Made by a program: the position numbers and the translations under genes
The notes under the pieces: generated by a model
Databases searched by the model: none
What the model was told of the DNA's origin: nothing
The model's input: only the letters and a program-made list of their open reading frames with translations
IMG/VR virus record: IMGVR_UViG_3300012665_000938
Coordinates: 1 to 58,022 of that record
Length of the DNA: 58,022 bases
Strand: one strand, 5' to 3'
DNA from: a virus
Lineage: Duplodnaviria > Caudoviricetes
In this document: positions 1-58,022 of the stretch, one piece after another
How the letters are laid out: the number at the start of each line of letters is the position of its first letter
Position numbering within the stretch: the stretch's first letter is position 1

Positions 1-9
1 AGCGTAACT
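1..9. repeat. Terminal direct overlap AGCGTAACT (also 58014..58022), circularisation signature
   Basis: Identical 9-mer at both ends; merging them gives an uninterrupted ORF. Confidence 0.85.
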
Positions 10-47
10 TCAACATCACAATCCCGTCCACGACTAATCAGATTCAT
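1..47 (-). CDS. 5' part of a hypothetical gene spanning the circular junction (continues in 57755..58022)
   Basis: GAGGAG RBS (55-60, minus) 7 nt before ATG at 47. MNLISRGRDCDVEVTL reads in frame through the 9-nt terminal overlap into VPSINGNVMVSVSTDG of the 57755 ORF. Confidence 0.85.
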   Translation of the reverse strand, partial: MNLISRGRDCDVEVT

Positions 48-98
48 ACATAATCTCCTCTGACAGTTACCTGTCATCAGTGTCAGTATATCATAGTG

Positions 99-374
99 TT
101 AGCGTTTAGGTTTATTTACTTTGACGGAGTGGTCGCTATTCCTGCTGAATGAGCGATTTGCCGATGGTGATTTGAGTATCAAATTGGACAGAGAATTGGA
201 GCCACCCTTTGAAAGTGGTTTCTTATGGTCAATGTCTTTCCCTGCTCGGCTAACCCCATTCGCATCCATAGCCCTACGAGCCTTCTGGCGGTCCATACGG
301 GCGGGGTGTTCACCTCTAGCGACCTGTTGCTCATATTCCTTTTTGTAAGGTCTAGGTTTGGTTACGTATGGCAT
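99..374 (-). CDS. Small HNH endonuclease
   Basis: KDIDHKKPLSKGGSNSLSNL...SAN HNH motif. Start revised to ATG 374, which lies 5 nt after TGt-TATACT (leaderless). Confidence 0.85.
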   Translation of the reverse strand: MPYVTKPRPYKKEYEQQVARGEHPARMDRQKARRAMDANGVSRAGKDIDHKKPLSKGGSNSLSNLILKSPSANRSFSRNSDHSVKVNKPKR

Positions 375-432
375 GACTAAGTATAACATTTTGCACTGTG
401 TACATATGTACATACGTAGTATGTATATATAT

Positions 433-540
433 ATTCTTGTTAAAGGGGTATCGAATTCTTTCCCCCCAAAAGTATGGGATGACAAATTTCTTTCTACCTA
501 CCCTCTAAAATTCTTTCCCCCACAAAGGTATGGGATGGTG
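433..540 (-). repeat. Stand-alone iteron-like array homologous to the origin inside the initiator gene
   Basis: Minus strand has GGGGGAAAGAATTTTAGAGGG, GGTAGAAAGAAATTT and GGGGGGAAAGAATTC, then ACCCCTTTAACAAGAAT (433-449), a 17-mer identical to 15456-15472. Confidence 0.75.
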
Positions 541-586
541 AGTAAATATTATCCACTCAATGGATAGATTTGTAATTGCATCTTCA

Positions 587-600
587 TGATACAATTGACA
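587..600 (+). promoter_or_regulatory. Extended -10 promoter for the tRNA cluster
   Basis: TGa-TACAAT just upstream of 601; the same 14-mer TGATACAATTGACA occurs at 55186-55199. Confidence 0.6.
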
Positions 601-676
601 GGTAGCGAGTAGTTCAAACGGTAGATGGAACGGTGTACCCGTGTCCGATAGGTGTTCGAGTCACCTCTTGTTACCA
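601..676 (+). ncRNA. Degenerate tRNA-like element (GTA at the anticodon position)
   Basis: 9-bp closing stem GGTAGCGAG/CTTGTTACC, D-like TAGTTCAAACGGTAG, perfect T arm AGGTG-TTCGAGT-CACCT; bulged anticodon arm, broken D stem, short variable region. Confidence 0.6.
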
Positions 677-703
677 CCTATGATTTTAACGATAAGTTTT
701 TAT

Positions 704-775
704 TCCCGCTTAGTTCAGTGGTAGAACGTGTGACTGTTAATCACAATGTCGATAGTTCGAGTCTATCAGTGGGAG
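704..775 (+). tRNA. tRNA-Asn (GTT), CCA not encoded
   Basis: Cloverleaf: TCCCGCT/AGTGGGA acceptor, GTTC/GAAC D arm, TGTGA-CTGTTAA-TCACA anticodon arm, GATAG-TTCGAGT-CTATC T arm, G discriminator. Confidence 0.95.
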
Positions 776-792
776 TTGGAGTATGATTAGTT

Positions 793-1179
793 ATGAGTAC
801 TGCTAAAAAGACTAATCCATCTCTATGGGGCAAGGTTGTCAGTGAAGTTAAGTCATCCGCAAAGGGTGGTGACGCTGGTGAGTGGTCTGCACGTAAGGCA
901 CAACTCGCTGTTCAAAAGTACAAGGCATCTGGTGGTGGATATGTTGGACCAAAGAGCAGTGATAACAGCCTAAGCAAGTGGACTGACCAGAAATGGAAGA
1001 CCAGTGATGGTTCTCCTAGTGAAGGTAAGAAGCGTTATCTACCTGAGAAGGCGTGGTCAAGTCTTTCCAAAAAGGAAACAGTTGCTACGAATAGGGCTAA
1101 AGCAGCAGGTAATGCAGCAGGTAAACAGTTTGTAGCGCAGCCAAAGGCTGTCGCTAAAAAGGTGTCTAAGTTTAGGTAA
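793..1179 (+). CDS. Basic phage protein, DUF5872-like
   Basis: Recognisable GG.AGEWSARKAQL..QKYK..GGGY and KWT.QKW.T...RYLP motifs. Confidence 0.75.
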   Translation: MSTAKKTNPSLWGKVVSEVKSSAKGGDAGEWSARKAQLAVQKYKASGGGYVGPKSSDNSLSKWTDQKWKTSDGSPSEGKKRYLPEKAWSSLSKKETVATNRAKAAGNAAGKQFVAQPKAVAKKVSKFR

Positions 1180-1193
1180 GTAGGAGTATTGAT

Positions 1194-1442
1194 ATGACTG
1201 GTATTGAAGCATTCCAATCGCTCAAAGACGGCAATAAGGTTCGTCGTAAAATCTGGACACCAGACTGCTACGTTACAGCAGAAGAATACGAAGGTGAGTA
1301 CGAGATTAATCCTGTAGGAACTCAGATATTCATCTATGATGTTCGCTATCTAGGGGTCTTTATACTTGAGCAGATGCTTGAAGATGGAGACCAATGGGAA
1401 GTATTTACACCTTGCACATCTGACAGTAGTGCTGTAGACTAG
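1194..1442 (+). CDS. DUF2829 / Tad2-like small protein
   Basis: N-terminus MTGIEAFQSLKDGNKVRRKIW and C-terminal DQWEV match the DUF2829 pattern; AGGAG RBS. Confidence 0.55.
   Translation: MTGIEAFQSLKDGNKVRRKIWTPDCYVTAEEYEGEYEINPVGTQIFIYDVRYLGVFILEQMLEDGDQWEVFTPCTSDSSAVD
1412..1440 (+). promoter_or_regulatory. Sigma70-like promoter
   Basis: TTGCAC-17-TAGACT; the same -35 hexamer is used at 4878 and 7107. Confidence 0.5.
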
Positions 1443-1445
1443 GTA

Positions 1446-1554
1446 TGTCACCGAGAGGTGATAGAACAAAAAGGAATACTTCAGAAAACCCTTCCTATTG
1501 TTCGGCAAATTAAACTCTGCAAACAGAAGACCAGTCAGCCACACTGGTCTTTTT
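1446..1554 (+). ncRNA. Candidate small RNA A
   Basis: GNRA hairpin TGTCACC-GAGA-GGTGATA, second stem GAACAA/TTGTTC plus AGGAA/TTCCT, ending in an intrinsic terminator. Confidence 0.5.
1527..1554 (+). terminator. Intrinsic terminator
   Basis: AAGACCAGT-CAGCCAC-ACTGGTCTT followed by a T run, between convergent genes. Confidence 0.85.
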
Positions 1555-1559
1555 GCTGT

Positions 1560-1742
1560 CTACTTGCGTAGCACTTTACCTGTGACAATTGACAGGAGTC
1601 TCTTGTGCAACGTATGAATTTCTTCAGCCGATGCGTTGTTGATGTACCCAATGCTATCTTTATTGAAGTCTTTGAAGCCGAAATGCAGGATTAATGCGTC
1701 TCGCATATCTTTACAGTTTTGACGCTTTTGGTCAACAGTCAT
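1560..1742 (-). CDS. Hypothetical protein
   Basis: 60-aa ORF with normal composition ending at the 1527-1554 terminator. Confidence 0.5.
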   Translation of the reverse strand: MTVDQKRQNCKDMRDALILHFGFKDFNKDSIGYINNASAEEIHTLHKRLLSIVTGKVLRK

Positions 1743-1779
1743 AAAACAAAAACCACCCCGGTGCTTATTCAGGGTGGTT
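1743..1779 (-). terminator. Terminator/attenuator directly upstream of the 1742 start codon
   Basis: Minus strand AACCACCC-13 nt-GGGTGGTT followed by TTTGTTTT, then ATG. Confidence 0.65.
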
Positions 1780-2389
1780 CATTTGGCTTGTTGTTTTTAA
1801 CACTCACCTTGCGGTGGCACAGACATTGTACACGAAACACCCTTGCTATCATCCTACATTATTTACCAGTAAACAGTGAATCTTCTACCTGAGTATATAT
1901 TGAACTGAACGGTAGTTGACCACTGTACAACAGAGTGTGTGTATGGAAAATGTTTTTCTGTTATGTTTCTACGTTGGGAGAAAGGTTTAGTAGAGAGAGA
2001 GATTGAGTTGTCTGAGTCCCTCCCCTAAAATACTACGACTGGGGTGGGTGCTTGCCGAGACCCCCCTCTGTATGCCCAGTTTCCCGCCAAAACGGGGTCC
2101 CCAGTGGTGGTAGAACGGGCAATAGTTCTTGTTAGCGGCATATGATTCCCTGCCGTACGCTTTGGTTCACAAGGTGATACCTAGTATGTGACTGTTGATC
2201 ACCCCGGCTATTGGGTGGTATGTAGGTATACGGTATTAGTTATGAAGTGTTAACTAAGTTTTGTGGCGAACATACCGTACCATCTGGTAGACTACGTCTG
2301 TTATGTTGACTACTATAAACTACATCATGAAGGGGACGCAGTCTACTTGCACAGAGTGCAATAGTTTGCAAGTCATAACTAAGTTTAGT

Positions 2390-2419
2390 TTGACAACCCT
2401 TCATACCGTATGGTATAGT
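2390..2419 (+). promoter_or_regulatory. Sigma70-like early promoter
   Basis: TTGACA-18-TATAGT with TGn extension and an ATACC-GTAT-GGTAT palindrome. Confidence 0.7.
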
Positions 2420-2555
2420 ATTCACAACATGAAGGGTGGTACTGATACGGTGAACATACCGGGCGGGTTGGGATTAGTCTACAATAGGCATTATGCTATG
2501 CATGATAACCCTATTCTATGCTACCTGATACCGTGCTGTATGGTACAATCTAGTA

Positions 2556-3107
2556 TTCCCAAACCCTATCGGCTTGACTGTAAAGTCAGGGTACGTATCG
2601 CTTAGGCGATAGGGCAAACGGACTGAAAACGTACGCTGTGGTGAACGTAAGTATGTCCCGATGTAGTACCTGCTGGTAGTCTGCACTTTTATATATTCGA
2701 CGGTCGCATAACACCGGGTAAGTTATGCCATCCATAACAGGGGTTTACTCTGTCTGCGGTGAAGGTTGGGCAGTCGATTGGTGGCATACCCGATAACCTG
2801 AGCGGATGGTAGTAGCCGGTAGTGTAGGAAAGCACTACCAGTACGGGGCGCACTTAGAGGCGCACGTATAATCTGATAAAGGAACCCGGAACATAGGGCG
2901 TAAGTGTCAACTATAGGTCAACGCTATAGGTACGTCTCTGTGCAGACACCTGCAATGCAGTGCAACGGAACGGGATAAGTATGTCAGGTATCTATACACC
3001 AGTACCCAAAGTAAACACTGTTATGGGGGATATGCAATAGAATACGGGGGGATTCTGTCTCCCCGGATATTGCATAGCATAGCGGATTACACGCTAGGTT
3101 ATGCAAT
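2556..3107 (+). ncRNA. Large structured non-coding RNA (~550 nt), family unassigned
   Basis: No credible ORF; TGg-TACAAT at 2541-2549. Nested long-range helices 2732-2748/3011-3026 and 2751-2757/2942-2948, plus many local hairpins. Confidence 0.7.
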
Positions 3108-3123
3108 GTTTACTATATTCTAG

Positions 3124-3153
3124 TTGACAGCATACCGTTTCATACGGTATGAT
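3124..3153 (+). promoter_or_regulatory. Early promoter with perfect palindromic operator
   Basis: TTGACA-18-TATGAT; CATACCGT-N5-ACGGTATG (3131-3151) covers the spacer and -10. Confidence 0.85.
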
Positions 3154-3175
3154 TCTAATCGTGAAGGGGTTCACA

Positions 3176-3364
3176 ATGAAAAAGATTACTCGCAAAGCAC
3201 TTATCGATATAACTATGGCAGATAAAGGGACACTGCCGGGCTGTGGATATGAGCGTCTGGTATTACGCCGTCTGGAGTCTGACGGCTTGACGTGTGATTA
3301 TTACCTTGAGAATGTCGGCGGATATGTCCGGATGCGGACGTATCGTTTTATGTCATTCGCCTAA
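3176..3364 (+). CDS. Early hypothetical protein
   Basis: GAAGGGG RBS before ATG 3176. Confidence 0.75.
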   Translation: MKKITRKALIDITMADKGTLPGCGYERLVLRRLESDGLTCDYYLENVGGYVRMRTYRFMSFA

Positions 3365-3398
3365 TCGTCTCTGTTCGTTATTAGTAAAGGGGTTTACT

Positions 3399-4199
3399 AT
3401 GTCTTATCTCAAGTCTCTGGTTGCAAAGCGTCTCAAGTCGGTCTCTGGTAAGAATGACAACGGGTTCATTCTCTGGGAGGGAGTGTCACAGATTGACGGT
3501 GTCACGCCGGTAGTCTGTATCGTTACAGGTATCCGCAAAGCGTCCGCTAACGGTAAGACGGGAGACCTTATGCAAACGTGGATTCTCATGCAGGATGTCA
3601 ATCCGGCACAGGCAGTCCGTGAGCGGTCAGAGGGTGGAGTGTGCGGGGACTGTGTCCATCGTCCACAGGCTGACGGTAAGCGGTCATGCTACGTCAATAT
3701 GCGAACGCCCGGTAGTGTGTGGCGCAGTTACAAAGCGGGTAACTATGCCCGTCTTGACCCGCAGTACTGGTCATTATTGGGTCATGTTCGAGAAGCGGGT
3801 ATCCGATTCGGTGCATACGGTGACCCCGGCGCAGTCCCTGTCAATGTGTGGCAGTCACTCAAGTCAATCGCTAGGTTTACCACGGGTTATACTCATACGT
3901 GGAGGTACAGTGTTAGTACCTATGCCGATGTCACTATGGCATCATGTGAGACTTTGGATGACTTGCGACACGCTGAGTCACTAGGTTACAAGGCGTTCCT
4001 AGTAGTCAAGGCTGGTGAAGCGAAGGATACCATCGGTGCAGGTATGGCACGATGTCCGTCCGACCCGTCACTAGTCGGGGTACACGTCCCTTGCAGTCAG
4101 TGTCAAGGGTGTAGCGGTGCAACGTCACGCCGTCACCGTGTCATCGAAGTCCACGGTGCGACAGCGCACCAATACCGTCCTCTGCGGATGGCAGACTAA
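3399..4199 (+). CDS. Cys-rich Gp88-like (radical-SAM-like Fe-S) phage protein
   Basis: N.KTG, C-x2-C-x11-CY, IRFGAYGDP, GYTH, CP...CxxCxxC...HG motifs; AAAGGGG RBS before ATG 3399. Confidence 0.7.
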   Translation: MSYLKSLVAKRLKSVSGKNDNGFILWEGVSQIDGVTPVVCIVTGIRKASANGKTGDLMQTWILMQDVNPAQAVRERSEGGVCGDCVHRPQADGKRSCYVNMRTPGSVWRSYKAGNYARLDPQYWSLLGHVREAGIRFGAYGDPGAVPVNVWQSLKSIARFTTGYTHTWRYSVSTYADVTMASCETLDDLRHAESLGYKAFLVVKAGEAKDTIGAGMARCPSDPSLVGVHVPCSQCQGCSGATSRRHRVIEVHGATAHQYRPLRMAD

Positions 4200-4255
4200 C
4201 ATCGTCGGTTAGCCGGTGGTGACACCGGCACTCTCTCTCAGTAAAGGGGTTTACT

Positions 4256-4582
4256 ATGCAAGTTCATATCTGTCAGTGGATTGGTTATCATGACCAGTTC
4301 AGTATTTCCGTTGACGTGCCAAAGGCTATCCGTTACCTAAAGTCTATGCATCCAGACTACACAAGGGGTAGGCTAACCCTTACTGTGATGTACTCACACG
4401 TTCCTGATAACTACCTGTTTATCGGTGGCACAGATAACGAGTACGCATTCCTGAAACTGAAAGTACCAGCGTCAGAGGCGAAGAAACTGATGGAGGTACT
4501 ACAGGGTGACCTGTCACGCTTCAAGGGTGCAGTATTCATCAATCACGATATCGATATGCCTGAGACAACTAAAGGGGAATAG
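4256..4582 (+). CDS. Early hypothetical protein
   Basis: Same AGTAAAGGGGTTTACTATG start module as the 3399 gene. Confidence 0.8.
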   Translation: MQVHICQWIGYHDQFSISVDVPKAIRYLKSMHPDYTRGRLTLTVMYSHVPDNYLFIGGTDNEYAFLKLKVPASEAKKLMEVLQGDLSRFKGAVFINHDIDMPETTKGE

Positions 4583-4590
4583 GGGTAACT

Positions 4591-4848
4591 ATGAAAGCAA
4601 AGTATCTATCTAACACTCACGTATTCGACGTAGAGGGTATCTGTGTCCGCAAAGTCAAGACACTATTGGAACAGGCAGGTAAGGCGTTCATCCGTGGTAA
4701 GGATGTGCATATCACCTGCTGTCGCATCAGTGACGGTGTCGTAGTGGGTCACACAGTCATTGGCAATAAATACGGTAGGCTAATGACTGAGGATGAGTTA
4801 GTCAATACCTGCCTATTCTTGTGCAGTACTCAGTGTCTCGACGATTAG
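4591..4848 (+). CDS. Early hypothetical protein
   Basis: AGGGG RBS, tight packing. Confidence 0.75.
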   Translation: MKAKYLSNTHVFDVEGICVRKVKTLLEQAGKAFIRGKDVHITCCRISDGVVVGHTVIGNKYGRLMTEDELVNTCLFLCSTQCLDD

Positions 4849-4877
4849 TCAATCTGGTAGAGTGTGAGTTATTGCAC

Positions 4878-4906
4878 TTGCACTCTACCGTACAGTGTCG
4901 TATCAT
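4878..4906 (+). promoter_or_regulatory. Early promoter cassette
   Basis: TTGCAC-17-TATCAT, almost identical to 7107-7135. Confidence 0.8.
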
Positions 4907-4928
4907 CATATAAGTGAAGGGGTTCATT

Positions 4929-5258
4929 ATGAAAGTCAACAAGTCCGCAGAGCGTCTCGCAGATGTCGTGTCATCGTACACCACGTGTCACTCAGTCGTG
5001 TATCTCAGTCAGTACTACGTCAATGGTAGGGGTGACAAACTACGTATGGAACCCGTGTTCATTCGTACCAGAGTCAAGCAAGTAGACCTTTACACTGCAC
5101 TCCAGCAGGGTACTACAAAGCCCGATGTTATGGTGTATTACTCTGACACCGGCGGATGTGACGTTACCTCTATCCGCTTCCGTGTCGGGTCGGCACACTT
5201 CTCGTTCACTATTATGGAAGCACTGCCAGAGGAGGACATCACAAATGCACTCAAGTAA
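4929..5258 (+). CDS. Early hypothetical protein
   Basis: GTGAAGGGGTTCA RBS module before ATG 4929. Confidence 0.75.
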   Translation: MKVNKSAERLADVVSSYTTCHSVVYLSQYYVNGRGDKLRMEPVFIRTRVKQVDLYTALQQGTTKPDVMVYYSDTGGCDVTSIRFRVGSAHFSFTIMEALPEEDITNALK

Positions 5259-5376
5259 GGCATACCGTGCCGGGTTCAAGGCAGGTCGCATCGTCCGTCA
5301 GTTCATCACCGCCAGTGTAATGCTGGCGGTGGCATACGCCCTGTACCTAGGTCTCTGGGTCATTCACTATAAGTAG
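5245..5376 (+). CDS. Small single-TM protein
   Basis: GAGGAGG RBS; MHSSKAYRAGFKAG followed by hydrophobic FITASVMLAVAYALYLGLWVI. Confidence 0.7.
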   Translation: MHSSKAYRAGFKAGRIVRQFITASVMLAVAYALYLGLWVIHYK

Positions 5377-5389
5377 AGGAGTCAACATT

Positions 5390-5650
5390 ATGGTTATCGC
5401 AAGAATATTCAAGGGTGACGATGTCACCGGCACACCATCGTCGGAAGCATCAGAAGAGATGCCATTCGAGCAAGCCCGTAAGGACTTTCGTATGTGGATA
5501 GCAGGATGCTCTGACGGTGTCCTCAATATCCTGCTACGGGAGGGTGGATTATTCCACCTTGAGGGTGAGGGGCAGGTGTGCCAATGGCACTATCGTAATG
5601 GTGAGGTCACTGAGTATTTCGACGGTGGCGCAACGGTACTGGTTAGATAG
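5390..5650 (+). CDS. Early hypothetical protein
   Basis: GAGGAG RBS. Confidence 0.75.
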   Translation: MVIARIFKGDDVTGTPSSEASEEMPFEQARKDFRMWIAGCSDGVLNILLREGGLFHLEGEGQVCQWHYRNGEVTEYFDGGATVLVR

Positions 5651-5659
5651 GGGGAAACT

Positions 5660-5929
5660 ATGAACGCAACAAAGCAAGCAGAGAAGGCATTCCTGAAGAA
5701 TGCACGTATGATTTGGGTTCCTGTCGGGGAGCGTCACGTCTCTGTCCCGGTCACCGGGCGATGGGCTAAGGTCAACCGTATCACAGGACGGTGGGAGTTC
5801 TTTGTCCAGACGTTTGACGGCTGGATGACTGTAAACGACTCTGCACATAGTCAGGCTATCGACAAACGTGTGCCAGAGGTGGAACCCGACCACTTCCGTT
5901 TATTGAGGGAGGCACGTTCCAATGGCTGA
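5660..5929 (+). CDS. Early hypothetical protein
   Basis: AGGGGG RBS. Confidence 0.75.
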   Translation: MNATKQAEKAFLKNARMIWVPVGERHVSVPVTGRWAKVNRITGRWEFFVQTFDGWMTVNDSAHSQAIDKRVPEVEPDHFRLLREARSNG

Positions 5930-6020
5930 CATCGTTATGTCTGTACTCGTAGTTATGGGTGTTCTAGCCGTACTGGCTGGGAACATCCTGCTCGCCAGAG
6001 AGAACTGGCATCGTCACTAA
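5922..6020 (+). CDS. 32-aa single-TM peptide (not in the ORF track)
   Basis: GGAGG RBS; MADIVMSVLVVMGVLAVLAGNILLARENWHRH fills the gap exactly. Confidence 0.65.
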   Translation: MADIVMSVLVVMGVLAVLAGNILLARENWHRH

Positions 6021-6058
6021 TCGTCACTTGTTCGCGATTATATTGGAGGGGTTCAATC

Positions 6059-6328
6059 ATGAAGACATCTGTTCACATCTATCGTCCACAAGACCGGCTG
6101 TTCGAGCCGTTCTGCTCGTGGGAGTCTGACAAGACGTGGGAGGAAGCAGTCAAGCACATCGCACACCACCTGCCGTCGAAAATCTTCCGCAGTTCTTGCG
6201 GTGGCGATGACATCCGGGTCAGCATCATCAACCCGGCAGTGTTTCAGGTCACCACTCTGACCTACAAAGATGGGGTACTCACCGCTACAGGTGAGGGTCA
6301 GGACATCGTGGAGGCAATGGCAAAATGA
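6059..6328 (+). CDS. Early hypothetical protein
   Basis: TATATTGGAGGGGTTCAAT module. Confidence 0.8.
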   Translation: MKTSVHIYRPQDRLFEPFCSWESDKTWEEAVKHIAHHLPSKIFRSSCGGDDIRVSIINPAVFQVTTLTYKDGVLTATGEGQDIVEAMAK

Positions 6329-6570
6329 CAGGCAGAACAAACCGACTCGAATCGATTTCATTCTTCCGGATATCAACGGAAGGACACAAGAAAGTGATGC
6401 TAGACGCTAAGGTCTACGCCCAGCCTGACGGACTGTTCAGGCTGGATACCCAGCGCATCGACGTGACCGACCCATCCGGGTATCACTACGGGGACTTAGT
6501 GTCAACGCAACACCAGATATACCTTGATGCAGTCAAGGCTGGACTCGAATACGTAGAGGTCAATCTCTGA
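6325..6570 (+). CDS. Early hypothetical protein
   Basis: ATGA overlap with the upstream gene; GGAGG upstream. Confidence 0.7.
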   Translation: MTGRTNRLESISFFRISTEGHKKVMLDAKVYAQPDGLFRLDTQRIDVTDPSGYHYGDLVSTQHQIYLDAVKAGLEYVEVNL

Positions 6571-6589
6571 AAGGATAGGTGATAGGGCT

Positions 6590-6901
6590 ATGATGGACGA
6601 TGGATTCCTTAAGTTTGTATCGGAGGCAATGGAGATGCAGTTCTCTGGTGGCAGGTTCGACCTTGACCCCGTCACCACAATAGAACTGACCGTGTTCGCT
6701 AACAGTGAGACGGGCATAGTAACTATTGACGGATACATCAACACATCTGTGGATGACAGGCACATCCGGTTGCCACTTCCACAGCGGACGTGTAACATCC
6801 ACCCTGCGACACAGTACGCAGAGACCCTGCGGTTTGTCGCTGATGCATACCAGACAGGCTGGTCTGTCAAACGTGGAACGATAAAGGAGTGTCGAACGTG
6901 A
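6590..6901 (+). CDS. Early hypothetical protein
   Basis: Tiles the plus strand; AGGTGA RBS-like sequence. Confidence 0.7.
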   Translation: MMDDGFLKFVSEAMEMQFSGGRFDLDPVTTIELTVFANSETGIVTIDGYINTSVDDRHIRLPLPQRTCNIHPATQYAETLRFVADAYQTGWSVKRGTIKECRT

Positions 6902-7104
6902 ACTACAAAGCAATAAGTGCAGTGCTTGCAGTACTGCTATCCGTAATCTGTGTGGGCTATTACCTGCTATCTGTGGAGGTGCAATCACTCCGCAAGCACG
7001 GTGTAATCGTGGCAGGTACGCTACAGAACTCTAACATCCTGTCTGGTAAGACACCGACAGATGAGGAGTCACGTGCCATCGACTTTCTGCTACAGTACGA
7101 ATAG
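6889..7104 (+). CDS. Small membrane-anchored protein
   Basis: N-terminal hydrophobic AISAVLAVLLSVICVGYYLL; AAGGAG nearby (start uncertain, 6889 or 6898). Confidence 0.65.
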   Translation: MSNVNYKAISAVLAVLLSVICVGYYLLSVEVQSLRKHGVIVAGTLQNSNILSGKTPTDEESRAIDFLLQYE

Positions 7105-7106
7105 AC

Positions 7107-7135
7107 TTGCACTCTACCGTACAGTGTGGTATCAT
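7107..7135 (+). promoter_or_regulatory. Early promoter cassette
   Basis: TTGCAC-17-TATCAT with TGn, followed by ATATATTGGAGGGGTTCAATG. Confidence 0.85.
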
Positions 7136-7155
7136 CTATATATTGGAGGGGTTCA

Positions 7156-7560
7156 ATGAAAGCATCAGACATCAAGCGGTTAGTTCCTAGCATCCAGCGT
7201 AGGGTTCGTCTCGAAGAGAAGGTAGTCAAGGCTATCTACAATGCAGTAGCCGAGAAGGCTCACCGTATCCGTCTTCACGATGGGGAGGAGTGGGCAAACG
7301 ACAACGTCAAGTCGTGGGCTGAACTGAAGAACGATATGCATCAGTGCGATGAGGAGTGGCTCCAGATTGTATTCAAGCCCGGCACATTCACTGACGAAGT
7401 CATGTCCGGCATCAAGCATCGCTGTACGCTGTGGCTAGTCTACGGCAACGATGGGTATGACGTGGTCGCTGACTGTGCATACAACAGCGAGCAGGTCGAA
7501 GCGTTCATCTCACCTATTATGGATGAAGCCGCAGATAAGGCTGAAAGATTAGCCGACTAG
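7156..7560 (+). CDS. Early hypothetical protein
   Basis: GGAGGGG module before ATG 7156; contains LVYGNDGYDVVAD. Confidence 0.8.
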   Translation: MKASDIKRLVPSIQRRVRLEEKVVKAIYNAVAEKAHRIRLHDGEEWANDNVKSWAELKNDMHQCDEEWLQIVFKPGTFTDEVMSGIKHRCTLWLVYGNDGYDVVADCAYNSEQVEAFISPIMDEAADKAERLAD

Positions 7561-7564
7561 TCAC

Positions 7565-7594
7565 TTGACATCACACCGTACAGTGTGGTATCAT
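7565..7594 (+). promoter_or_regulatory. Early promoter cassette
   Basis: TTGACA-18-TATCAT with TGn, followed by the conserved RBS module. Confidence 0.85.
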
Positions 7595-7614
7595 ACATAT
7601 ATTGGAGGGGTTCA

Positions 7615-7932
7615 ATGGTTACAAACAAACACGTCAAAGCATCTGACATCGTCATCACAGTCAAGGACAACGCACTCATCGAGGATGATGCTTGCAGGAT
7701 GTCCATCTGCAATGTGAAGTGCATCCACTACCAGACACTTAAGTGGGAAGAGGCACTCAATATGGTGAAACGGATGGAAGACACTGAGGTTATCCTCTGG
7801 ACATTCATTCACGATGATATGCCAACCACATATCACATTGACTTAGGTTCAATGTTACGAGTCACTGTGTCCATACAGTTTGGCGCAGATATGTTTGATG
7901 TGACAGTAAAGGGAGAAGCAGACAATGCATAG
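7615..7932 (+). CDS. Early hypothetical protein
   Basis: GGAGGGG module before ATG 7615. Confidence 0.8.
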   Translation: MVTNKHVKASDIVITVKDNALIEDDACRMSICNVKCIHYQTLKWEEALNMVKRMEDTEVILWTFIHDDMPTTYHIDLGSMLRVTVSIQFGADMFDVTVKGEADNA

Positions 7933-8197
7933 TGAAGAGATGAAGCAGTTCATGCTGGACTACAGCGAACTCAAGGCAAAGTATCCGATGGTGGCGTTCG
8001 ATGCGTGGACACCGATTGACTACGCATACATCATCGCCGACATCAAGGGTGAGGATGAGCCAACGGAAATCAACTGGAGTGAAGACATCCACGTTCACAT
8101 CGCTGACACGTTGATGCTTCAGTATGACGCTGAGTCTGGTCTCAACAACGACCTAGTCCGAGATACCATCGAAGACATCGTAGGTAGCGAAGAGTAG
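7925..8197 (+). CDS. Strongly acidic small protein
   Basis: About 22 D/E against 5 K/R in 90 aa; GGAG RBS. Confidence 0.8.
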   Translation: MHSEEMKQFMLDYSELKAKYPMVAFDAWTPIDYAYIIADIKGEDEPTEINWSEDIHVHIADTLMLQYDAESGLNNDLVRDTIEDIVGSEE

Positions 8198-8249
8198 GTA
8201 GAACACAGGGCAGGGTAACACCTGCCCACCACTTAGGTTAGGAGTAATC

Positions 8250-8501
8250 ATGTTCGTACACACAGATAAAATCGCTCGTCTCCACATCAATGGTATCCCG
8301 GTGAAGAACGCATCCATTGCAGGACTCTTCAAGCAGTGCATCGGATATAAGGTCACACTGCTTCTTACTGAGGATTCAGGTGCTAGTTATGAGTTCCCTA
8401 TCAGTCGCAACAAAGCGAGCGACCTTTTGGCTCGTGGCTATCGCACTGTAGTTGACAGCCACGAAAAGACAATAGTCGTTCACGGTTCCATCACAGATTA
8501 G
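8250..8501 (+). CDS. Early hypothetical protein
   Basis: AGGAG RBS after the GGGCAGG/CCTGCCC hairpin. Confidence 0.75.
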   Translation: MFVHTDKIARLHINGIPVKNASIAGLFKQCIGYKVTLLLTEDSGASYEFPISRNKASDLLARGYRTVVDSHEKTIVVHGSITD

Positions 8502-8512
8502 AGAGGTCTATC

Positions 8513-8791
8513 ATGAGATACGAATACATCATCGAACAAAGTAGAAACAACGTAGAGTGGACGCAGATGCTGGGCTTGTTCACCACACTGAGCGGTGCAA
8601 AGTGTATGTCTAGCATGAGACTACACATCGCTCCGGGAGTTACAGTGAGGGTCAGCCGAAGACTGAAGCATACCTACAACTGGACTACGCTGTTCTACGC
8701 AAGTAAGCGTGACGAATACATCACCCGCAACTGGGTGCTGACAGGACGGCAGGAAACACGCAACGCACAAGGCAAGATTGTTCGCAACTAA
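8513..8791 (+). CDS. Early hypothetical protein
   Basis: GAGG RBS. Confidence 0.75.
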   Translation: MRYEYIIEQSRNNVEWTQMLGLFTTLSGAKCMSSMRLHIAPGVTVRVSRRLKHTYNWTTLFYASKRDEYITRNWVLTGRQETRNAQGKIVRN

Positions 8792-8812
8792 CACATATAT
8801 TGGAGGGGTTCA

Positions 8813-9157
8813 ATGAACGAAACACTAACGACAGAAGTCATCAACGTCACCGCTAAGATTGCGGATGCTCTTAATCAGTATCGCCGATATCACACAAGGA
8901 TTTACATCGAGAAGACATCCGCAGGTTCAACGTCACAACATCTGGTAGCAGACCCAGACATGAGCCTCTTTGATGTAAGGACAATGATTATGTTATGCCC
9001 AGACAACATCAGGTACGTCAAGTGCCGACATACTGATTGTTTTTGGAATGACAGAATGTACATCGAGTTGAATCCGGGGACTACCCTTATGGTAACTATC
9101 CCTGAAGGGTACGAGATACATCCTGAGAACTACAAGAAAGTAGGAGACGCATCATGA
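8813..9157 (+). CDS. Early hypothetical protein
   Basis: ATATATTGGAGGGGTTCAATG module. Confidence 0.8.
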   Translation: MNETLTTEVINVTAKIADALNQYRRYHTRIYIEKTSAGSTSQHLVADPDMSLFDVRTMIMLCPDNIRYVKCRHTDCFWNDRMYIELNPGTTLMVTIPEGYEIHPENYKKVGDAS

Positions 9158-9537
9158 CACGAACACACGTTAGCCTGAGCGCACAAGCCGACCTATTTGG
9201 TCGGCTATACCGCAAGGCTTGTAAGTATGTAAACAACCACGAAGATATCCGACATCGTCATACTCTCTGCTCCTGCACGATGTCTGGCATCCCAACGTCA
9301 CAGCGTATAGCAAACCTGATTGTCTGGTTTGAGCAACGTAATCTGCACCACTTGATGGCTACGGTTTACCGCTCGTGGTGGCACGATGACAACAAGATAA
9401 TCTCAGGCTACCCACACATCGTTGGATACACCGTCAGCATAGACTCTGAAGGTGAAGTGGTAGGTGGAACTGTAACGATACAAGAGGGACACATCAATGA
9501 TGTACCTACTAACAAACTGACGGAGATTACATTATGA
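9154..9537 (+). CDS. Early hypothetical protein
   Basis: ATGA overlap; AGGAG RBS. Confidence 0.75.
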   Translation: MTRTHVSLSAQADLFGRLYRKACKYVNNHEDIRHRHTLCSCTMSGIPTSQRIANLIVWFEQRNLHHLMATVYRSWWHDDNKIISGYPHIVGYTVSIDSEGEVVGGTVTIQEGHINDVPTNKLTEITL

Positions 9538-9758
9538 GAACGCTACGATACTTGACTGTTGACAACCTTGACATCGCTAAGAAACTTGACCCTAACTACG
9601 AGTTCATCGAGATGCAAGAAGAGCAGACACTTACATCACCCACTGGTGAGGAGTACCTGCTACCTGAGCGATACCTTATTGCAGTGAAGACATCCATCCC
9701 ACGCCGTACATTATGCACATCTACCGGCATTCGCCGAGTTCGCACTAGACTTCAATAG
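9534..9758 (+). CDS. Early hypothetical protein
   Basis: ATGA overlap; GGAG RBS. Confidence 0.7.
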   Translation: MRTLRYLTVDNLDIAKKLDPNYEFIEMQEEQTLTSPTGEEYLLPERYLIAVKTSIPRRTLCTSTGIRRVRTRLQ

Positions 9759-9768
9759 GAGTATTGAT

Positions 9769-10032
9769 ATGACACAACAAGAAGCATACATCGTCGTTGG
9801 TTACACTGAAGAGACCAATAAGTGGATTAAGCCAATCACACTTGTTTGCAAAGTCTACAATCACAATGAAGACCCATTGGTTGTTGATAAAGATAATGCG
9901 TGGTGGGTCACCATATTCTTTGAGGAGCAACGTGATAATACCCGTGTCTTCTATGATTGTATGGAAGCACGATGCTATCTGAAAGGTATTGAGATGGGCA
10001 TAAAGCACATCGAGTACATGAAAGGTAAGTAG
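9769..10032 (+). CDS. Early hypothetical protein
   Basis: TAGGAGTATTGATATGAC start module identical to 1181-1198. Confidence 0.75.
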   Translation: MTQQEAYIVVGYTEETNKWIKPITLVCKVYNHNEDPLVVDKDNAWWVTIFFEEQRDNTRVFYDCMEARCYLKGIEMGIKHIEYMKGK

Positions 10033-10046
10033 ATATCTATCGTCAC

Positions 10047-10075
10047 TTGACAGATACCGGATTGTCTGGTATCAT
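10047..10075 (+). promoter_or_regulatory. Early promoter cassette with palindrome
   Basis: TTGACA-17-TATCAT; GATACCGGA-TTG-TCTGGTATC inverted repeat. Confidence 0.85.
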
Positions 10076-10095
10076 ACATATATTGGAGGGGTTCA

Positions 10096-10602
10096 ATGAA
10101 CGCAATCGAGTTTTCAAAGAGTTTGTTCTGCGCTATGGATAAGTCCGCTACTGGTGAGATTGGTTACGCCAACCACAGTGACATCAGTGTTCTCTCTGCT
10201 CCATCAACTGATGGTGAGACACTGCTCACGACGATTGGACATCCAGTTGCTGGTGGAAGCGTTCAGGTATCTGTACGTAGCAAGCCACACAACAACTTCA
10301 CAGAGAACCTTGTATCTCTGGTCATCCACACTCATGCTAAGTATGCCGAGTACCTCAACGCATACTACGCCACGGGACATCACGACAAGGTCTACTTCCG
10401 GTCTACCCTTGACCAACAGTTGATTGACCTTGAGTTGAGCAACAACAATGGCAACCCAGTTGATGAGGATGCAATCCTTGATGAGTTGTGTGGTGATGAC
10501 TGCACTGAAGAAGAGCGCAACGAACTGCGTGATAGTTTGAATGAGGTTGCTCGATGTATCGAGGAACTGAAAGAGATAGAGGATACGGAAGATGAAGGTT
10601 AA
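10096..10602 (+). CDS. Hypothetical protein with acidic C-terminus
   Basis: GGAGGGG module; D/E-rich last ~50 aa. Confidence 0.8.
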   Translation: MNAIEFSKSLFCAMDKSATGEIGYANHSDISVLSAPSTDGETLLTTIGHPVAGGSVQVSVRSKPHNNFTENLVSLVIHTHAKYAEYLNAYYATGHHDKVYFRSTLDQQLIDLELSNNNGNPVDEDAILDELCGDDCTEEERNELRDSLNEVARCIEELKEIEDTEDEG

Positions 10603-10864
10603 AGTTACCAACTATCGGTACTTCATGCGAACGGAAGGGCTTCTCGAAGAAGCCTTCACCGTTACACAGAGTCGTGGTACACGCCACCTGCCTAAGTACG
10701 ATATCAGCAAGTGGCTGAATGGTCTGGGTGTTGAACACGACACTATCATTGATGGGGACGCACCACTTGAATACAAGTGTAACATCGGAGCCGGTGAGGA
10801 TGAAGAGAATGGTACGAAAGCCCTCTTTACCTGCGCCTTTGAAGACAAGGAGATTGAACTGTAA
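10592..10864 (+). CDS. Hypothetical protein
   Basis: Overlaps both neighbours in operon fashion. Confidence 0.7.
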   Translation: MKVKVTNYRYFMRTEGLLEEAFTVTQSRGTRHLPKYDISKWLNGLGVEHDTIIDGDAPLEYKCNIGAGEDEENGTKALFTCAFEDKEIEL

Positions 10865-11118
10865 TGCATCCATACGAACTGGGAATCAACACTAAGGTTG
10901 CTGTTGTATTGCACAAGACGTACGCACTGCCTGATGTCAAGAAGCCTACGAAGAAGCAGTACGCTGACTACTTGAAGTTGGCTAACGACTACAAGCACAA
11001 CATCCTGCATGAGAACGTGAACTACGAACTAAACAAGGATGGCATCTACTATGCTCTCTACATCCAGCGTGAAGATGAGGTAGATGGCATCTACTTTACA
11101 GTAAGGAAGAAGCATTGA
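10864..11118 (+). CDS. Hypothetical protein
   Basis: TAATG coupling; AAGGAG RBS. Confidence 0.75.
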   Translation: MHPYELGINTKVAVVLHKTYALPDVKKPTKKQYADYLKLANDYKHNILHENVNYELNKDGIYYALYIQREDEVDGIYFTVRKKH

Positions 11119-11273
11119 AGAGGCTAGGCTCCTTCCTGCTGTACGCCTCTATACTGATGTTCCTTCTAGTTGATGCTCCGTCTATCTTCTTCTTGAAGGT
11201 ACTCACTGCATCTGCTGGCATCATACTGATGTCGATGGGGTACATGAGAGATGAACAGTCCGAAAGTAACTAG
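11115..11273 (+). CDS. 52-aa two-TM membrane protein (not in the ORF track)
   Basis: TTG start overlapping the upstream TGA; AAGGA RBS; LGSFLLYASILMFLL and IFFLKVLTASAGIILMSMGY. Confidence 0.6.
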   Translation: MKRLGSFLLYASILMFLLVDAPSIFFLKVLTASAGIILMSMGYMRDEQSESN

Positions 11274-11784
11274 GCACGGTGTACTCCTGTGGCAAGTCCG
11301 CAGGGGTGCATTCGTTCATTACTACCATAGTTGTGGGGAGGCAATGCTTATCGCTCGCTCAATGCGAGACGAGTTAATGGAAGGCAAGCGCACTGGTGTA
11401 GTCAAGGTATTGAAGTGCAACTTCACGCTACCAAACAAGCACCACTGGAGGACGTGTGATGTCATTGACCTACTCAACGGCAAGTATGGATGGAGTCTGA
11501 TAGCAGAGTTCTCCATACAGGCTGGGCTTATGAAGCGATACGTTGACAAATCGAAGGGTCATGTAGGTGTCTCTGTAACCGAGTTCGGAGCCAGCATATC
11601 TATGCATAGCCCTGAGTACGAGGAAGCAGTCAAGTATGTAATGGAGGATGACATCCTGCGTGAACTACTTGTACGTGCGCCGACTATGAATGCATTCGTT
11701 GTAGCCATCAACAAGATAGATGCAATGAAGCCACCACTGAATAGAAAGCGTTGCCGGTTCATATGGAACTGGCATCACGTATAA
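11251..11784 (+). CDS. Hypothetical protein
   Basis: 177-aa ORF tiling the plus strand. Confidence 0.75.
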   Translation: MNSPKVTRHGVLLWQVRRGAFVHYYHSCGEAMLIARSMRDELMEGKRTGVVKVLKCNFTLPNKHHWRTCDVIDLLNGKYGWSLIAEFSIQAGLMKRYVDKSKGHVGVSVTEFGASISMHSPEYEEAVKYVMEDDILRELLVRAPTMNAFVVAINKIDAMKPPLNRKRCRFIWNWHHV

Positions 11785-11794
11785 TGTTTCTACT

Positions 11795-12328
11795 ATGCGG
11801 AGAAACACACCAGAGGCAAGTCTGCAACGTCTAGTTGTAGATACGCTTACACTACTCGGCTACCGTGTCTTTGAGACCGGCAAGTCACGCAGTAAAGTAC
11901 GCTGTACCAAATGTGGTGCATCATCGTACGCTACAGGATGGCAGGGCAACACACCCGGCTTACCTGACTTATACGTCCACTCACGAAGCAAGGGCTGGAA
12001 GTCTATGGCACTTGCCATTGAACTAAAGGCTCAGAAGGGTGTTGTCTCCCCTGTACAGCAAGAGATAGCAGATGCTGGTATGTCTACCATCTGCTGGAGC
12101 CTTGAGGATGTCCTCAATGTACTGCTTTCTGTAGAGGAGAAGAACAACAACTGGCTCGCCGTGGATAAGTTAGTGCGCTTTCAAATGGAGGGATTGAAAT
12201 GGAATACAAAGACACAGGATGTGAGTGCTGGGACTACACGCTCAACAAGGGAGGCGATGACATCGTCTACATTGGAAAAGACGGATTCTACGCCAAAGAA
12301 GTTGTCCATAACGAATGGAGATACGTAG
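11795..12328 (+). CDS. VRR-NUC family PD-(D/E)xK nuclease with Zn-knuckle insert
   Basis: E..LQ..V, GLPDL...AIELKA.KG.VS..Q motifs; CxxC. Confidence 0.85.
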   Translation: MRRNTPEASLQRLVVDTLTLLGYRVFETGKSRSKVRCTKCGASSYATGWQGNTPGLPDLYVHSRSKGWKSMALAIELKAQKGVVSPVQQEIADAGMSTICWSLEDVLNVLLSVEEKNNNWLAVDKLVRFQMEGLKWNTKTQDVSAGTTRSTREAMTSSTLEKTDSTPKKLSITNGDT

Positions 12329-12849
12329 ACGTATCCGAAGAGCAAACCGATGAACTGAACGTACCGATTCAAGTAGCACATCTTATGAGTGACTACAGAT
12401 TCTGGAACTGGAATGGTCGTAAGGTTTCGCTCATTGGATGTCTGGGTACGTTATGTGTAACGCCATTCGATGCACCGTCTGGTACGCCGACACCTGACCT
12501 ACGGGGATTCATATATCAGGTTACCAAGTTCGACCCTGAAGGCTCCCGGTCACCATACGCACCACACCCTGAGTGTGGGAATATCCCACTACTGTTCTCT
12601 AAGATTGGCTCTGTAGCGTATATGGTTACAAAGCATATGGGTAAAGAAGAAAGCCAGTCGCTATTCACTAACCCATACCACTGCATAGTGTGTACGCCAC
12701 TCGCTAAGATGCTACTGCTTGAAGAGAACGTGTTCTTAGATGGCAAGCACTTCAACTTGAGGGCTATATCTAAACTCTCACCACACTCTATGCCAGACCC
12801 GGAAGAGTTTCTAATCAACAAACTTTCACTTGACAATACGGTAGAGTAG
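12199..12849 (+). CDS. Hypothetical protein
   Basis: GGAGGG RBS before ATG 12199. Confidence 0.7.
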   Translation: MEYKDTGCECWDYTLNKGGDDIVYIGKDGFYAKEVVHNEWRYVDVSEEQTDELNVPIQVAHLMSDYRFWNWNGRKVSLIGCLGTLCVTPFDAPSGTPTPDLRGFIYQVTKFDPEGSRSPYAPHPECGNIPLLFSKIGSVAYMVTKHMGKEESQSLFTNPYHCIVCTPLAKMLLLEENVFLDGKHFNLRAISKLSPHSMPDPEEFLINKLSLDNTVE

Positions 12850-12858
12850 TCGTATACT
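12830..12858 (+). promoter_or_regulatory. Sigma70-like promoter for the recombination/replication genes
   Basis: TTGACA-17-TATACT. Confidence 0.85.
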
Positions 12859-12880
12859 TATCTACGTAAGGGAGAAAACA

Positions 12881-13615
12881 ATGTTCCAATCAGAATGTTT
12901 GAGTAAGATGGCTCCTGACCTTGTAAAGGCTCAGGCTGGTATCAACGGTGTCGCTAAGGATGGCAACAATCCTATCTTCAGAAGCAAGTACATCACGCTT
13001 GATTCAATCCTTCTCGCTGTTCGTCCTGTACTCAGCCAGTGCAACATCTTCTTGTCGCAGTCAGTGCAAGAGTACACAGAGAGCGAGATTACTGTTCGCT
13101 CCACATTGATTCATGCCAGTGGTGAGTGGATTGCCAATGAAGTATCTGTACCAGTCAACCCTATCATCAACAGGGATGGCAAGGTACAGCCAGTAGATGC
13201 ACACCGTGTTGGTTCGGCTATCACGTATGGTCGAAGGTACAGCCTGTCAGCACTGCTTGCTATCGGTGAAGCGTCTGACTCTGACGATGACGGCAACAAC
13301 GCTAGTGGATACCAGAATGGAGTTCAGGCTCCACAAGTATCACAGAAGCGTCCACAGGCTCCACAACCACAACCGGAGAAGGTTACTTCTAAGCCTAGCC
13401 CACTTGAACTATTCAACGCTCAAGTTGACCGATTGTACGGTAAGGAAACCAGCAAGGCTGACCGCAAGGGAATCCATAATGCGGTTTCTGCTGGAGGTGC
13501 GGAAGTTCCAATCACTGGAGCATCACTTGCACACGTAACCGAGTGCCTCTCTGAGTGTAAGACTCAGGAAGAGGCAGACACTTTCATTGCAGGATGTATG
13601 GAGGCAGATAAGTAA
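12881..13615 (+). CDS. erf: ERF-family single-strand annealing protein
   Basis: KDG.NP.F.SKY..L, LIHASGEW and GSAITYGRRYSL...DDDG signature. Confidence 0.92.
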   Translation: MFQSECLSKMAPDLVKAQAGINGVAKDGNNPIFRSKYITLDSILLAVRPVLSQCNIFLSQSVQEYTESEITVRSTLIHASGEWIANEVSVPVNPIINRDGKVQPVDAHRVGSAITYGRRYSLSALLAIGEASDSDDDGNNASGYQNGVQAPQVSQKRPQAPQPQPEKVTSKPSPLELFNAQVDRLYGKETSKADRKGIHNAVSAGGAEVPITGASLAHVTECLSECKTQEEADTFIAGCMEADK

Positions 13616-14208
13616 TGGCTATCATCCAGATTGGTGAAGACCTATTCGACGAAGAGACAGGTGAGTACGCCGGGGCTGCAAACCCCGGTTGGCTTCCTGC
13701 TGTACTTGAGACTGAAGATGACCTCATCAACTACATGAGGATACTTATGGAGGCTGAGTCATCTGCTCTCGCAGAAGAGATGAAGTACAAGTCTGTGGTC
13801 GCTAACGTACAAAAGATTGTCAAGCGAAAGACATCAAAGGTCAAGTATCTGCGTGATATGTATCAAGGGCAGGTCAAGAAACTTGTCGAGCAGATTCTCC
13901 CACGTGACCGTGATGGCAACTTCCGAACGAAGACCTATCGCAATCCGTGGGGTAAGGTTGCGCTCCGTGAACAGAAGACTAAGTTGGCTATCAGTGATAG
14001 CGGTATGGCACTACGCTTTGCACAGCAAGAATGCCCACAGGCTATCAAGACAACTGAGAGTATTCTAGTGAGTATGATTCCTGACACAGTGAAGGACAAA
14101 CTCTTCAATGATGCATCCGTTGCTGAGGCTTACGGATTCCACGTGATTGAAGGTGACAACTCTGTTGCAATTACAACTATCGAAGAGGGTAAGAATGAAG
14201 CACCGTAA
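13615..14208 (+). CDS. Mu Gam / Gp157-like host-nuclease inhibitor
   Basis: Coiled coil followed by KTY..PWGKVALR; adjacent to ERF. Confidence 0.6.
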   Translation: MAIIQIGEDLFDEETGEYAGAANPGWLPAVLETEDDLINYMRILMEAESSALAEEMKYKSVVANVQKIVKRKTSKVKYLRDMYQGQVKKLVEQILPRDRDGNFRTKTYRNPWGKVALREQKTKLAISDSGMALRFAQQECPQAIKTTESILVSMIPDTVKDKLFNDASVAEAYGFHVIEGDNSVAITTIEEGKNEAP

Positions 14209-14443
14209 CGATTGCATCAACTGCTTGAACACACTACTCATGATACGTGCAACCTTGCACAATACTGCGATTAGTAGTGAAGCATCGACTGGTCAACCGC
14301 AGTACCCACTCAAGAGAATCCTTGATGGGATGGATGAGACTATCGAGTTTCTTGCTAAGGAAGTTTACACTACTGCTACTGAGCGGAAGCCACGAACACT
14401 TAGTGATAAGTTCAATATGTTCGTAGGTCTGAAGAGACTATGA
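14195..14443 (+). CDS. Hypothetical protein
   Basis: GAGGG RBS before ATG 14195; ATGA coupling downstream. Confidence 0.65.
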   Translation: MKHRNDCINCLNTLLMIRATLHNTAISSEASTGQPQYPLKRILDGMDETIEFLAKEVYTTATERKPRTLSDKFNMFVGLKRL

Positions 14444-14988
14444 GCGAAGAGGTAGTACACATCGGCAGTCTGTCCGATGCTGTATCTATCAGTGAGACTG
14501 GTCTTTCGGTAGTTCGTGAACTATCGTTTGACCAGTGGTCTTCACTTATGGGTACGCTCAGTCGGATGGATACAGCCTTCCAGTTTGCCTTAGGTGATGC
14601 CTTGAACTACGGTTCTAGCCGGTACGGTGAACGCTACTCACAAGCAATCGAGATGACTGGGCAATCTTACCAGTCGCTTGCAAACTATGCGTGGGTGGCT
14701 AAGGCAGTGCCTTCTGAACGAAGAGTCGCTGGTCTATCGTGGACGCACCACAGGGTAGTCGCAAGGCTTGAGCCTGAGGAGCAGTCACGCCTATTGAATG
14801 TGGCTAAGGATAACGACTGGACAATCTCTGCACTTACGGAAGAGGTGCGGGGTGAGCCAGTGGTTAAACCTGCCATTGAGTCTGTGATAGTCCCGGAAGG
14901 GATGTCACCTAAAGAAGCAAGTGCTGTTTTGCACAATGCTACGAAACTGTGTCACGACCTTTGTGACTCGTGTCCATTCAAAAAGTAG
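14440..14988 (+). CDS. LmbU-like DNA-binding protein
   Basis: F.LGD.LNYG..RYGERY...LSWTHHR.VA.L motif of LmbU-type phage regulators. Confidence 0.7.
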   Translation: MSEEVVHIGSLSDAVSISETGLSVVRELSFDQWSSLMGTLSRMDTAFQFALGDALNYGSSRYGERYSQAIEMTGQSYQSLANYAWVAKAVPSERRVAGLSWTHHRVVARLEPEEQSRLLNVAKDNDWTISALTEEVRGEPVVKPAIESVIVPEGMSPKEASAVLHNATKLCHDLCDSCPFKK

Positions 14989-15046
14989 TATGGTAGAGTA
15001 CAGTCCCGGCGCAAGTCGGGACTATGTAAGTATGAGGGACAAAACT

Positions 15047-15895
15047 ATGGTAACAATCTTTAACGGGCGATGTCGTACGGCATCGACATCTGGCGATGCA
15101 TCATTCATTCAAATAGAACACCGTATACTCAAGCATTTGAAAGAGTTTACAGGCAACGAGTGGTTGGTCTTCACTGCACTTGCTTTGCACGTTGACGATG
15201 AGGGGCGATGCTTCCCTTCAATGGCACGTATCATGCACGTTACCGGACTTACTGCTCCCACTGTACGCTCTGTGATGCGTACCTTACAGGACAAGCGCAT
15301 CGATGGTGGTCTCGTCCTTTCAGTGACCGACAGATTCGCTGACAACAACCGACAGACCAGCAACGAGTACATCCTCTTCCCCGGCATTGAGGGGGTAAAA
15401 CTTTTAGAGGGGGAGGGGAAAGATTCTATAGGGGGGGAGGGTACAAAAATTTTAGACCCCTTTAACAAGAATCAGAATGAACTAGAACCAATTAACAAGA
15501 AGGGTGTACGCACTCGTGGCGTATCAAAGAAGATGCCTAGTGCTGATGACCCTGCTCGTGCTGTGTACTGTGCATTCCGTCAATGGAAGTATCCACAGGC
15601 TGACCCTCAAGACTTCAACCTGAGTGAATGGACAAGTGTGAACTACATCATTCGCCAGATGGTCACGAAGGGTGTAAGCCCAGAGACATTGGTCAATGCC
15701 TGTATCAATCTCGCCACTAAGTGGAACAACACCGATATGGTTACCATCCACTCCTTGTGGAAGCACTGGTCAACTGCAACGCAGTTGGACAACAGAGGTC
15801 TGCGAACTATATCGAAGAAACTCACCACGATTGACCACGCTCAGTCAGCAGTCAACGTGATGCAGTCTCTAAACAATCTTCTTGACAACTCCTGA
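15047..15895 (+). CDS. Replication initiator (N-terminal winged HTH, lambda O-like)
   Basis: LVFTAL...G.CFPSM.RI...TGL...TVR..L...Q.SNEY pattern; internal iterons; followed by loader and DnaB; GAGGGA RBS. Confidence 0.85.
   Translation: MVTIFNGRCRTASTSGDASFIQIEHRILKHLKEFTGNEWLVFTALALHVDDEGRCFPSMARIMHVTGLTAPTVRSVMRTLQDKRIDGGLVLSVTDRFADNNRQTSNEYILFPGIEGVKLLEGEGKDSIGGEGTKILDPFNKNQNELEPINKKGVRTRGVSKKMPSADDPARAVYCAFRQWKYPQADPQDFNLSEWTSVNYIIRQMVTKGVSPETLVNACINLATKWNNTDMVTIHSLWKHWSTATQLDNRGLRTISKKLTTIDHAQSAVNVMQSLNNLLDNS
15391..15472 (+). repeat. Iterons / replication origin within the initiator gene
   Basis: Three ~23-24 nt imperfect repeats (GGGGTAAAACTTTTAGA, GGGGAAAGATTCTATA, GGGTACAAAAATTTTAGA) followed by an A-rich tract. 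Confidence 0.75.
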
Positions 15896-15911
15896 TAGTA
15901 CAGGATAGTAT
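15882..15911 (+). promoter_or_regulatory. Sigma70-like promoter
   Basis: TTGACA-18-TAGTAT with a TCCTG/CAGGA inverted repeat in the spacer. Confidence 0.55.
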
Positions 15912-15930
15912 TGATGTGGAGGAACGAACT

Positions 15931-16335
15931 ATGGCACTAGACATTGATATGTACACACACGTTGGCTGGACGCTTCCAGCCCAACTGCTCGCTGAGTGTG
16001 AGCGAGAAGACGATGAGTCCAGTCTCACCATCACGTACCACGGCATCCTAACTGACAAGGTCGTGGAACAGGCAAGGAAGATATTCCGCAAGGAGCCAAT
16101 CGACCCTGAGTTGTTGAAGGATGGCGATGAGTGGGTTGAGAAAATCAAGTGGGCTATCGAAGTAACTGATGAAGACGGACAACGGTCAGGTGCGCCTCCA
16201 ATGGATGAGGAGGACGTGCTTGACATGATTAGTCACTGGCTTGACGAAGAGGTTCAACCAGAGATTGACCATTATGTGGAAAAGAAGTTTGAGGCTTGTC
16301 AAAGCGGAGAGGAATGGGAGAACTACTATGACTGA
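15931..16335 (+). CDS. Strongly acidic hypothetical protein
   Basis: GGAGG RBS before ATG 15931; about 37 D/E in 134 aa. Confidence 0.8.
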   Translation: MALDIDMYTHVGWTLPAQLLAECEREDDESSLTITYHGILTDKVVEQARKIFRKEPIDPELLKDGDEWVEKIKWAIEVTDEDGQRSGAPPMDEEDVLDMISHWLDEEVQPEIDHYVEKKFEACQSGEEWENYYD

Positions 16336-16813
16336 GAAGACATTTGGAACGGTTGCTGGAATCTTGAGCGCAATGCCAGCACAACAGCGATGGGATGATG
16401 GTGTAGCCACTGGCTATGCCATCGCACTCAAGGATGTGGATGATAAGTCCGGTCTCGATGCAGTGATTCAACTGCTGAAGACTGAAGACTATCGCCCTTC
16501 ACCTGCATCCATTCTGCGTAAGGTCAGGATGATTCACTGTGGTGAGACTAGCGTCACACAGATGTTCAATCGGATATGCAGATACCTATCTGATGTGCAT
16601 CCTATGAATCGAACTGAGAAGGAAGCAGACTGGCTATCAAGTCGAGAACTGCACCCATTCGATGTCGTGGCAATCAAGTACATCGGTGGCTGGGGACGAG
16701 CCGGTTCAATGGACAGAGAGAGGCTCCTGAAGGCACTTGATGGCTGGACTAACGACTCCACCGAGAATGTGAAGATGCTTGTTCAGAATGACGTAAAGAG
16801 GATTACAGAATGA
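16328..16813 (+). CDS. Helicase loader/inhibitor (G39P-like)
   Basis: AL.D......DAV..L.KT..Y.PSPA.I pattern, directly upstream of DnaB. Confidence 0.65.
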   Translation: MTEKTFGTVAGILSAMPAQQRWDDGVATGYAIALKDVDDKSGLDAVIQLLKTEDYRPSPASILRKVRMIHCGETSVTQMFNRICRYLSDVHPMNRTEKEADWLSSRELHPFDVVAIKYIGGWGRAGSMDRERLLKALDGWTNDSTENVKMLVQNDVKRITE

Positions 16814-18189
16814 CAGAACTTGAAAACAAGGTATCCGAATACCAGCGCAAAAAGCGTGAGAATCATTACCCACACGATGTGATGGTTGAGATGAGTTTCC
16901 TAGGATGCATCCTGCTCGGAGGCAAGAAGACCTTTGATACTGTCGAGTATCTAGTCAATGAGCAGGACTTCTATCGACCCGGACATCAGGCTATCTTCAC
17001 TGCGATGAAGAAGGTCCTGAACGAAACACAAGGCTCCTGCGACATCGTTCTCTTGAATGAGGAGTTGACGAAGGCTAATCAGATTGACCTTGTCGGTGGG
17101 CTTGCCTATCTGATGCAACTGGGTGACCTTGAGTACACCACTCAGAACGCTCCAGTGTACGCAAAGGGCATCAAGCGATACGCCAACCTGCGTAACATCG
17201 TCATCAACGCTGAGTACGCTATAGGGAGAGCGCAGGAGACTGAGACGGACCCTGACATCATAGCACTGGACTTTGCTAAGGGAACTGAGAGTAAGGTCGC
17301 TACAAACACCATTAGCAACGCTAGTGATGTACTACGAGCTGGAATCGATGCAATGCGCTCAGGGAAGCGTAAGGGGATTCCTACAGGCTTCTCTGACATC
17401 GAGCGTGTTGTCAATGGATGGAAGAACGGTGAGTTAATCATCGTCGGTGGAAGACCATCTATGGGTAAGTCATCCCTAGGATTGCAGTACGCAATCAATG
17501 CATCCGTTCACTGCCGTAAGGAAGGCAAGGGCGGAGCGTTGTTCATCTCAGTTGAGATGTCTGAAGATATGATTAGTCAGCGACTCCTTCAGATAGTTGG
17601 AGGCATCAATGCTCAAGGACTCGGTGGAGCATACATCTCACAGGTAGAGCAGAGTGCTATCATCAAGGCTCAGTCTGAAGTAGATACCCTGCCGTTGTTC
17701 TTCTCTACTGAGACTCCCGTAACAGTCGCATCGATACGTGCTAAGGCTCGTGAACTGCAACGCCAGAACAAGTTATCCCTCCTAGTCGTTGACTACTTGC
17801 AGATGCTTGAGACTGGTAAGGAGACGCAAGGTCGAACACGTGACATTGGCGTACTCAGCCGGGGACTGAAGTCTCTTGCCAAAGAGTTTGATATTCCAGT
17901 GATTGCACTGTCATCCTTGTCTCGTGCAAGTGAACAGCGTAACGACAAGCGACCTATCATGTCTGACCTACGTGAGTCTGGAGACATTGAGTCTGATGCT
18001 GACGTGGTACAATTCCTGTACAGACCAGACTATTACGATGAGAATCGGTCCAACTGGGATGATGACAGTCCATCTGAGACAGAGATTATCACCGCTAAGA
18101 ATCGTAATGGTTCCATCGGAGTGTCAAAGGTCGAGTTCAAGAAGTCGCTTGCTAAGTTCAGCGACATACAACTAGAAGGGTTATTGTAA
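16810..18189 (+). CDS. dnaB: Replicative DNA helicase DnaB
   Basis: GGRPSMGKS Walker A, SVEMS, VVDYLQ, LSR..EQR.DKRP.MSDLRESG.IE.DAD, AKNRNG. Confidence 0.97.
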   Translation: MTELENKVSEYQRKKRENHYPHDVMVEMSFLGCILLGGKKTFDTVEYLVNEQDFYRPGHQAIFTAMKKVLNETQGSCDIVLLNEELTKANQIDLVGGLAYLMQLGDLEYTTQNAPVYAKGIKRYANLRNIVINAEYAIGRAQETETDPDIIALDFAKGTESKVATNTISNASDVLRAGIDAMRSGKRKGIPTGFSDIERVVNGWKNGELIIVGGRPSMGKSSLGLQYAINASVHCRKEGKGGALFISVEMSEDMISQRLLQIVGGINAQGLGGAYISQVEQSAIIKAQSEVDTLPLFFSTETPVTVASIRAKARELQRQNKLSLLVVDYLQMLETGKETQGRTRDIGVLSRGLKSLAKEFDIPVIALSSLSRASEQRNDKRPIMSDLRESGDIESDADVVQFLYRPDYYDENRSNWDDDSPSETEIITAKNRNGSIGVSKVEFKKSLAKFSDIQLEGLL

Positions 18190-18455
18190 TGGAAGTAAAG
18201 CCACGTGGAGGCTACAAGAATGTTAGCCGTTGGCAGAAGATTGCTATTGAAGCAGTACTAATGTACGGAGGTAGGCAAGCAGCAGCAGACCATTTGGATA
18301 TGCCTAAGAAGTCTTTGGATGACCTGCTGTATCGTGCGTATCGTGCATTAGATGTAAAGAATTTTGATGAAGCAGTCAACAAGTTGGGTATCAAAGAGAA
18401 GTTGGGATTCAAGGTCAAGGGAGATGGCAATGAACTTTCTGGGAATAGTGCTTAG
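18189..18455 (+). CDS. Small HTH protein (sigma region 4 / LuxR-like)
   Basis: AADHLDMPKKSLDDLLYRAYRALDVKN helix-turn-helix pattern. Confidence 0.6.
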   Translation: MEVKPRGGYKNVSRWQKIAIEAVLMYGGRQAAADHLDMPKKSLDDLLYRAYRALDVKNFDEAVNKLGIKEKLGFKVKGDGNELSGNSA

Positions 18456-18546
18456 TGTTATTACTGCACTTGTTGTATTCACAGTGATTGGATTCACCTA
18501 CATATCAAGAAGCATCGAAAATTACATCAATGAAGGGGAAAAATGA
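18430..18546 (+). CDS. Small single-TM protein
   Basis: AGGGAG RBS; hydrophobic LGIVLSVITALVVFTVIGF. Confidence 0.6.
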   Translation: MNFLGIVLSVITALVVFTVIGFTYISRSIENYINEGEK

Positions 18547-18803
18547 TAGGCGCAAAGACAATATCAAGCATCAGTAAGTCTGGTTACGGGAAAGACGTAA
18601 AGCCTAGGAAGCCTAAAATCATTGACCAGATTCCAGAAGATGTTCAACTACGCATAGCAGACCTATACAGTCAGGGTATGAGTATGCGGAAGATTGGTGA
18701 GAAGTTAGTCAGTGAAGGTGTACCTCATCCACAGACACCTGTTCCGTGGGGTACTGAGGCTATTCATCTTGTGATAAAGCACCATAAAGAGAAGGCACTA
18801 TGA
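18543..18803 (+). CDS. Stand-alone recombinase-type DNA-binding (HTH) domain
   Basis: I.DLY..GMSMRKIG..L...G.P.....W....I pattern, with no catalytic serine domain. Confidence 0.55.
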   Translation: MIGAKTISSISKSGYGKDVKPRKPKIIDQIPEDVQLRIADLYSQGMSMRKIGEKLVSEGVPHPQTPVPWGTEAIHLVIKHHKEKAL

Positions 18804-18806
18804 CAC

Positions 18807-18835
18807 TTGACAACCTGTCACTTGTGACATATACT
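18807..18835 (+). promoter_or_regulatory. Near-consensus promoter with palindromic operator
   Basis: TTGACA-17-TATACT; TGTCAC-TT-GTGACA in the spacer. Confidence 0.85.
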
Positions 18836-18840
18836 TCCTG

Positions 18841-18911
18841 TGTTAATGCTCATAGTTAACGTCCCCCAACTATAGGGTAGCAGTTCAGCCACAACTGCTA
18901 CCCTACTTTTT
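18841..18911 (+). ncRNA. Candidate small RNA B (~70 nt)
   Basis: Lies between the 18807 promoter and a terminator; ATAGTT-AACGTCCCCC-AACTAT hairpin. Confidence 0.6.
18873..18911 (+). terminator. Intrinsic terminator at the early/late convergence
   Basis: 13-bp stem TAGGGTAGCAGTT-CAGCCAC-AACTGCTACCCTA followed by CTTTTT. Confidence 0.9.
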
Positions 18912-19701
18912 ATCTGTAGAGGGAAACCTTCTTAGTTGTAGAGTCAACATCAATTTGTAGATTCTGCCACGAAGCGAACTCACGTATAGGAACCATCAAT
19001 CGTCCTTGAATCAGAACTGTGTTACAAGGAACCTTCTCTTCATCCCAATAAGGAATGGAGTCGAACGTCAAACGAACTTTAGTTACTTCACCATATATGG
19101 CTTCAAGACATTGACGAAGACCTGCGTACAGCCGACCATCGTGCGATACAGCAGTTACTTCATCTGGTCCAATATCAACTGTCCACGCAACCGTAGACAA
19201 AGTATCCTCTTCATACAGGTCAGACCATCTAAGGAAAACAATAGATGACTTAGAGCGACCTGTGTACATATCAGTGCGCTCAACAACCTTAGTGCCGTTA
19301 CGGCTACCGTCTGTGTTGCTGTTGCCTTCAATGGATGAGTAGACACCGTCCTTGAGTCCAGACACAAGCAAGATGTGTACTGCATCATTCTGGTTCTTGC
19401 GATTGAGGATAAGACCAATGTCACCTACCTCAGGTGTAGTGTGTACAATCTTCAGTTTCCTGCCACGTGCAAGCCATAGGTCACAGTCGGCAGACAATCC
19501 TAGATACCAATCCTTACCAGTCATATACTTCCAACGATTGGCTACTGCACTCATGTATGATGCACACCAGAAACTACCCACTGGTACGCCAACCGCCTTA
19601 TTCCAAACGTCGATGTGGAATCCCCGGTTGCTTCCTTCCGGGGACTCTGTCGTGCCAACCCACTCTCGTGCGATGTCAATGAACCGTTGTTTATTGGACA
19701 T
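18910..19701 (-). CDS. CHAP-domain endolysin with C-terminal copper-amine-oxidase-N (stalk)-like domain
   Basis: A...VG..E...GSN...WCA catalytic Cys, P.VGD, H, IEGN; C-terminal GRLMVPIREFA. GAGGAG RBS before ATG 19701. Confidence 0.85.
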   Translation of the reverse strand: MSNKQRFIDIAREWVGTTESPEGSNRGFHIDVWNKAVGVPVGSFWCASYMSAVANRWKYMTGKDWYLGLSADCDLWLARGRKLKIVHTTPEVGDIGLILNRKNQNDAVHILLVSGLKDGVYSSIEGNSNTDGSRNGTKVVERTDMYTGRSKSSIVFLRWSDLYEEDTLSTVAWTVDIGPDEVTAVSHDGRLYAGLRQCLEAIYGEVTKVRLTFDSIPYWDEEKVPCNTVLIQGRLMVPIREFASWQNLQIDVDSTTKKVSLYR

Positions 19702-22700
19702 TACGTGCTTGCTCCTCAAAGAACTCGTCTTCATCTGCTCCAAAGATTGTATATTCCCATCCGGGGACAGGATTATCATTGTCATTCGCTTTATACTGCC
19801 ACTTCAGTTCTTTTGGCGAATATCTCACACGACCACCTAGGAATGCTAGGGCTGCGACTGCACCTGCTTCTGCACCGGGGTACTGTCCACCACGACCAGA
19901 GACTGAATCGTATGTATCCATAGCATCCTGCGCCCACAGGTAGAAGAGTCTGTCAGCGACAAGGTTACTTAATTTAGGAGCAGGAAGGTCTATACCCATC
20001 TCAAGGAGAGCAGGGCGTGTTACTGCATTCCAATATGTCTGTAATGGTTTGTATGTTTCACGTGATGGCTCACCGATGATATTACGTCCAGTAATCATGT
20101 CGTTAGCCAGAGATACAGCAGGTGATGCTTTACTCATAATCAACATCTTCAACTGGTCGGCAGTACGAGTTAATCTTTCTTCAGATGACTCACCCGGCTT
20201 AGTCTCAAGTCCACCTATAAGCGTACTCATAATTTCCATCTGGTACATAACTCCACCCGGAGCCTTGAAGACGTAGTCTCCAACTCGGATGGAAGAACCG
20301 AGTCCCTTGACTTCAACTTCAGTTCCGTGTTCACCGAATGGATTGAATCGGCTAAGAAGGAATCCGATGAAGGCAAACATACCAGCGGACTTCATGAACA
20401 GACGATTGTTCTCTGCACGTACGTATGGGTCAATGACTCCATATCGCTTGTACAGACGGTTCAACTCTAGTAACTTAGTACCCTTCTCTGGTGAGAATGT
20501 CGTGTACACAGAACGTAGGATTGGGTCGAACATGAAGCGACTTGCAAGCCACCGTGGTGCGAACATCAGGTTACGTAGGTTGCTTCCGATGAGGTCATCC
20601 ATCTCCTTGTCACTGGAGAACTTTACGTCACCCTGCGCTACGTTCAACATACCTGCAAGGTCTTTTGCAACCTCAGTAAACTTAGATGACTTAGGGTTGT
20701 ATCCAATCTCAATGTAGTGTTGCATACCTTGAGTAAACTTCATCATCTTGATGTAGTCTTTGGTCATCGCCATCGTTCGCTCAGATGCACCCTGTAGTGG
20801 TTGATGCTTCAGAAGTTGATGTGTAGGTGACAAGTCCTTGTCAACACCTAACTCATCAACATTCATAATCGTTGCACGTGGGTCTTTCTTACGGAGTTCA
20901 GCGAGACGCTCATCAATACGGTGTGTATTAAGTGTAAGACCCGCTTCAACTCCCAGTTCGTAGAATGGGTTACTGCGAAGTTCGTCACCGAGTTTATGGA
21001 ACTCCTCACGACCGAGCATTCCATTCTGATTGATGATTGTTCCATCTGGCTTTTGATAACCTAGGTTAGGCTTCATCATCTTCAGTCCAATCATGAACTG
21101 ATGTGCGAACAACTTAGGATTCTCAATCGGGTTAGCAGTTACCCAGTTCTGAATCAAGATTGCAGACCAGTCACCTCCCACACTGTTACGTGCTAGGTCA
21201 TTCACGAAGCCGTATGGCTTCATTACCCAGTCAGTTATCTTGAGTGCTTCTTTGACCTTAGATGGGACTTCTGCTGGGTCTTGTGTTCGGACTACCTTCA
21301 CAGTTCCATCATCGTCAACTGTTGTTACTTCACGTACTGGTGGCTTGACTGGACGTGCAGACCAGAGAGTCTTGTACGTGTTAGTAGTTGGAGCCTCCAT
21401 AGGTTTACCGTATGGGTTGTACATAGCAGTAGGAGTACCTAGAGAAGACGGAGCGTGTGTACGCACTTCTTTTTCAGGCTCGTAATGCTCGAACAACTTA
21501 GATGCATCGGTCTCATATTCAAGGATTCCGATGCTCCTGTTCATCAACTCTTCTTTACTAAGACTAGCAAGTTTTCCTGAACTCGCAGGGAAGATAGTTG
21601 TAGCAGGTAGACCTAGTGCTTCATAGTTCAACTCAACACTAGCCAGCGTTTCGACTGCACTTATACGTAAGCCACCGCCAGCATCCAACAACTCCTTAGT
21701 GTTCTCCCACCTATCATTAATTGCTTCTCGTGTATAAGCCTTTGACTTCCACTGAGCATATGCAATAGCGTATACAGGATTGACTCCAGTTGTATCTTTA
21801 ACGGATTGAGGTGCTTTGTTGTTTGCAAGCCAGTTCATAGTTGCTGATAGTTTCGTAGAAACTTCTGGGTCACGCCTACGGAACGAAGGCATATATGTTT
21901 CAATCTCACCTATAGCATCATAGTAGTTGTCTATAACCAGTTCATCTGGGTGTTGCATTCGAGCATTAGTCATCATCAATATGTCAAGCCCGTGATTGTC
22001 ATTGATGAGTTCTTCAACCATCGACTTGTATTCAGATGGGACAGACTTATTGTCGATTCCAGACATACGTCTTATTCGGTCATTGATAAACGACTTACCG
22101 GGGTCCTTAGTCGTAAGTGCAAGTTTAACCCTACGAGTAGCAGCACTTCTCCACGTATCAAGTTCCTTGCTATCAATAAGCACGTTACGAAGATTACTTG
22201 CAACCTTTGCAATGTCAACTGCATAGTCAAAACTATAGGTAAGAGATACTACTGCTGGCGTACCACCTAGACCCTCACCTTCATTTTCACCTTGTCTGTG
22301 AACTAACGTATCGTCCATATTTCCATTTCGTCGAGATATGGTATTTGCGGATACAAGACTTCCATCAGTGATATTAATCAAGGCATTGGATGCGTGATAG
22401 AGTTTTGCCTTTCCATTGACTGGATTAACAACAGGCTTGTTATTAACATCTGTAATGTCATCAAGTCGCTGGATGTAAGCCTTTACATATGAGCCTAGCG
22501 TAACATTTGCAGTACGAGAACCTTCATCTAATACATCTAGTTCTTGAAGTGCTTTGACACCAGCCCTTCTGTTTCCAGTAATGTTCACCTTAGCAAGCAC
22601 TGCTTCCATTAGGTACTCAACCATATGGTCACGGTTATCGCCGAACATCTGGAATAAAGCAGAATTCCTATTAGACATTTGATTGACAATGTCAGGGATG

Positions 22701-25700
22701 ATTTCCCAATCATTGTCGTTGGTGAATATTTTCTCTGCTGCTACATCTGGTGACTCATGTGTATTGAAGTCTCTTGACCTTAGACCACCATACTGTGACC
22801 ACGACTGGGCATCACGCTTACGTGCGCTGAACAGTGTTACACCACGTCCACTAGCAAGTGTTGCAGGCGAGAACGAGTTATTACTATCAGTAATCTTCAG
22901 GTGACCAAACTGATTGTTAGCATCTTTGTAGATAGTATCGATGCGCTTGTCAACACCAACTACACCCGTCTTGATTGCATCAAGCGGTGGTAATCCAGTC
23001 TTGCGAGAATCCTTTGAAGAGAAGGTACTGTAGGCACTTCTACCAATAGTTTCAGACCACATACCCCAGATAGCCATTGGGTCTTGAGTAATAGACGCAT
23101 GAGCAGCAAAGGCTAGGTTATGTGAATGCTCACCACCAGATACAACCTGCACGTTTGCACGTATAGACTGATAGATAGCATCAATGACTTCAGAGTGCTT
23201 CAGTGGCTTTCCGTCAATAGTAGTAATGCCACTGTTCTGTAGTAATGGATTGTATGGGTCAACACGTGTATCTGGCTGGATAATAACCTTAGATGCACCA
23301 CGTGAATCAGGGAATCCAACTGTCAGTTCAAGGAACTTAAACTGCTTTGGTAGTTCCTTTATAAGTGCCGGATAAACCTTCTTGCTATCAGTGTTTGATA
23401 TGAACGTATCAGGCAACTTATTAAACTGATTACCAGCCTCAGTCCAACGCTCAAGCGTATCTGGAGCAACATTCATATCAAACTTAGCCGGTAGGTTAAC
23501 CGTCTTGCCACGAACAGCAGACAATGCACCTTCAATGGTTTGCCGAATCGTTACATCGAACTTAGGATTCGGGTCTACTCCGAAGAGGTTTGGTGCGGAG
23601 ATATTAAGGACATTACGCGCTTCATCGTAGTTGATGGCATACCCCCGACCATTTTCATTTCCGAAATTCCAGAGCCTTTCAGTAGACTGGACACCTTGAA
23701 CTGGAATATCTGCTTCAATGAATTTATCTGCGACTTGCTTAATGGCTTTACCGAAACTTTCGAGCGAGCCTTCATAGGACTTTCCTCTTTCCTCAAGATG
23801 GGTCATTGTCACAGACTTACGGTCTGGACTAATACGAATTGCAGGATACTCTTTCCGGATTGATGAATACACATCATCCGTAATTGCATCCGTTGAAGTG
23901 AATGTGATTGATGGCTCAACCGAATAACCCTTGTCGCTATACCCTAAAGGCTCAGTCTTGCCAGCCTGTGTATGTAGCAACAGGTTATCGATACCATTGC
24001 GTTGAACGAAGTCCAGTGCCTTCTTCAATGAACCGAGTGTGTCGGTTGCGTCAATGGTTCCATCAACAACAAGAACGTCATTGATTTCCAACGTACGAAT
24101 ATCAGCAGTCCCATCGAATGTACGATGTGCATCCGCAACTACACGGTCATCAACGAACTGCTTGATTACATCTCGTGGCACACCATCGTATGTTGCGTAA
24201 TGAGCAAATGCTTCAGGTGTTATCGAATGTGGATTAGAGTTACCTGCTATTCTCTGTGCTGCTTCTTTACGAAGTGTTGCGTCAGCACCACGTCTCCGAG
24301 ACTGGTACAGGACATTGCCTCCTGTGTTTCCAGCCCCACGTTGAGCATTCGATTGTCTCTCACGATTCTGTAGTTCCAGCGTACCCGTGTAGGTTTCAAG
24401 AGACTGGATAGTATTTGCGAGGTCTTTGAGTCCTGCTCTTGTCCATTCAAGTGTGTTGAGTTTGGATGTTTTTCCGCTGGCATCTTTATATGTATATTCC
24501 TTGAGGAATTGTCCCTCACGAAGTGAACCAACGATATTAATCCACTGGTTATAATCAGTATGACTTACGTCATTAGGTATGTTTGTTATGAGACCGTAAT
24601 TCAATGCACGGTTGGCAGCAGACATCGTACGGTTACTGAGACCTAGGAGATAACCCTTCCACTCAGTACTAGTCCGCTCCATACCATCCTTGTCCAACTT
24701 GATTATCTTGTCAACAAACGGAATAACACCATCCTTTGAATCGGTAATCCTATCTAGAAGACCAGATGGATTATCCTTCATGAGTCGTTCATTGGTATTG
24801 GTGTATGTTCCACGAAGACCAATGATAGGCGTTCGCACCTTTGTTGAGGAGTCAGTCTGTGTGCTGTAACCACTGACCCACTTGACCATCATTGAGCCTA
24901 ATTTAGGACTCATACCCTGAGTGATTCCACCTACACTAATAATCTCAGATGGCATAACAACTGTAGAGCCAAATGCATTCGCATTCTTAGTATCTGTGGT
25001 GATGATTGCTGAACTTACTGGGTCAAGTAATTCAACTGTAACCATAGGCTCATGAATCATACTGTCAGGAATAAGACCCGGACCCTTAGGCTTCTCCTTA
25101 GTCTTCAACACAGTTGCACGAACAAGTTTGCCGTCTATCTGAAGAGTTACTGGGATACCATCCCAAAGGAATACATTGTTATTGTCGTAAGGAACAGACC
25201 ACTCAAGGCGATTAGCCCTCCAGTTGACATGACCAGCAGCGTCCTTGAATCCATAGGTCTCTGCATATGCCTTCTGCATAAAACCACTTATCTTGCCCCA
25301 GATGTCATTAAGTCTAGCCTGACCAGATGCTGCACCACGCAACGATATAGGAGGTGTTCCACTGAGGAATGACTGTTCCATTGCGGTTGCAAACATCTCG
25401 TGCAACTCATATGGGATGTAAGACTCATTGAGTTTAGTTGGCTTACGTAGTGTCTTACCAAAGCGGGTGGCAAGTTCACTAGCCATATGCACAGGCATAT
25501 TGTCTAAGATTGCATGACTAATCTCGTGTACGGTAGTTCCGATATCAGAGTTGTTAGCCATAACGAATACAACCTGCTGACCTGCGTTTGTTCGCTCGTC
25601 AACAATAGTCGTGTATCCACCACGCTTCTCGAATATGTTGTCGTAGGCACTGTCCAACTTAGGACCGGCATCAATAACCTTGAACACAGGGATGTTCGTC

Positions 25701-28700
25701 TTGTACCTGTCGGCAACCATCTTCATGCGGACACGCTCTATGATGCTACGCCGTGCGTCATCACCAGTGATGTCCTCAAAAGTAAGACCCTTAGGTACGA
25801 AGTACTCTCCGCTTAATTGATTATAAAGAGTTGCAGATGAAGATGCCTCTGAATCAATAGCCTCCATAATGCTGTTGATGCGTGGCATATCGTATTGCTG
25901 TATCAATGCAGCAGCACGATTACGCCGTAGAGCAATCTTCTTTGCAGCCTTACTTAGGTTGTCGCTTATTGGCTCTGGGGAAAGAGGCTGTCGGCTTTCA
26001 GCCTGTGTTTTACGCTCTACAGGAATGATTGCTTCAACATCCTGCATTACCAACTGCGCTACGTACAAGTCACGATTTACAAAAGCGTGAATCATTTCAT
26101 CGTAGTAAGCAGCAACAGCCTTTGCAGCAGTAGTGGAATCAGCGTCACCCTTTACCTGACCACTGCGTACAAGCACATCCTTTAAAACAACTTCAAGTTC
26201 TTGACGATTCCTTGCCTTTGCAAGTACTTCATTGATATCGCCAACACCTTCTACAGATGCACGAATGCGAACAAGCGAGTCACCTTCAGCAACTGTTACA
26301 TCACCGGGCTGGACATTCTCAAGGTAACTTCCTTCATCTACTGCTTCAATGTCACCTTCAGCAATCATTGTCTCTTGAGTAGGAGTGAGTGTTACTCCTG
26401 CTTCAGCGAATACATCGAGTGCAACATCTGGAACGAATGAACCATCAGACACAATGTCGGCTGGTGTCATCTCACGTACTTCAAAGCCAGTTGATTCTGG
26501 TGCTACCTCTGCGGTTGAAGCCTCAGTAAATGCTTCAGGCGTAACAGGTACTACAGGTGCAGTAGTCTTACGAGCATCATATGAATCCCACTCACCACGT
26601 AATCTGCGTAGTTCATTTGTAATACTTGTTGTAGATAAACCACTGTCACGGGAAGCACCAGTAATTACGCTATTAATCCTGTCAAGGATTGGCTTAAACT
26701 TACCAGCACCAGAACTACCTGCCCTAGGAGTTGTATTGTATGTACTTAGTTCTGTGAAGAAGATATTGTCGGTATGTGGCAATTCTTCTTTAGGTATTGT
26801 CATGAAGTCTGGGTCATTAGTTTGCAGACTTCTGAGGTCACCATAGTAATTGTTTAAAAGGTCTGAACCATCCCGTAATTCCTGTTGACCATACGAATCA
26901 AGGATGTTCCTACTTGAACTCTTGTTTAACCAACCATCTGAACCAAAGCCAAAGAATGGATACCACTTACCGGGAAGAACAGCCTCACCAGTAGTTGCAT
27001 CAACCTTAGGGTTTTCACCGGAACTAAGATAGTAAAGAACATCCTGACCCTTGATATTAAGAATAGTAATAAATCGTCCACTGTGACCTACTACTTCAGG
27101 TATTCCAGTAACGCCATCAGTACGCTCAAGGTCAACAATCGCTGGTCCAGTAATCTGCGGGAACTGTTGAATAGCAACGTCTGGACTTAACTGAAGTTCA
27201 GGTCGGATGGCAACTACACCCGGATTGTCCATCGTTGTTACAGTTGATGGTGTGACCTGTGGCTCGGCTACTACAGGAGCAGGAGTTACCTCTGCCTCTG
27301 GTGTAGCAGTAGTTGGAGTTGCACCCTCCTGTGGGGTCGCTGTTGGCTCAACCTGAGCCTCAGCAGTAGCAGGGACTATAACTTCCTCATTGACCGCTTC
27401 ATCGACCTTAGCGAGAGCATCATCAATGTTCCTACGTAATCCCTCTGCTGTGTCAGGTCGCTCATTGGTTACAGGATTGACATCACGATTAATGAAGTCA
27501 ATCTGTGGAGTTACTTTTCCTTGAAGGCGATATGCAACTCTAGGGACCTGTACATCACGAACATCACCAATGGTGTTGTCAAGATACTTAGATACAGCAC
27601 CTAAGTCAGGAGACCCGTAATAACTAGTAATCTCTGCGCCACTAGTCTTGTTGAACCAACCACTCATTGGGTCGATGCCGAATACTGGATACCACTTGCC
27701 GGGTGGAACATCAGTCTTTCCACCGTATCCAGTGGATAGGTAGAACGGAATGCGAACACCGTTGATATCAGCGACTACGATTTTACGACCAGAGAAGTCT
27801 AAGATAATAGATTTACCACGAGTCTTGTTTAGCGTACGCTTTCCAGTTGCTGGGTCAATCTCATCACTAAGAGTTGCGGTCTCATAAGGAATCTTAGGAA
27901 ACTCAACTTCAACGCCATCGATGACAACGCCATCCTTGAGGCGATTCTCAATCTGCGCCTTGCTGGTAGCACGTGTCTTACGTTGCAGTGGTTGGATGTT
28001 CTGCGTATCTGGCTCAAGTGTAATCTCAGGCTTTACACTTGCAGGTGCTTCAGGATTGACAGTTCGCTTACGTCTTTGTTTTACAGTCTTAGGTGGAGCA
28101 GGTGTAACATCTGCCTCAGACTCAGCAACTACATCAGGGACAGTAGGTGTAGGCGTTGGAGCCGTAGCCTTGCGCTTACGTCCAGTCCTACGTGCAACAT
28201 TCTCTTCAGTAGTTGTAGGTGTAACTACTGGTTCAGCCTTGCGAATCTTCTGCATTGGAACAGAGGTCTTAAGGATAGAAGACTCTTGTACAATGAATGC
28301 GGGTTTGGTGGGTGCATCGGCATCAACGACCACTGGTCCGTAGGGTGAGTTGTCTACAACTACACCCATTCGGGATTGACCAGATGCATCCACGAACTCA
28401 ATCAGAGTTCCTTCATCAAAGGCATACTCTGCTTCTGCTCTAGTAGCAGCCAGCATCTCATTCGTTGCTGCCTTGATAGACGCATCAGCCTTAGCCTTGA
28501 TATTCTTAGCACTCTCACCAGCAGTGGCTAGGTCTCGCTTCTTATCAACAATCAGAGTCCTTGCACGTTCAGCACGTGATGCTTGCTCTGGTGTGAGCAA
28601 CATAGGATGATTCAAGTCCTTAGTCGTTACACGGTCAGCCGTTGCACGAATAGGACTATGGAACTCTTTATCTACAGTGTAGTTCGATGGGTCGTATGCA

Positions 28701-31090
28701 GGAATCGTACGAGTGTCGTAGATAGTTTGTGGTTGACCCATACGTTCTACGTTGACGTTAGGTACGACAATCATATCAACGCCAGACGTAGGTGATGGCA
28801 ACTGCATCACAACGTGATTCTCATCTACCTTAGAGACAATACGTCCGGGGACAAGAGTATCACCCATCCAGAACTCATTCTGGAAGTTGTTCTTCAGTTC
28901 AGGATTACTTAGGGTCTGAAGGTCAAAGTTCTTTAGGATGTCACGCTGTACGTCTGACTTTACATAACCAGTGGTATCGGATGGCTTGATACCAAACTCC
29001 TGCATTGCACTAAGTGCTTTCTTCTGATTAGCAGGGGCAAGGGTATCAACACTAACTGTGTTATACGTTGATGTTCCATCAGGTCGGATTACATTAATCT
29101 TAGCGAAACCGTCATCAGTGAAGCCAGCCAACTGCTCGAAGGAATCTCCAACTTTCTCAGCCTTTAGTGCTGCTGGTCCTTTGACGAATTCTTTTACACG
29201 TGCGAACGTACCTGCATCAGGTGCAATACGTGAAACGGCGTTGTATACATTATCTCGTAGGTCAAGGTCACTAGGACCCTTACCCATACGAATATCAAGG
29301 TAGTCACCGGGCAGGTCGTTGACAGACTTAACTGTAGAAGTAAAGCCTTCACGATTAATCTTTGCAATCCGACCACGTCCCATTGGAATGATGTTCTGTG
29401 GTAGTTCAAGACGCTCAGTTACATCAGTCCTGCCAGCGGTAGGAACATTGCCAGTAGGCATTCCCGGAGTAACCTTTGAAGGTACATTTGTAGGAGTTTT
29501 AAGTTGACCTAGTGGACCAAATGTAGGTGTTGTAGTGTCACCTATCGCACGTAATCCAGCCTCACCAATTGCATTACCAGCCTTACCAGCAACATCAAAC
29601 AACCGACCCGCTGGTCCACGTCCTTCAAAGAGTGAACCAAACAATGTCTGTGCCATTATCTGGTAGAGAGGAGTCTCTGGTCTGCCTTCAAGTTTATCTT
29701 TCTCTCGCTGTGCAATTGCTTGACGCAAGTCAGTCATGCCTTCAATACTGCGTTCTGCAATATCAGACATAAACTCTTGACCTTCAGCACTACGTGTGAA
29801 TCCACGAACACCACCACGTGCAATATCAAGATTTAACTTCTGTCCAGCCTTAGATGTAATAGCACCTTCAAGAGTCCCATCAACAAAGTTGTAGAACTTT
29901 GAGTTGGATATACGACCTGCCATTCCTGTTAGTGGAGCGGAAGGAACTATTGACTTTGGATTGATACCAGCATTAATAAGCGCACGTTCAGCACGTGCAA
30001 TATTTGCACCAGTCTTGCCAGCAGCAAGACCACCCTTTAATAAAGTCAGACTAGGAAGTGTAGGTGTTGCAACTGCAAAGTTTGCAGCCATTTGCCCACC
30101 TATTGCACCATATGGGTTTGCAGCCGTTGCTTCAGCCATCTGACGCTTACGTGCTGCGTAAACATCATCACCTAAGATAGCCTTCTTGACTGATGCCTGA
30201 CCCTTCTGAGCCAACTCTGTAGCGTAGTAAGCAGTTGGCATACCGACTGCTATAGCAGCAGCAGCAGGACCTAATCCAGCAGTGAATGGTGCAGTAGGAG
30301 CAGCAAGTGTAGCAGCAGCACCACCAGTTAAGATACCTGCGCCAGTACCTATGACAGATGGAAGTACACTCTCTTCAAGGGTCTGCCCAAAAATACCTGC
30401 TTGCTCTACACCTAAAGCAAATGGATTATCAAGTTCAGGTTGCTTGTATGTATAAACCTTACGAGCAATCTCATCTGCTGATACACCAGCACCACGCATG
30501 ACTGCTGCTTGCATATCTTTGGATGCACCAACAAATGGAGCAGCCATTGCACCAGCAGTAAGACCCATTAATGTACCGGGCTTGAATAGTGCAGATTGAC
30601 CACGCTTCTGCTCAATGTCTCTTGCTTGCGTTTGGATAGCAGGAGCAATCTGCTCCTTAAGTTTTACACGCTGAGAGATAACGTCAGATAGGTTTGACTC
30701 TGCACCTAGAGAACGACCAGTGAAGATGGGACCATTAATGTCACCACCTTCCATAAGACCGCCGGTTTTCTTTTGAAGGTCGAACGGACTAAGTTGAGTA
30801 GTCCGCTTAATCTTGACTTCTTTACCATTCTGAATGACAGGAACTTCAACTGTCTTAGTAATGGGTTGACCTTGTTGGTCAAGAACAGGAATCTTCTGAA
30901 TGGCTTGTATGCGCTGGTCTGCAACGCCACGGTATGTCTTAGCCTCAGAATCACTAAAGAAGCCTTGAGCCTTACCGTACTCAATGCCCCTGCGATAGAT
31001 ACCTAAGAGATTTGTATCTAAGAATGTGCGGTCATCTTCCGACAGTTCTTTGATTAACCTACGAAACCTATCTTTAGGGGCTTCAGCCAT
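19691..31090 (-). CDS. Giant internal virion / large polyvalent protein
   Basis: 3,799 aa, last of three ejected-type genes; Gly/Ala hydrophobic N-terminal segment, HEISH zincin motif, duplicated domain, ART-like motifs. Confidence 0.8.
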   Translation of the reverse strand: MAEAPKDRFRRLIKELSEDDRTFLDTNLLGIYRRGIEYGKAQGFFSDSEAKTYRGVADQRIQAIQKIPVLDQQGQPITKTVEVPVIQNGKEVKIKRTTQLSPFDLQKKTGGLMEGGDINGPIFTGRSLGAESNLSDVISQRVKLKEQIAPAIQTQARDIEQKRGQSALFKPGTLMGLTAGAMAAPFVGASKDMQAAVMRGAGVSADEIARKVYTYKQPELDNPFALGVEQAGIFGQTLEESVLPSVIGTGAGILTGGAAATLAAPTAPFTAGLGPAAAAIAVGMPTAYYATELAQKGQASVKKAILGDDVYAARKRQMAEATAANPYGAIGGQMAANFAVATPTLPSLTLLKGGLAAGKTGANIARAERALINAGINPKSIVPSAPLTGMAGRISNSKFYNFVDGTLEGAITSKAGQKLNLDIARGGVRGFTRSAEGQEFMSDIAERSIEGMTDLRQAIAQREKDKLEGRPETPLYQIMAQTLFGSLFEGRGPAGRLFDVAGKAGNAIGEAGLRAIGDTTTPTFGPLGQLKTPTNVPSKVTPGMPTGNVPTAGRTDVTERLELPQNIIPMGRGRIAKINREGFTSTVKSVNDLPGDYLDIRMGKGPSDLDLRDNVYNAVSRIAPDAGTFARVKEFVKGPAALKAEKVGDSFEQLAGFTDDGFAKINVIRPDGTSTYNTVSVDTLAPANQKKALSAMQEFGIKPSDTTGYVKSDVQRDILKNFDLQTLSNPELKNNFQNEFWMGDTLVPGRIVSKVDENHVVMQLPSPTSGVDMIVVPNVNVERMGQPQTIYDTRTIPAYDPSNYTVDKEFHSPIRATADRVTTKDLNHPMLLTPEQASRAERARTLIVDKKRDLATAGESAKNIKAKADASIKAATNEMLAATRAEAEYAFDEGTLIEFVDASGQSRMGVVVDNSPYGPVVVDADAPTKPAFIVQESSILKTSVPMQKIRKAEPVVTPTTTEENVARRTGRKRKATAPTPTPTVPDVVAESEADVTPAPPKTVKQRRKRTVNPEAPASVKPEITLEPDTQNIQPLQRKTRATSKAQIENRLKDGVVIDGVEVEFPKIPYETATLSDEIDPATGKRTLNKTRGKSIILDFSGRKIVVADINGVRIPFYLSTGYGGKTDVPPGKWYPVFGIDPMSGWFNKTSGAEITSYYGSPDLGAVSKYLDNTIGDVRDVQVPRVAYRLQGKVTPQIDFINRDVNPVTNERPDTAEGLRRNIDDALAKVDEAVNEEVIVPATAEAQVEPTATPQEGATPTTATPEAEVTPAPVVAEPQVTPSTVTTMDNPGVVAIRPELQLSPDVAIQQFPQITGPAIVDLERTDGVTGIPEVVGHSGRFITILNIKGQDVLYYLSSGENPKVDATTGEAVLPGKWYPFFGFGSDGWLNKSSSRNILDSYGQQELRDGSDLLNNYYGDLRSLQTNDPDFMTIPKEELPHTDNIFFTELSTYNTTPRAGSSGAGKFKPILDRINSVITGASRDSGLSTTSITNELRRLRGEWDSYDARKTTAPVVPVTPEAFTEASTAEVAPESTGFEVREMTPADIVSDGSFVPDVALDVFAEAGVTLTPTQETMIAEGDIEAVDEGSYLENVQPGDVTVAEGDSLVRIRASVEGVGDINEVLAKARNRQELEVVLKDVLVRSGQVKGDADSTTAAKAVAAYYDEMIHAFVNRDLYVAQLVMQDVEAIIPVERKTQAESRQPLSPEPISDNLSKAAKKIALRRNRAAALIQQYDMPRINSIMEAIDSEASSSATLYNQLSGEYFVPKGLTFEDITGDDARRSIIERVRMKMVADRYKTNIPVFKVIDAGPKLDSAYDNIFEKRGGYTTIVDERTNAGQQVVFVMANNSDIGTTVHEISHAILDNMPVHMASELATRFGKTLRKPTKLNESYIPYELHEMFATAMEQSFLSGTPPISLRGAASGQARLNDIWGKISGFMQKAYAETYGFKDAAGHVNWRANRLEWSVPYDNNNVFLWDGIPVTLQIDGKLVRATVLKTKEKPKGPGLIPDSMIHEPMVTVELLDPVSSAIITTDTKNANAFGSTVVMPSEIISVGGITQGMSPKLGSMMVKWVSGYSTQTDSSTKVRTPIIGLRGTYTNTNERLMKDNPSGLLDRITDSKDGVIPFVDKIIKLDKDGMERTSTEWKGYLLGLSNRTMSAANRALNYGLITNIPNDVSHTDYNQWINIVGSLREGQFLKEYTYKDASGKTSKLNTLEWTRAGLKDLANTIQSLETYTGTLELQNRERQSNAQRGAGNTGGNVLYQSRRRGADATLRKEAAQRIAGNSNPHSITPEAFAHYATYDGVPRDVIKQFVDDRVVADAHRTFDGTADIRTLEINDVLVVDGTIDATDTLGSLKKALDFVQRNGIDNLLLHTQAGKTEPLGYSDKGYSVEPSITFTSTDAITDDVYSSIRKEYPAIRISPDRKSVTMTHLEERGKSYEGSLESFGKAIKQVADKFIEADIPVQGVQSTERLWNFGNENGRGYAINYDEARNVLNISAPNLFGVDPNPKFDVTIRQTIEGALSAVRGKTVNLPAKFDMNVAPDTLERWTEAGNQFNKLPDTFISNTDSKKVYPALIKELPKQFKFLELTVGFPDSRGASKVIIQPDTRVDPYNPLLQNSGITTIDGKPLKHSEVIDAIYQSIRANVQVVSGGEHSHNLAFAAHASITQDPMAIWGMWSETIGRSAYSTFSSKDSRKTGLPPLDAIKTGVVGVDKRIDTIYKDANNQFGHLKITDSNNSFSPATLASGRGVTLFSARKRDAQSWSQYGGLRSRDFNTHESPDVAAEKIFTNDNDWEIIPDIVNQMSNRNSALFQMFGDNRDHMVEYLMEAVLAKVNITGNRRAGVKALQELDVLDEGSRTANVTLGSYVKAYIQRLDDITDVNNKPVVNPVNGKAKLYHASNALINITDGSLVSANTISRRNGNMDDTLVHRQGENEGEGLGGTPAVVSLTYSFDYAVDIAKVASNLRNVLIDSKELDTWRSAATRRVKLALTTKDPGKSFINDRIRRMSGIDNKSVPSEYKSMVEELINDNHGLDILMMTNARMQHPDELVIDNYYDAIGEIETYMPSFRRRDPEVSTKLSATMNWLANNKAPQSVKDTTGVNPVYAIAYAQWKSKAYTREAINDRWENTKELLDAGGGLRISAVETLASVELNYEALGLPATTIFPASSGKLASLSKEELMNRSIGILEYETDASKLFEHYEPEKEVRTHAPSSLGTPTAMYNPYGKPMEAPTTNTYKTLWSARPVKPPVREVTTVDDDGTVKVVRTQDPAEVPSKVKEALKITDWVMKPYGFVNDLARNSVGGDWSAILIQNWVTANPIENPKLFAHQFMIGLKMMKPNLGYQKPDGTIINQNGMLGREEFHKLGDELRSNPFYELGVEAGLTLNTHRIDERLAELRKKDPRATIMNVDELGVDKDLSPTHQLLKHQPLQGASERTMAMTKDYIKMMKFTQGMQHYIEIGYNPKSSKFTEVAKDLAGMLNVAQGDVKFSSDKEMDDLIGSNLRNLMFAPRWLASRFMFDPILRSVYTTFSPEKGTKLLELNRLYKRYGVIDPYVRAENNRLFMKSAGMFAFIGFLLSRFNPFGEHGTEVEVKGLGSSIRVGDYVFKAPGGVMYQMEIMSTLIGGLETKPGESSEERLTRTADQLKMLIMSKASPAVSLANDMITGRNIIGEPSRETYKPLQTYWNAVTRPALLEMGIDLPAPKLSNLVADRLFYLWAQDAMDTYDSVSGRGGQYPGAEAGAVAALAFLGGRVRYSPKELKWQYKANDNDNPVPGWEYTIFGADEDEFFEEQARNVQ

Positions 31091-31096
31091 TGCTCG

Positions 31097-32716
31097 TTAC
31101 TTCCTTAGGTATTCGGCTACCGCAGTTCCTTTTTTGGATATGTCTTTGCCGGGAACCCTTAATGCATTAGCCCCAACGGGGATGGTCAGCGCACCACCTT
31201 GAAGGCTAAGTCCTGCACCAGTATAACCTGTTCCACCCTGTTGTGGCACTGCACCACCGCCACCTTGTGGAGCAACCATACCACCGCCACCACCACCGGG
31301 TACTACAATGTTGATGTTAGGTGATGGTGATTGTCCTCCACCACCCATACCTCTAGCCATCATTGCGTTTAGCATTGCTTGCTGTCCAGCAAATCCACCA
31401 GTACCACCACCATAACTTCCTGAAACGTCTATGTCACCTAAACCAACTTCACTGAGCAATCTACCTACAACCATTGGATTATCAAAGTTACCAATAGTCC
31501 CTGCCAATTGGTCACGTTGCTGTCTAAGGTCATTCAAATTTTGAACAGCAGCAGCATACTCATTTAATTTCTTTTCATCTTTGAGTTTGCCAGTTGTAAG
31601 TACGAGGTCAGCGATTGCTTTATCTGCACTAGCAAGAGCAGATGCTGCTTTAGCCTTCTCACGTGCGCCAATATTCATTAGAGTACTTGCTGCACGTACA
31701 CCTAATGCACGACCACGGTCAGCACTAGCAACATTAGTTGCATACAAACGAGCGTTGACACTTGCTTGCTGAATGCCTAAAGACGCACGTTTATAATCTC
31801 TCGTCCATTGGTCGTTTTTAACTTTTTGCCTAACCTCTGTCCATTTTTGTTCTAACCTTACTGGTACAGCATTAGCATCTACATTCAGTTTATTAGTAGT
31901 AGCCTTGATACGGTCAATTTCCCCTTGAGCCTTCTCAAGTTTCAATCCCTTTTCAGTGGTCGCAGGATAGGAAACTCTAAGCAGTTCATCAGGTTTTACG
32001 TACTGCTTCATGAACTTGTCACCTTGTTTGGTGTACTTAGTTGTCACGCCAGTAGTAATATCTGTCTGTTGTCCACCGCCTTCAGTACGTATAGACTCAG
32101 GAAGATTCTGCGGTTCAGTAATAGGCATCAAAGCACTAGTCTTACCAGTACCAGCCTTAGTACCTAAGACTTTACCTAGACTAGGAAGGAAGGTTTCAAT
32201 AATATCGTCAGGTGCGCCTAGTGCCTTAAGTTCACCTTGACCATACTTGATAACTTCAGCCTTGCGGTCATCTGGTGTCTCTTCTACCTGAGTGCGTATC
32301 TTCCTTGCTTCTTCACGAATACTCTTGAGGTCAACAGCAGCGGAAGGCAGAGTGCCAGCTTGAATCTTAGATGGTTTCAGCAGTTGAGTGATATCGCCAA
32401 AACGCTTAGTGATTTCAGCCTGAGTATCAGGGTCAGTAGCGATAGTTTTAAGATATGACTCTCTAGATGCACGACTACGCTTGTAATTTTCAAGTAACGC
32501 ATTCTTAGTCTGGTCAGTAAGACCCGGAACCATTAACTTCTCAATGGTCTGCGCTTCTTCTAGTTCATCTTCACCAGCAACTCTACGGGCTTCTTTGAAC
32601 TTATCCATAAGTTCAGCACCACGGAGTTTGCGTTCTGAAAGTTTAAATTGGTCATCTGCTCTAGCGATTCTGTCTTGAGCATTAAAACCACTAAGTAATC
32701 CGGTAAGACTTGCCAT
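31097..32716 (-). CDS. Putative internal virion (ejected) protein
   Basis: Helical, Gly-rich C-terminus; sits before the giant gene. Confidence 0.6.
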   Translation of the reverse strand: MASLTGLLSGFNAQDRIARADDQFKLSERKLRGAELMDKFKEARRVAGEDELEEAQTIEKLMVPGLTDQTKNALLENYKRSRASRESYLKTIATDPDTQAEITKRFGDITQLLKPSKIQAGTLPSAAVDLKSIREEARKIRTQVEETPDDRKAEVIKYGQGELKALGAPDDIIETFLPSLGKVLGTKAGTGKTSALMPITEPQNLPESIRTEGGGQQTDITTGVTTKYTKQGDKFMKQYVKPDELLRVSYPATTEKGLKLEKAQGEIDRIKATTNKLNVDANAVPVRLEQKWTEVRQKVKNDQWTRDYKRASLGIQQASVNARLYATNVASADRGRALGVRAASTLMNIGAREKAKAASALASADKAIADLVLTTGKLKDEKKLNEYAAAVQNLNDLRQQRDQLAGTIGNFDNPMVVGRLLSEVGLGDIDVSGSYGGGTGGFAGQQAMLNAMMARGMGGGGQSPSPNINIVVPGGGGGGMVAPQGGGGAVPQQGGTGYTGAGLSLQGGALTIPVGANALRVPGKDISKKGTAVAEYLRK

Positions 32717-32718
32717 TA

Positions 32719-34221
32719 TTAAAACCTCAGAATGTCGTTCATGCTAATGAATCCACCAGTCGGTGTAGTTGCATTAGATGCAATTTCTTCTGGTGAAAGT
32801 GCAACTCCAACACCATTAGCACCTGCACCTCTACTCATATATCTCTTTAGATAACGACCACTCATTGGGTCTTTGTAAAGAATTAATGTAGTGCCATCAC
32901 TTTGTGGTTCTTCAATCATTTGATTAAATGCTGCATCAATACGCATTCTAGTAGACATATCAGTTACTGGCTGAACAGCCCCGATTTGCTGTCCACCCAT
33001 TTGGGCTTGCATAAAATCAAATGGCTCTTGCTGTGAACGACCCTGACCAAAAGCATTGCTTCCAGCCATTATCGCTCCACCTAGTCCAGCAACTGCTGCA
33101 CCAGCCTGACCAGCAATATCCTGTTGCCTACGACCTGCTTCACCTAAACCTGCTGCAAATTTATTCGCAGCATCTAATCCAAATGCATCACCTAATGGTT
33201 GAGAGCCTTCAGCAATCTGCGCTTCAAGAGCATCATTACTTAATGGAGTTGTTTTACGACCTTGACGGGATACCATATATTGGTCATAAGCCTTCTTAAG
33301 TTCTGGCTGTGCCATACGAAGTAGACTACCAATATCTTCCATCTCACTCTGTCGATTAGCAGCAGATAGTGCATCTTGTCGCATCTTAAACTGACGAGCA
33401 GTCTCTTCTGCATTCATACCGGACTCAAGTGCCTGAGCCTGTGCTTGCTGACCTAAGAGTTGCTCTTGAAGTGCAGTCTGGTCACGCTGACCTAACATAC
33501 TGAGAGCAGTAGCAAGTTGCTGAGGTCTCTGCTGTAACTGCTGTGTAGTAATGGCGTTATTAAGAGATGCTTCCCTAGCACCGGCTGCTGCAAGATTGGC
33601 TTGTTCCATACCAGCCTGTATGCCACCACCAACACCACGTGATGCAATCTTCTGTGCAAGTCCTGCTTCAGCACCACGACCAATGGCTGTGTTACGTGCA
33701 ACGCCTTCACCGTAGATAGGCGCAAGTTGACGGCTAGATAAACCATTCGTGAGAATGTCCATTAAGTCATTCTCAGCCTTGTCTTGCATAGGAGCAATCT
33801 TTGCCCTACGTTCGGCAGCACTACGAATCTGTTCAGCAGCAGAAGATTGTTGACCCGCAAGTCCTGCTTGATATCGTCCTAGTGCAGCCATATATGGGTC
33901 AGGTGCAGTAGTCTTCTTCTTGCCAAAAATTCCATTAGATAGACTAGTAAGAGGGTTCTTAATACCCAACATTTTATTGAGGTTTACTCCACCAGTCATC
34001 TGGTTGAACATCTTAATCTGAGAGTAACCCGGAATCATTGAAGAAGCAGCCATATCGAGACCACCTTCAACTAGACCCTTAGTTCCACCGCCACCTTGAA
34101 GGAGACTGAGATATGGAGAGGCTTGTTTGTAGTACTTACCTAAGTTGCCCATAAAGCCAAATGGGTTGTAACGCTTACTTAAGTTTGGGTCACCCATACC
34201 TGCTGTGCTTGATGTTGCCAT
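32719..34221 (-). CDS. Putative internal virion / DNA pilot protein
   Basis: G/A/Q-rich helical sequence; first gene of the ejected-protein cluster. Confidence 0.6.
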   Translation of the reverse strand: MATSSTAGMGDPNLSKRYNPFGFMGNLGKYYKQASPYLSLLQGGGGTKGLVEGGLDMAASSMIPGYSQIKMFNQMTGGVNLNKMLGIKNPLTSLSNGIFGKKKTTAPDPYMAALGRYQAGLAGQQSSAAEQIRSAAERRAKIAPMQDKAENDLMDILTNGLSSRQLAPIYGEGVARNTAIGRGAEAGLAQKIASRGVGGGIQAGMEQANLAAAGAREASLNNAITTQQLQQRPQQLATALSMLGQRDQTALQEQLLGQQAQAQALESGMNAEETARQFKMRQDALSAANRQSEMEDIGSLLRMAQPELKKAYDQYMVSRQGRKTTPLSNDALEAQIAEGSQPLGDAFGLDAANKFAAGLGEAGRRQQDIAGQAGAAVAGLGGAIMAGSNAFGQGRSQQEPFDFMQAQMGGQQIGAVQPVTDMSTRMRIDAAFNQMIEEPQSDGTTLILYKDPMSGRYLKRYMSRGAGANGVGVALSPEEIASNATTPTGGFISMNDILRF

Positions 34222-34463
34222 TAGTCTGCTCCGTTACTCGTTTCTTTACACTGAGTAATCCTTTTAGTTAGTTCTTCTTGTACGTATATACGCAGTTCCA
34301 TTAACTCATTCAACTTACTTGCAAACGAAAGTAAAGTTTCATCCTGCACCTTACTTAGGATGCGCTTATACATTGCCACCCGGTCGCTGTTCCATTCGTC
34401 ACTGACAGAAAGGAACATACTTGATACTGTGCTGTCAGAGTCATTAGTGTTGCGGGTTTCCAT
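34221..34463 (-). CDS. Hypothetical protein
   Basis: TAATG coupling to the downstream gene; start uncertain because it overlaps 34355..34789. Confidence 0.45.
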   Translation of the reverse strand: METRNTNDSDSTVSSMFLSVSDEWNSDRVAMYKRILSKVQDETLLSFASKLNELMELRIYVQEELTKRITQCKETSNGAD

Positions 34464-34789
34464 AAGTTATCACCAGATTGTACTGCCAATGTGATTGCAT
34501 TAGCAGACGCATCACTTTTAAGTATAGTTATGATTCTGCCAACCGCACTATTTGAATATGGGAATGTCAGCGTAATAGCACCAGCAGTAGCGTCACATCT
34601 AAACATCGCAGGTGCATCATATGTAGTTGTACTTGCAGTAATCTGATAGACAGATGTTTCTGCTGGCACATACTTTACTCTCTCATTATATTGAGAAAAG
34701 TCACCCTCAATAGTAAGGGTGCTAGTACCCGGTAGATTAGTCGATACCGTGATTGTATCTGGCGGTATAACAGGTGCTGGTATAGGCAT
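34355..34789 (-). CDS. Putative small tail/structural protein
   Basis: CDATAGAITLTFP...GRIITILKSDASANAIT beta-rich motif common in tail proteins. Confidence 0.65.
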   Translation of the reverse strand: MPIPAPVIPPDTITVSTNLPGTSTLTIEGDFSQYNERVKYVPAETSVYQITASTTTYDAPAMFRCDATAGAITLTFPYSNSAVGRIITILKSDASANAITLAVQSGDNLWKPATLMTLTAQYQVCSFLSVTNGTATGWQCISAS

Positions 34790-37700
34790 TATCTATGTCT
34801 CTGTATTCCAGACTCAATCATGTGAAGATGGACTGCGTATAACCTAAAAGCATATAATGCTTCACTACCTTGCAATAATATTTGCCAGTTGAAATCAGAT
34901 AGGTCACGACTAACACCACGAATAGCACGAGATTTTTCACCATAGAAAAAGTAAGATTTTCCATATTGAATTTGACCAGACGGAGATTCTAAATTCCATT
35001 GAATTTGTGTTCCTCCATCAGTAGCACCATCTGCATGAATATCTAATTGATATGGTCGGTTCTTAGCGTAATATGCAATTCCATCTGCATAGGCTTGACC
35101 ATATGCTCGTGTTTTCAATACCCACCGAATAGTCTCGATACTTCTAAACTCTGGTTGACTTCCAGCAATTAATCCTACTGGTGGACCACCAACTGTGTAT
35201 GAAAGTATAACTGAATTATTTGTAACTGTCTTAACGTAAAGTATGCCTCCAGCAAGTAATCCATTTCCACTTTTCGTAATAATGATTGGGTCATTTACTG
35301 CTAAACCACCAGTATTAATTGTTCCGGAAAATGTAAATGTACTTGTCCCTGTATTTACACCATTTGGTTTATATGTATATAAACTGTCGTAGAAATTGGT
35401 CATCTGTACAATTTGCCCACGTGTATCAGCAAAGTATAGTGACTCTCTATCATTAGATGTGGCAAGAGATACTGCACTAGTTACATCATAATTTGACGTA
35501 AAAGTTGTCCAACCTCCAATGCGTGTGTCCCAGACATATCCACCTCTGTTATTTAATTGACCTACAGTAGGAGCAAATAAGTAAACCTTTTTGTCATGTA
35601 CTGTAATAAGGCTTCTTTTGTAAGATGCAGCAGATATTGAATTTTCAAGAGGCGCAACACGATATGGATTCAACGCCAGTAATCCATCTAGTTGTATGGA
35701 CTTAGGTATTACTTGAGTGCCAGCAAAGTTGACTAAGCCCGTACTATTCAAATACCACGGCTGACCCATAACAGTCGTATGACATCGTTTAGCAAGAAGC
35801 CCTATACCAGCCTCACGCAGAAATGCTTGAATAGACCAACTTGTAGGTGCAAAACCAGTAACTGGATATACAGTTCCTTCTCGGAATACTAACAATACTG
35901 ATGTAGTACTGTTGTTTTTAGACATCATGTCACCGTGATAAGACATCATACTTACTATGGTTTCTTTATCACTGGTGGAAGAAACATCAAAGGATGCACC
36001 TTTTATGTCTACCTTAGGGTCAGTAAGTAGTGGAACATGAGTTGTGTTTATAGTGTATTCATTATCTGCATTGAATAACCACGAAACCCAAAGCGTGTTA
36101 TCTTTTCCTACCCATAGACGTTGCTGATGAGTAGTAATAGATGTTCCACCAGTTGGATAGTTATCTTGACCAGATTCATAAACATCACCCTGTGAACCTT
36201 GTGGTCCATCAGATAGAAGAGCAGATTCAGCAACATTATCAAGTAGTGTTATCTGTCCACCAGTAGTTGATAAAACGGCTAAATCAGTTCCATTGGTAGT
36301 GCTATCAGATACTTTGTATGAACCAATACATCGATATAAACCATCAGGATAAGCAGTACTAGCCCTATAGATAATAAGGTGCGTATAAGACACTGGTGAG
36401 TTTATGGTTTCAGTATTAGGGTTTAAAACAATCTGGTTAGCACTAAGGGCTTCAGTAGCAGTTAGTTCATTACTAACTCCAGTAAGTTCACTTTCAAATC
36501 CCTTATAGTAAACAGTTGATGTACCTGTGCCTACTCCCGGAACAAATGGCGCAGATGCTCCATCTTCTGGATACCAACGTGAATACCGATACTTATATTT
36601 AACTTGAGAAGTCAAATTACCATTGATGACAATGTCACCAATGTACATGAGGTCTTGACCATCAAATAGATTTTCTACATCACCATCAAACATAAAGTAC
36701 ACACGTGAAACAGCATCCATCTTAGTAGATGTAAAGCCACGTAGACTCCACGTCATATATCCATTTTCAGAATCGTAACTTCCGTATCCACCCCATTCAA
36801 CATAACCAGTATCTTCTTGAAGTCCAATCTTGATATTTGGAACTGAAGATTGAATAAATGCAGGGAATACAGTTTTTAAACTTAAAGAATCATATTTACT
36901 CCAGTCACGTGCAATTGGAATAACAGTGTGTACTCCAGTTCCAGTGCCTGTAAAAGTAATAGGAGTTCCACCACGTGAAAGTGCTATACGTATATTGATA
37001 GACGATGTATATACAACGTAATAAGTAGTTGTTGTATTTATCTCAGTAGGAAGCGTATTAGTAGTCGCAAACTTTACTGGAGTCCCAACTGCTAATACGG
37101 GACTGAATGTTCCAGATACCAATGTTCCTGCTGCAAATGTAACTGTAGTCTGCGGTCTCATTGTAAACTTGATTGCACAGTTCTTTAGAAGACCCGCATA
37201 TCCAATGACATTAGAGTTATTTTGCATAGCCTTGATTTTGACAAGACCAGTGTTGTTATCAATCGCATCTGATGCAACTGTATTCAGTCGTGGACTAACA
37301 GCGTACACAGATGTCTTAGTAATGTAGATGCCCTTGCCATCACCTTCACGTGCATTGACATTCTGGACACTTACACGCAACTGTACTATTTCATTCTGAT
37401 AGACTCTGAAGTCACAGAGGACATTAGCCTTAATCCAGTCATCACCTTTACGGGCAATAGGTGGAGCAACCACAGTAGATACATATGCACCGGGTATAGC
37501 AACAGCACTACCTAGTACGTTCTTGTATCCTTGAACTGTAACGCTGATTGATTGACCTACAGTACTTGTCTGTTGGTCAACATTCAATGCCCACATACTA
37601 AAGAGGAACAATCCAGTTCCTTGAACTGTGTAATACGTATTACTTGTAGTAGCAGTAAATGTATGTGGAGTGCCATTGTTGTACTGACTAATCTTAAAAG

Positions 37701-39039
37701 AGTTAGCATCAACAATAGAAACAACCCACATATCATTGGATGGAATTCCAGTAGTTGTAACAAACCGTAATCTTTGACCGATTCTTACATTGTGAGCAGT
37801 CGATGTTACTGTGTCACCTAAGTTGGAATAACTACATGAGAATGGCGATGTGCTGTTATTATTATTGATGTAGTTAGTCTGCTCATATGGCATCGTAATA
37901 CCTGAGGCAGGAATGTCTTGATAGATTCCATCGCCAGTACCATCAATCTGTACTATCCTAGTAGCACCTTGATTAGGTGGGCTATATATGTTTTGGTCGG
38001 TACTAAGGAAGTTGTTGTTTGAGTTAGTAACACCAACACCTTTGACCACGGGGTCACCAGCAATCTTTTTCCACGTACCAGACCACGCATTGTAGTTGAC
38101 GGCATACGCAGTAAAGTCAGGTGTGTCAAGTTTATTAGTCTCTGCGCCAGTAACAAGAATTGGACCTACATTACTATCAATGTACTGATGTTGACTAGCA
38201 GGAGGTATTGAATACTGCGAAAACGAATATGGACGTGCTAATGGTTTAAGATTAGGGAATCCTACTATCTGTGGAATTTGAATAGTTCCACCAACAGTTC
38301 CATCAGTTCTAAACAAACCAATTGTTGATTCTGCACCACTTACTGTTTTGCCGGGGACTCCATAGACATACTTGCCATAAGCGACCATTCGGACATTAGG
38401 GCTATACATAGGAGTAGCACCAGTGCCGTAATCAGCAAGTTGCGTACTAGTATTCGTACTTGTGCTGTACCTAAATAATTTACCAACTGACGTATAAATA
38501 AAATCACTTGTAACACCATCAGTATTTTTAATTGGAGTCATTTCAAAAATACCAATAGCATCACTTGCATCTGGAATAATTTGTAATGTTCCTGTTCCAG
38601 TAGTTGTAAATGTCATCACTGGTCCACCTAAGGACCCAGAAATATTAATTACTGATGCTGATGGTGTTCCAACTACATAATATGTATATGCTTCATTTAA
38701 TGGAATTGGTGTTGATGTTGGAAATGTTAAAGTTGTAGTAAATCGAACTGTTTGTCCTACTGAATATGTAAATGGAAATGAACCATTAATATTAGCACTA
38801 CCGCCACTAGTAAATGTAACTGTAGTAGGATTAGTATTTTGTTCAGATGGTTGTAATAAACCCTGAAAACCATTACGAACAACAAGAGAACCTCCATCTA
38901 GTTGTAAGTTTTCTATTATTTCAGAAAGACCGGCTTCAAGTTTATTTGCATCGTTATAGGTATCAATTCCACGAAATGCACGGTCACCAATTACATAAGG
39001 CTGGACACCAGATGTTACAGCGGTTACGTCATTAGCCAT
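34789..39039 (-). CDS. Tail tubular/nozzle-like (stabilisation) protein with four inserted repeat domains
   Basis: F.GI..Y, ENL...GSL..R.G, HQQRLW and GIG.....C beta-propeller-type motifs; position after adaptors and fibres. Confidence 0.65.
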   Translation of the reverse strand: MANDVTAVTSGVQPYVIGDRAFRGIDTYNDANKLEAGLSEIIENLQLDGGSLVVRNGFQGLLQPSEQNTNPTTVTFTSGGSANINGSFPFTYSVGQTVRFTTTLTFPTSTPIPLNEAYTYYVVGTPSASVINISGSLGGPVMTFTTTGTGTLQIIPDASDAIGIFEMTPIKNTDGVTSDFIYTSVGKLFRYSTSTNTSTQLADYGTGATPMYSPNVRMVAYGKYVYGVPGKTVSGAESTIGLFRTDGTVGGTIQIPQIVGFPNLKPLARPYSFSQYSIPPASQHQYIDSNVGPILVTGAETNKLDTPDFTAYAVNYNAWSGTWKKIAGDPVVKGVGVTNSNNNFLSTDQNIYSPPNQGATRIVQIDGTGDGIYQDIPASGITMPYEQTNYINNNNSTSPFSCSYSNLGDTVTSTAHNVRIGQRLRFVTTTGIPSNDMWVVSIVDANSFKISQYNNGTPHTFTATTSNTYYTVQGTGLFLFSMWALNVDQQTSTVGQSISVTVQGYKNVLGSAVAIPGAYVSTVVAPPIARKGDDWIKANVLCDFRVYQNEIVQLRVSVQNVNAREGDGKGIYITKTSVYAVSPRLNTVASDAIDNNTGLVKIKAMQNNSNVIGYAGLLKNCAIKFTMRPQTTVTFAAGTLVSGTFSPVLAVGTPVKFATTNTLPTEINTTTTYYVVYTSSINIRIALSRGGTPITFTGTGTGVHTVIPIARDWSKYDSLSLKTVFPAFIQSSVPNIKIGLQEDTGYVEWGGYGSYDSENGYMTWSLRGFTSTKMDAVSRVYFMFDGDVENLFDGQDLMYIGDIVINGNLTSQVKYKYRYSRWYPEDGASAPFVPGVGTGTSTVYYKGFESELTGVSNELTATEALSANQIVLNPNTETINSPVSYTHLIIYRASTAYPDGLYRCIGSYKVSDSTTNGTDLAVLSTTGGQITLLDNVAESALLSDGPQGSQGDVYESGQDNYPTGGTSITTHQQRLWVGKDNTLWVSWLFNADNEYTINTTHVPLLTDPKVDIKGASFDVSSTSDKETIVSMMSYHGDMMSKNNSTTSVLLVFREGTVYPVTGFAPTSWSIQAFLREAGIGLLAKRCHTTVMGQPWYLNSTGLVNFAGTQVIPKSIQLDGLLALNPYRVAPLENSISAASYKRSLITVHDKKVYLFAPTVGQLNNRGGYVWDTRIGGWTTFTSNYDVTSAVSLATSNDRESLYFADTRGQIVQMTNFYDSLYTYKPNGVNTGTSTFTFSGTINTGGLAVNDPIIITKSGNGLLAGGILYVKTVTNNSVILSYTVGGPPVGLIAGSQPEFRSIETIRWVLKTRAYGQAYADGIAYYAKNRPYQLDIHADGATDGGTQIQWNLESPSGQIQYGKSYFFYGEKSRAIRGVSRDLSDFNWQILLQGSEALYAFRLYAVHLHMIESGIQRHR

Positions 39040-39304
39040 TACAGTGACCTCTCTTCCATTGACTCGTTAATGTCTGGGTATTACTAAACTGATTAGAAAT
39101 CGTTGCTTCTTTGGAAAATTGATTACTCAAAGTCGCATCTGTACTAAATTGATTAGAAAGTGTTGATTCAGTATTAAATTGATTATATAGGGTTGGGTCA
39201 ACACCATACTCAGGACAAGGACAAAGTATTGGTTCTGGAGATGTAGTACTTGCTGCTAATCGAAATACCCATCTACCAATTAACGATACATATCCGGCTG
39301 CCAT
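39032..39304 (-). CDS. Small protein with 10-aa tandem repeats
   Basis: TLYNQFNTES / TLSNQFSTDA / TLSNQFSKEA / TISNQFSNTQ. Confidence 0.7.
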   Translation of the reverse strand: MAAGYVSLIGRWVFRLAASTTSPEPILCPCPEYGVDPTLYNQFNTESTLSNQFSTDATLSNQFSKEATISNQFSNTQTLTSQWKRGHCNG

Positions 39305-40938
39305 TATGGAGTAACACCAGTGATTGGAATCGCAGCGATGTCAGATGTTACTGCTGCTGTCCACGCAATACTAGTTCCGTCTGCTTCATAAACAGTAAGT
39401 GTCGTAGCCGAAACAGTTACCTTATTACGCAACAGTTTCATTACATCCTTTACAGTACGACCAGTACTTGAGCCAGTAGCAATGTTACGATTAAGGATTG
39501 CATCTGCAATCTCAGCGCAAGCATCCGCAGATAGAGCAGTTGCATTTACTGCATCAGCACTTATAGTTCCAACAGTAACTGAACCAGTGACAGAGCCAAC
39601 AGACCCAGTAACACTTCCCACAGACCCAGTATTATTATAAGACTGAGCAGTTGCAAGACTAAATCCAGTCTTATCTGTAAGACTTCTACCACCACCATAG
39701 GTCCATACATCAGCAGCAGTAATGCCTCCTCCACCACTTACGGTAGATACCTGTTGGTCGAGATAATAACCAAACGTACCAGCAGCAGGTATTCCACTAG
39801 TAGGAGATGCAGTACTCCTCAATTGATTCCATACACTCTTAGTTATTGCTGTGTTTCCAGTAGTATCAAACTGACCACCTAATGTAATAGTGCCAGTATT
39901 CATAAGAAGCGTTTTAAGGTTAATGGCAGCAGTAGCATCATTATCAATACGGTGAATATCTACGTCAATTCCATTTGTCCCTGAAATGGAATACATAGTT
40001 ACATCGCCATTCTTACTTGACTGGTCACTACGTAGAAGCGCCTTACCAAATGTACCTGTAGTATTTGATGACGTTCCATCATAAGTGTGGACTACTGCAT
40101 TCCATACATCATTGGCTACAGCACCTGCAACCAACCGTCCTTCAGATGCAGTAACATCTGTACTTAGTCGAATTGTAATTGCACTGTCAGCAATCTTCGC
40201 ATTTGTAATTGCATCAGCAGCAATTTTGGTATCTGTAATTGCATTATTGGCTATTTTGGCATTTGTAATTGCATTATCAGCAAGAACTGTAGCGTTGACT
40301 GCATTTGCAGAAAGGTATGCCTTTACACCACCGCCAGCAGTATTACCTATAACTAAAGCACTATCTTGAAATTTTGATGCCTGTAATGCGTCTGCTGCGA
40401 TGTTTCCAGCAGCAATAGCATTTGCAGCAAGGTAGGCTTTTACGCCTGTGCCTGATGCACTAGCAATTACTAATGCACCATCTTGAATCTTAGTTGCTTG
40501 AATTGCATCGGTAGCAATAGATGTTGCAGTAATGACACCAGCATTTATCGCCCCTACAGTCACTGCTCCACCACCCGTGATAGCAAGTGAACTGAAGTTT
40601 GCAGGGAAAGTTGGCAATGCCGTAAGTGGGTCACCTGAGTACACATATCCAACCAGTTGAACAGTTCTTATTAGTGCATCACTAATACGGACATTAAGCA
40701 CACCTACGCTGTCTAGGTTTGCTGCGGTCATTTCGTAATACCAAAGACCAGAATCAATATGTGTAAAGGCTGGACTAACTGGAGTAGTACCCGGAGTTAC
40801 TCCATTCTTCACAATATACACAGAAGTAGATGTACTAAGACCAGTAGTTACAGCCGTAAATCCATCAGACGCACTTACTGCGTAAAAGAATATTCGCCTA
40901 CGACTAGCAGTCGTTTCATTCTGTGTAAATTGAAACAT
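39304..40938 (-). CDS. Putative tail fibre/spike with AITxAKIAD repeats
   Basis: Repeated AITNAKIA(D/N) and GSVTGSVGSV; located in the tail cluster. Confidence 0.65.
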   Translation of the reverse strand: MFQFTQNETTASRRRIFFYAVSASDGFTAVTTGLSTSTSVYIVKNGVTPGTTPVSPAFTHIDSGLWYYEMTAANLDSVGVLNVRISDALIRTVQLVGYVYSGDPLTALPTFPANFSSLAITGGGAVTVGAINAGVITATSIATDAIQATKIQDGALVIASASGTGVKAYLAANAIAAGNIAADALQASKFQDSALVIGNTAGGGVKAYLSANAVNATVLADNAITNAKIANNAITDTKIAADAITNAKIADSAITIRLSTDVTASEGRLVAGAVANDVWNAVVHTYDGTSSNTTGTFGKALLRSDQSSKNGDVTMYSISGTNGIDVDIHRIDNDATAAINLKTLLMNTGTITLGGQFDTTGNTAITKSVWNQLRSTASPTSGIPAAGTFGYYLDQQVSTVSGGGGITAADVWTYGGGRSLTDKTGFSLATAQSYNNTGSVGSVTGSVGSVTGSVTVGTISADAVNATALSADACAEIADAILNRNIATGSSTGRTVKDVMKLLRNKVTVSATTLTVYEADGTSIAWTAAVTSDIAAIPITGVTP

Positions 40939-42080
40939 TAGTTAAGCCCCGCATTCAATCCTACTCTAGGTTCTGTTGCACTACTTCCACCGCCACCAGT
41001 AAATGCCATATCCTCAATAATGATTTGCATAGAGAATAGTCTTGTAGTATTGGATGTAAATGCACCACCACCAGTATTACGAGATACATAAACTATATCT
41101 GTAGGGTTAGCAATAAACACTTGTTTATGAGAAGCGTTTGCAAATGTCATATAAGCAAATGAACCAAAGTTAGTCGCACTAGTTGGTTTAATGGTTATAG
41201 TGTAATCAGTACCTGAATTTAAAGTTGATAATGTTGCAGTATCAAATCGCAACTCATTGTGTGAGGTATTACCAGTATGTGTTTGGTCTCCATCAAATGA
41301 TGTTGTTTGTAAAGCGGTTAATCCACTGTATAAAACAACATCAAAACCACCAGTACTTAAGACCGCACCTAATCTTAATCCAGCAACCTTATATGTACTA
41401 CATACAGTTGATGGAATTCTAAATGTCATACCTGCTTCAGCCGGTGCTGAAGTATTATTAATTGCAAGTTGAGCAAATGTTTCCATTGGGAAACCATATA
41501 CTTTAGATGCTGTGCTGTAATAGAATCCCGGACAAGCAGAGTTCACACGATTAAGTGTTGAGCCAGTTGTAATTTCATACCCATATGGATAACGAACATA
41601 TGGGGTAATAGTATTCCAACCACGAGTAACTGACACACTATCTGTTGCAGACCACGTACCAGTCATACCTTTTACAACAATGCCAAAAACTACCCCCTTA
41701 GGGATAGTAACTGCTGTCGTAAGTGTAAATTCAGTAAATACGTTGATTGCTGGAACAGGAGTTGCTGGGACAACAGTTATTTCTTGATATGCAGTTCCTG
41801 CTGCTCCACTAAATGTAGCATCTGCCCATACTGGAGTTGATGCTGGATATCCAGTGGCTGCGTCAATATAAACAATTCCTGCACGTATAACTCTGTTAAC
41901 AGATGTTCCACCAACAGCAGTAAAACGTGCTGCCACCTTAGTAATTGTTACTGCATCTTCTGTTCTAAATATCTGTCCCTGTAAGTCAGTAGTTGCGTCA
42001 AGGACACCAGCAGTAATTGCTGGAAGGTTACCGTTTGAAGGAAATGGGATATCTGGATAAACAAATTCAATTGTAGCCAT
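40938..42080 (-). CDS. Putative beta-rich virion protein
   Basis: T/G/V-rich, two-domain appearance, located in the tail cluster. Confidence 0.55.
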   Translation of the reverse strand: MATIEFVYPDIPFPSNGNLPAITAGVLDATTDLQGQIFRTEDAVTITKVAARFTAVGGTSVNRVIRAGIVYIDAATGYPASTPVWADATFSGAAGTAYQEITVVPATPVPAINVFTEFTLTTAVTIPKGVVFGIVVKGMTGTWSATDSVSVTRGWNTITPYVRYPYGYEITTGSTLNRVNSACPGFYYSTASKVYGFPMETFAQLAINNTSAPAEAGMTFRIPSTVCSTYKVAGLRLGAVLSTGGFDVVLYSGLTALQTTSFDGDQTHTGNTSHNELRFDTATLSTLNSGTDYTITIKPTSATNFGSFAYMTFANASHKQVFIANPTDIVYVSRNTGGGAFTSNTTRLFSMQIIIEDMAFTGGGGSSATEPRVGLNAGLN

Positions 42081-42337
42081 TAAATCCCTTTCACATATTG
42101 CTTATCAACATTAGATGGTTCGTATCTAACTACGTCACCAACTGATATAAATCCTGAAGCAACCAATGATGATGCAAGTCTTTTGATGGATTCAGATGCT
42201 GCATTTACATCATCTGCAACACAACAGTACTTTTGATATTCTTCTTCAGAACCAAACTGAATGCCTGTACCGTCACTAAAAATAATCTGCCAGTACTCAT
42301 CTATGTAACCCATATTCGCTACACCAATATCGTACAT
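42080..42337 (-). CDS. Hypothetical protein
   Basis: TAATG coupling on both sides. Confidence 0.7.
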   Translation of the reverse strand: MYDIGVANMGYIDEYWQIIFSDGTGIQFGSEEEYQKYCCVADDVNAASESIKRLASSLVASGFISVGDVVRYEPSNVDKQYVKGI

Positions 42338-42609
42338 TAGTCCGTATTCTTCTCTACGACTTGAGTCCTAAGGCTATTGGCAGGAAGTGAAGAATCAGGA
42401 CGTGTAAAGAAGGCTAGACCAGCAGCAAGTGCAGCAGATGAAGCAATGCTCAATGCTTTTACGCCTTGAACAACAATCGTTTCCTTCAACTGACCAACAG
42501 TTACAATAGGAGTATTCTGCAACGCAGTTGCAATGACAGTCATAAACGTAGATACAAATGCAATGAGCGCAACCATAAACAGTCGGCTAAATGAGATTCC
42601 ATTAAACAT
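42337..42609 (-). CDS. Putative holin
   Basis: Two hydrophobic helices and a hydrophilic C-terminal tail, 90 aa. Confidence 0.6.
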   Translation of the reverse strand: MFNGISFSRLFMVALIAFVSTFMTVIATALQNTPIVTVGQLKETIVVQGVKALSIASSAALAAGLAFFTRPDSSLPANSLRTQVVEKNTD

Positions 42610-42860
42610 TATTTTGTCTTCTCCTCTAACACACGTAGTCGTTCTTTGACGTTTTGAAGTTCTTTATCAAGTGAGTTTATCTCAAGCCTCATATTATCAA
42701 CAGACGCTTTAAGGTCACTAAACTGCCGGTCTGTATTTTGACTGAGATTAAGGATTAGCATTTCAATCCGGTCAACCCTGCGAATCATTGTTACAACACT
42801 GATTGCTGCGCTGAGGATAATGCCGACAACTGTTCCTGCTATATCCTTAAGTTCCATCAC
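42609..42860 (-). CDS. TM plus coiled-coil protein (XhlA/holin-associated type)
   Basis: N-terminal TM followed by heptads ending ERLRVLEE. Confidence 0.6.
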   Translation of the reverse strand: MMELKDIAGTVVGIILSAAISVVTMIRRVDRIEMLILNLSQNTDRQFSDLKASVDNMRLEINSLDKELQNVKERLRVLEEKTK

Positions 42861-43642
42861 CCTTGCCCACTTGTTACTGGAGGTATTGCAAATGGGGAAC
42901 CCGGCATTTTAAGGAATGAATCTAATTGACCCCAAAGTCTCATACGTGATTCGTTATATACATTTCCCCAAAATGAACGTGCTGCTATAGATGGGTCATC
43001 AGTATTTTTTAACACCAGTTTGTATGCTGCATATGATGCCCACATTTTTAATTGAATGTCATCAGGAATTACTGTAATTGTTAAAGTGTCATCTGGTGGA
43101 GTCACATCATCAGGAAGAGCAAAACCAGCAAGAGTCCCTGCGCCATATACAGTAATAACCTGACTAGTAGCAGGTGATGGATATAACCTAATTGAATAGT
43201 CACCTAGCCTGTACCAGTACTTAGCGGTCCCTGTAGCCTCTGATTCAAAGGATGGAGAATACGCCCTAAGTGTAGGTTCAGAACAGTGTACGAGGCTTGT
43301 GGAACCCGCTGTGACCGTTAATGGGAACCACAACTTATTGGCATCGTTCTGCACAGTAATAGTTGGGGGAGGAGTGAATGTTGGTGTAGGCACATATGCA
43401 GCATCACATACAACATCAGATAGATTTACAATTGGATTACTCTGAGTAATAGTCGCTTTTGCTGGTACATAAATGCACGTTCGGCAACATTCATTTACTG
43501 CTTCATTGATATAAGCAATAATTGTTGTTGAAGTCGCTACTGATACTGTTCCAGTACCATCTCCTACTTCACCTAAAGACGAATCAGTAGACTCATTTAA
43601 AAGTCGTATTGTCTCGTTGTATAGAGCAAGGGCAGTAGCCAT
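42857..43642 (-). CDS. Putative head-tail adaptor
   Basis: I.YINEA..E.CR, G..KYWY...IRLYPSP, YAAYK motifs. Confidence 0.65.
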   Translation of the reverse strand: MATALALYNETIRLLNESTDSSLGEVGDGTGTVSVATSTTIIAYINEAVNECCRTCIYVPAKATITQSNPIVNLSDVVCDAAYVPTPTFTPPPTITVQNDANKLWFPLTVTAGSTSLVHCSEPTLRAYSPSFESEATGTAKYWYRLGDYSIRLYPSPATSQVITVYGAGTLAGFALPDDVTPPDDTLTITVIPDDIQLKMWASYAAYKLVLKNTDDPSIAARSFWGNVYNESRMRLWGQLDSFLKMPGSPFAIPPVTSGQG

Positions 43643-44286
43643 TAAACTGTTCTCCTGCCATATGTTGCAGCATAGGACTCAACTTGTCCAATGCGTTCAT
43701 TAAATTCCGTTTTAAATATAGCAAGGACATCAGCGTCCTTCATTTGCATTGCTCTCTTGTATAGCACTCCGTATACAAGACAGTCGTGGGACACATCAGG
43801 CAGCGGACACTCGTGAGAATCTGCAAGAGCAACTGGGTCACCATTGATATCGTATTGCCATATACTACCGGGCTGGCAGTATCCTTCAATCATTATTCCA
43901 TTAGTAAGAGCATCTGTTGGTGTGGGTTTAAAACCTAAACGGTTCATACCCATAAGAATACAAGCGTCAATTTGAACACCCATATTCATTCGGTACAAAT
44001 CAGCCTTACGGTCTGCATAATCAAGCAGTTTAATCCGTCGATAAGTACCATCATTTTCAAGGAGGAATACTCCCCTAATACGATACATATCAGGGGAGCA
44101 GTACTCAGATTGATTGGCTACAAGGTCAAGATATCTCCGACCAAATAGACAGTCTGTCTTACGTGCTATCTCATTAGCGGTCTCAATGATTAGGTACTCC
44201 AAACCGAATGGGTCAAGGTCTTGCTTGCCACCAAAGTGATGGAGACCAACCATACGAACCTTCTGTTTGATTTCACCTAGATTCAT
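43642..44286 (-). CDS. Putative head-tail adaptor
   Basis: MNLGEIKQKVR, EY..P.D, F.PTP, P.P...HDCLVYG motifs. Confidence 0.65.
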   Translation of the reverse strand: MNLGEIKQKVRMVGLHHFGGKQDLDPFGLEYLIIETANEIARKTDCLFGRRYLDLVANQSEYCSPDMYRIRGVFLLENDGTYRRIKLLDYADRKADLYRMNMGVQIDACILMGMNRLGFKPTPTDALTNGIMIEGYCQPGSIWQYDINGDPVALADSHECPLPDVSHDCLVYGVLYKRAMQMKDADVLAIFKTEFNERIGQVESYAATYGRRTV

Positions 44287-44300
44287 TGAGACCTACCTAA

Positions 44301-45143
44301 TTAGAACGACACGCCCATTGAGCCTTCACGACCATTGACCATTGCTGCCTGTCGAATTTCAAACGAACCTGCTCCAGAACCTGATACTGCCGATGCAGCA
44401 ACAATCAACTGAAGAGTACGGTTGTTAGTCAACAGTGGTACGAACTTGAATGTCGAACCGTTAGCAGCAACACTCATAGCAACAGCAGGTGTAATAGCAG
44501 CAAAGTTTGACAGAGTTCGCTTTGCGAGCGTGTCTGCGTTTGCAGCAACTACAGAAACACCAACCTGTACAACTGAATGAACGGCAGGTGCAGCACTACC
44601 AGTACTACCCATAATAATTGCTGTTCCACCAGCCGTTGCTGAAACTGTCAACGCAGAGGTTGAAGATGTAACAACGTAATATATCTGGTTCTGAACAATT
44701 TCAGCCGGAAGTTGAGCAGACGATACAAACTGGACCGGAGTACCAACTTGAAATGCTGCTGCAAATGTACCACTAATCGTTGCACTAGCAGCAGTAAATG
44801 TAACTGCTGGTTGCGAGTCTCCAATAACCTGAAAGGTCAAAGAAGTCAAACCAGTGCCAGCCAAAGCAGCGTTTCGTACTACCATCTTCAAGAACATCAA
44901 CTGGTTCTGACCATTAAAGCCCTGAATCAGTGCTGCTCCGTTTGGTCCAGCCACATCAGTCTGTGCGCCAAATCGTGTTGCATCACCGAGTGTTTCAGTG
45001 AACTGGCTGAATGGGTCAGATACGATTACGTTTGTAGCAGCAGAAGATGCTGGTTGGGCGTAAAGTACGGACGTTCGGTCAGCACTGGCAGTTAGAGGCG
45101 AAACAGTAAAAAACTTAAACGATGTTTTAGGGTCTCTTGCCAT
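44301..45143 (-). CDS. Putative capsid decoration/minor structural protein
   Basis: Directly after the major capsid gene, AAAGGA RBS; carries the same repeat domain as the 1416-aa protein. Confidence 0.55.
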   Translation of the reverse strand: MARDPKTSFKFFTVSPLTASADRTSVLYAQPASSAATNVIVSDPFSQFTETLGDATRFGAQTDVAGPNGAALIQGFNGQNQLMFLKMVVRNAALAGTGLTSLTFQVIGDSQPAVTFTAASATISGTFAAAFQVGTPVQFVSSAQLPAEIVQNQIYYVVTSSTSALTVSATAGGTAIIMGSTGSAAPAVHSVVQVGVSVVAANADTLAKRTLSNFAAITPAVAMSVAANGSTFKFVPLLTNNRTLQLIVAASAVSGSGAGSFEIRQAAMVNGREGSMGVSF

Positions 45144-45163
45144 TTTATTATTCCTTTCGTTAA

Positions 45164-46177
45164 TTAAGCGACTGCTTGAACCTTAAGCCGACCCAATGCA
45201 CGGGTGTGAGGAATCCACAAACCGATGCCCCAGTCGAAGACTACGTTGTGCATGATTCCATTCTCTTTCGAGAGACCTAGGTAAGTAGGCTTGAATGGAC
45301 CGGACTGCCATCCTTCAACATATCCCTTGCCATAACGTACAGCATAGATGTGCGTGGACTTGTTAGCAACTGGACCAGCAAGAGTGTTTGCAATGATTGG
45401 AGTCACACCATCAGACTTTCGTCCTACGGTACGAATCGTTGCAGCCTTGTACTTCTCAACTGGGCGGTCGAAGGAATCCTGCGTAACGTCAAAACCTGCA
45501 CCAATACCCATAGTACGGATTGCAAATTCAATCTGACGCTTTGTGTATTCGTTCATGTAAAGAACGACACCGTTACCGTCTGGCGCATTCATGTTGTCGA
45601 ACAATTCTTGAATAGCAGAGAAGAGTCCGTTTGAAAGTGGAGCAGTGATGGAACCGGGGACAAGCGTTGCCTGTGTCGCTGGGACACTGATATCCATTTC
45701 AGAAGGAATATCGTAGTCAGCAAAGTTGTCAAGACGATAACCGAGTCCGGGGAAACAATCGACGTTACCCGTAACAGGGTTATTGTTTACGAGTTTGTCA
45801 TTGAAGTCATATGCAAAACCTTCAAGGAAGATTTGAACCTGTGCTTCAATTGGGTCGATGATGTTTGTTGGCTGGTTGAGCAGTACTTGGTCAACAAGAA
45901 TCTTGTTGCGGACAAGATACATCTGCTCTTCATAAGACTTTGGACGACCCTTAACTGCAACAGGCTCACCATTAACGGTTGACCAGTTTGGTCCGGGAAT
46001 ACCAGAGTTCAGATAACGAACACCGATTTGCTTGAGAGATGGAGACGTGTAGAGTGGGATGTCCTTAAGAGCATTCCACGTCTGATGAAGAGATTTAGTG
46101 ATTTCCTTGACGAGCGGGTCGTTGCTGATTGCCGCTTGGTCAGCCAAGGTCAAAGCACCGTTAAAGTCGATTGCCAT
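45164..46177 (-). CDS. Major capsid protein
   Basis: 337 aa, ALTLAD N-terminus, F.GL..RL, IYAVRYG, ALGRL C-terminus; follows portal and scaffold. Confidence 0.85.
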   Translation of the reverse strand: MAIDFNGALTLADQAAISNDPLVKEITKSLHQTWNALKDIPLYTSPSLKQIGVRYLNSGIPGPNWSTVNGEPVAVKGRPKSYEEQMYLVRNKILVDQVLLNQPTNIIDPIEAQVQIFLEGFAYDFNDKLVNNNPVTGNVDCFPGLGYRLDNFADYDIPSEMDISVPATQATLVPGSITAPLSNGLFSAIQELFDNMNAPDGNGVVLYMNEYTKRQIEFAIRTMGIGAGFDVTQDSFDRPVEKYKAATIRTVGRKSDGVTPIIANTLAGPVANKSTHIYAVRYGKGYVEGWQSGPFKPTYLGLSKENGIMHNVVFDWGIGLWIPHTRALGRLKVQAVA

Positions 46178-46199
46178 ATTCGTGACCTTTCATTACCGA

Positions 46200-47033
46200 T
46201 TATCGGTTTGTTATTCCCATCAACTGGCTCAGGGAGGACCTAGCCCCACCATAAGACTGTTGATTGCCACCAACCACTGGACGTGCTGAACTTGCTTGAG
46301 ATTGCGGAGTTGGAGTACGTTGACCGTGTGCAACCTGTTTTGCAACTTCAGAACGAAGTGATTGAGTGAGTCTACCTACGTGTTCATGCACCATTTGTGC
46401 TGCTTTGGTTGGTTCATTGCCAGCACTAATAAGAGCATCAACAAGAGCAGTAGCCTCTTTTGCCAGTGGATATTGTTCCATTGCAGTCGTTCGCTCTTGA
46501 TGAATCATAAACTGACTCACCTCAGCCATTGCCTGTTGGTAGCGGAACTGCGTCAACTCGGCTTCTAGTTGCAACTTTGCAGTTGCAGGGTCTACAAGGT
46601 CTTGTTGTTCTAGTTCACGATAGCGATTGACAATCTGCTGTTCTTCCATCTGCTGTTGTTGCTGTTGCAAAGCACGTTGAACATCAGCAGCGGATTGGTA
46701 ACCTTGTTGCTCAAACTGGCTAATAACATCAGCCCATTTGTCAAGTCGGTCAGAATAGCCTCTTGCCCTATCGTTAACTTCCCTGAACCTATCGTAAGGG
46801 ATAGGACCGGGGTTGGACGCATCTTCACTGGTTGGCTCCGACAAATACCCGAAGGATTCGTCGATTGTGGATTGCTCCACAGGGACATCAGCACCATCGT
46901 TAACGCCTTCTGTGCTATAGATTTCGGGGTCGGCGGAATCCCTAATCGTGTCCATAATGGCGTTACCAACGCCATATACGTCTGACGCACCCGCTGATGA
47001 ATCGGATGTCTGTATCATCATCTCGTCTGACAA
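46200..47033 (-). CDS. Scaffolding protein
   Basis: Acidic N-terminus, IPYDRFREVN motif, coiled coil; AAGGAG RBS; between portal and capsid. Confidence 0.8.
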   Translation of the reverse strand: MSDEMMIQTSDSSAGASDVYGVGNAIMDTIRDSADPEIYSTEGVNDGADVPVEQSTIDESFGYLSEPTSEDASNPGPIPYDRFREVNDRARGYSDRLDKWADVISQFEQQGYQSAADVQRALQQQQQQMEEQQIVNRYRELEQQDLVDPATAKLQLEAELTQFRYQQAMAEVSQFMIHQERTTAMEQYPLAKEATALVDALISAGNEPTKAAQMVHEHVGRLTQSLRSEVAKQVAHGQRTPTPQSQASSARPVVGGNQQSYGGARSSLSQLMGITNR

Positions 47034-47052
47034 ATTTATCGTACTCCTTTAT

Positions 47053-49302
47053 TTACTCATTGCCAATAGTAGGCGATTGGTTTTGCATTATTTGATTTCG
47101 CAAATTCTCTTCCGAAACCTTCACAATGCTCTTTGCTGCATCGTTCTCCTGAGTAAGGCGAGAACGCTCACGCATCTTCTCAATGTCAGCCATCATTTTC
47201 GCTTCAATCTGCGCTTGACTCTTCTGTACATCAAGTTGTGTCTGCATCTGGGCTGCTTCTGGGTCAAACTTCTGACTCTTCTGCGATTCCATCTGCTGTG
47301 CTTGAGCCATTTGCTCTTGCATCATCTGTGCTTGCTGTGCCATTGCCTGTTCCTGCATATTCAAGTGATTGATAATCTTTGCAGTCTCTGGCAGTGTCAG
47401 CATACTAACAACAAGTTTATTGGTTGCTGGGTCTTGTGGGTCACCAAACAATCCCATCTGTCGCATAGCGATGACCTTCTGAAGTTTCTGGTCAGGGCTA
47501 TCCTCTTGAGTGGACCCCGGTACATAAACAATTCTGTACTGACCACCACTACGAATGTGTTCAAAACTGATTACACCTTGCTCAAGTTTTTGCATCGGAT
47601 TGGCTTGTTCATCAACATTACCAATGAATGGTGCTACACCAAATTCTTCAACAAGTGCAATTTCCCACTCTTTAATCTTTGCTGCTGATATCTCAATGTC
47701 AGCACGAACATAACTATGTTGAGTGTTGTCGGCTCTCTGTAGAAGTTGCACTGCTTCCGCTGGTGTACCGGCAGGTGCTTGTCCTTGAGATACATCATGC
47801 AATCCTGCAATATCCATCATGTCTTTTTCAAGATATTGAAGTAGAGGGAATAGGTCACCACCAATACCCGGCGCACGAGATACAACAGGTGGCTGTGAAC
47901 CTACGTTGTAGTAAATCTTTTTGTATGTGCGGGTCTCATCGAGAGAGTCATCACCCATATGATTAAAGGCATCAGCACCTATGTTGGACAACCTTTGAAC
48001 CATAACATAATCACGCTGTTGTTCAAACTGCTCAAGCATACGTGAGTACACACGGTTATAAGTCTGCTGTAATGAACAGAGGTCAAACCCTAGGGAGTGT
48101 CCATATGGAGTACCACTACGTGGTTGCCATCGAAGTGGGATGAATGGGAACTCGTCCTTCTTCTTGTATAGCCACGGTCCAGCGTGAAGCAAGACTGTAT
48201 TAGTGCTAACTATATATCGCCCAGATGGATACTCTTGTGACGGTTTTTCCCAATATTCATAAACAACTGATGCACGTTTTCGTGAATCACTTTGTGCAAG
48301 ACGAGCCGTAGATGGAGGAGTCCAACCATTACCTGAACCATTGCCACCTTCAAGGTAAGCATCAATATACGATGCATTGTTACCCATAAGCGCATCAGGT
48401 GAAACTAACTTACCAACGTCACCGTAGTTGTCTACAAACCACGAGAGCGGTTTAGCAGACGCATGAATAAGCCACCTAACATCTGCATCTCGTTTGGCAG
48501 TTGGGTCAAGGAATATATCGAATGCTGGAAGAATTTCTTCCTTGACATCTCCGATTTCAATATTCTCATAACCAGTAACTTCTCCAGAATCAGGAGAGAA
48601 GTACGGCATAATCTGTTGACCACGGGCATCCCAGTAAATCTTTAGATATGAAGTTCCGCATACACAAGCCCAGCGAACACGTTCTTTCAACTGAGTCTCA
48701 CGACTAAACTTACGATTGTAGTGACCACAGATGTGGTTGGCTTCTTCAGATGCTAGGAGGTCACGTTGGTTCTGCGAAAGGGGAACTGCTCTTGCGTCTG
48801 GACCTACCTGTGTCAACTTACCAACAACACCATCAATCAATGGACGCATCTTATTGATAGTGATATATCGGTTAGCCTCATTAGGATTCTGAAGGTTAAT
48901 TAGGTTACGTGTTTGACTACTAATGGTAAACCACTGCCGACCTTCAAAGAAGGCAATAGCCATAGCCCATTCAAGTTCCATTTCACGCCTAGCACGATAT
49001 GCAAGTTCAAACTGCTCTTTAACGAATCGAGTTACTTTACGCTTCTCTTCATCTGGTGCATCAGGTTGTACTTTCCATTCGTTTGCATTGTGGTCAATGG
49101 TAAGGTTAGTATCTTCAGTAGTAGTTTGTGCGTTAGTAAGTTTCTCACTTCCGGGAATGCCAGAAACAAGACGCTTTTCCATCGCCATAACCTTTGGTTC
49201 ACCCTGCTTAGATAACCGCTCGGCAATCTGCGCTGCGAAACCCTGCATGACGTTCATGCCTTGAGTATTCTTTTCTCTACTCTTAAACAGCGGTCTTCTC
49301 AT
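47053..49302 (-). CDS. Portal protein
   Basis: AFFEGRQW, INKMRP, VYEYW, Q..YNR, DIAGLHDVSQG motifs; Q-rich barrel-like C-terminus. Confidence 0.9.
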   Translation of the reverse strand: MRRPLFKSREKNTQGMNVMQGFAAQIAERLSKQGEPKVMAMEKRLVSGIPGSEKLTNAQTTTEDTNLTIDHNANEWKVQPDAPDEEKRKVTRFVKEQFELAYRARREMELEWAMAIAFFEGRQWFTISSQTRNLINLQNPNEANRYITINKMRPLIDGVVGKLTQVGPDARAVPLSQNQRDLLASEEANHICGHYNRKFSRETQLKERVRWACVCGTSYLKIYWDARGQQIMPYFSPDSGEVTGYENIEIGDVKEEILPAFDIFLDPTAKRDADVRWLIHASAKPLSWFVDNYGDVGKLVSPDALMGNNASYIDAYLEGGNGSGNGWTPPSTARLAQSDSRKRASVVYEYWEKPSQEYPSGRYIVSTNTVLLHAGPWLYKKKDEFPFIPLRWQPRSGTPYGHSLGFDLCSLQQTYNRVYSRMLEQFEQQRDYVMVQRLSNIGADAFNHMGDDSLDETRTYKKIYYNVGSQPPVVSRAPGIGGDLFPLLQYLEKDMMDIAGLHDVSQGQAPAGTPAEAVQLLQRADNTQHSYVRADIEISAAKIKEWEIALVEEFGVAPFIGNVDEQANPMQKLEQGVISFEHIRSGGQYRIVYVPGSTQEDSPDQKLQKVIAMRQMGLFGDPQDPATNKLVVSMLTLPETAKIINHLNMQEQAMAQQAQMMQEQMAQAQQMESQKSQKFDPEAAQMQTQLDVQKSQAQIEAKMMADIEKMRERSRLTQENDAAKSIVKVSEENLRNQIMQNQSPTIGNE

Positions 49303-49436
49303 TAGATGTACTTATCCTTATTGTCCACAGACTTTTTGACAGGTATTCCCCTTCTAATACAGTGTAGTTCATACGCTATGTATAGACACGTTGCTATTAT
49401 AGGTATGCACATCAAACTCAAATAAAGGTAATTCAT
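49302..49436 (-). CDS. 44-aa single-TM protein (not in the ORF track)
   Basis: MNYLYLSLMCIPIIATCLYIAYELHCIRRG...; starts 1 nt after the terL stop and is TAATG-coupled to portal. Confidence 0.65.
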   Translation of the reverse strand: MNYLYLSLMCIPIIATCLYIAYELHCIRRGIPVKKSVDNKDKYI

Positions 49437-49437
49437 A

Positions 49438-51180
49438 TTATAGATACTTGCCTTTACCATATGAGTCATCTGCCCACAATGGCTTCCACGTTTTCTTTGC
49501 CTCTACCTCAGGACATACCACAGGGTATTCACGCCACATTAGACCATACCTAAAGGAGTCAATAGCGTGGTCAGACTTTGTCCCAGCATCAATATCTTCT
49601 GGGTCTCTAGGGTCTGCCATCGTGTTGCTAATTTCTCTAATCAAGTTAGGACACGCATTACGGACAATACGTAATCTAGGGACAGGTCTACCTTCAACCA
49701 TTCTACTGGCAGCCAACCATTCCTTCATACGTCTCCATCCAGCCTTGCGGTCCTTTACCGCACGAACGGCAGGAAGACCTTTTCTCCACCACACTTCAAC
49801 TGGATACTCACCAATTCGCTGCTCATGATTTTGTGGAGGAAATGTATTAGCCCAGTCAAACGCAATAGCCTCAAGTTTAGTATTCCACTTTCCGTCTTTA
49901 AACCGCTTGTCAGCGGGTTCTCCTAGTTTATGTTTCTCCATAAGGAGAAGAGCATTCTCAGCCTGTTTTGACGATACACACCCAGCCTCATACCATTCAC
50001 CAATAACGTAGACATTCTCTTTGTCATCGCTGGCATAAAGTATAAATGCTGCTGGTGAGCCAGTACCAAAGTCATGACTAGCCCAATATCTCCACCACGG
50101 TTGAAGTTCAACGTGGTCTATAACGTGCCACGGTTCTCCATCTGAACCATATTCCTTAAACTCAGGAAATGCTCTACCGCCTACACCAACGTCATGCTGA
50201 CACTCACGTAGGAAGGCAATGATACCGAAGTCATCAATCTCACGCTGACACACTTCAATTGACTTGTGCGCCCACGTTGCTATACCACTAGTAATCTTGT
50301 AACCAACACGACCGTCTTCACGCTCTACTGGTTCATATACTAGGTTTTCTACAGCAGGAACAATCGGTGATTGGATTCTGTTTTGCAACATATCAATGTC
50401 ACCACTAAGTACACGACTCATAACTGAGTTGGCATGAATCCTGTTCTGCACAAACGCAATTGCACAGTCAGTTGATTTAGCAGGAAGGATTGTTGCAGTG
50501 ATTGTTTGAATCTTCTTCTCGACACGATTGACTGAATCGTCTAATTCGTCGATATCGTCAAGAATAATCATATCCGGGCGAAGGCTGTCCAACTTTACAC
50601 CACGTGCGCCAGTATCTAGACCAAAGGCTAGGATATTGAATCCATTCGCCGTTCTCAGTTTCTCTGCATTCCATCCCTTTGAATACCCATACTTATTGAT
50701 TGCTCTCTCAATACCACACCGTTCCATAGTAGTTGCAATATCAGCAACGTGACGGTTAGCAGCATCTTGAGTAGCACATACATAAAGCAAAAACCGACGA
50801 GATGCCTTGACTGAGATTCGACTTGCTATCAACTCCATAGTGGTTGATTTGCCACCACCACGAAACCAGCATTCGATTAGGGCTGGAGGAGGAGTTCCAT
50901 CTTGAATACTCTCTGCCCATTCCCACGCACGAGTATGGTGCGCTCCCATTTCTGATGATGCAGCATGAGGAGCAAACACTTTTAGCCATTGTTGATATGG
51001 CATTTCATGACCATTGATAGGATGCGCTTTCGTATCATCGAAGTCACCCATATCAATTGCGTCATCAAGTTTCTCACGCATTGCTTCAAGTAGGGCAATA
51101 GATAGAGGCTTGTCTGGTCGGACAAACTTCTTCAGTGCTTTAGGCGTTAAACGCTTATTGACTGTTGGCTTCTGTGCCAT
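49438..51180 (-). CDS. terL: Terminase large subunit
   Basis: FRGGGKST Walker A, RG, IILDDID Walker B, HDFG and DHAIDSFRY nuclease motifs. Confidence 0.95.
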   Translation of the reverse strand: MAQKPTVNKRLTPKALKKFVRPDKPLSIALLEAMREKLDDAIDMGDFDDTKAHPINGHEMPYQQWLKVFAPHAASSEMGAHHTRAWEWAESIQDGTPPPALIECWFRGGGKSTTMELIASRISVKASRRFLLYVCATQDAANRHVADIATTMERCGIERAINKYGYSKGWNAEKLRTANGFNILAFGLDTGARGVKLDSLRPDMIILDDIDELDDSVNRVEKKIQTITATILPAKSTDCAIAFVQNRIHANSVMSRVLSGDIDMLQNRIQSPIVPAVENLVYEPVEREDGRVGYKITSGIATWAHKSIEVCQREIDDFGIIAFLRECQHDVGVGGRAFPEFKEYGSDGEPWHVIDHVELQPWWRYWASHDFGTGSPAAFILYASDDKENVYVIGEWYEAGCVSSKQAENALLLMEKHKLGEPADKRFKDGKWNTKLEAIAFDWANTFPPQNHEQRIGEYPVEVWWRKGLPAVRAVKDRKAGWRRMKEWLAASRMVEGRPVPRLRIVRNACPNLIREISNTMADPRDPEDIDAGTKSDHAIDSFRYGLMWREYPVVCPEVEAKKTWKPLWADDSYGKGKYL

Positions 51181-51925
51181 CTACAACCTCAGCATCAATG
51201 ATGTCATTGTTATCGTCGTACACTTTCAGTAACTTATCGATGCCAACCTTAATAGCAGCAAACTCATCTGCATTACGGACAGATGCTTTTACGATGTTAA
51301 CTACTTGCATAACAAGACTAAACGCTTGGTCAACCTCAAGGGTATATGCTTTTGTCTGAAGCAATCTTTGTTCTGCTTCAACAATACTAGTTCTCTTTTC
51401 AATAAGACCGAGAACTTCCTTAGATGCATTCGCTTCTTCCGAAGTAGAAACAATCGCATCGCCCAATGCTTTGAAGTGCATCATAAAGTCTTCACTATGC
51501 AGGTTAGATTCGCACTGTGAATACAACTTACGGATGGAATGTAACTGCTCAACGGTTACACCTTCTGCTGCTAGTTCAGCACGGTGGTCGATAAGAGCAG
51601 TAATGTAGGCAGCGTCATCTCGTAGAGACCATAGGTCAGGGTCTTCACGTAGTTCATTGATTCGAGATAGTAATTGACCACCAACACGTGCAAAGCGTGA
51701 ACGACCCACACTCTTAAGTCCAGTCGTAAAGTTAATCGTTTCAAGATTAGCCTCCTTAGGTTTACCACCGTGTGTGACACAGAAGTTAGAACCCTTAATG
51801 GCTACGTTCTTACACTTGACAACGCCAACACCACGTACAATTTCTGCATCGCAGACTTTGACTAATGTGCCGTTACGGTCTTTAAATCTGTTGCCGTCTT
51901 TCTCAATTACTGGGTCACCCTTCAC
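51155..51925 (-). CDS. terS: Putative terminase small subunit
   Basis: C...CKN.A..G..FC..HGG and N..TG motif, helical body, IIDAEVV tail; directly upstream of terL. Confidence 0.65.
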   Translation of the reverse strand: MKGDPVIEKDGNRFKDRNGTLVKVCDAEIVRGVGVVKCKNVAIKGSNFCVTHGGKPKEANLETINFTTGLKSVGRSRFARVGGQLLSRINELREDPDLWSLRDDAAYITALIDHRAELAAEGVTVEQLHSIRKLYSQCESNLHSEDFMMHFKALGDAIVSTSEEANASKEVLGLIEKRTSIVEAEQRLLQTKAYTLEVDQAFSLVMQVVNIVKASVRNADEFAAIKVGIDKLLKVYDDNNDIIDAEVVDGTEANSQ

Positions 51926-52083
51926 TTACGCTTAGTAGCCATCCTTGCTTCAGACAATGCGATTGCTACTGCCTGTTTAGGGTTCTTGACCTTACTTCCA
52001 CTGGAAGACTTAAGCGTTCCGACTTTGAATTCGTGCATGACCTTTTCAATCTTAGTCTTCTTAACTGCTGCTGTCTTTCTCAT
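51922..52083 (-). CDS. DUF6496-like basic protein, 53 aa (not in the ORF track)
   Basis: KIEKVMHEFK.GTLKSSSG.KVKNPKQAVAIALSEAR; GTGA overlap with terS; leaderless start. Confidence 0.85.
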   Translation of the reverse strand: MRKTAAVKKTKIEKVMHEFKVGTLKSSSGSKVKNPKQAVAIALSEARMATKRK

Positions 52084-52105
52084 ATTGCTATTGTATACTC
52101 TCTAT
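52084..52105. promoter_or_regulatory. Back-to-back overlapping leaderless promoters
   Basis: TATACT (+, 52094-99) is 6 nt from ATG 52106; TACAAT (-, 52095-90) is 6 nt from ATG 52083. Confidence 0.7.
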
Positions 52106-52366
52106 ATGTCAAATGTGCCAGTAACGCCAAAACATTATCGCTCTTCTAAGTTTCAAGCCATCTCAGTAATTCGAGATTGGGGTTTATCCTTTGAGTTAGG
52201 GAATGTTCTTAAGTACGTACAACGTGCTGGTAAAAAGAATAGTGCCTCCCAACAAGAAGACTTGCAGAAGGCACTTTGGTATCTATTGCATGAGATTCAT
52301 GCTGATGTTATGGTCGTTGACTACATCATGTCTAAATCTAATGCATTTAACTCTGAAGAAGACTAA
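52106..52366 (+). CDS. DUF3310-like protein
   Basis: PKHY, F.LGNVLKY..RAGKK...EDLQKA.WYL signature. Confidence 0.85.
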   Translation: MSNVPVTPKHYRSSKFQAISVIRDWGLSFELGNVLKYVQRAGKKNSASQQEDLQKALWYLLHEIHADVMVVDYIMSKSNAFNSEED

Positions 52367-53430
52367 AATCCTCCACCAATTCCAGCCTGACGTTCCATAT
52401 CTTTATCCATCATAGGTTTTCCACCTACTCCACGGCTAGGCTTTTTGCCATAAAGATACTGGTTTAGTTTTGCACGTCCTGATGGATTAGAGGCAGACAA
52501 CTGATTCTTCTTCCACATATCATATTGCCCTAAAACCATTTGTTTCATATTGTCAGACATACCACGATACTTTTCAGTACCAGTCATTAGCCGACGAGCC
52601 TCATCAAAACTTTTACCTTTACCAATGAGGTCAACAGCATATCCAATAGCATCTTCAATTGGCTTATACTCGCCCTTCATTCCAGTCATATGGGTGGAAT
52701 GACGGTATACGCCATCATTTGTGTTTCCCATACCTTTAGCCATACCACGTGCCATTTTTACTCGTCGGTTTTCGGATTCTTCTCGACGAAACTTTTCCAA
52801 TTCAGGAAATTGACCAGCAGCTTTTTCAGATGCAGCAAGTACACCTGCAACTCCTGCAAATTTAGCAGCACCCTGAAGCATTGCAGGGGTGATGACTGGT
52901 GGCTTAGGAGTTTTACCTGCAATCTGTTTTACACCATCAAACAAATGGTCTGGAACATGAGTTCCTGCTCCACCGTGAATTCGAGCAAGTTGTCCACCTG
53001 TACGTCCAGCAGTTTCAGCAACAGCCTGTGCGCCACGTGTTAGTGCTTGTGTACCACGAGAAGCCAACGCTTTTGTTCCAGCCTCAGCAGCCTTCTGACC
53101 AGTTGTTGTAAGTGCTTGTGTTCCACGAGTAGCAAGTGCTTGTTGACCACGGGTAGCCAAAGCCTGTTCACCACGAGTAGCAAGGGCTTGTTGACCACGA
53201 CCAACTAATTCAGCAGATGGTCTACGCATAATGGCTTGCGATGTAGTATTAGAACTATTGCCAACAATATTAGGATTGGCTGCTCGCATAGACGCTTGAA
53301 ATTTGCTGACTGCTTGCGGATTACGCAATCCAGATGTTGGTGCAGTAGACTTAGGCTCCATACCTGCTGCTGCTCGCTGTGATGCGTTATATTTACGAAT
53401 ACGCTCTAGGCGAGCCGAATCGATAGGCAT
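52363..53430 (-). CDS. Basic low-complexity protein with 8-aa RGQQALAT repeats
   Basis: Tandem repeats at ~53020-53200; AAAGGTGG RBS; TAATG coupling. Confidence 0.75.
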   Translation of the reverse strand: MPIDSARLERIRKYNASQRAAAGMEPKSTAPTSGLRNPQAVSKFQASMRAANPNIVGNSSNTTSQAIMRRPSAELVGRGQQALATRGEQALATRGQQALATRGTQALTTTGQKAAEAGTKALASRGTQALTRGAQAVAETAGRTGGQLARIHGGAGTHVPDHLFDGVKQIAGKTPKPPVITPAMLQGAAKFAGVAGVLAASEKAAGQFPELEKFRREESENRRVKMARGMAKGMGNTNDGVYRHSTHMTGMKGEYKPIEDAIGYAVDLIGKGKSFDEARRLMTGTEKYRGMSDNMKQMVLGQYDMWKKNQLSASNPSGRAKLNQYLYGKKPSRGVGGKPMMDKDMERQAGIGGGF

Positions 53431-53690
53431 TACTTGCCACCTTTCTTAAACGGGAACATTGGCTTCTTGCCACCCATTTTAGGGTGTTCTTTCATTTCGC
53501 CACGCATCATCGCTGCCTTAGATGCTGGACGCTTACCATACTCTTTAGTTTCAGCCTTCATGACACCTGCTACACTAGGCTTCTTCTTCATTCCGTGTTC
53601 GCCTTTTTCAATGCCCATCAACTGGGACATTGTGCGACCACCTTTTTTCATAACCATATCCCCTTTGGGATATCCCATACCTTGTGGCAT
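53430..53690 (-). CDS. Small K/M/G-rich basic protein
   Basis: MSQLMGIEKGEH-type repeats; start revised to 53690. Confidence 0.7.
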   Translation of the reverse strand: MPQGMGYPKGDMVMKKGGRTMSQLMGIEKGEHGMKKKPSVAGVMKAETKEYGKRPASKAAMMRGEMKEHPKMGGKKPMFPFKKGGK

Positions 53691-53691
53691 A

Positions 53692-54627
53692 TTACTTCTT
53701 CTTTCCAAATCCCATAGCCTTTGACATTGCAGACTGACCTGCATATGAAGACTTGTTGGATGATGCATACGGATTCATAGAGAACGATGGACCACCAGAG
53801 TTGCCAGAGTACTTAGTACGGCGGAATCCGGTTGCCTCATCTGCTGCATAGAGTGCTGCTGCACCTTCTGCCACTGGACCAAGTGCTGCTGCCTTAGCCA
53901 TCATTCCACCACCACGTGGCTGTGCCTTTGCTGCTGTAGCACGGGCTGCTAAACGACCACGTGCATTTGCTGCGTTTGCTGCATCACGAGCCGTAACGTC
54001 TGCACTTTTTGCAAGACGAACATTGTTTGCTGTCTGTGAGCGGAGACGCTTAATAGTTGGTTCAATCTTATCCATATCAGCACGATATGCGTCATTTATA
54101 CGGTAATTGTTTTTATCCATTACCTTTTTAGAAACTTCACGCTCACGTGCATAACCTGTTTTTTGTGCTTTTAAACCAGATGGCGTACTCTGTGTTTCCC
54201 TAGGTTGCCTAACTGCAAGTGGGTCACGCCGTCCTTCATTAATACCTGCTTGTTTGCGAGTAATGAATGGTTGTGGTTTACCAGCAGCAGTAGCACGGGC
54301 TGCAAGACGCTCACGTGCAATACGTGCATTGCTTGCATCACGTGACGTTACTGCTTTTGAATCAGCCATTGCCTCAACATTCATTTTTTTCTGAAAACTT
54401 TTTACATCACCTTCACTGACTGCACGTTCAAATTTCTTATCTATAGACGAATCATATGGATTATCGCGTCTGGCATTTTGCCACTCAGAATAAATAGGTG
54501 ATACGTTTTTAGCAAAATCTTTTTGAAATGCTTTTACACCTTTGCGTTGACCACTATGTGTCAAAGTCCCATCGGGCGTTTCAAATATTAACCCTTTTCG
54601 TCGGGTAATGAACTTTTCGTCTGGCAT
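53692..54627 (-). CDS. Basic A/R/K-rich protein with internal duplication
   Basis: VT.RDA.NA..AR.RLAARATAA occurs twice; GAGG RBS before 54627. Confidence 0.7.
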   Translation of the reverse strand: MPDEKFITRRKGLIFETPDGTLTHSGQRKGVKAFQKDFAKNVSPIYSEWQNARRDNPYDSSIDKKFERAVSEGDVKSFQKKMNVEAMADSKAVTSRDASNARIARERLAARATAAGKPQPFITRKQAGINEGRRDPLAVRQPRETQSTPSGLKAQKTGYAREREVSKKVMDKNNYRINDAYRADMDKIEPTIKRLRSQTANNVRLAKSADVTARDAANAANARGRLAARATAAKAQPRGGGMMAKAAALGPVAEGAAALYAADEATGFRRTKYSGNSGGPSFSMNPYASSNKSSYAGQSAMSKAMGFGKKK

Positions 54628-54628
54628 A

Positions 54629-54898
54629 CTAACTACCTCTGTAGATTTTAGTTGCAGCAGTGCGCTGCTTGTTACTGCCATAAATTACTAGGTCACCTTG
54701 AAGACCTGCGTGTTCTACGGCTTCTGCTTCCATTGCTTTTCGCAAGGTAGGCATTGAACCCAACTTATGCTCTTTCATTTCCATAGCACGAATCTGTTGG
54801 GCAGTAGGCTTTTGCTTGAGACCGTGTTCTTGTTGTTCAAGACTCATCAATTTAGCCATCGAAAGATGGTTCAGATGTTTATTCATCTGGTTAATCAT
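54629..54898 (-). CDS. Small protein with E..EH repeats
   Basis: LEQQEH, MEMKEH, AEAVEH; TGATG coupling. Confidence 0.7.
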   Translation of the reverse strand: MINQMNKHLNHLSMAKLMSLEQQEHGLKQKPTAQQIRAMEMKEHKLGSMPTLRKAMEAEAVEHAGLQGDLVIYGSNKQRTAATKIYRGS

Positions 54899-55146
54899 CA
54901 GCAGTCCCACGCTCTCAGTGATTTATTGATACGTGAGTTTGGGTCACGTGCTGTTTTAGTAGATGTATTCTTAGCCTTCATGCCTTCCATTCTTGAACAG
55001 AATGATTTGCGTCTGCCAGCATCTGCTTTGGTTTTAGGGTTAGGTGCAGGAGGTTTAAGGTTAGCACCCGTGGTTTTCTTGAAATGCGCTCGACCAGCAG
55101 CATTCAATCCACCCTTAGGGTCTTGATATTTTTTTAGTACGCCCAT
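54898..55146 (-). CDS. DUF6321-like basic protein
   Basis: PKGGLNAAGR...G.NLKPP...RRKSFCSRM.G...PNSRINKSLRAWDC; TACAAT 7 nt upstream of the ATG. Confidence 0.85.
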   Translation of the reverse strand: MGVLKKYQDPKGGLNAAGRAHFKKTTGANLKPPAPNPKTKADAGRRKSFCSRMEGMKAKNTSTKTARDPNSRINKSLRAWDC

Positions 55147-55200
55147 ATCAGGGATTGTACACTTATGCATTTCTTTATGCACTCCTGATACAATTGACAT

Positions 55201-55554
55201 ATGGCTCAACGAATGATAACCAGTACAGATGACCCACTATACATTAATGCTATAGTCCATCTTGCCAATCTTCTTGAAGAGAAGACATTTGGTACACCAC
55301 TAGGTGTATCGGCTGCGTGGAAAGAGAAGTTTAACGGAAGCATCTTCTGCCCTGAAGGATGCATCAATGGACGTTGTCCCGGTCATAAACTAATCGTTAA
55401 TCTTGCTGACATTCGCAAGCATCCACAGTTCAAGTTCCTTGTATACCATTCTGAGGTATATAGTAACGGCAAGACACATAATGTCATCTACTTCTATGAG
55501 GATGACGATAAGGCTGAACGACAGTTCAATGAATTGTGTAAGAGGGGCAAATGA
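55201..55554 (+). CDS. Hypothetical protein with Cys/His cluster
   Basis: CPEGCINGRCPGH; leaderless TGa-TACAAT-6-ATG. Confidence 0.75.
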   Translation: MAQRMITSTDDPLYINAIVHLANLLEEKTFGTPLGVSAAWKEKFNGSIFCPEGCINGRCPGHKLIVNLADIRKHPQFKFLVYHSEVYSNGKTHNVIYFYEDDDKAERQFNELCKRGK

Positions 55555-55760
55555 ATAGCCTGACCACACGTGAGTTGCAAGTGTTGCATTTACTGGCAGT
55601 AGATGCTTTGTCCGTAAAAGACATTGCTGAATCACTTAAAATCAGCCCACGTACGGTCCACTTTCATTTACAGAACTGTTACAAAAAGTTGGGATATGAA
55701 TTCAATGCACGTAATCAAACACGTGTAGTCATTGAATATCGAACATATGTAGGTGTATAA
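55551..55760 (+). CDS. LuxR/GerE-type HTH regulator
   Basis: LTTRELQVL.L......KDIA..L.ISPRTV.FHL.N.YKKL. Confidence 0.92.
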   Translation: MNSLTTRELQVLHLLAVDALSVKDIAESLKISPRTVHFHLQNCYKKLGYEFNARNQTRVVIEYRTYVGV

Positions 55761-55766
55761 TTAATC

Positions 55767-55842
55767 GTCTATAGTTCCCCTCCCATTACTTAGACTCCTT
55801 CCGAAAAGGTAAAGACCAGTAACCCCTTCTGCTGGTCTTTAT
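55767..55842 (+). ncRNA. Candidate small RNA C with C-rich loops
   Basis: TTGAAT-18-TATAAT upstream (55732-55761); three hairpins with loops containing TCCCCTCCC, CCGAA and AACCCCTTC. Confidence 0.5.
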
Positions 55843-55846
55843 TATT
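55811..55846. terminator. Intrinsic terminator between convergent genes
   Basis: AAAGACCAGT...GCTGGTCTTT stem followed by ATTATT. Confidence 0.8.
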
Positions 55847-55863
55847 GTCAACTTATCTGCACT

Positions 55864-56274
55864 TTATCTGCCAGTAGAACCTAGTCCACCTTTGCGTTCA
55901 CTATCCATTGTTATAGGCGTATAGATGGATGTATCACATTGTGCGAAGACTAGTTGGGCAATGCGGTCACCCACTTTGATTTCAAATGGTCTATTGCCAG
56001 CATTCTTAAGGATAACCTTGACCTCATCCTTGTAGTCCGAGTCAATGATTCCCGGTGCATTAGCAACAAACACGCAGAACTTTGCAGCCATACCTGAGCG
56101 ACTACACACCATAGCGTAGTGACCAGCAGGGATGTTCACTGATACCCCAGTGTTAATGACTCTCCAGTCACCGGGGACAATACGGTCATCGTGACAAGCA
56201 GATAAATCAAATCCTGCTGCGCCACTTGTTGCACGAATTGGAACGACTGCGTCAGGATGTCGTAGTTCAAACAT
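55864..56274 (-). CDS. dut: Trimeric dUTPase
   Basis: AAGFDL, RSG, GIIDSDY, GDRIAQL, RKGGLGSTG motifs; GGAG RBS. Confidence 0.97.
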   Translation of the reverse strand: MFELRHPDAVVPIRATSGAAGFDLSACHDDRIVPGDWRVINTGVSVNIPAGHYAMVCSRSGMAAKFCVFVANAPGIIDSDYKDEVKVILKNAGNRPFEIKVGDRIAQLVFAQCDTSIYTPITMDSERKGGLGSTGR

Positions 56275-56923
56275 TTTCCATCTCCAGTTCTTTGACTGCT
56301 TGTGCAATCAACGGAAACTCTTCCTCAAATAAAACATGAATCTTGTCTGCTAGGTCAATGTGTTCTAATTGTGTTCCATTACCACGTCTTACTTCTAAGT
56401 AATGAATCCACGAGCGAACACTGCCCTTCATAAACATACGTGTAGGAGTACATTCAGGAAGAATCATACGTGCTGTCTCTTTAGCAACACCCTTTGCTAG
56501 GAGGTAATTATATGTTTCATACACTCTGTCAAGCGTGACAGAAACAAGGTTGTCAAACTCAAGCCCATCCATTTCATTAAGTGGGACTGATTTTTGGCGG
56601 TTCTTTGGATGAGTACCACGCATAGGTGGTGCAACGAGAAGCCCTCTAAATTCTGCATATCTTTGACTAAACTCCTGAAAATCAAATGAGGCATGACGTA
56701 GTATCTGCTGACTAACTGCACGTATGGTGTGTATCTCAACAGACCATTCAGCCTGTGAAAAGATAGACCAATGCTTATTCTTGATACAGTACTTGATTAG
56801 TCGCTTGTTTTCTTCTTCAGTGCGATTGTCCTGATTGGGTGATGAAACACGAGCGCAGTAACATATTTCTTCTTCTGCATCTGGTGTTACCCACCTTGTC
56901 TTAGCAGTGTTGAAGTCAAACAT
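56267..56923 (-). CDS. thyX: FAD-dependent thymidylate synthase
   Basis: ARVSS, HWSIF, QILRHASFDFQEFSQRY, ETAR..LP, TQ.EH. Confidence 0.97.
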   Translation of the reverse strand: MFDFNTAKTRWVTPDAEEEICYCARVSSPNQDNRTEEENKRLIKYCIKNKHWSIFSQAEWSVEIHTIRAVSQQILRHASFDFQEFSQRYAEFRGLLVAPPMRGTHPKNRQKSVPLNEMDGLEFDNLVSVTLDRVYETYNYLLAKGVAKETARMILPECTPTRMFMKGSVRSWIHYLEVRRGNGTQLEHIDLADKIHVLFEEEFPLIAQAVKELEMENV

Positions 56924-56936
56924 AATATAATCCCTT

Positions 56937-57398
56937 ATGAGACCTACGTACGAATCTCAATCAGATAGAAATTGGCAGTCACTAGCCAAACAAAAGATTG
57001 AGTCTAAACTGTTCATGCTGTTCGGTGACAGTACGGTTATGGAGGAAGGACCCTTCAGTAAACACGACTTCACAATAATAGCGAATGGCTGTGAGGCAAT
57101 AGGAGAGTACAAGAGACGTACTCACAAGTTTGGCACTTATCCAGATGTAACCCTCAGTGAATCAAAGTGGAACCACCTACGAAAGTATAAAGGTTCCGCT
57201 TTTATTGTTTTTGAGTTTACGGACGGCATATATCTTGGCGATGTTACAAATATGCCTAGCCTTACGGCAAAACTGGGAGGTCGCACCCTCAGGACTAGGG
57301 ACCCCCTAGATATCCATATGTGTGTACAGATACCTATTGAATACCTAGTCCCGTTGAGGCTATGGGTTCCCCAGTTTATTCAGCAAACGGGTCAGTAA
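56937..57398 (+). CDS. Putative PD-(D/E)xK nuclease
   Basis: HDF......IGEYKRR......YP...LS..KW pattern; TATAAT 5 nt upstream of the ATG. Confidence 0.6.
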   Translation: MRPTYESQSDRNWQSLAKQKIESKLFMLFGDSTVMEEGPFSKHDFTIIANGCEAIGEYKRRTHKFGTYPDVTLSESKWNHLRKYKGSAFIVFEFTDGIYLGDVTNMPSLTAKLGGRTLRTRDPLDIHMCVQIPIEYLVPLRLWVPQFIQQTGQ

Positions 57399-57765
57399 TT
57401 TCCTCATTGAGGGAGGCTGCTTGTGCCGAAACACTCTTACTGTCTCCACCTGCCGAACGATTGCTATCCAGTGGTTGGACTGAATCAGCAACAATCTCGA
57501 ACGCTTTACGCTCGTTGTTTTCCTTGTCAGTGTACGTACGTACCTGCAAGCGACCTTGAACTGCTACAAGCCTACCTTTAGTCAAGTAGGTGCAAACAAA
57601 GTCTGCTGTCTGTCCCCACGCAGTGACATCAAAGAAATCAGATTCCTTCTCACGTCCCTTACGGTCTACTGCTAATCGGAGGTTAGCAACACCCTTACCA
57701 GTCTGCGTTTGACGATGTTGTGGGTCAGCAACAAGCCGACCAATTAGTGTGACACTATTCAGCAT
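57376..57765 (-). CDS. ssb: Single-stranded DNA-binding protein
   Basis: MLNSVTLIGRL..DP, DFFDV.AW, KG.LVAV.GRL..R.Y, acidic DPF tail. Confidence 0.97.
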   Translation of the reverse strand: MLNSVTLIGRLVADPQHRQTQTGKGVANLRLAVDRKGREKESDFFDVTAWGQTADFVCTYLTKGRLVAVQGRLQVRTYTDKENNERKAFEIVADSVQPLDSNRSAGGDSKSVSAQAASLNEEITDPFAE

Positions 57766-58022
57766 CAGTAGTACCCGGAAGGGTGTGCTGTACTTCCACA
57801 CCAGATGGCTCTACATTTTTGTAATGCATAGTGACGATGTTTTGGCGAATAACGATATCAGCCAAAGAAAGAAGCCACTTAGCAGGTACACGAAGTCCAG
57901 CATCCTTAATAAGTTGGCTGATGTACACCCACGAGTCATTAAGAGCCATCGCCGGATAGTCCACGCCATCCGTTGAAACACTGACCATAACATTGCCATT
58001 GATTGAAGGTACAAGCGTAACT
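57755..58022 (-). CDS. 3' part of the junction-spanning hypothetical gene
   Basis: The frame stays open to the window end and joins 1..47. Confidence 0.8.
   Translation of the reverse strand, partial: VTLVPSINGNVMVSVSTDGVDYPAMALNDSWVYISQLIKDAGLRVPAKWLLSLADIVIRQNIVTMHYKNVEPSGVEVQHTLPGTTDAE

What the first reader, a model, noticed from the sequence alone, without database searches (positions are those of the whole stretch)
2556..3107. ~550-nt ornate non-coding RNA at the front of the early region
Seen: no credible ORF in an otherwise fully packed genome, with an extended -10 just upstream. Long-range helix CCATAACAG..GTTTAC (2732-2748) pairs with GTAAAC.CTGTTATGG (3011-3026), and TGTCTGC (2751-57) pairs with GCAGACA (2942-48) nested inside it. 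Local helices: CTTGACT-GTAA-AGTCAGG, GTACGT/ACGTAC enclosing TATCGC-TTAG-GCGATA, GCATAAC/GTTATGC, AGGTT/AACCT, GGTAGTG/CACTACC, and TATGCAATA/TATTGCATA enclosing CGGGGGG/CTCCCCG. Known: large phage RNAs such as ROOL and GOLLD occur near phage tRNA clusters, and their functions are unresolved. I could not match it to RNase P, tmRNA, or group I/II introns. Inference: a divergent member or a new class of large phage RNA made immediately after injection, upstream of a Cys-rich Fe-S-like protein.
Basis: partly seen in the sequence, partly recalled or inferred. Interest (0 to 1): 0.9.

Follow-up and report, generated by a model that had tools for sequence, protein, structure and literature searches.

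The report
Candidate structured early RNA, freshwater phage
A roughly 550-base stretch without genes, sitting behind early promoters of an uncultivated lake phage, probably makes a folded non-coding RNA, but the evidence is moderate, it matches no known RNA family, and it is found only in very close relatives.

Summary
The sequence observation holds. Window 2556-3107 has no credible ORF.

The fold-energy signal is uneven:
- Whole region: z -3.47.
- 3' hairpins, 3028-3125: z -6.83.
- 2556-3030: z -1.34.
- 5' part, 2556-2698: z -0.81.
- Central domain, 2728-3030: z -2.6. Coding windows of this genome average -0.92, sd 1.12.

No Rfam family matches, even at E<=10, so this is not ROOL, GOLLD, HEARO or OLE. 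Homologues exist only in near-identical strains and, partly, in one 76%-related lineage. None of 18 related phage records has it.

One diverged natural haplotype gives the only covariation test. It shows six compensatory pairs against a null mean of 1.3-2.5 (P 0.008-0.025). Its structure-conservation index is 0.76 against 0.61-0.70 (P 0.01).

Against this, the single-sequence fold is poorly kept in that haplotype, and one listed helix is broken in all four runs laid. No RNA data exist.

Verdict: a plausible new lineage-restricted structured early transcript, not proven. Interest is moderate.

The parts
2390..2419 (+). Near-consensus sigma70-like promoter (TTGACA-18-TATAGT, TG before the -10). 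Its spacer holds an ATACCGT..GGTAT palindrome. It points into the region.
   Evidence: 11 of 12 hexamer matches; operator-like pattern, 8 matches against 1.87 expected, all on the + strand.
2528..2549 (+). Operator-like palindrome plus extended -10 (TGG-TACAAT, 2541-2549). The inferred transcript start is about 2556.
   Evidence: There is no good -35, and the start site is inferred, not measured.
2556..2698 (+). 5' module. It has local hairpins (2573-2590 with a GUAA loop; 2596-2611) and a weak hairpin at 2662-2685 followed by CUUUUAUAUAUU.
   Evidence: Fold z -0.81. The terminator-like hairpin has only -8 kcal/mol. The module is identical in the X1 contig, whereas sequence after about 2690 is about 13% diverged. 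One X4 contig replaces 2552-2698 by 146 other letters, but its left anchor is only 25 letters, so this is weak.
2699..3030 (+). Central domain closed by the long-range helix 2732-2748 / 3011-3026. It includes hairpins 2706-2728, 2818-2839 and 2911-2929 and a variable-length arm at 2763-2800.
   Evidence: z -2.62. Long-range pair probability 0.79. Compensatory pairs 2706/2728, 2764/2790, 2915/2925, 2916/2924, 2866/2997 and 2736/3022. SCI 0.764 against null 0.614 and 0.703.
3045..3065 (+). Hairpin A: G+C-rich 9-bp stem containing one or two G.U pairs.
   Evidence: -15.4 kcal/mol, z -3.05. In L089 the stem is kept and three loop letters differ.
3066..3110 (+). Hairpin B: 13-bp outer stem (3 G.U pairs) plus a 5-bp inner stem, followed by a U-rich tail. 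ATTGCATA (3069-3076) can pair either with TATGCAAT at 3031-3038 or with the copy at 3100-3107.
   Evidence: -24.1 kcal/mol, z -6.92. Three copies of the 8-mer or its complement lie in 3031-3107. In L089 the arms are conserved and the inner stem gains a pair through a one-letter insertion.
3124..3153 (+). Promoter of the first early gene: TTGACA-18-TATGAT with the perfect palindrome ATACCGT-TTCAT-ACGGTAT.
   Evidence: Conserved in L089.
3176..3364 (+). First early gene (62 aa), the downstream boundary of the non-coding stretch.
   Evidence: A homologous ORF is present in L089. Other strains carry a different sequence from 3175 on (loose ends in X2 and X3).

Best explanation
The stretch is a non-coding transcription unit in the early region of an uncultivated freshwater tailed phage. 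The proposed mechanism, step by step:

1. Host RNA polymerase starts at the operator-bearing promoters at 2390 and 2541-2549 and transcribes the + strand (inferred).
2. The 3' two-thirds of the transcript (about 2699-3110) folds into a multi-helix domain closed by a 15-bp long-range helix. Structure conservation is shown at modest significance.
3. The transcript ends in two very stable hairpins just before the next promoter at 3124 (hairpins shown).
4. These hairpins most likely stop or pause transcription and protect the 3' end. The result would be a stable stand-alone RNA of roughly 400-550 nt, rather than a leader of the first gene, which has its own near-consensus promoter (inferred).
5. 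A trans-acting role in early host takeover or counter-defence is a guess. It rests only on position: behind early promoters and near a Tad2-like gene and two tRNA genes.

The element belongs to no described RNA family.

My confidence that some conserved RNA structure exists here is about 0.55. My confidence that it is a separate trans-acting RNA is about 0.3.
For: - Non-coding: plus indels in the variant that keep no reading frame.
- Promoters: two sites with 11 of 12 hexamer matches at 2390 and 3124 and an extended -10 at 2541-2549. The operator-like palindrome is enriched, with 8 matches against 1.87 expected and 0 of 100 shuffles reaching 8.
- Fold energy: 2699-3112 z -4.36; 3028-3125 z -6.83; 2728-3030 z -2.62.
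- The + strand folds better than the - strand: -192.6 against -166.1 kcal/mol, z -3.47 against -2.70. Hairpin B holds 3 G.U pairs that would be A.C on the other strand.
- Maintained in nature: Logan contigs of 4 of 4 runs laid cover parts of the stretch at about 91-98% identity.
- L089, whose neighbouring protein is 76% identical, keeps hairpins A and B at 91% column identity. The longer aligned block 3048-4193 is 70% identical.
- Covariation, window against the X1 haplotype over 2691-3030: RNAalifold finds 6 double-compensatory pairs. The nulls give means of 1.32 (P 0.008, 1 of 120) and 2.53 (P 0.025, 3 of 120).
- SCI without the covariance term is 0.764. The nulls give 0.614 sd 0.045 and 0.703 sd 0.023; 1 of 100 random variants reached the real value in each.
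- The paired alleles 2736/3022 and 2706/2728 go together in every haplotype where both sites are read.
Against: - No transcript evidence of any kind. No listed run is on record as RNA.
- The 5' 475 nt is not better folded than shuffles (z -1.34). The 5' module gives z -0.81.
- The central domain's z lies within the range of coding windows of this genome (2 of 36 at or below -2.6).
- The fold predicted from the window alone is poorly kept in the variant. In the centroid, 7 of 12 affected pairs are broken.
- The variant's own folding energy is no better than that of random mutants (P 0.155 and 0.52; 0.63 and 0.68).
- All covariation comes from one haplotype group. It is a composite of X1 contigs. 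Two of 37 substitutions of the main contig are not listed, as are most of those after 2988.
- The SCI signal is equally strong on the minus strand (0.748, P 0.00 and 0.03). It therefore does not prove RNA rather than DNA hairpins, and it does not give the strand.
- No canonical intrinsic terminator was called inside 2556-3110.
- The element is absent from 18 of 18 related records.
Confidence: 0.45

Rival explanations
1. Cis-acting leader or attenuator of the early operon. Transcripts from the 2390 and 2541 promoters read through into gene 3176. The three-copy element (TATGCAAT at 3031, ATTGCATA at 3069, TATGCAAT at 3100) would switch between a 1:2 pairing and the 2:3 hairpin B. The large domain closed by the helix that ends at 3026 would act as a sensor, as in a riboswitch or T-box-like leader.
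For: The alternative pairing is in the sequence. The closing helix of the central domain ends 4 nt before element 1. No canonical terminator separates the region from gene 3176.
Against: A near-consensus promoter with its own operator sits between the hairpins and the gene, so the gene does not need read-through. No riboswitch, T-box or leader model matches at E<=10. No ligand or partner can be named. Element 1 cannot be checked in L089, because that contig ends at the place matching window 3048.
Confidence: 0.2
2. An ordinary mosaic intergenic spacer. The hypervariable early-region junction would have collected promoter copies, insulating or terminating hairpins and relics of lost cassettes. 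Only the 3' hairpins and the promoters would be functional, and there would be no dedicated RNA function.
For: - The whole 1443-3175 stretch is ORF-poor and differs between strains by replaced blocks: joints at 2218/2343 and 2551/2699, loose ends at 2218 and 3175, and a mosaic break near 2690.
- Contigs of relatives end here: G001 at about 1854 and L089 at 3048.
- 2739-2755 is a 16-of-17 copy of the ribosome-binding site and start of gene 3399, with ATG replaced by CTG (family D16).
- Core z-scores are unremarkable.
- The promoter cluster at 2201-2600 is more structured (z -4.2 and -5.0) than the core of the finding.
- The element is absent from all more distant relatives.
Against: The compensatory changes and the raised SCI are not expected from unconstrained spacer DNA. 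The stretch is kept at about 91-98% identity in contigs from 4 of 4 runs laid. No translated remnant of a gene was found.
Confidence: 0.25
3. A DNA-level element, such as a collapsed direct terminal repeat, a packaging or entry region, or single-strand DNA hairpins. The inverted repeats would act in DNA rather than in RNA.
For: - The window is a permuted map. G001 runs from window 58022 straight into window 1, so the true ends are unknown.
- In run X1 the 841-letter contig over 2178-2988 has depth 134. Its flanks have 64 on the left and 80 (33 + 47) on the right. Roughly doubled depth is what a collapsed terminal repeat would give.
- The structure-conservation signal is the same on both strands.
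Against: Doubled depth is equally explained by several strains sharing this block while their flanks split into separate contigs. Contigs of X2, X3 and X4 bridge 2966-2988. Contig ends of relatives fall at different places. Pairs 130-290 nt apart (2866/2997, 2736/3022) are more natural in RNA. Replication-initiator and helicase genes lie 12-15 kb away.
Confidence: 0.08
4. A divergent member of a described large RNA family (ROOL, GOLLD, HEARO, OLE, RNase P, tmRNA, or group I/II introns).
For: Only general likeness: a size of about 400-550 nt, phage origin, lake metagenomes, and two tRNA genes 1.8 kb upstream.
Against: Rfam release 15 was scanned on both strands. There were 0 matches in 2540-3130 at E<=10. 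In 1800-3600 the only match was a chance miRNA hit outside the region. At gathering scores the window gave only a tRNA. ARAGORN found no tmRNA.
Confidence: 0.02

Closest known systems
ROOL and GOLLD large ornate RNAs. For these I saw only a search listing and the abstract of bioRxiv 10.1101/2024.12.08.627333 and the listing of PMC5737381.
   Same: Several hundred nucleotides long, non-coding, function unknown, associated with phages or prophages, and (for GOLLD) with lake metagenomes. tRNA genes lie in the wider neighbourhood.
   Different: No covariance-model match at all. The element is restricted to one species-level clade plus, partly, one related lineage. The excess of structure is much weaker and is concentrated at the 3' end. 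The tRNAs are 1.8 kb away, with two protein genes in between.
Phage-encoded early small or non-coding RNAs and promoter-proximal RNA elements, for example phi29 pRNA made from the leftmost early promoter and the HK022 put antitermination hairpins. These examples are recalled, not from a call.
   Same: Position directly behind early host-polymerase promoters. A hairpin-rich transcript. Sequence diverges fast while some pairs are compensated.
   Different: No homology was tested or found with either example. This phage has a large terminase, so a pRNA-type packaging role is not expected. The put elements are about 70 nt, not 400-550 nt.
Leaders with terminator/antiterminator switches (riboswitches, T-box). 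General knowledge.
   Same: A large domain closed by a long helix, followed at once by a sequence that can pair in two mutually exclusive ways.
   Different: No family match. There is no canonical U-tract terminator. An independent promoter lies between the element and the gene.

Membership tests
ROOL / GOLLD / HEARO / OLE (Rfam large RNAs) | A match to the family covariance model (sequence plus structure). | tested here: not met
   cmscan of all 4227 Rfam 15 families, both strands. At gathering scores the whole window gave only a tRNA. At E<=10, 1800-3600 gave one chance miRNA hit outside the region. At E<=10, 2540-3130 gave 0 matches.
ROOL / GOLLD | Wide distribution, with many covarying pairs across diverse genomes. 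| tested here: not met
   0 of 18 related phage records hold it. 0 of 5 complete relatives match by blastn or nhmmer. INPHARED gave no match. Viral and genome pattern scans gave no match.
tmRNA / RNase P / group I and II introns | A match to the family model, or an ARAGORN tmRNA call. | tested here: not met
Structured non-coding RNA (generic) | Folding energy beyond dinucleotide shuffles. | tested here: inconclusive
   Whole region z -3.47. 3' hairpins z -6.83. 2556-3030 z -1.34. 2556-2698 z -0.81. Central domain z -2.4 to -2.6 against a genome background of -0.92, sd 1.12.
Structured non-coding RNA (generic) | Compensatory base changes in homologues. | tested here: inconclusive
   6 compensatory pairs against one diverged haplotype, P 0.008 and 0.025. 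SCI P 0.01. Limits: one comparison only, a composite and incompletely listed variant, and 7 of 12 affected pairs of the single-sequence centroid broken.
Structured non-coding RNA (generic) | A discrete transcript with defined ends. | not testable with these tools
   No run on record as RNA holds the stretch. The runs laid are DNA contigs.
Intrinsic (Rho-independent) terminator, at 2662-2697 and at hairpin B | A G+C-rich stem followed directly by a U run. | tested here: inconclusive
   The consensus scan called neither site. 2662-2685 has only -8 kcal/mol but is followed by CUUUUAUAUAUU. Hairpin B has -24.1 kcal/mol but an A+U-rich stem and an interrupted U-rich tail.
Protein-coding gene or pseudogene | An open frame, family match or translated homology. 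| tested here: not met
   plus indels that keep no reading frame.

The most novel reading that the evidence does not exclude
A previously undescribed, lineage-restricted large structured RNA of about 400-550 nt, made from operator-controlled early promoters of a freshwater phage. It would be built of exchangeable modules and would act in trans during host takeover or against a host defence. That would make it a fast-evolving functional analogue of ROOL or GOLLD, not a relative of them.
Probability: 0.3. Interest if true: 0.65.

Novelty: new variant of a known kind. Interest (0 to 1): 0.45.

Why it matters
The functions of large structured phage RNAs are an open question. Most known examples were found because they are widespread. 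If this element is a real early RNA, it would show that phages also carry narrow, rapidly exchanging large RNAs in the same hyperplastic early region that holds counter-defence genes. It would also offer a promoter-defined unit that could be tested once a host is known. If it is only a spacer with insulating hairpins, it is ordinary phage architecture.

Tried and rejected
**N4-like reading (my own early idea, dropped).** I first read the ATACCG...GGTAT repeats as hairpin promoters for a virion RNA polymerase. The 3798-aa protein has no Pfam, PHROG or PDB match. The promoters fit sigma70 consensus.

**Decayed gene (rejected).** The PHROG profile of the neighbouring 266-aa protein matches only the profile's C-terminal half. 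However, homologues are 230-300 aa long, and no translated likeness was found upstream.

**CsrA-type sponge (rejected).** GGA occurs 11 times against about 7 expected from the genome rate, which is not a notable excess.

**Analogous region in relatives (not found).** The early regions of G005-G012 are not syntenic. Only G005 has a gap of about 500 bases at a comparable place, and its sequence is unrelated. Rfam at gathering scores found only tRNAs there.

**Searches for more homologues that gave nothing:**
- INPHARED by blastn and by tblastn with a neighbouring large protein.
- Viral contigs with two exact patterns.
- Genome contigs with the protein and with one pattern.
- The metagenome scan gave only L089, which is cut inside hairpin A.

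**Other blanks and steps not taken:**
- No RNA holder was listed among the 20 runs found.
- Parts of the stretch have no cover in single runs. These are not used as evidence.
- A covariance model of the 3' hairpins was prepared (alignment A1) but not built. Two nearly identical rows would only have found what blastn had already missed.
- Earlier notes of this scan added context only.
- Supplementary files of papers were not needed.

Full report
**Setting.** The window is a 58,022-base IMG/VR virus record, classed linear and 93% complete. It is a tailed phage with portal, large terminase and DnaB-like helicase, and with Erf, Gam-like and O-like initiator proteins. It also has a 3798-aa protein without any Pfam, PHROG or PDB match. 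It has no match in INPHARED by DNA or by one large protein. Runs that hold pieces of the stretch are mostly lake-water metagenomes: 20 runs in 17 studies, with a best share of 0.46. The map is permuted. A related contig (G001) runs from window 58022 straight into window 1 and stops at about 1854. Plus-strand early genes run from 3176 to about 18.2 kb, and late genes lie on the minus strand.

**The observation.** The stretch is non-coding for four reasons:
- The longest ORFs inside are 56, 54 and 49 aa on the minus strand. The longest stop-to-stop frame is 68 aa.
- 0 of 6 frames hit PHROGs at E<=1.
- A six-frame comparison with 669 kb of related loci matched only L089, and in all frames, so the likeness is at DNA level.
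- The indels of a natural variant do not keep a reading frame.

The genome is not otherwise fully packed. 1443-2302 and 11785-12198 are also ORF-poor.

**Context.** Two near-consensus sigma70-like promoters lie at 2390-2419 and 3124-3153, each with 11 of 12 hexamer matches. Their spacers hold an ATACCGT..ACGGTAT palindrome. This palindrome occurs 8 times at up to 3 mismatches, against 1.87 expected, always on the + strand and always in the early region. At 7114, 7573 and 10054 it sits in promoter cassettes directly before genes. So 2556-3107 lies behind two promoters and in front of a third. Transcription is inferred from this alone. No RNA run holds the stretch.

**Folding energy.** The whole stretch gives z -3.47 on the + strand and -2.70 on the - strand. 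The signal is uneven:

| Stretch | z-score | Call |
|---|---|---|
| 3028-3125 | -6.83 | 52 |
| Hairpin B | -6.92 (-24.1 kcal/mol) | 74 |
| Hairpin A | -3.05 (-15.4 kcal/mol) | 74 |
| 2699-3112 | -4.36 | 63 |
| 2728-3030 | -2.62 (or -2.40) | 50 (65) |
| 2556-3030 | -1.34 (8 of 100 shuffles as good) | 51 |
| 2556-2698 | -0.81 | 62 |

Thirty-six coding windows of the same length average -0.92 (sd 1.12), and 2 of the 36 are at or below -2.6. The promoter cluster at 2201-2600 scores -4.2 and -5.0. Energy alone therefore supports the 3' hairpins strongly, the central domain weakly, and the 5' part not at all.

**Known families.** Rfam 15 gave nothing. Only a tRNA reached gathering score in the window. 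A chance miRNA hit outside the region was the only match at E<=10 in 1800-3600. There were no matches at E<=10 in 2540-3130. ARAGORN found two tRNAs (Tyr and Asn, 603-776) and no tmRNA.

**Relatives.** The terminase finds 259 relatives in IMG/VR, of which 80 were kept. None of the 18 largest records holds the stretch; two 14-letter chance hits at E of about 0.45 are all that appeared. blastn with short words and nhmmer found nothing in five complete relatives. Their early regions are not syntenic. The one metagenome scan gave L089, with the protein 76% identical. Its contig ends at the place matching window 3048. In the 79 aligned columns, hairpins A and B are 91% identical. Three letters of the hairpin A loop differ, and the inner stem of hairpin B gains a pair by an insertion. 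The longer aligned block 3048-4193 is 70% identical.

**Strain variation.** Logan contigs of four runs cover parts of the stretch at about 91-98% identity. The 841-letter X1 contig (2178-2988) has no listed difference between 2220 and 2690. It then has 34 substitutions and 25 deleted letters between 2691 and 2956. In all, 35 of its 37 substitutions and all of its gaps are listed. This points to a mosaic break near 2690. One X4 contig replaces 2552-2698 by 146 other letters, but its left anchor is only 25 letters long and falls in a repeated promoter motif, so I give it little weight.

**Covariation tests (one haplotype).**

Against structure:
- On the fold predicted from the window alone, the variant breaks 7 of the 12 affected centroid pairs.
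- The variant's own energy is no better than that of random mutants (P 0.155 and 0.52; 0.63 and 0.68).

For structure:
- RNAalifold on the window plus the variant over 2691-2988 finds 4 double-compensatory pairs. The nulls average 1.39 and 1.79 (P 0.047 and 0.067).
- Over 2691-3030 I added the three changes and one deletion shared by both X1 contigs there. This gives 6 compensatory pairs: 2706/2728, 2764/2790, 2915/2925, 2916/2924, 2866/2997 and 2736/3022. The nulls average 1.32 (P 0.008) and 2.53 (P 0.025).
- The structure-conservation index without covariance bonus is 0.764. The nulls give 0.614 (sd 0.045) and 0.703 (sd 0.023), and 1 of 100 reached the real value in each.
- The same index on the minus strand is 0.748 (P 0.00 and 0.03). 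The signal says that pairing is kept, but not on which strand or in which molecule.

The plus strand is preferred because of the promoters, the lower energy and the three G.U pairs in hairpin B. All of this rests on one comparison with a composite, incompletely listed haplotype.

**Reading.** I think it most likely (0.45) that this is a non-coding early transcript with a conserved fold in its 3' two-thirds. It would end at hairpins A and B just before the promoter of the first gene and so form a unit of its own. Its function is unknown. A trans-acting role in takeover or counter-defence is suggested only by position, near a Tad2-like gene (Pfam E 4.3e-6) and two tRNAs. The rivals are:
- a cis leader or attenuator using the three-copy TATGCAAT/ATTGCATA element (0.2);
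- a plain mosaic spacer in which only the hairpins and promoters are functional (0.25);
- a DNA-level element such as a collapsed terminal repeat (0.08), suggested by the doubled depth of the X1 contig;
- membership of a known family (0.02).

**Novelty and score.** If real, it is a new, lineage-restricted variant of the known kind 'large phage non-coding RNA of unknown function'. It is not a member of ROOL or GOLLD; for those I saw only the listing and one abstract. The narrow distribution, weak core energy signal and lack of any RNA data keep the interest at 0.45.

Noticed in passing
window 603-776: Two tRNA genes, Tyr (GTA) and Asn (GTT). From memory, both anticodons belong to the queuosine group cut by some anticodon nucleases, so they might replace host tRNAs that have been cut.
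   Followed up: no
window 1194-1439 and 793-1176: An 82-aa protein matches the Pfam family Tad2-like (Thoeris anti-defence 2) at E 4.3e-6, 27.6 bits against a cut-off of 25. Its neighbour weakly matches DUF5872. This looks like a possible counter-defence island upstream of the finding.
   Followed up: no
window 2201-2600: The promoter and operator cluster upstream of the finding folds better than the finding's core does (z -4.22 and -5.04 in 300-nt windows). It contains roughly 125-nt tandem units (families D3 and D10) and a CATGAAGGG/CCCTTCATA inverted repeat across the 2390 promoter (I2).
   Followed up: partly
window 2739-2755 versus 3388-3404: A 17-nt copy (16 of 17 letters) of the ribosome-binding site and start of gene 3399, with CTG in place of ATG (D16). 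It may be a relic of a lost gene cassette. It overlaps the 5' strand of the long-range helix.
   Followed up: partly
window 2178-2988 in run X1: The contig over this block has depth 134. The flanks have 64 on the left and 80 (33 + 47) on the right. Either several strains share the block, or it is a collapsed repeat such as a terminal repeat.
   Followed up: no
window 58022 / 1: The ends of the record are an artefact of assembly. The related contig G001 reads straight across them.
   Followed up: yes
window 3175 onward: The first early gene differs between strains. X2 and X3 contigs leave the window sequence right at the start codon (loose ends at 3175). The promoter and hairpin B before it are conserved.
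   Followed up: partly
window 19691-31090 (-): The 3798-aa protein has no match in Pfam, PHROGs or PDB sequences. Relatives carry giants of 3483-5205 aa.
   Followed up: partly
window 3399-4199: The Cys-rich 266-aa protein matches only positions 272-522 of the 529-position profile phrog_2554 and has no Pfam hit. Some homologues carry PF23872.
   Followed up: no

Follow-up and report, generated by a model that had tools for sequence, protein, structure and literature searches.

The window analyzed here, a phage sequence of 58,022 nucleotides, holds a short spacer between a LuxR-type HTH gene (+ strand) and a convergent dUTPase gene (− strand), which raises the question of whether this spacer encodes a small RNA and, if so, whether its C-rich loops are directed at the ribosome-binding sites of the phage's own early genes. 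The original prediction had placed here a multi-loop RNA, complementary to Shine-Dalgarno (SD) sequences, that would silence early or host translation. A blastn search of positions 55100-56400 against GenBank phages gave no match, and the terminase showed only partial matches (28 to 31% identical), so that no cultured relative is at hand and no host was assigned.

A candidate RNA gene in a convergent spacer

The promoter-like site, both hairpins, and the complementary motifs were all recovered at their predicted positions, and what had been said of the sequence itself held. The features of the locus are as follows.

55551..55760, + strand: LuxR/GerE-type HTH gene, 69 aa (Pfam GerE, E 4e-15)
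55732..55737, + strand: −35 element TTGAAT, within the final codons of the LuxR-type gene
55756..55761, + strand: −10 element TATAAT, overlapping the LuxR stop codon TAA (55758-60)
55767..55846, + strand: predicted small RNA of ~80 nt (fold; covariance model R1, 72.9 bits, E 1.7e-14)
55767..55795, + strand: hairpin 1, stems 55767-71/55791-95 and 55773-75/55788-90
55776..55787, + strand: hairpin 1 loop, 12 nt, UUCCCCUCCCAU; CCCCUCC (55777-83) complements GGAGGGG
55796..55807, + strand: linker UCCUUCCGAAAA, single stranded in the fold; ACTCCT at 55794-99 runs into it
55808..55843, + strand: terminator hairpin of 14 bp in the fold, loop ACCCCUUC, U-rich tail
55821..55829, + strand: terminator loop AACCCCUUC, exact complement of GAAGGGGTT
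55864..56274, − strand: convergent dUTPase gene (Pfam dUTPase, E 1.6e-30), ending 20 nt from the terminator hairpin

The stretch 55761-55850 (+) folds with a minimum free energy of −23.3 kcal/mol (z = −4.65; none of 200 shuffles as good), and neither the sequence nor the ORF list contains an ATG or ORF in 55767..55846. The promoter-like site (10 of 12 matches with an 18-nt spacer in the promoter scan) falls in the final 29 nt of the LuxR-type gene; from it, the RNA would begin at G55767, 6 nt past the −10, and would end within the U-rich run behind the terminator. On the opposite strand, a small ORF was considered and discarded, AAGGAG-N8-ATG opening only five codons.

The RNA gene occupies the 3′ UTR position of the LuxR-type gene, and a single hairpin with a U-rich tail lies between the LuxR and dUTPase stops, which the upstream mRNA and the predicted RNA would share. 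The convergent dUTPase gene also ends at this hairpin (55808-43), which is therefore probably bidirectional; in the fold, the 14-bp stem is accompanied by UUUAUUAUU on the + strand and UUUACCUUUU on the − strand. A simple terminator scan flagged the corresponding hairpin in one relative (L031) and left those of the window, L023, and L027 unflagged. Among DNA contigs from four sequencing runs the spacer varied little, one variant having lost a single nucleotide of the C run, at 55779.

Complementarity to a module shared by early genes

The recurrent 9-mers found most often before + strand ATGs were TTGGAGGGG...AGGGGTTCA, and the loops of the window RNA complement (G/A)(G/A)AGGGGTT, a module found ahead of nine early genes (3176-10096), where it sits 2 to 5 nt before the AUG. 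The seven strongest of these cassettes take ranks 2 to 8 among 719 candidate ATG sites. The predicted targets, all on the + strand, are given below with loop energies in kcal/mol.

3163..3178, +: predicted target, start codon of a 62-aa early ORF with its GAAGGGGTT module; terminator loop −15.1
3386..3401, +: predicted weaker target, start codon of a 266-aa ORF (phrog_2554, unknown function) with its AAAGGGGTT module; terminator loop −11.7
4243..4258, +: predicted weaker target, start codon of a 108-aa ORF with its AAAGGGGTT module; −11.7
4916..4931, +: predicted target, start codon of a 109-aa ORF with its GAAGGGGTT module, sigma-70-type promoter upstream; −15.1
6045..6061, +: predicted target, start codon of an 89-aa ORF with its GGAGGGGTT module; hairpin 1 loop −15.1, terminator loop −14.6
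7145..7158, +: predicted target by loop complementarity, start codon of a 134-aa ORF with its GGAGGGGTT module, promoter upstream
7604..7617, +: predicted target by loop complementarity, start codon of a 105-aa ORF with its GGAGGGGTT module, promoter upstream
8802..8815, +: predicted target by loop complementarity, start codon of a 114-aa ORF with its GGAGGGGTT module
10085..10098, +: predicted target by loop complementarity, start codon of a 168-aa ORF with its GGAGGGGTT module, promoter upstream

The RNA gene (55767-55846) lies 5 to 12 kb from these targets (3163-10098).

Whole-RNA RNAduplex and whole-genome duplex counts proved too noisy, and we used exact-run counts, motif counts by strand, and loop-only energies. 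GGAGGGG, the complement of CCCCTCC in hairpin 1, has seven matches on both strands against 2.82 expected. Six are on the + strand, five of them in the early cassettes (6045, 7145, 7604, 8802, and 10085) and one at 15412, and the sole − strand match is 55777-83, inside the RNA gene. The claim that the terminator loop at 55821-29 is the exact complement of GAAGGGGTT before the genes at 3176 and 4929 was likewise confirmed, this word occurring three times (0.27 expected): at 3163 and 4916 on the + strand and at 55821-29 on the − strand. The shorter AGGGGTT is found at ten places on the + strand, nine of them before ORF starts, and its only − strand copy is again in the RNA gene. Besides GAAGGGGTT, the terminator loop matches GGAGGGGTT over 9 bp, one of them G-U, and AAAGGGGTT over 8 bp.

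The two loops differed in how far they exceeded controls. That of hairpin 1 pairs with the five cassettes over 7 bp at −15.1 kcal/mol, and its five sites exceed only moderately the 1.38 obtained with shuffled letters, a count as high being reached by 3 shuffles in 100 and by 5 in 100 random genomic pieces. The terminator loop found seven sites where shuffled letters gave 0.11 and random genomic pieces 0.12, with none of 100 as high in either control. All pairings in the window are short (7 to 9 bp), and for the 8-nt terminator loop a 9-bp pairing requires opening of the stem. Exact complementary runs of at least 9 nt did not single out the window RNA (26 on the + strand versus 21 on the − strand), its signal consisting of 7- to 9-nt G+C-rich matches. 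A third contact had been proposed between ACTCCT and AGGAGT ribosome-binding sites; it did not rise above chance, AGGAGT being a common word (42 matches versus 28.5 expected, one of them at 55794-99 on the − strand), and the linker had no early-gene site at or below −14.5 kcal/mol.

Conservation and joint change of loop and module

We gathered 62 related loci through the neighboring gene orf117. The RNA gene was present in 41 of them, as 15 distinct sequences with one architecture, and 13 loci had the slot without the RNA. Four parts are kept in the slot: the promoter, of sigma-70 type, the 5′ hairpin, whose large loop is rich in C, the linker, and the terminator hairpin; hairpin 1 is retained in all 15 distinct versions, and some relatives have no U-rich tail behind the terminator stem. 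Both GTATA(A/C)T (the −10) and the GTCT of the 5′ hairpin are invariant in the 17 aligned sequences, and since the position of the LuxR stop codon shifts relative to the −10, this element is conserved independently of coding. The −35 of relatives reads TTGACA, TTGCCA, or TTGCAG with 16-nt spacing, and the L027-type promoter was missed by the simple scan. In the close relatives L017 to L019 the spacer is 97 to 99% identical and the LuxR gene as low as 83% (L019), a comparison that is not decisive, other patches being equally conserved.

Both stems are backed by compensatory base changes in the aligned sequences. In alignment A5, which was fitted to the covariance model and so favors pairing counts, 94.4% of cells were paired versus 26 to 42% with slid partners, 9 of 17 pairs had changed on both sides versus 0 to 3 when slid, and the covariation score was reached by none of 500 shuffles. 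Helix 1 had 98.3% of cells paired and four of six pairs changed on both sides, and helix 2, the terminator, had 5 of 11. At pair 5 of hairpin 1, the window and L020 have A-U where the other versions have G-C. RNAalifold recovered both helices on an independent MAFFT alignment.

Covariation between loops and ribosome-binding modules in relatives had been set beforehand as a test, and its outcome was positive. The sister clade (G001, G002, and G003) carries AAAGGTAGGTAGGTATG at its early genes and AUACCUACCUACCUU as hairpin 1 loop; its early modules take the form AGGTAGGTAGGT-ATG, and the matching loop reads ACCUACCUACCU. Its recurrent module GAAAGGTAGGTAGGTATG occupies 13, 16, and 6 places on the + strand of G001, G002, and G003, with 11, 11, and 4 of them before ORFs, and the − strand copies of AGGTAGGTA (2, 3, and 1) all fall inside the RNA gene. 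Thus, in the window and in these three genomes the complement of the own tag is confined to the RNA gene; the window clade is without the sister-clade module, and the sister clade without that of the window. Predicted pairing between loop and module in the sister clade spans up to 15 contiguous bp and reaches into the AUG (−25 to −30 kcal/mol), with a 15-nt exact match in G001. When each RNA was set against the genomes of both clades at ≤ −15 kcal/mol, the window RNA had 7 of 260 sites on its own + strand versus 0 of 209 in G001 and 0 of 230 in G002, and the G001 RNA had 14 of 209 in its own genome, 19 of 230 in G002, and 0 of 260 in the window. The linker of G002 complements the 5′ part of the module (6 sites versus 0.37), and no recurrent complement was found for the sister-clade terminator loop UACUCCCA.

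Loop and module have changed jointly between the clades, a comparison that comprises only two independent loop/module states. Other versions of the RNA carry loops CCCCUCCC (L020 clade) and ACCUGCCUACCU (L034/L036 clade). In G005 the covariance model search found no RNA, and this genome has its own repeated early module, AGGAGACAGACATG, with no antisense copy anywhere in it; such modules therefore do not need the RNA. The G004-type element, a weak model match (E 0.15), had matches at two or three gene starts, confined to the generic AGGAGGTT, and the G004 genome had no repeated module. The anti-SD sequence is CCUCC, and sister-clade loops do not match the canonical SD, for which reason the proposed silencing of host translation is doubtful; the other half of the original idea, an antisense RNA to the early modules, is supported by conservation and covariation.

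Proposed action, rival readings, and known analogues

As tag and loops differ together between lineages, the RNA probably reduces or shuts off the synthesis of early proteins. The reading that we favor, with a confidence moderately above even, is that a trans-acting RNA of ~80 nt (55767 to ~55846, + strand) pairs with the early modules and lowers early translation; its production, its pairing in the cell, the repressive outcome, the timing, and the suggested connection with small RNA B in an early-to-late switch are what we infer. The host sigma-70 RNA polymerase would transcribe it from the promoter inside the 3′ end of the LuxR-type gene as far as the terminator common to that gene, a layout expected of a 3′ UTR-type sRNA with its own promoter. 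The 5′ hairpin and the terminator hairpin would both expose unpaired C-rich loops, which would base pair with the private SD/leader module (G/A)(G/A)AGGGGUU. With the ribosome-binding site covered in this way, 30S subunits would bind less and all early genes would be translated less at once, possibly followed by mRNA decay, and genes with other leaders or none would be spared.

An outcome other than repression is the alternative that survives best, although we consider it unlikely: the RNA would be real and pair with the early modules, and its effect would be to stabilize or activate early mRNAs, to guide RNase processing, or to act on co-infecting relatives with the same tag. The pairing evidence is silent on the sign of the effect, the modules resemble good SD variants with no self-structure to relieve, and clade-private tag/loop pairs would suit discrimination between phages. 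However, the pairing covers the SD and, in the sister clade, also the first bases of the AUG, a kind of pairing that blocks initiation in c4 (PMC12197685) and in the icaR 3′ UTR (PMC3868564), and we saw no inhibitory leader structure for it to open.

That the element is only the 3′ UTR of an orf117-LuxR mRNA, with the promoter-like site unused, seems to us less probable again. It immediately follows the LuxR stop codon and has its terminator in common with that gene, and promoter-like sites are not rare nearby (3 in 54500-57000 versus 5.8 expected from shuffles). Against this, the −35 and −10 keep a constant spacing to the hairpin in all 17 sequences while the LuxR C terminus and stop position vary, and in two of three relatives scanned an 11/12 promoter match is the sole hit within 500 nt. 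Cis pairing of the icaR type is also unsupported, the LuxR start region of relatives lacking a matching module.

We give little credit to an ordinary convergent-gene spacer with a bidirectional terminator and chance complementarity to ribosome-binding sites. Convergent genes need a terminator anyway, C-rich words will match any G-rich SD, the window matches span only 7 to 9 nt, and one − strand GGAGGGG is expected by chance (2.82 on both strands). Such a spacer would nevertheless leave unexplained why promoter and 5′ hairpin are conserved and why loop and module have changed jointly, as well as the restriction of the complement to the RNA gene in four genomes, and the 15-nt exact match in G001. 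Marginally less credible still is a word acting at the DNA level, either a protein-binding site or the remnant of an inverted cassette in the spacer: an inverted copy is the same site on double-stranded DNA, and the early cassettes are repeated promoter/operator units, yet the word always abuts a start codon in SD-like fashion, its spacer copy always lies in a hairpin loop with a compensated stem and its own promoter upstream, no cassette flanks accompany that copy, and in G002 a second single-stranded stretch complements the other half of the module. The remaining suggestion, a − strand RNA sponging CsrA, can be practically dismissed, for although that strand of the window reads GGGAGGGGAA and AAGGAGU, its fold is unexceptional (z = −0.48, 59 of 200 shuffles as good), the scan of the spacer gave no promoter-like site on that strand, the − strand hairpin 1 loops of relatives (AGGUAGGUAGGU) have no GGA, and no CsrB/RsmZ-type Rfam match was obtained. 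A Rho-loading (rut) site, which a C-rich, G-poor RNA would fit, was also rejected, as it leaves the exclusive complementarity unexplained.

An Rfam scan found no family reaching its gathering score; at E ≤ 10 over 55700-55900 the best hit was an unrelated family (21 bits versus 56.8 needed), and C4 and RsaE/RoxS were absent. We class the RNA as a variant among anti-SD/c4-like antisense RNAs. In temperate-phage immunity, c4 acts on a single operon (ant), with RNA and target made as one transcript, and its loop/target pairs differ between related phages (heteroimmunity). PMC12197685 describes c4 of phages P1 and P7 as a phage small RNA whose loops pair with the ribosome-binding region of an mRNA and block translation. 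The window RNA resembles c4 (Rfam C4, RF01695) in having loops complementary to the ribosome-binding region of phage mRNAs. Unlike c4, it matches neither C4 nor any other Rfam family, has its own predicted promoter, is separated from its predicted targets (3163-10098) by genes on both strands instead of sharing a transcript with them, and is aimed at a tag common to nine or more early genes.

Among cellular RNAs, the Cuckoo RNAs of Alphaproteobacteria (CcsR1-4 and alpha-r14) have two to four adjacent hairpins, each with CCUCCUCCC in its loop (PMC4615179). On that description, they share with the window RNA adjacent hairpins with C-rich, anti-SD-like loops; however, CCUCCUCCC is absent from the window and all 15 distinct versions, being replaced by CCCCUCCC and ACCCCUUC in the window loops and ACCUACCUACCU in relatives, and the Cuckoo RNAs are cellular with targets that bear no private tag, whereas the window RNA is phage encoded. 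In Firmicutes, RsaE/RoxS and RNAIII-type sRNAs occlude the G-rich SDs of several mRNAs with C-rich unpaired motifs; these are host encoded and directed at generic SDs, while the window loops follow a phage-private SD variant. DapZ and MicL are 3′ UTR-type sRNAs with their own promoter inside the upstream gene, and the window RNA and its relatives appear similar, with the predicted −35 in the LuxR codons and the −10 at the stop or just behind it in 17 of 17 sequences and, in the window, the upstream terminator in common. In the icaR 3′ UTR of Staphylococcus aureus, pairing of the C-rich motif UCCCCUG with an SD prevents initiation and yields a substrate for RNase III (PMC3868564). The window RNA likewise occupies a 3′ UTR position, but icaR pairs with its own mRNA and the window element has its own predicted promoter; icaR-type cis pairing was rejected here, the window LuxR start reaching only −12.0 kcal/mol and the LuxR and orf117 starts of relatives lacking the AGGTAGG module. 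The functional analogues are proteins, with no homology to the window RNA, by which phage T4 attacks or covers the SD region of its own early mRNAs. RegA is a translational repressor acting on that region. RegB is an endoribonuclease that cuts GGAG in early mRNAs (PMC1702504).

Phage gene timing is usually attributed to transcription factors, RNA polymerases, and a few mRNA-acting proteins (T4 RegA and RegB). To our knowledge, phage antisense RNAs (c4, sar, OOP, and P4 CI) each control one locus, in temperate phages, and a literature search of articles returned no account of a phage sRNA directed at a ribosome-binding site common to early genes. Here, one RNA is apparently matched to the tag of a whole early set, and tag and RNA have changed together across lineages. 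A broader proposal, to which we assign somewhat less than an even chance, is that translation is addressed by RNA alone, a lineage-private tag marking early genes and one multi-anti-tag RNA switching the early regulon off, so that leaderless and untagged middle and late genes would keep being translated; the RNA would then do the work of T4 RegA/RegB as their RNA equivalent. Given a lock-and-key coevolution of tag and anti-tag, a superinfecting relative bearing the same tag could also have its early genes silenced by the RNA, in the manner of c4-type heteroimmunity but in a lytic-type phage.

If the favored reading is right, early genes of the L020 clade would be expected to carry GGGAGGGG-type modules and those of the L034/L036 clade AGGTAGGCAGG modules, and the window RNA would be inactive on AAAGGTAGGTAGGT-ATG leaders and the G001 RNA on GGAGGGGTT leaders. 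This RNA family, which belongs to uncultured lake phages, would then constitute a regulon-wide translational off-switch made of RNA and a natural source of orthogonal, programmable SD/anti-SD pairs, and the early regulon of uncultured phages would be readable from sequence alone.

The predicted RNA gene and its promoter

The predicted RNA of about 80 nt (55767 to ~55846, + strand) falls in a 103-nt spacer separating a LuxR-type gene (+) and a convergent dUTPase gene (-), with ThyX, a PDDEXK nuclease and SSB encoded farther out. Its components and neighbors are as follows.

55551-55760, +: LuxR/GerE-type HTH gene, 69 aa
55732-55761, +: promoter-like site, TTGAAT-18 nt-TATAAT, 10/12 matches
55767-55795, +: 5' hairpin (hairpin 1), 12-nt loop UUCCCCUCCCAU
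55808-55843, +: second (terminator) hairpin, 14 bp, loop ACCCCUUC, U-rich tail
55864-56274, -: dUTPase gene, convergent

The promoter-like site named in the original prediction is present, and the + strand folds far better than its shuffles (z = -4.65, 0/200), while the - strand folds no better than shuffles (z = -0.48). Rfam gave no match at the locus. Because the promoter-like site sits within the final codons of the LuxR gene and the second hairpin doubles as the end of both convergent genes, the initial reading was an ordinary bidirectional terminator.

The window is one entire IMG/VR record of 58,022 bases, and the contig of a 98% identical relative (L017, 5814-6351) continues from the window's end (58022) directly into positions 1 to 538, which indicates a circularly permuted or complete genome. 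The window includes a single ORF of 3,799 aa on the - strand (19691-31090).

No relatives were found among GenBank phages. In three close IMG/VR relatives the spacer is 97 to 99% identical, with the LuxR gene down to 83% in one, but other patches are equally conserved there and spacer identity alone is not decisive. Using orf117 (55201-55554) as the anchor gene, with five protein relatives at 54 to 86% identity, we built an alignment (A2) and used it to search contigs of metagenomes and viruses, obtaining 62 loci (L017 to L078), a count that includes seven groups in which the same stretch occurs twice. The gene order DUF6321(-), orf117 and LuxR(+), spacer, dUTPase and ThyX(-) is retained in most of them.

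Content of the slot behind the LuxR gene
Full RNA element: 41/62 loci
Divergent element, same build: 2/62 loci
Slot present in another arrangement, without the element: 13/62 loci
Locus stops before the slot: 6/62 loci

In the 41 loci the layout is a sigma-70-type promoter, 5 to 6 nt, a GTCT(G/A) hairpin with a C-rich loop of 12 to 19 nt, a linker, and a terminator hairpin. The 42 copies, window included, represent 15 distinct RNA sequences with an identical fold type. GTATA(A/C)T and GTCT do not vary across the aligned sequences (17/17), despite a LuxR C-terminus that is unrelated between clades and a stop codon that falls on the -10, in the spacer, or before the -10, which argues that the promoter is conserved for its own sake. 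Simple scans agreed with this only in part. A promoter scan found an 11/12 promoter as the only match in 500 nt in both L023 and L031 and called none in L027 (-35, TTGCAG); a simple terminator scan flagged L031 and left L023, L027, and the window unflagged.

Two variants were also seen. Contigs from two lake-water runs (X3 and X4), on an L019-like LuxR background, are one C shorter in the hairpin-1 loop CCCC (window 55779). One subclade (L031, 3675-3947; likewise L032, L034, L036, and L060 to L065) has a 90-aa ORF on the - strand between the RNA terminator and the dUTPase gene, giving a spacer of 320 to 327 nt with the RNA gene unchanged.

A covariance model derived from the promoter-anchored alignment had 21 matches (E ≤ 2.6e-13; four are the same stretch present in two sources), every one mapping to the slot that follows LuxR. 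It found no second copy in the window and no match in G005, a relative's whole record, or in loci without the slot element. The divergent element of the G004 type gave the same weak match in both its sources (E 0.15), and L046 gave a further weak match (E 0.3), probably noise. In the model-fitted alignment, which is biased towards the model, paired cells reached 94.4% versus 26 to 42% with slid partners, both-side changes occurred at 9/17 pairs versus 0 to 3, and none of 500 shuffles matched the covariation score. RNAalifold on a separate MAFFT alignment again predicted both helices.

Loops and early-gene leaders

Recurrent modules were sought by counting 9-mers just 5' of ATGs, independently of the RNA sequence. 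On the + strand of the window this gave TTGGAGGGG...AGGGGTTCA. AGGGGTT occurs at 10 places on this strand, nine of them 2 to 5 nt 5' of an ORF start (3176, 3399, 4256, 4929, 6059, 7156, 7615, 8813, and 10096, all +), and its sole - strand copy is the terminator loop of the RNA gene. The two loop complementarities originally proposed were borne out. GGAGGGG occurs seven times (2.82 expected), six on the + strand and once on the - strand, at 55777-83 in the hairpin-1 loop; GAAGGGGTT occurs three times (0.27 expected), at 3163, at 4916 and, as its exact reverse complement, in the terminator loop (55821-29). A third proposed contact, ACTCCT with AGGAGT, did not exceed chance, AGGAGT being a common word (42 versus 28.5 expected) and the linker control giving 0 early-gene sites.

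Predicted pairing of the window's loops
Hairpin-1 loop with GGAGGGG: 7 bp, -15.1 kcal/mol
Terminator loop with GAAGGGGUU: 9 bp, -15.1 kcal/mol
Terminator loop with GGAGGGGUU: 9 bp, one G-U, -14.6 kcal/mol
Terminator loop with AAAGGGGUU: 8 bp, -11.7 kcal/mol

These matches are short. For pairing with the unpaired segments of the RNA the seven strongest cassettes rank 2 to 8 among 719 candidate ATG sites. In the controls the terminator loop had 7 sites versus 0.11 (0/100 shuffles reached the count) and the hairpin-1 loop 5 versus 1.38 (3/100). The predicted target proteins are small, and 6/7 of the strongest are without a PHROG family; early genes typically look like this. Several of the predicted target genes are positioned behind sigma-70-type promoters.

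The early cassettes (3124-10085; e.g., 7107-7160, 7565-7620, and 10047-10100) have TTGACA or TTGCAC, an 18-nt spacer, and TATCAT with TG upstream, followed about 9 nt later by the RBS module. The promoter spacer contains an inverted repeat, a CACACCGTACAGTGTG-like word, that looks like an operator, and the LuxR-type protein encoded beside the RNA gene is a candidate binder. Separately, a G-rich repeat at 15397-15441 (GGGGGAGGGG..GGGGGGGAGGG), within ORF 14921-15895 and not at a gene start, includes the sixth + strand GGAGGGG, and RNAduplex predicts that it would pair very strongly with the full-length RNA (-38 kcal/mol).

Joint change of loop and module

When a relative's RNA was compared by BLAST with five relatives' whole records, extra short loop matches appeared on the opposite strand, where early genes begin with gaaAGGTAGGTAGGT-ATG. 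This is the top de novo module in the sister clade (G001, G002, and G003), with 13, 16, and 6 places on the + strand, of which 11, 11, and 4 are directly 5' of ORFs; the - strand copies of AGGTAGGTA (2, 3, and 1) are all inside the RNA gene. The G001 loop AUACCUACCUACCUU is predicted to pair over 15 contiguous bases, reaching the AUG (-25 to -30 kcal/mol), and the G002 linker CUACCUUUCAU complements the 5' half of the module as well. The sister clade's terminator loop had no recurrent complementary partner. In the window clade and the sister clade alike, the other clade's module is absent.

Start regions with a predicted duplex ≤ -15 kcal/mol
Window RNA: own + strand, 7/260; G001 + strand, 0/209; G002 + strand, 0/230
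G001 RNA: own + strand, 14/209; G002 + strand (same clade), 19/230; window + strand, 0/260

On the minus strands the same two RNAs gave 0 to 4 such regions. The original prediction named loop/RBS covariation as a check; in a comparison of two loop/module states, loop and module differ together between the window and the sister clade. Elsewhere, both loops of the L020 clade are CCCCUCCC, and at two or three starts the G004-type element matches just the generic AGGAGGTT. In G005, which is without the RNA, the modules have the form AGGAGACAGAC-ATG, and their complement was found nowhere in that genome.

Other features of these genomes were noted. G005 repeats (T)AGGAGA-ACAGAC-ATG on the + strand (2817, 3873, 4138, 8984, 60202, and 61504) and has 29 GACAGAC words on that strand. 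In G004, in window orientation, a short self-complementary segment away from any gene start (51324-51348) has GGAGGTTAGGTT, a 12-nt exact complement of the loop of its element at 47600-47667. Several sister-clade modules (G001 1980-2006; G002 160-184 and 59885-59909) open with a four-codon mini-ORF, ATG AAA GGT AGG TAG, which follows a TATACT -10 by about 7 nt and has its stop 2 nt before the real ATG; it may be leaderless and coupled to the early gene.

Known systems and proposed role

The RNA is closest in mechanism to C-rich-loop anti-SD RNAs such as RsaE and RNAIII, and T4 RegA is a protein analogue. Cuckoo RNAs (PMC4615179) and the icaR 3'UTR motif (PMC3868564) belong to the same mechanistically closest group, T4 RegB (PMC1702504) is another protein analogue, and among known systems c4 RNA of P1 and P7 (PMC12197685) comes nearest. 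By sequence, motif or layout, the window's RNA is a member of none of c4, cuckoo, RsaE, RNAIII, or icaR, and the literature searches turned up no account of a phage RNA acting on a whole regulon in this way.

On sequence grounds, the favored interpretation is a 3'UTR-type small RNA that acts in trans and has a promoter of its own. Through its loops it would mask the private SD/leader tag on the early genes and lower their translation together, both the sign of this effect and its timing being inferred. At the LuxR locus, orf117 has no SD, and a TAnnnT hexamer ends 6 nt 5' of its ATG in 7/7 loci inspected (TACAAT in the window, 55170-55203; L020, L023, L025, L031, L033, L034, and L070 at ~2970-3003). 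The divergent DUF6321 gene has the same start layout (TACAAT, 6 nt, ATG), also with no SD. Both mRNAs look leaderless, which would fit the shift away from SD-led early genes that had been proposed for this phage.
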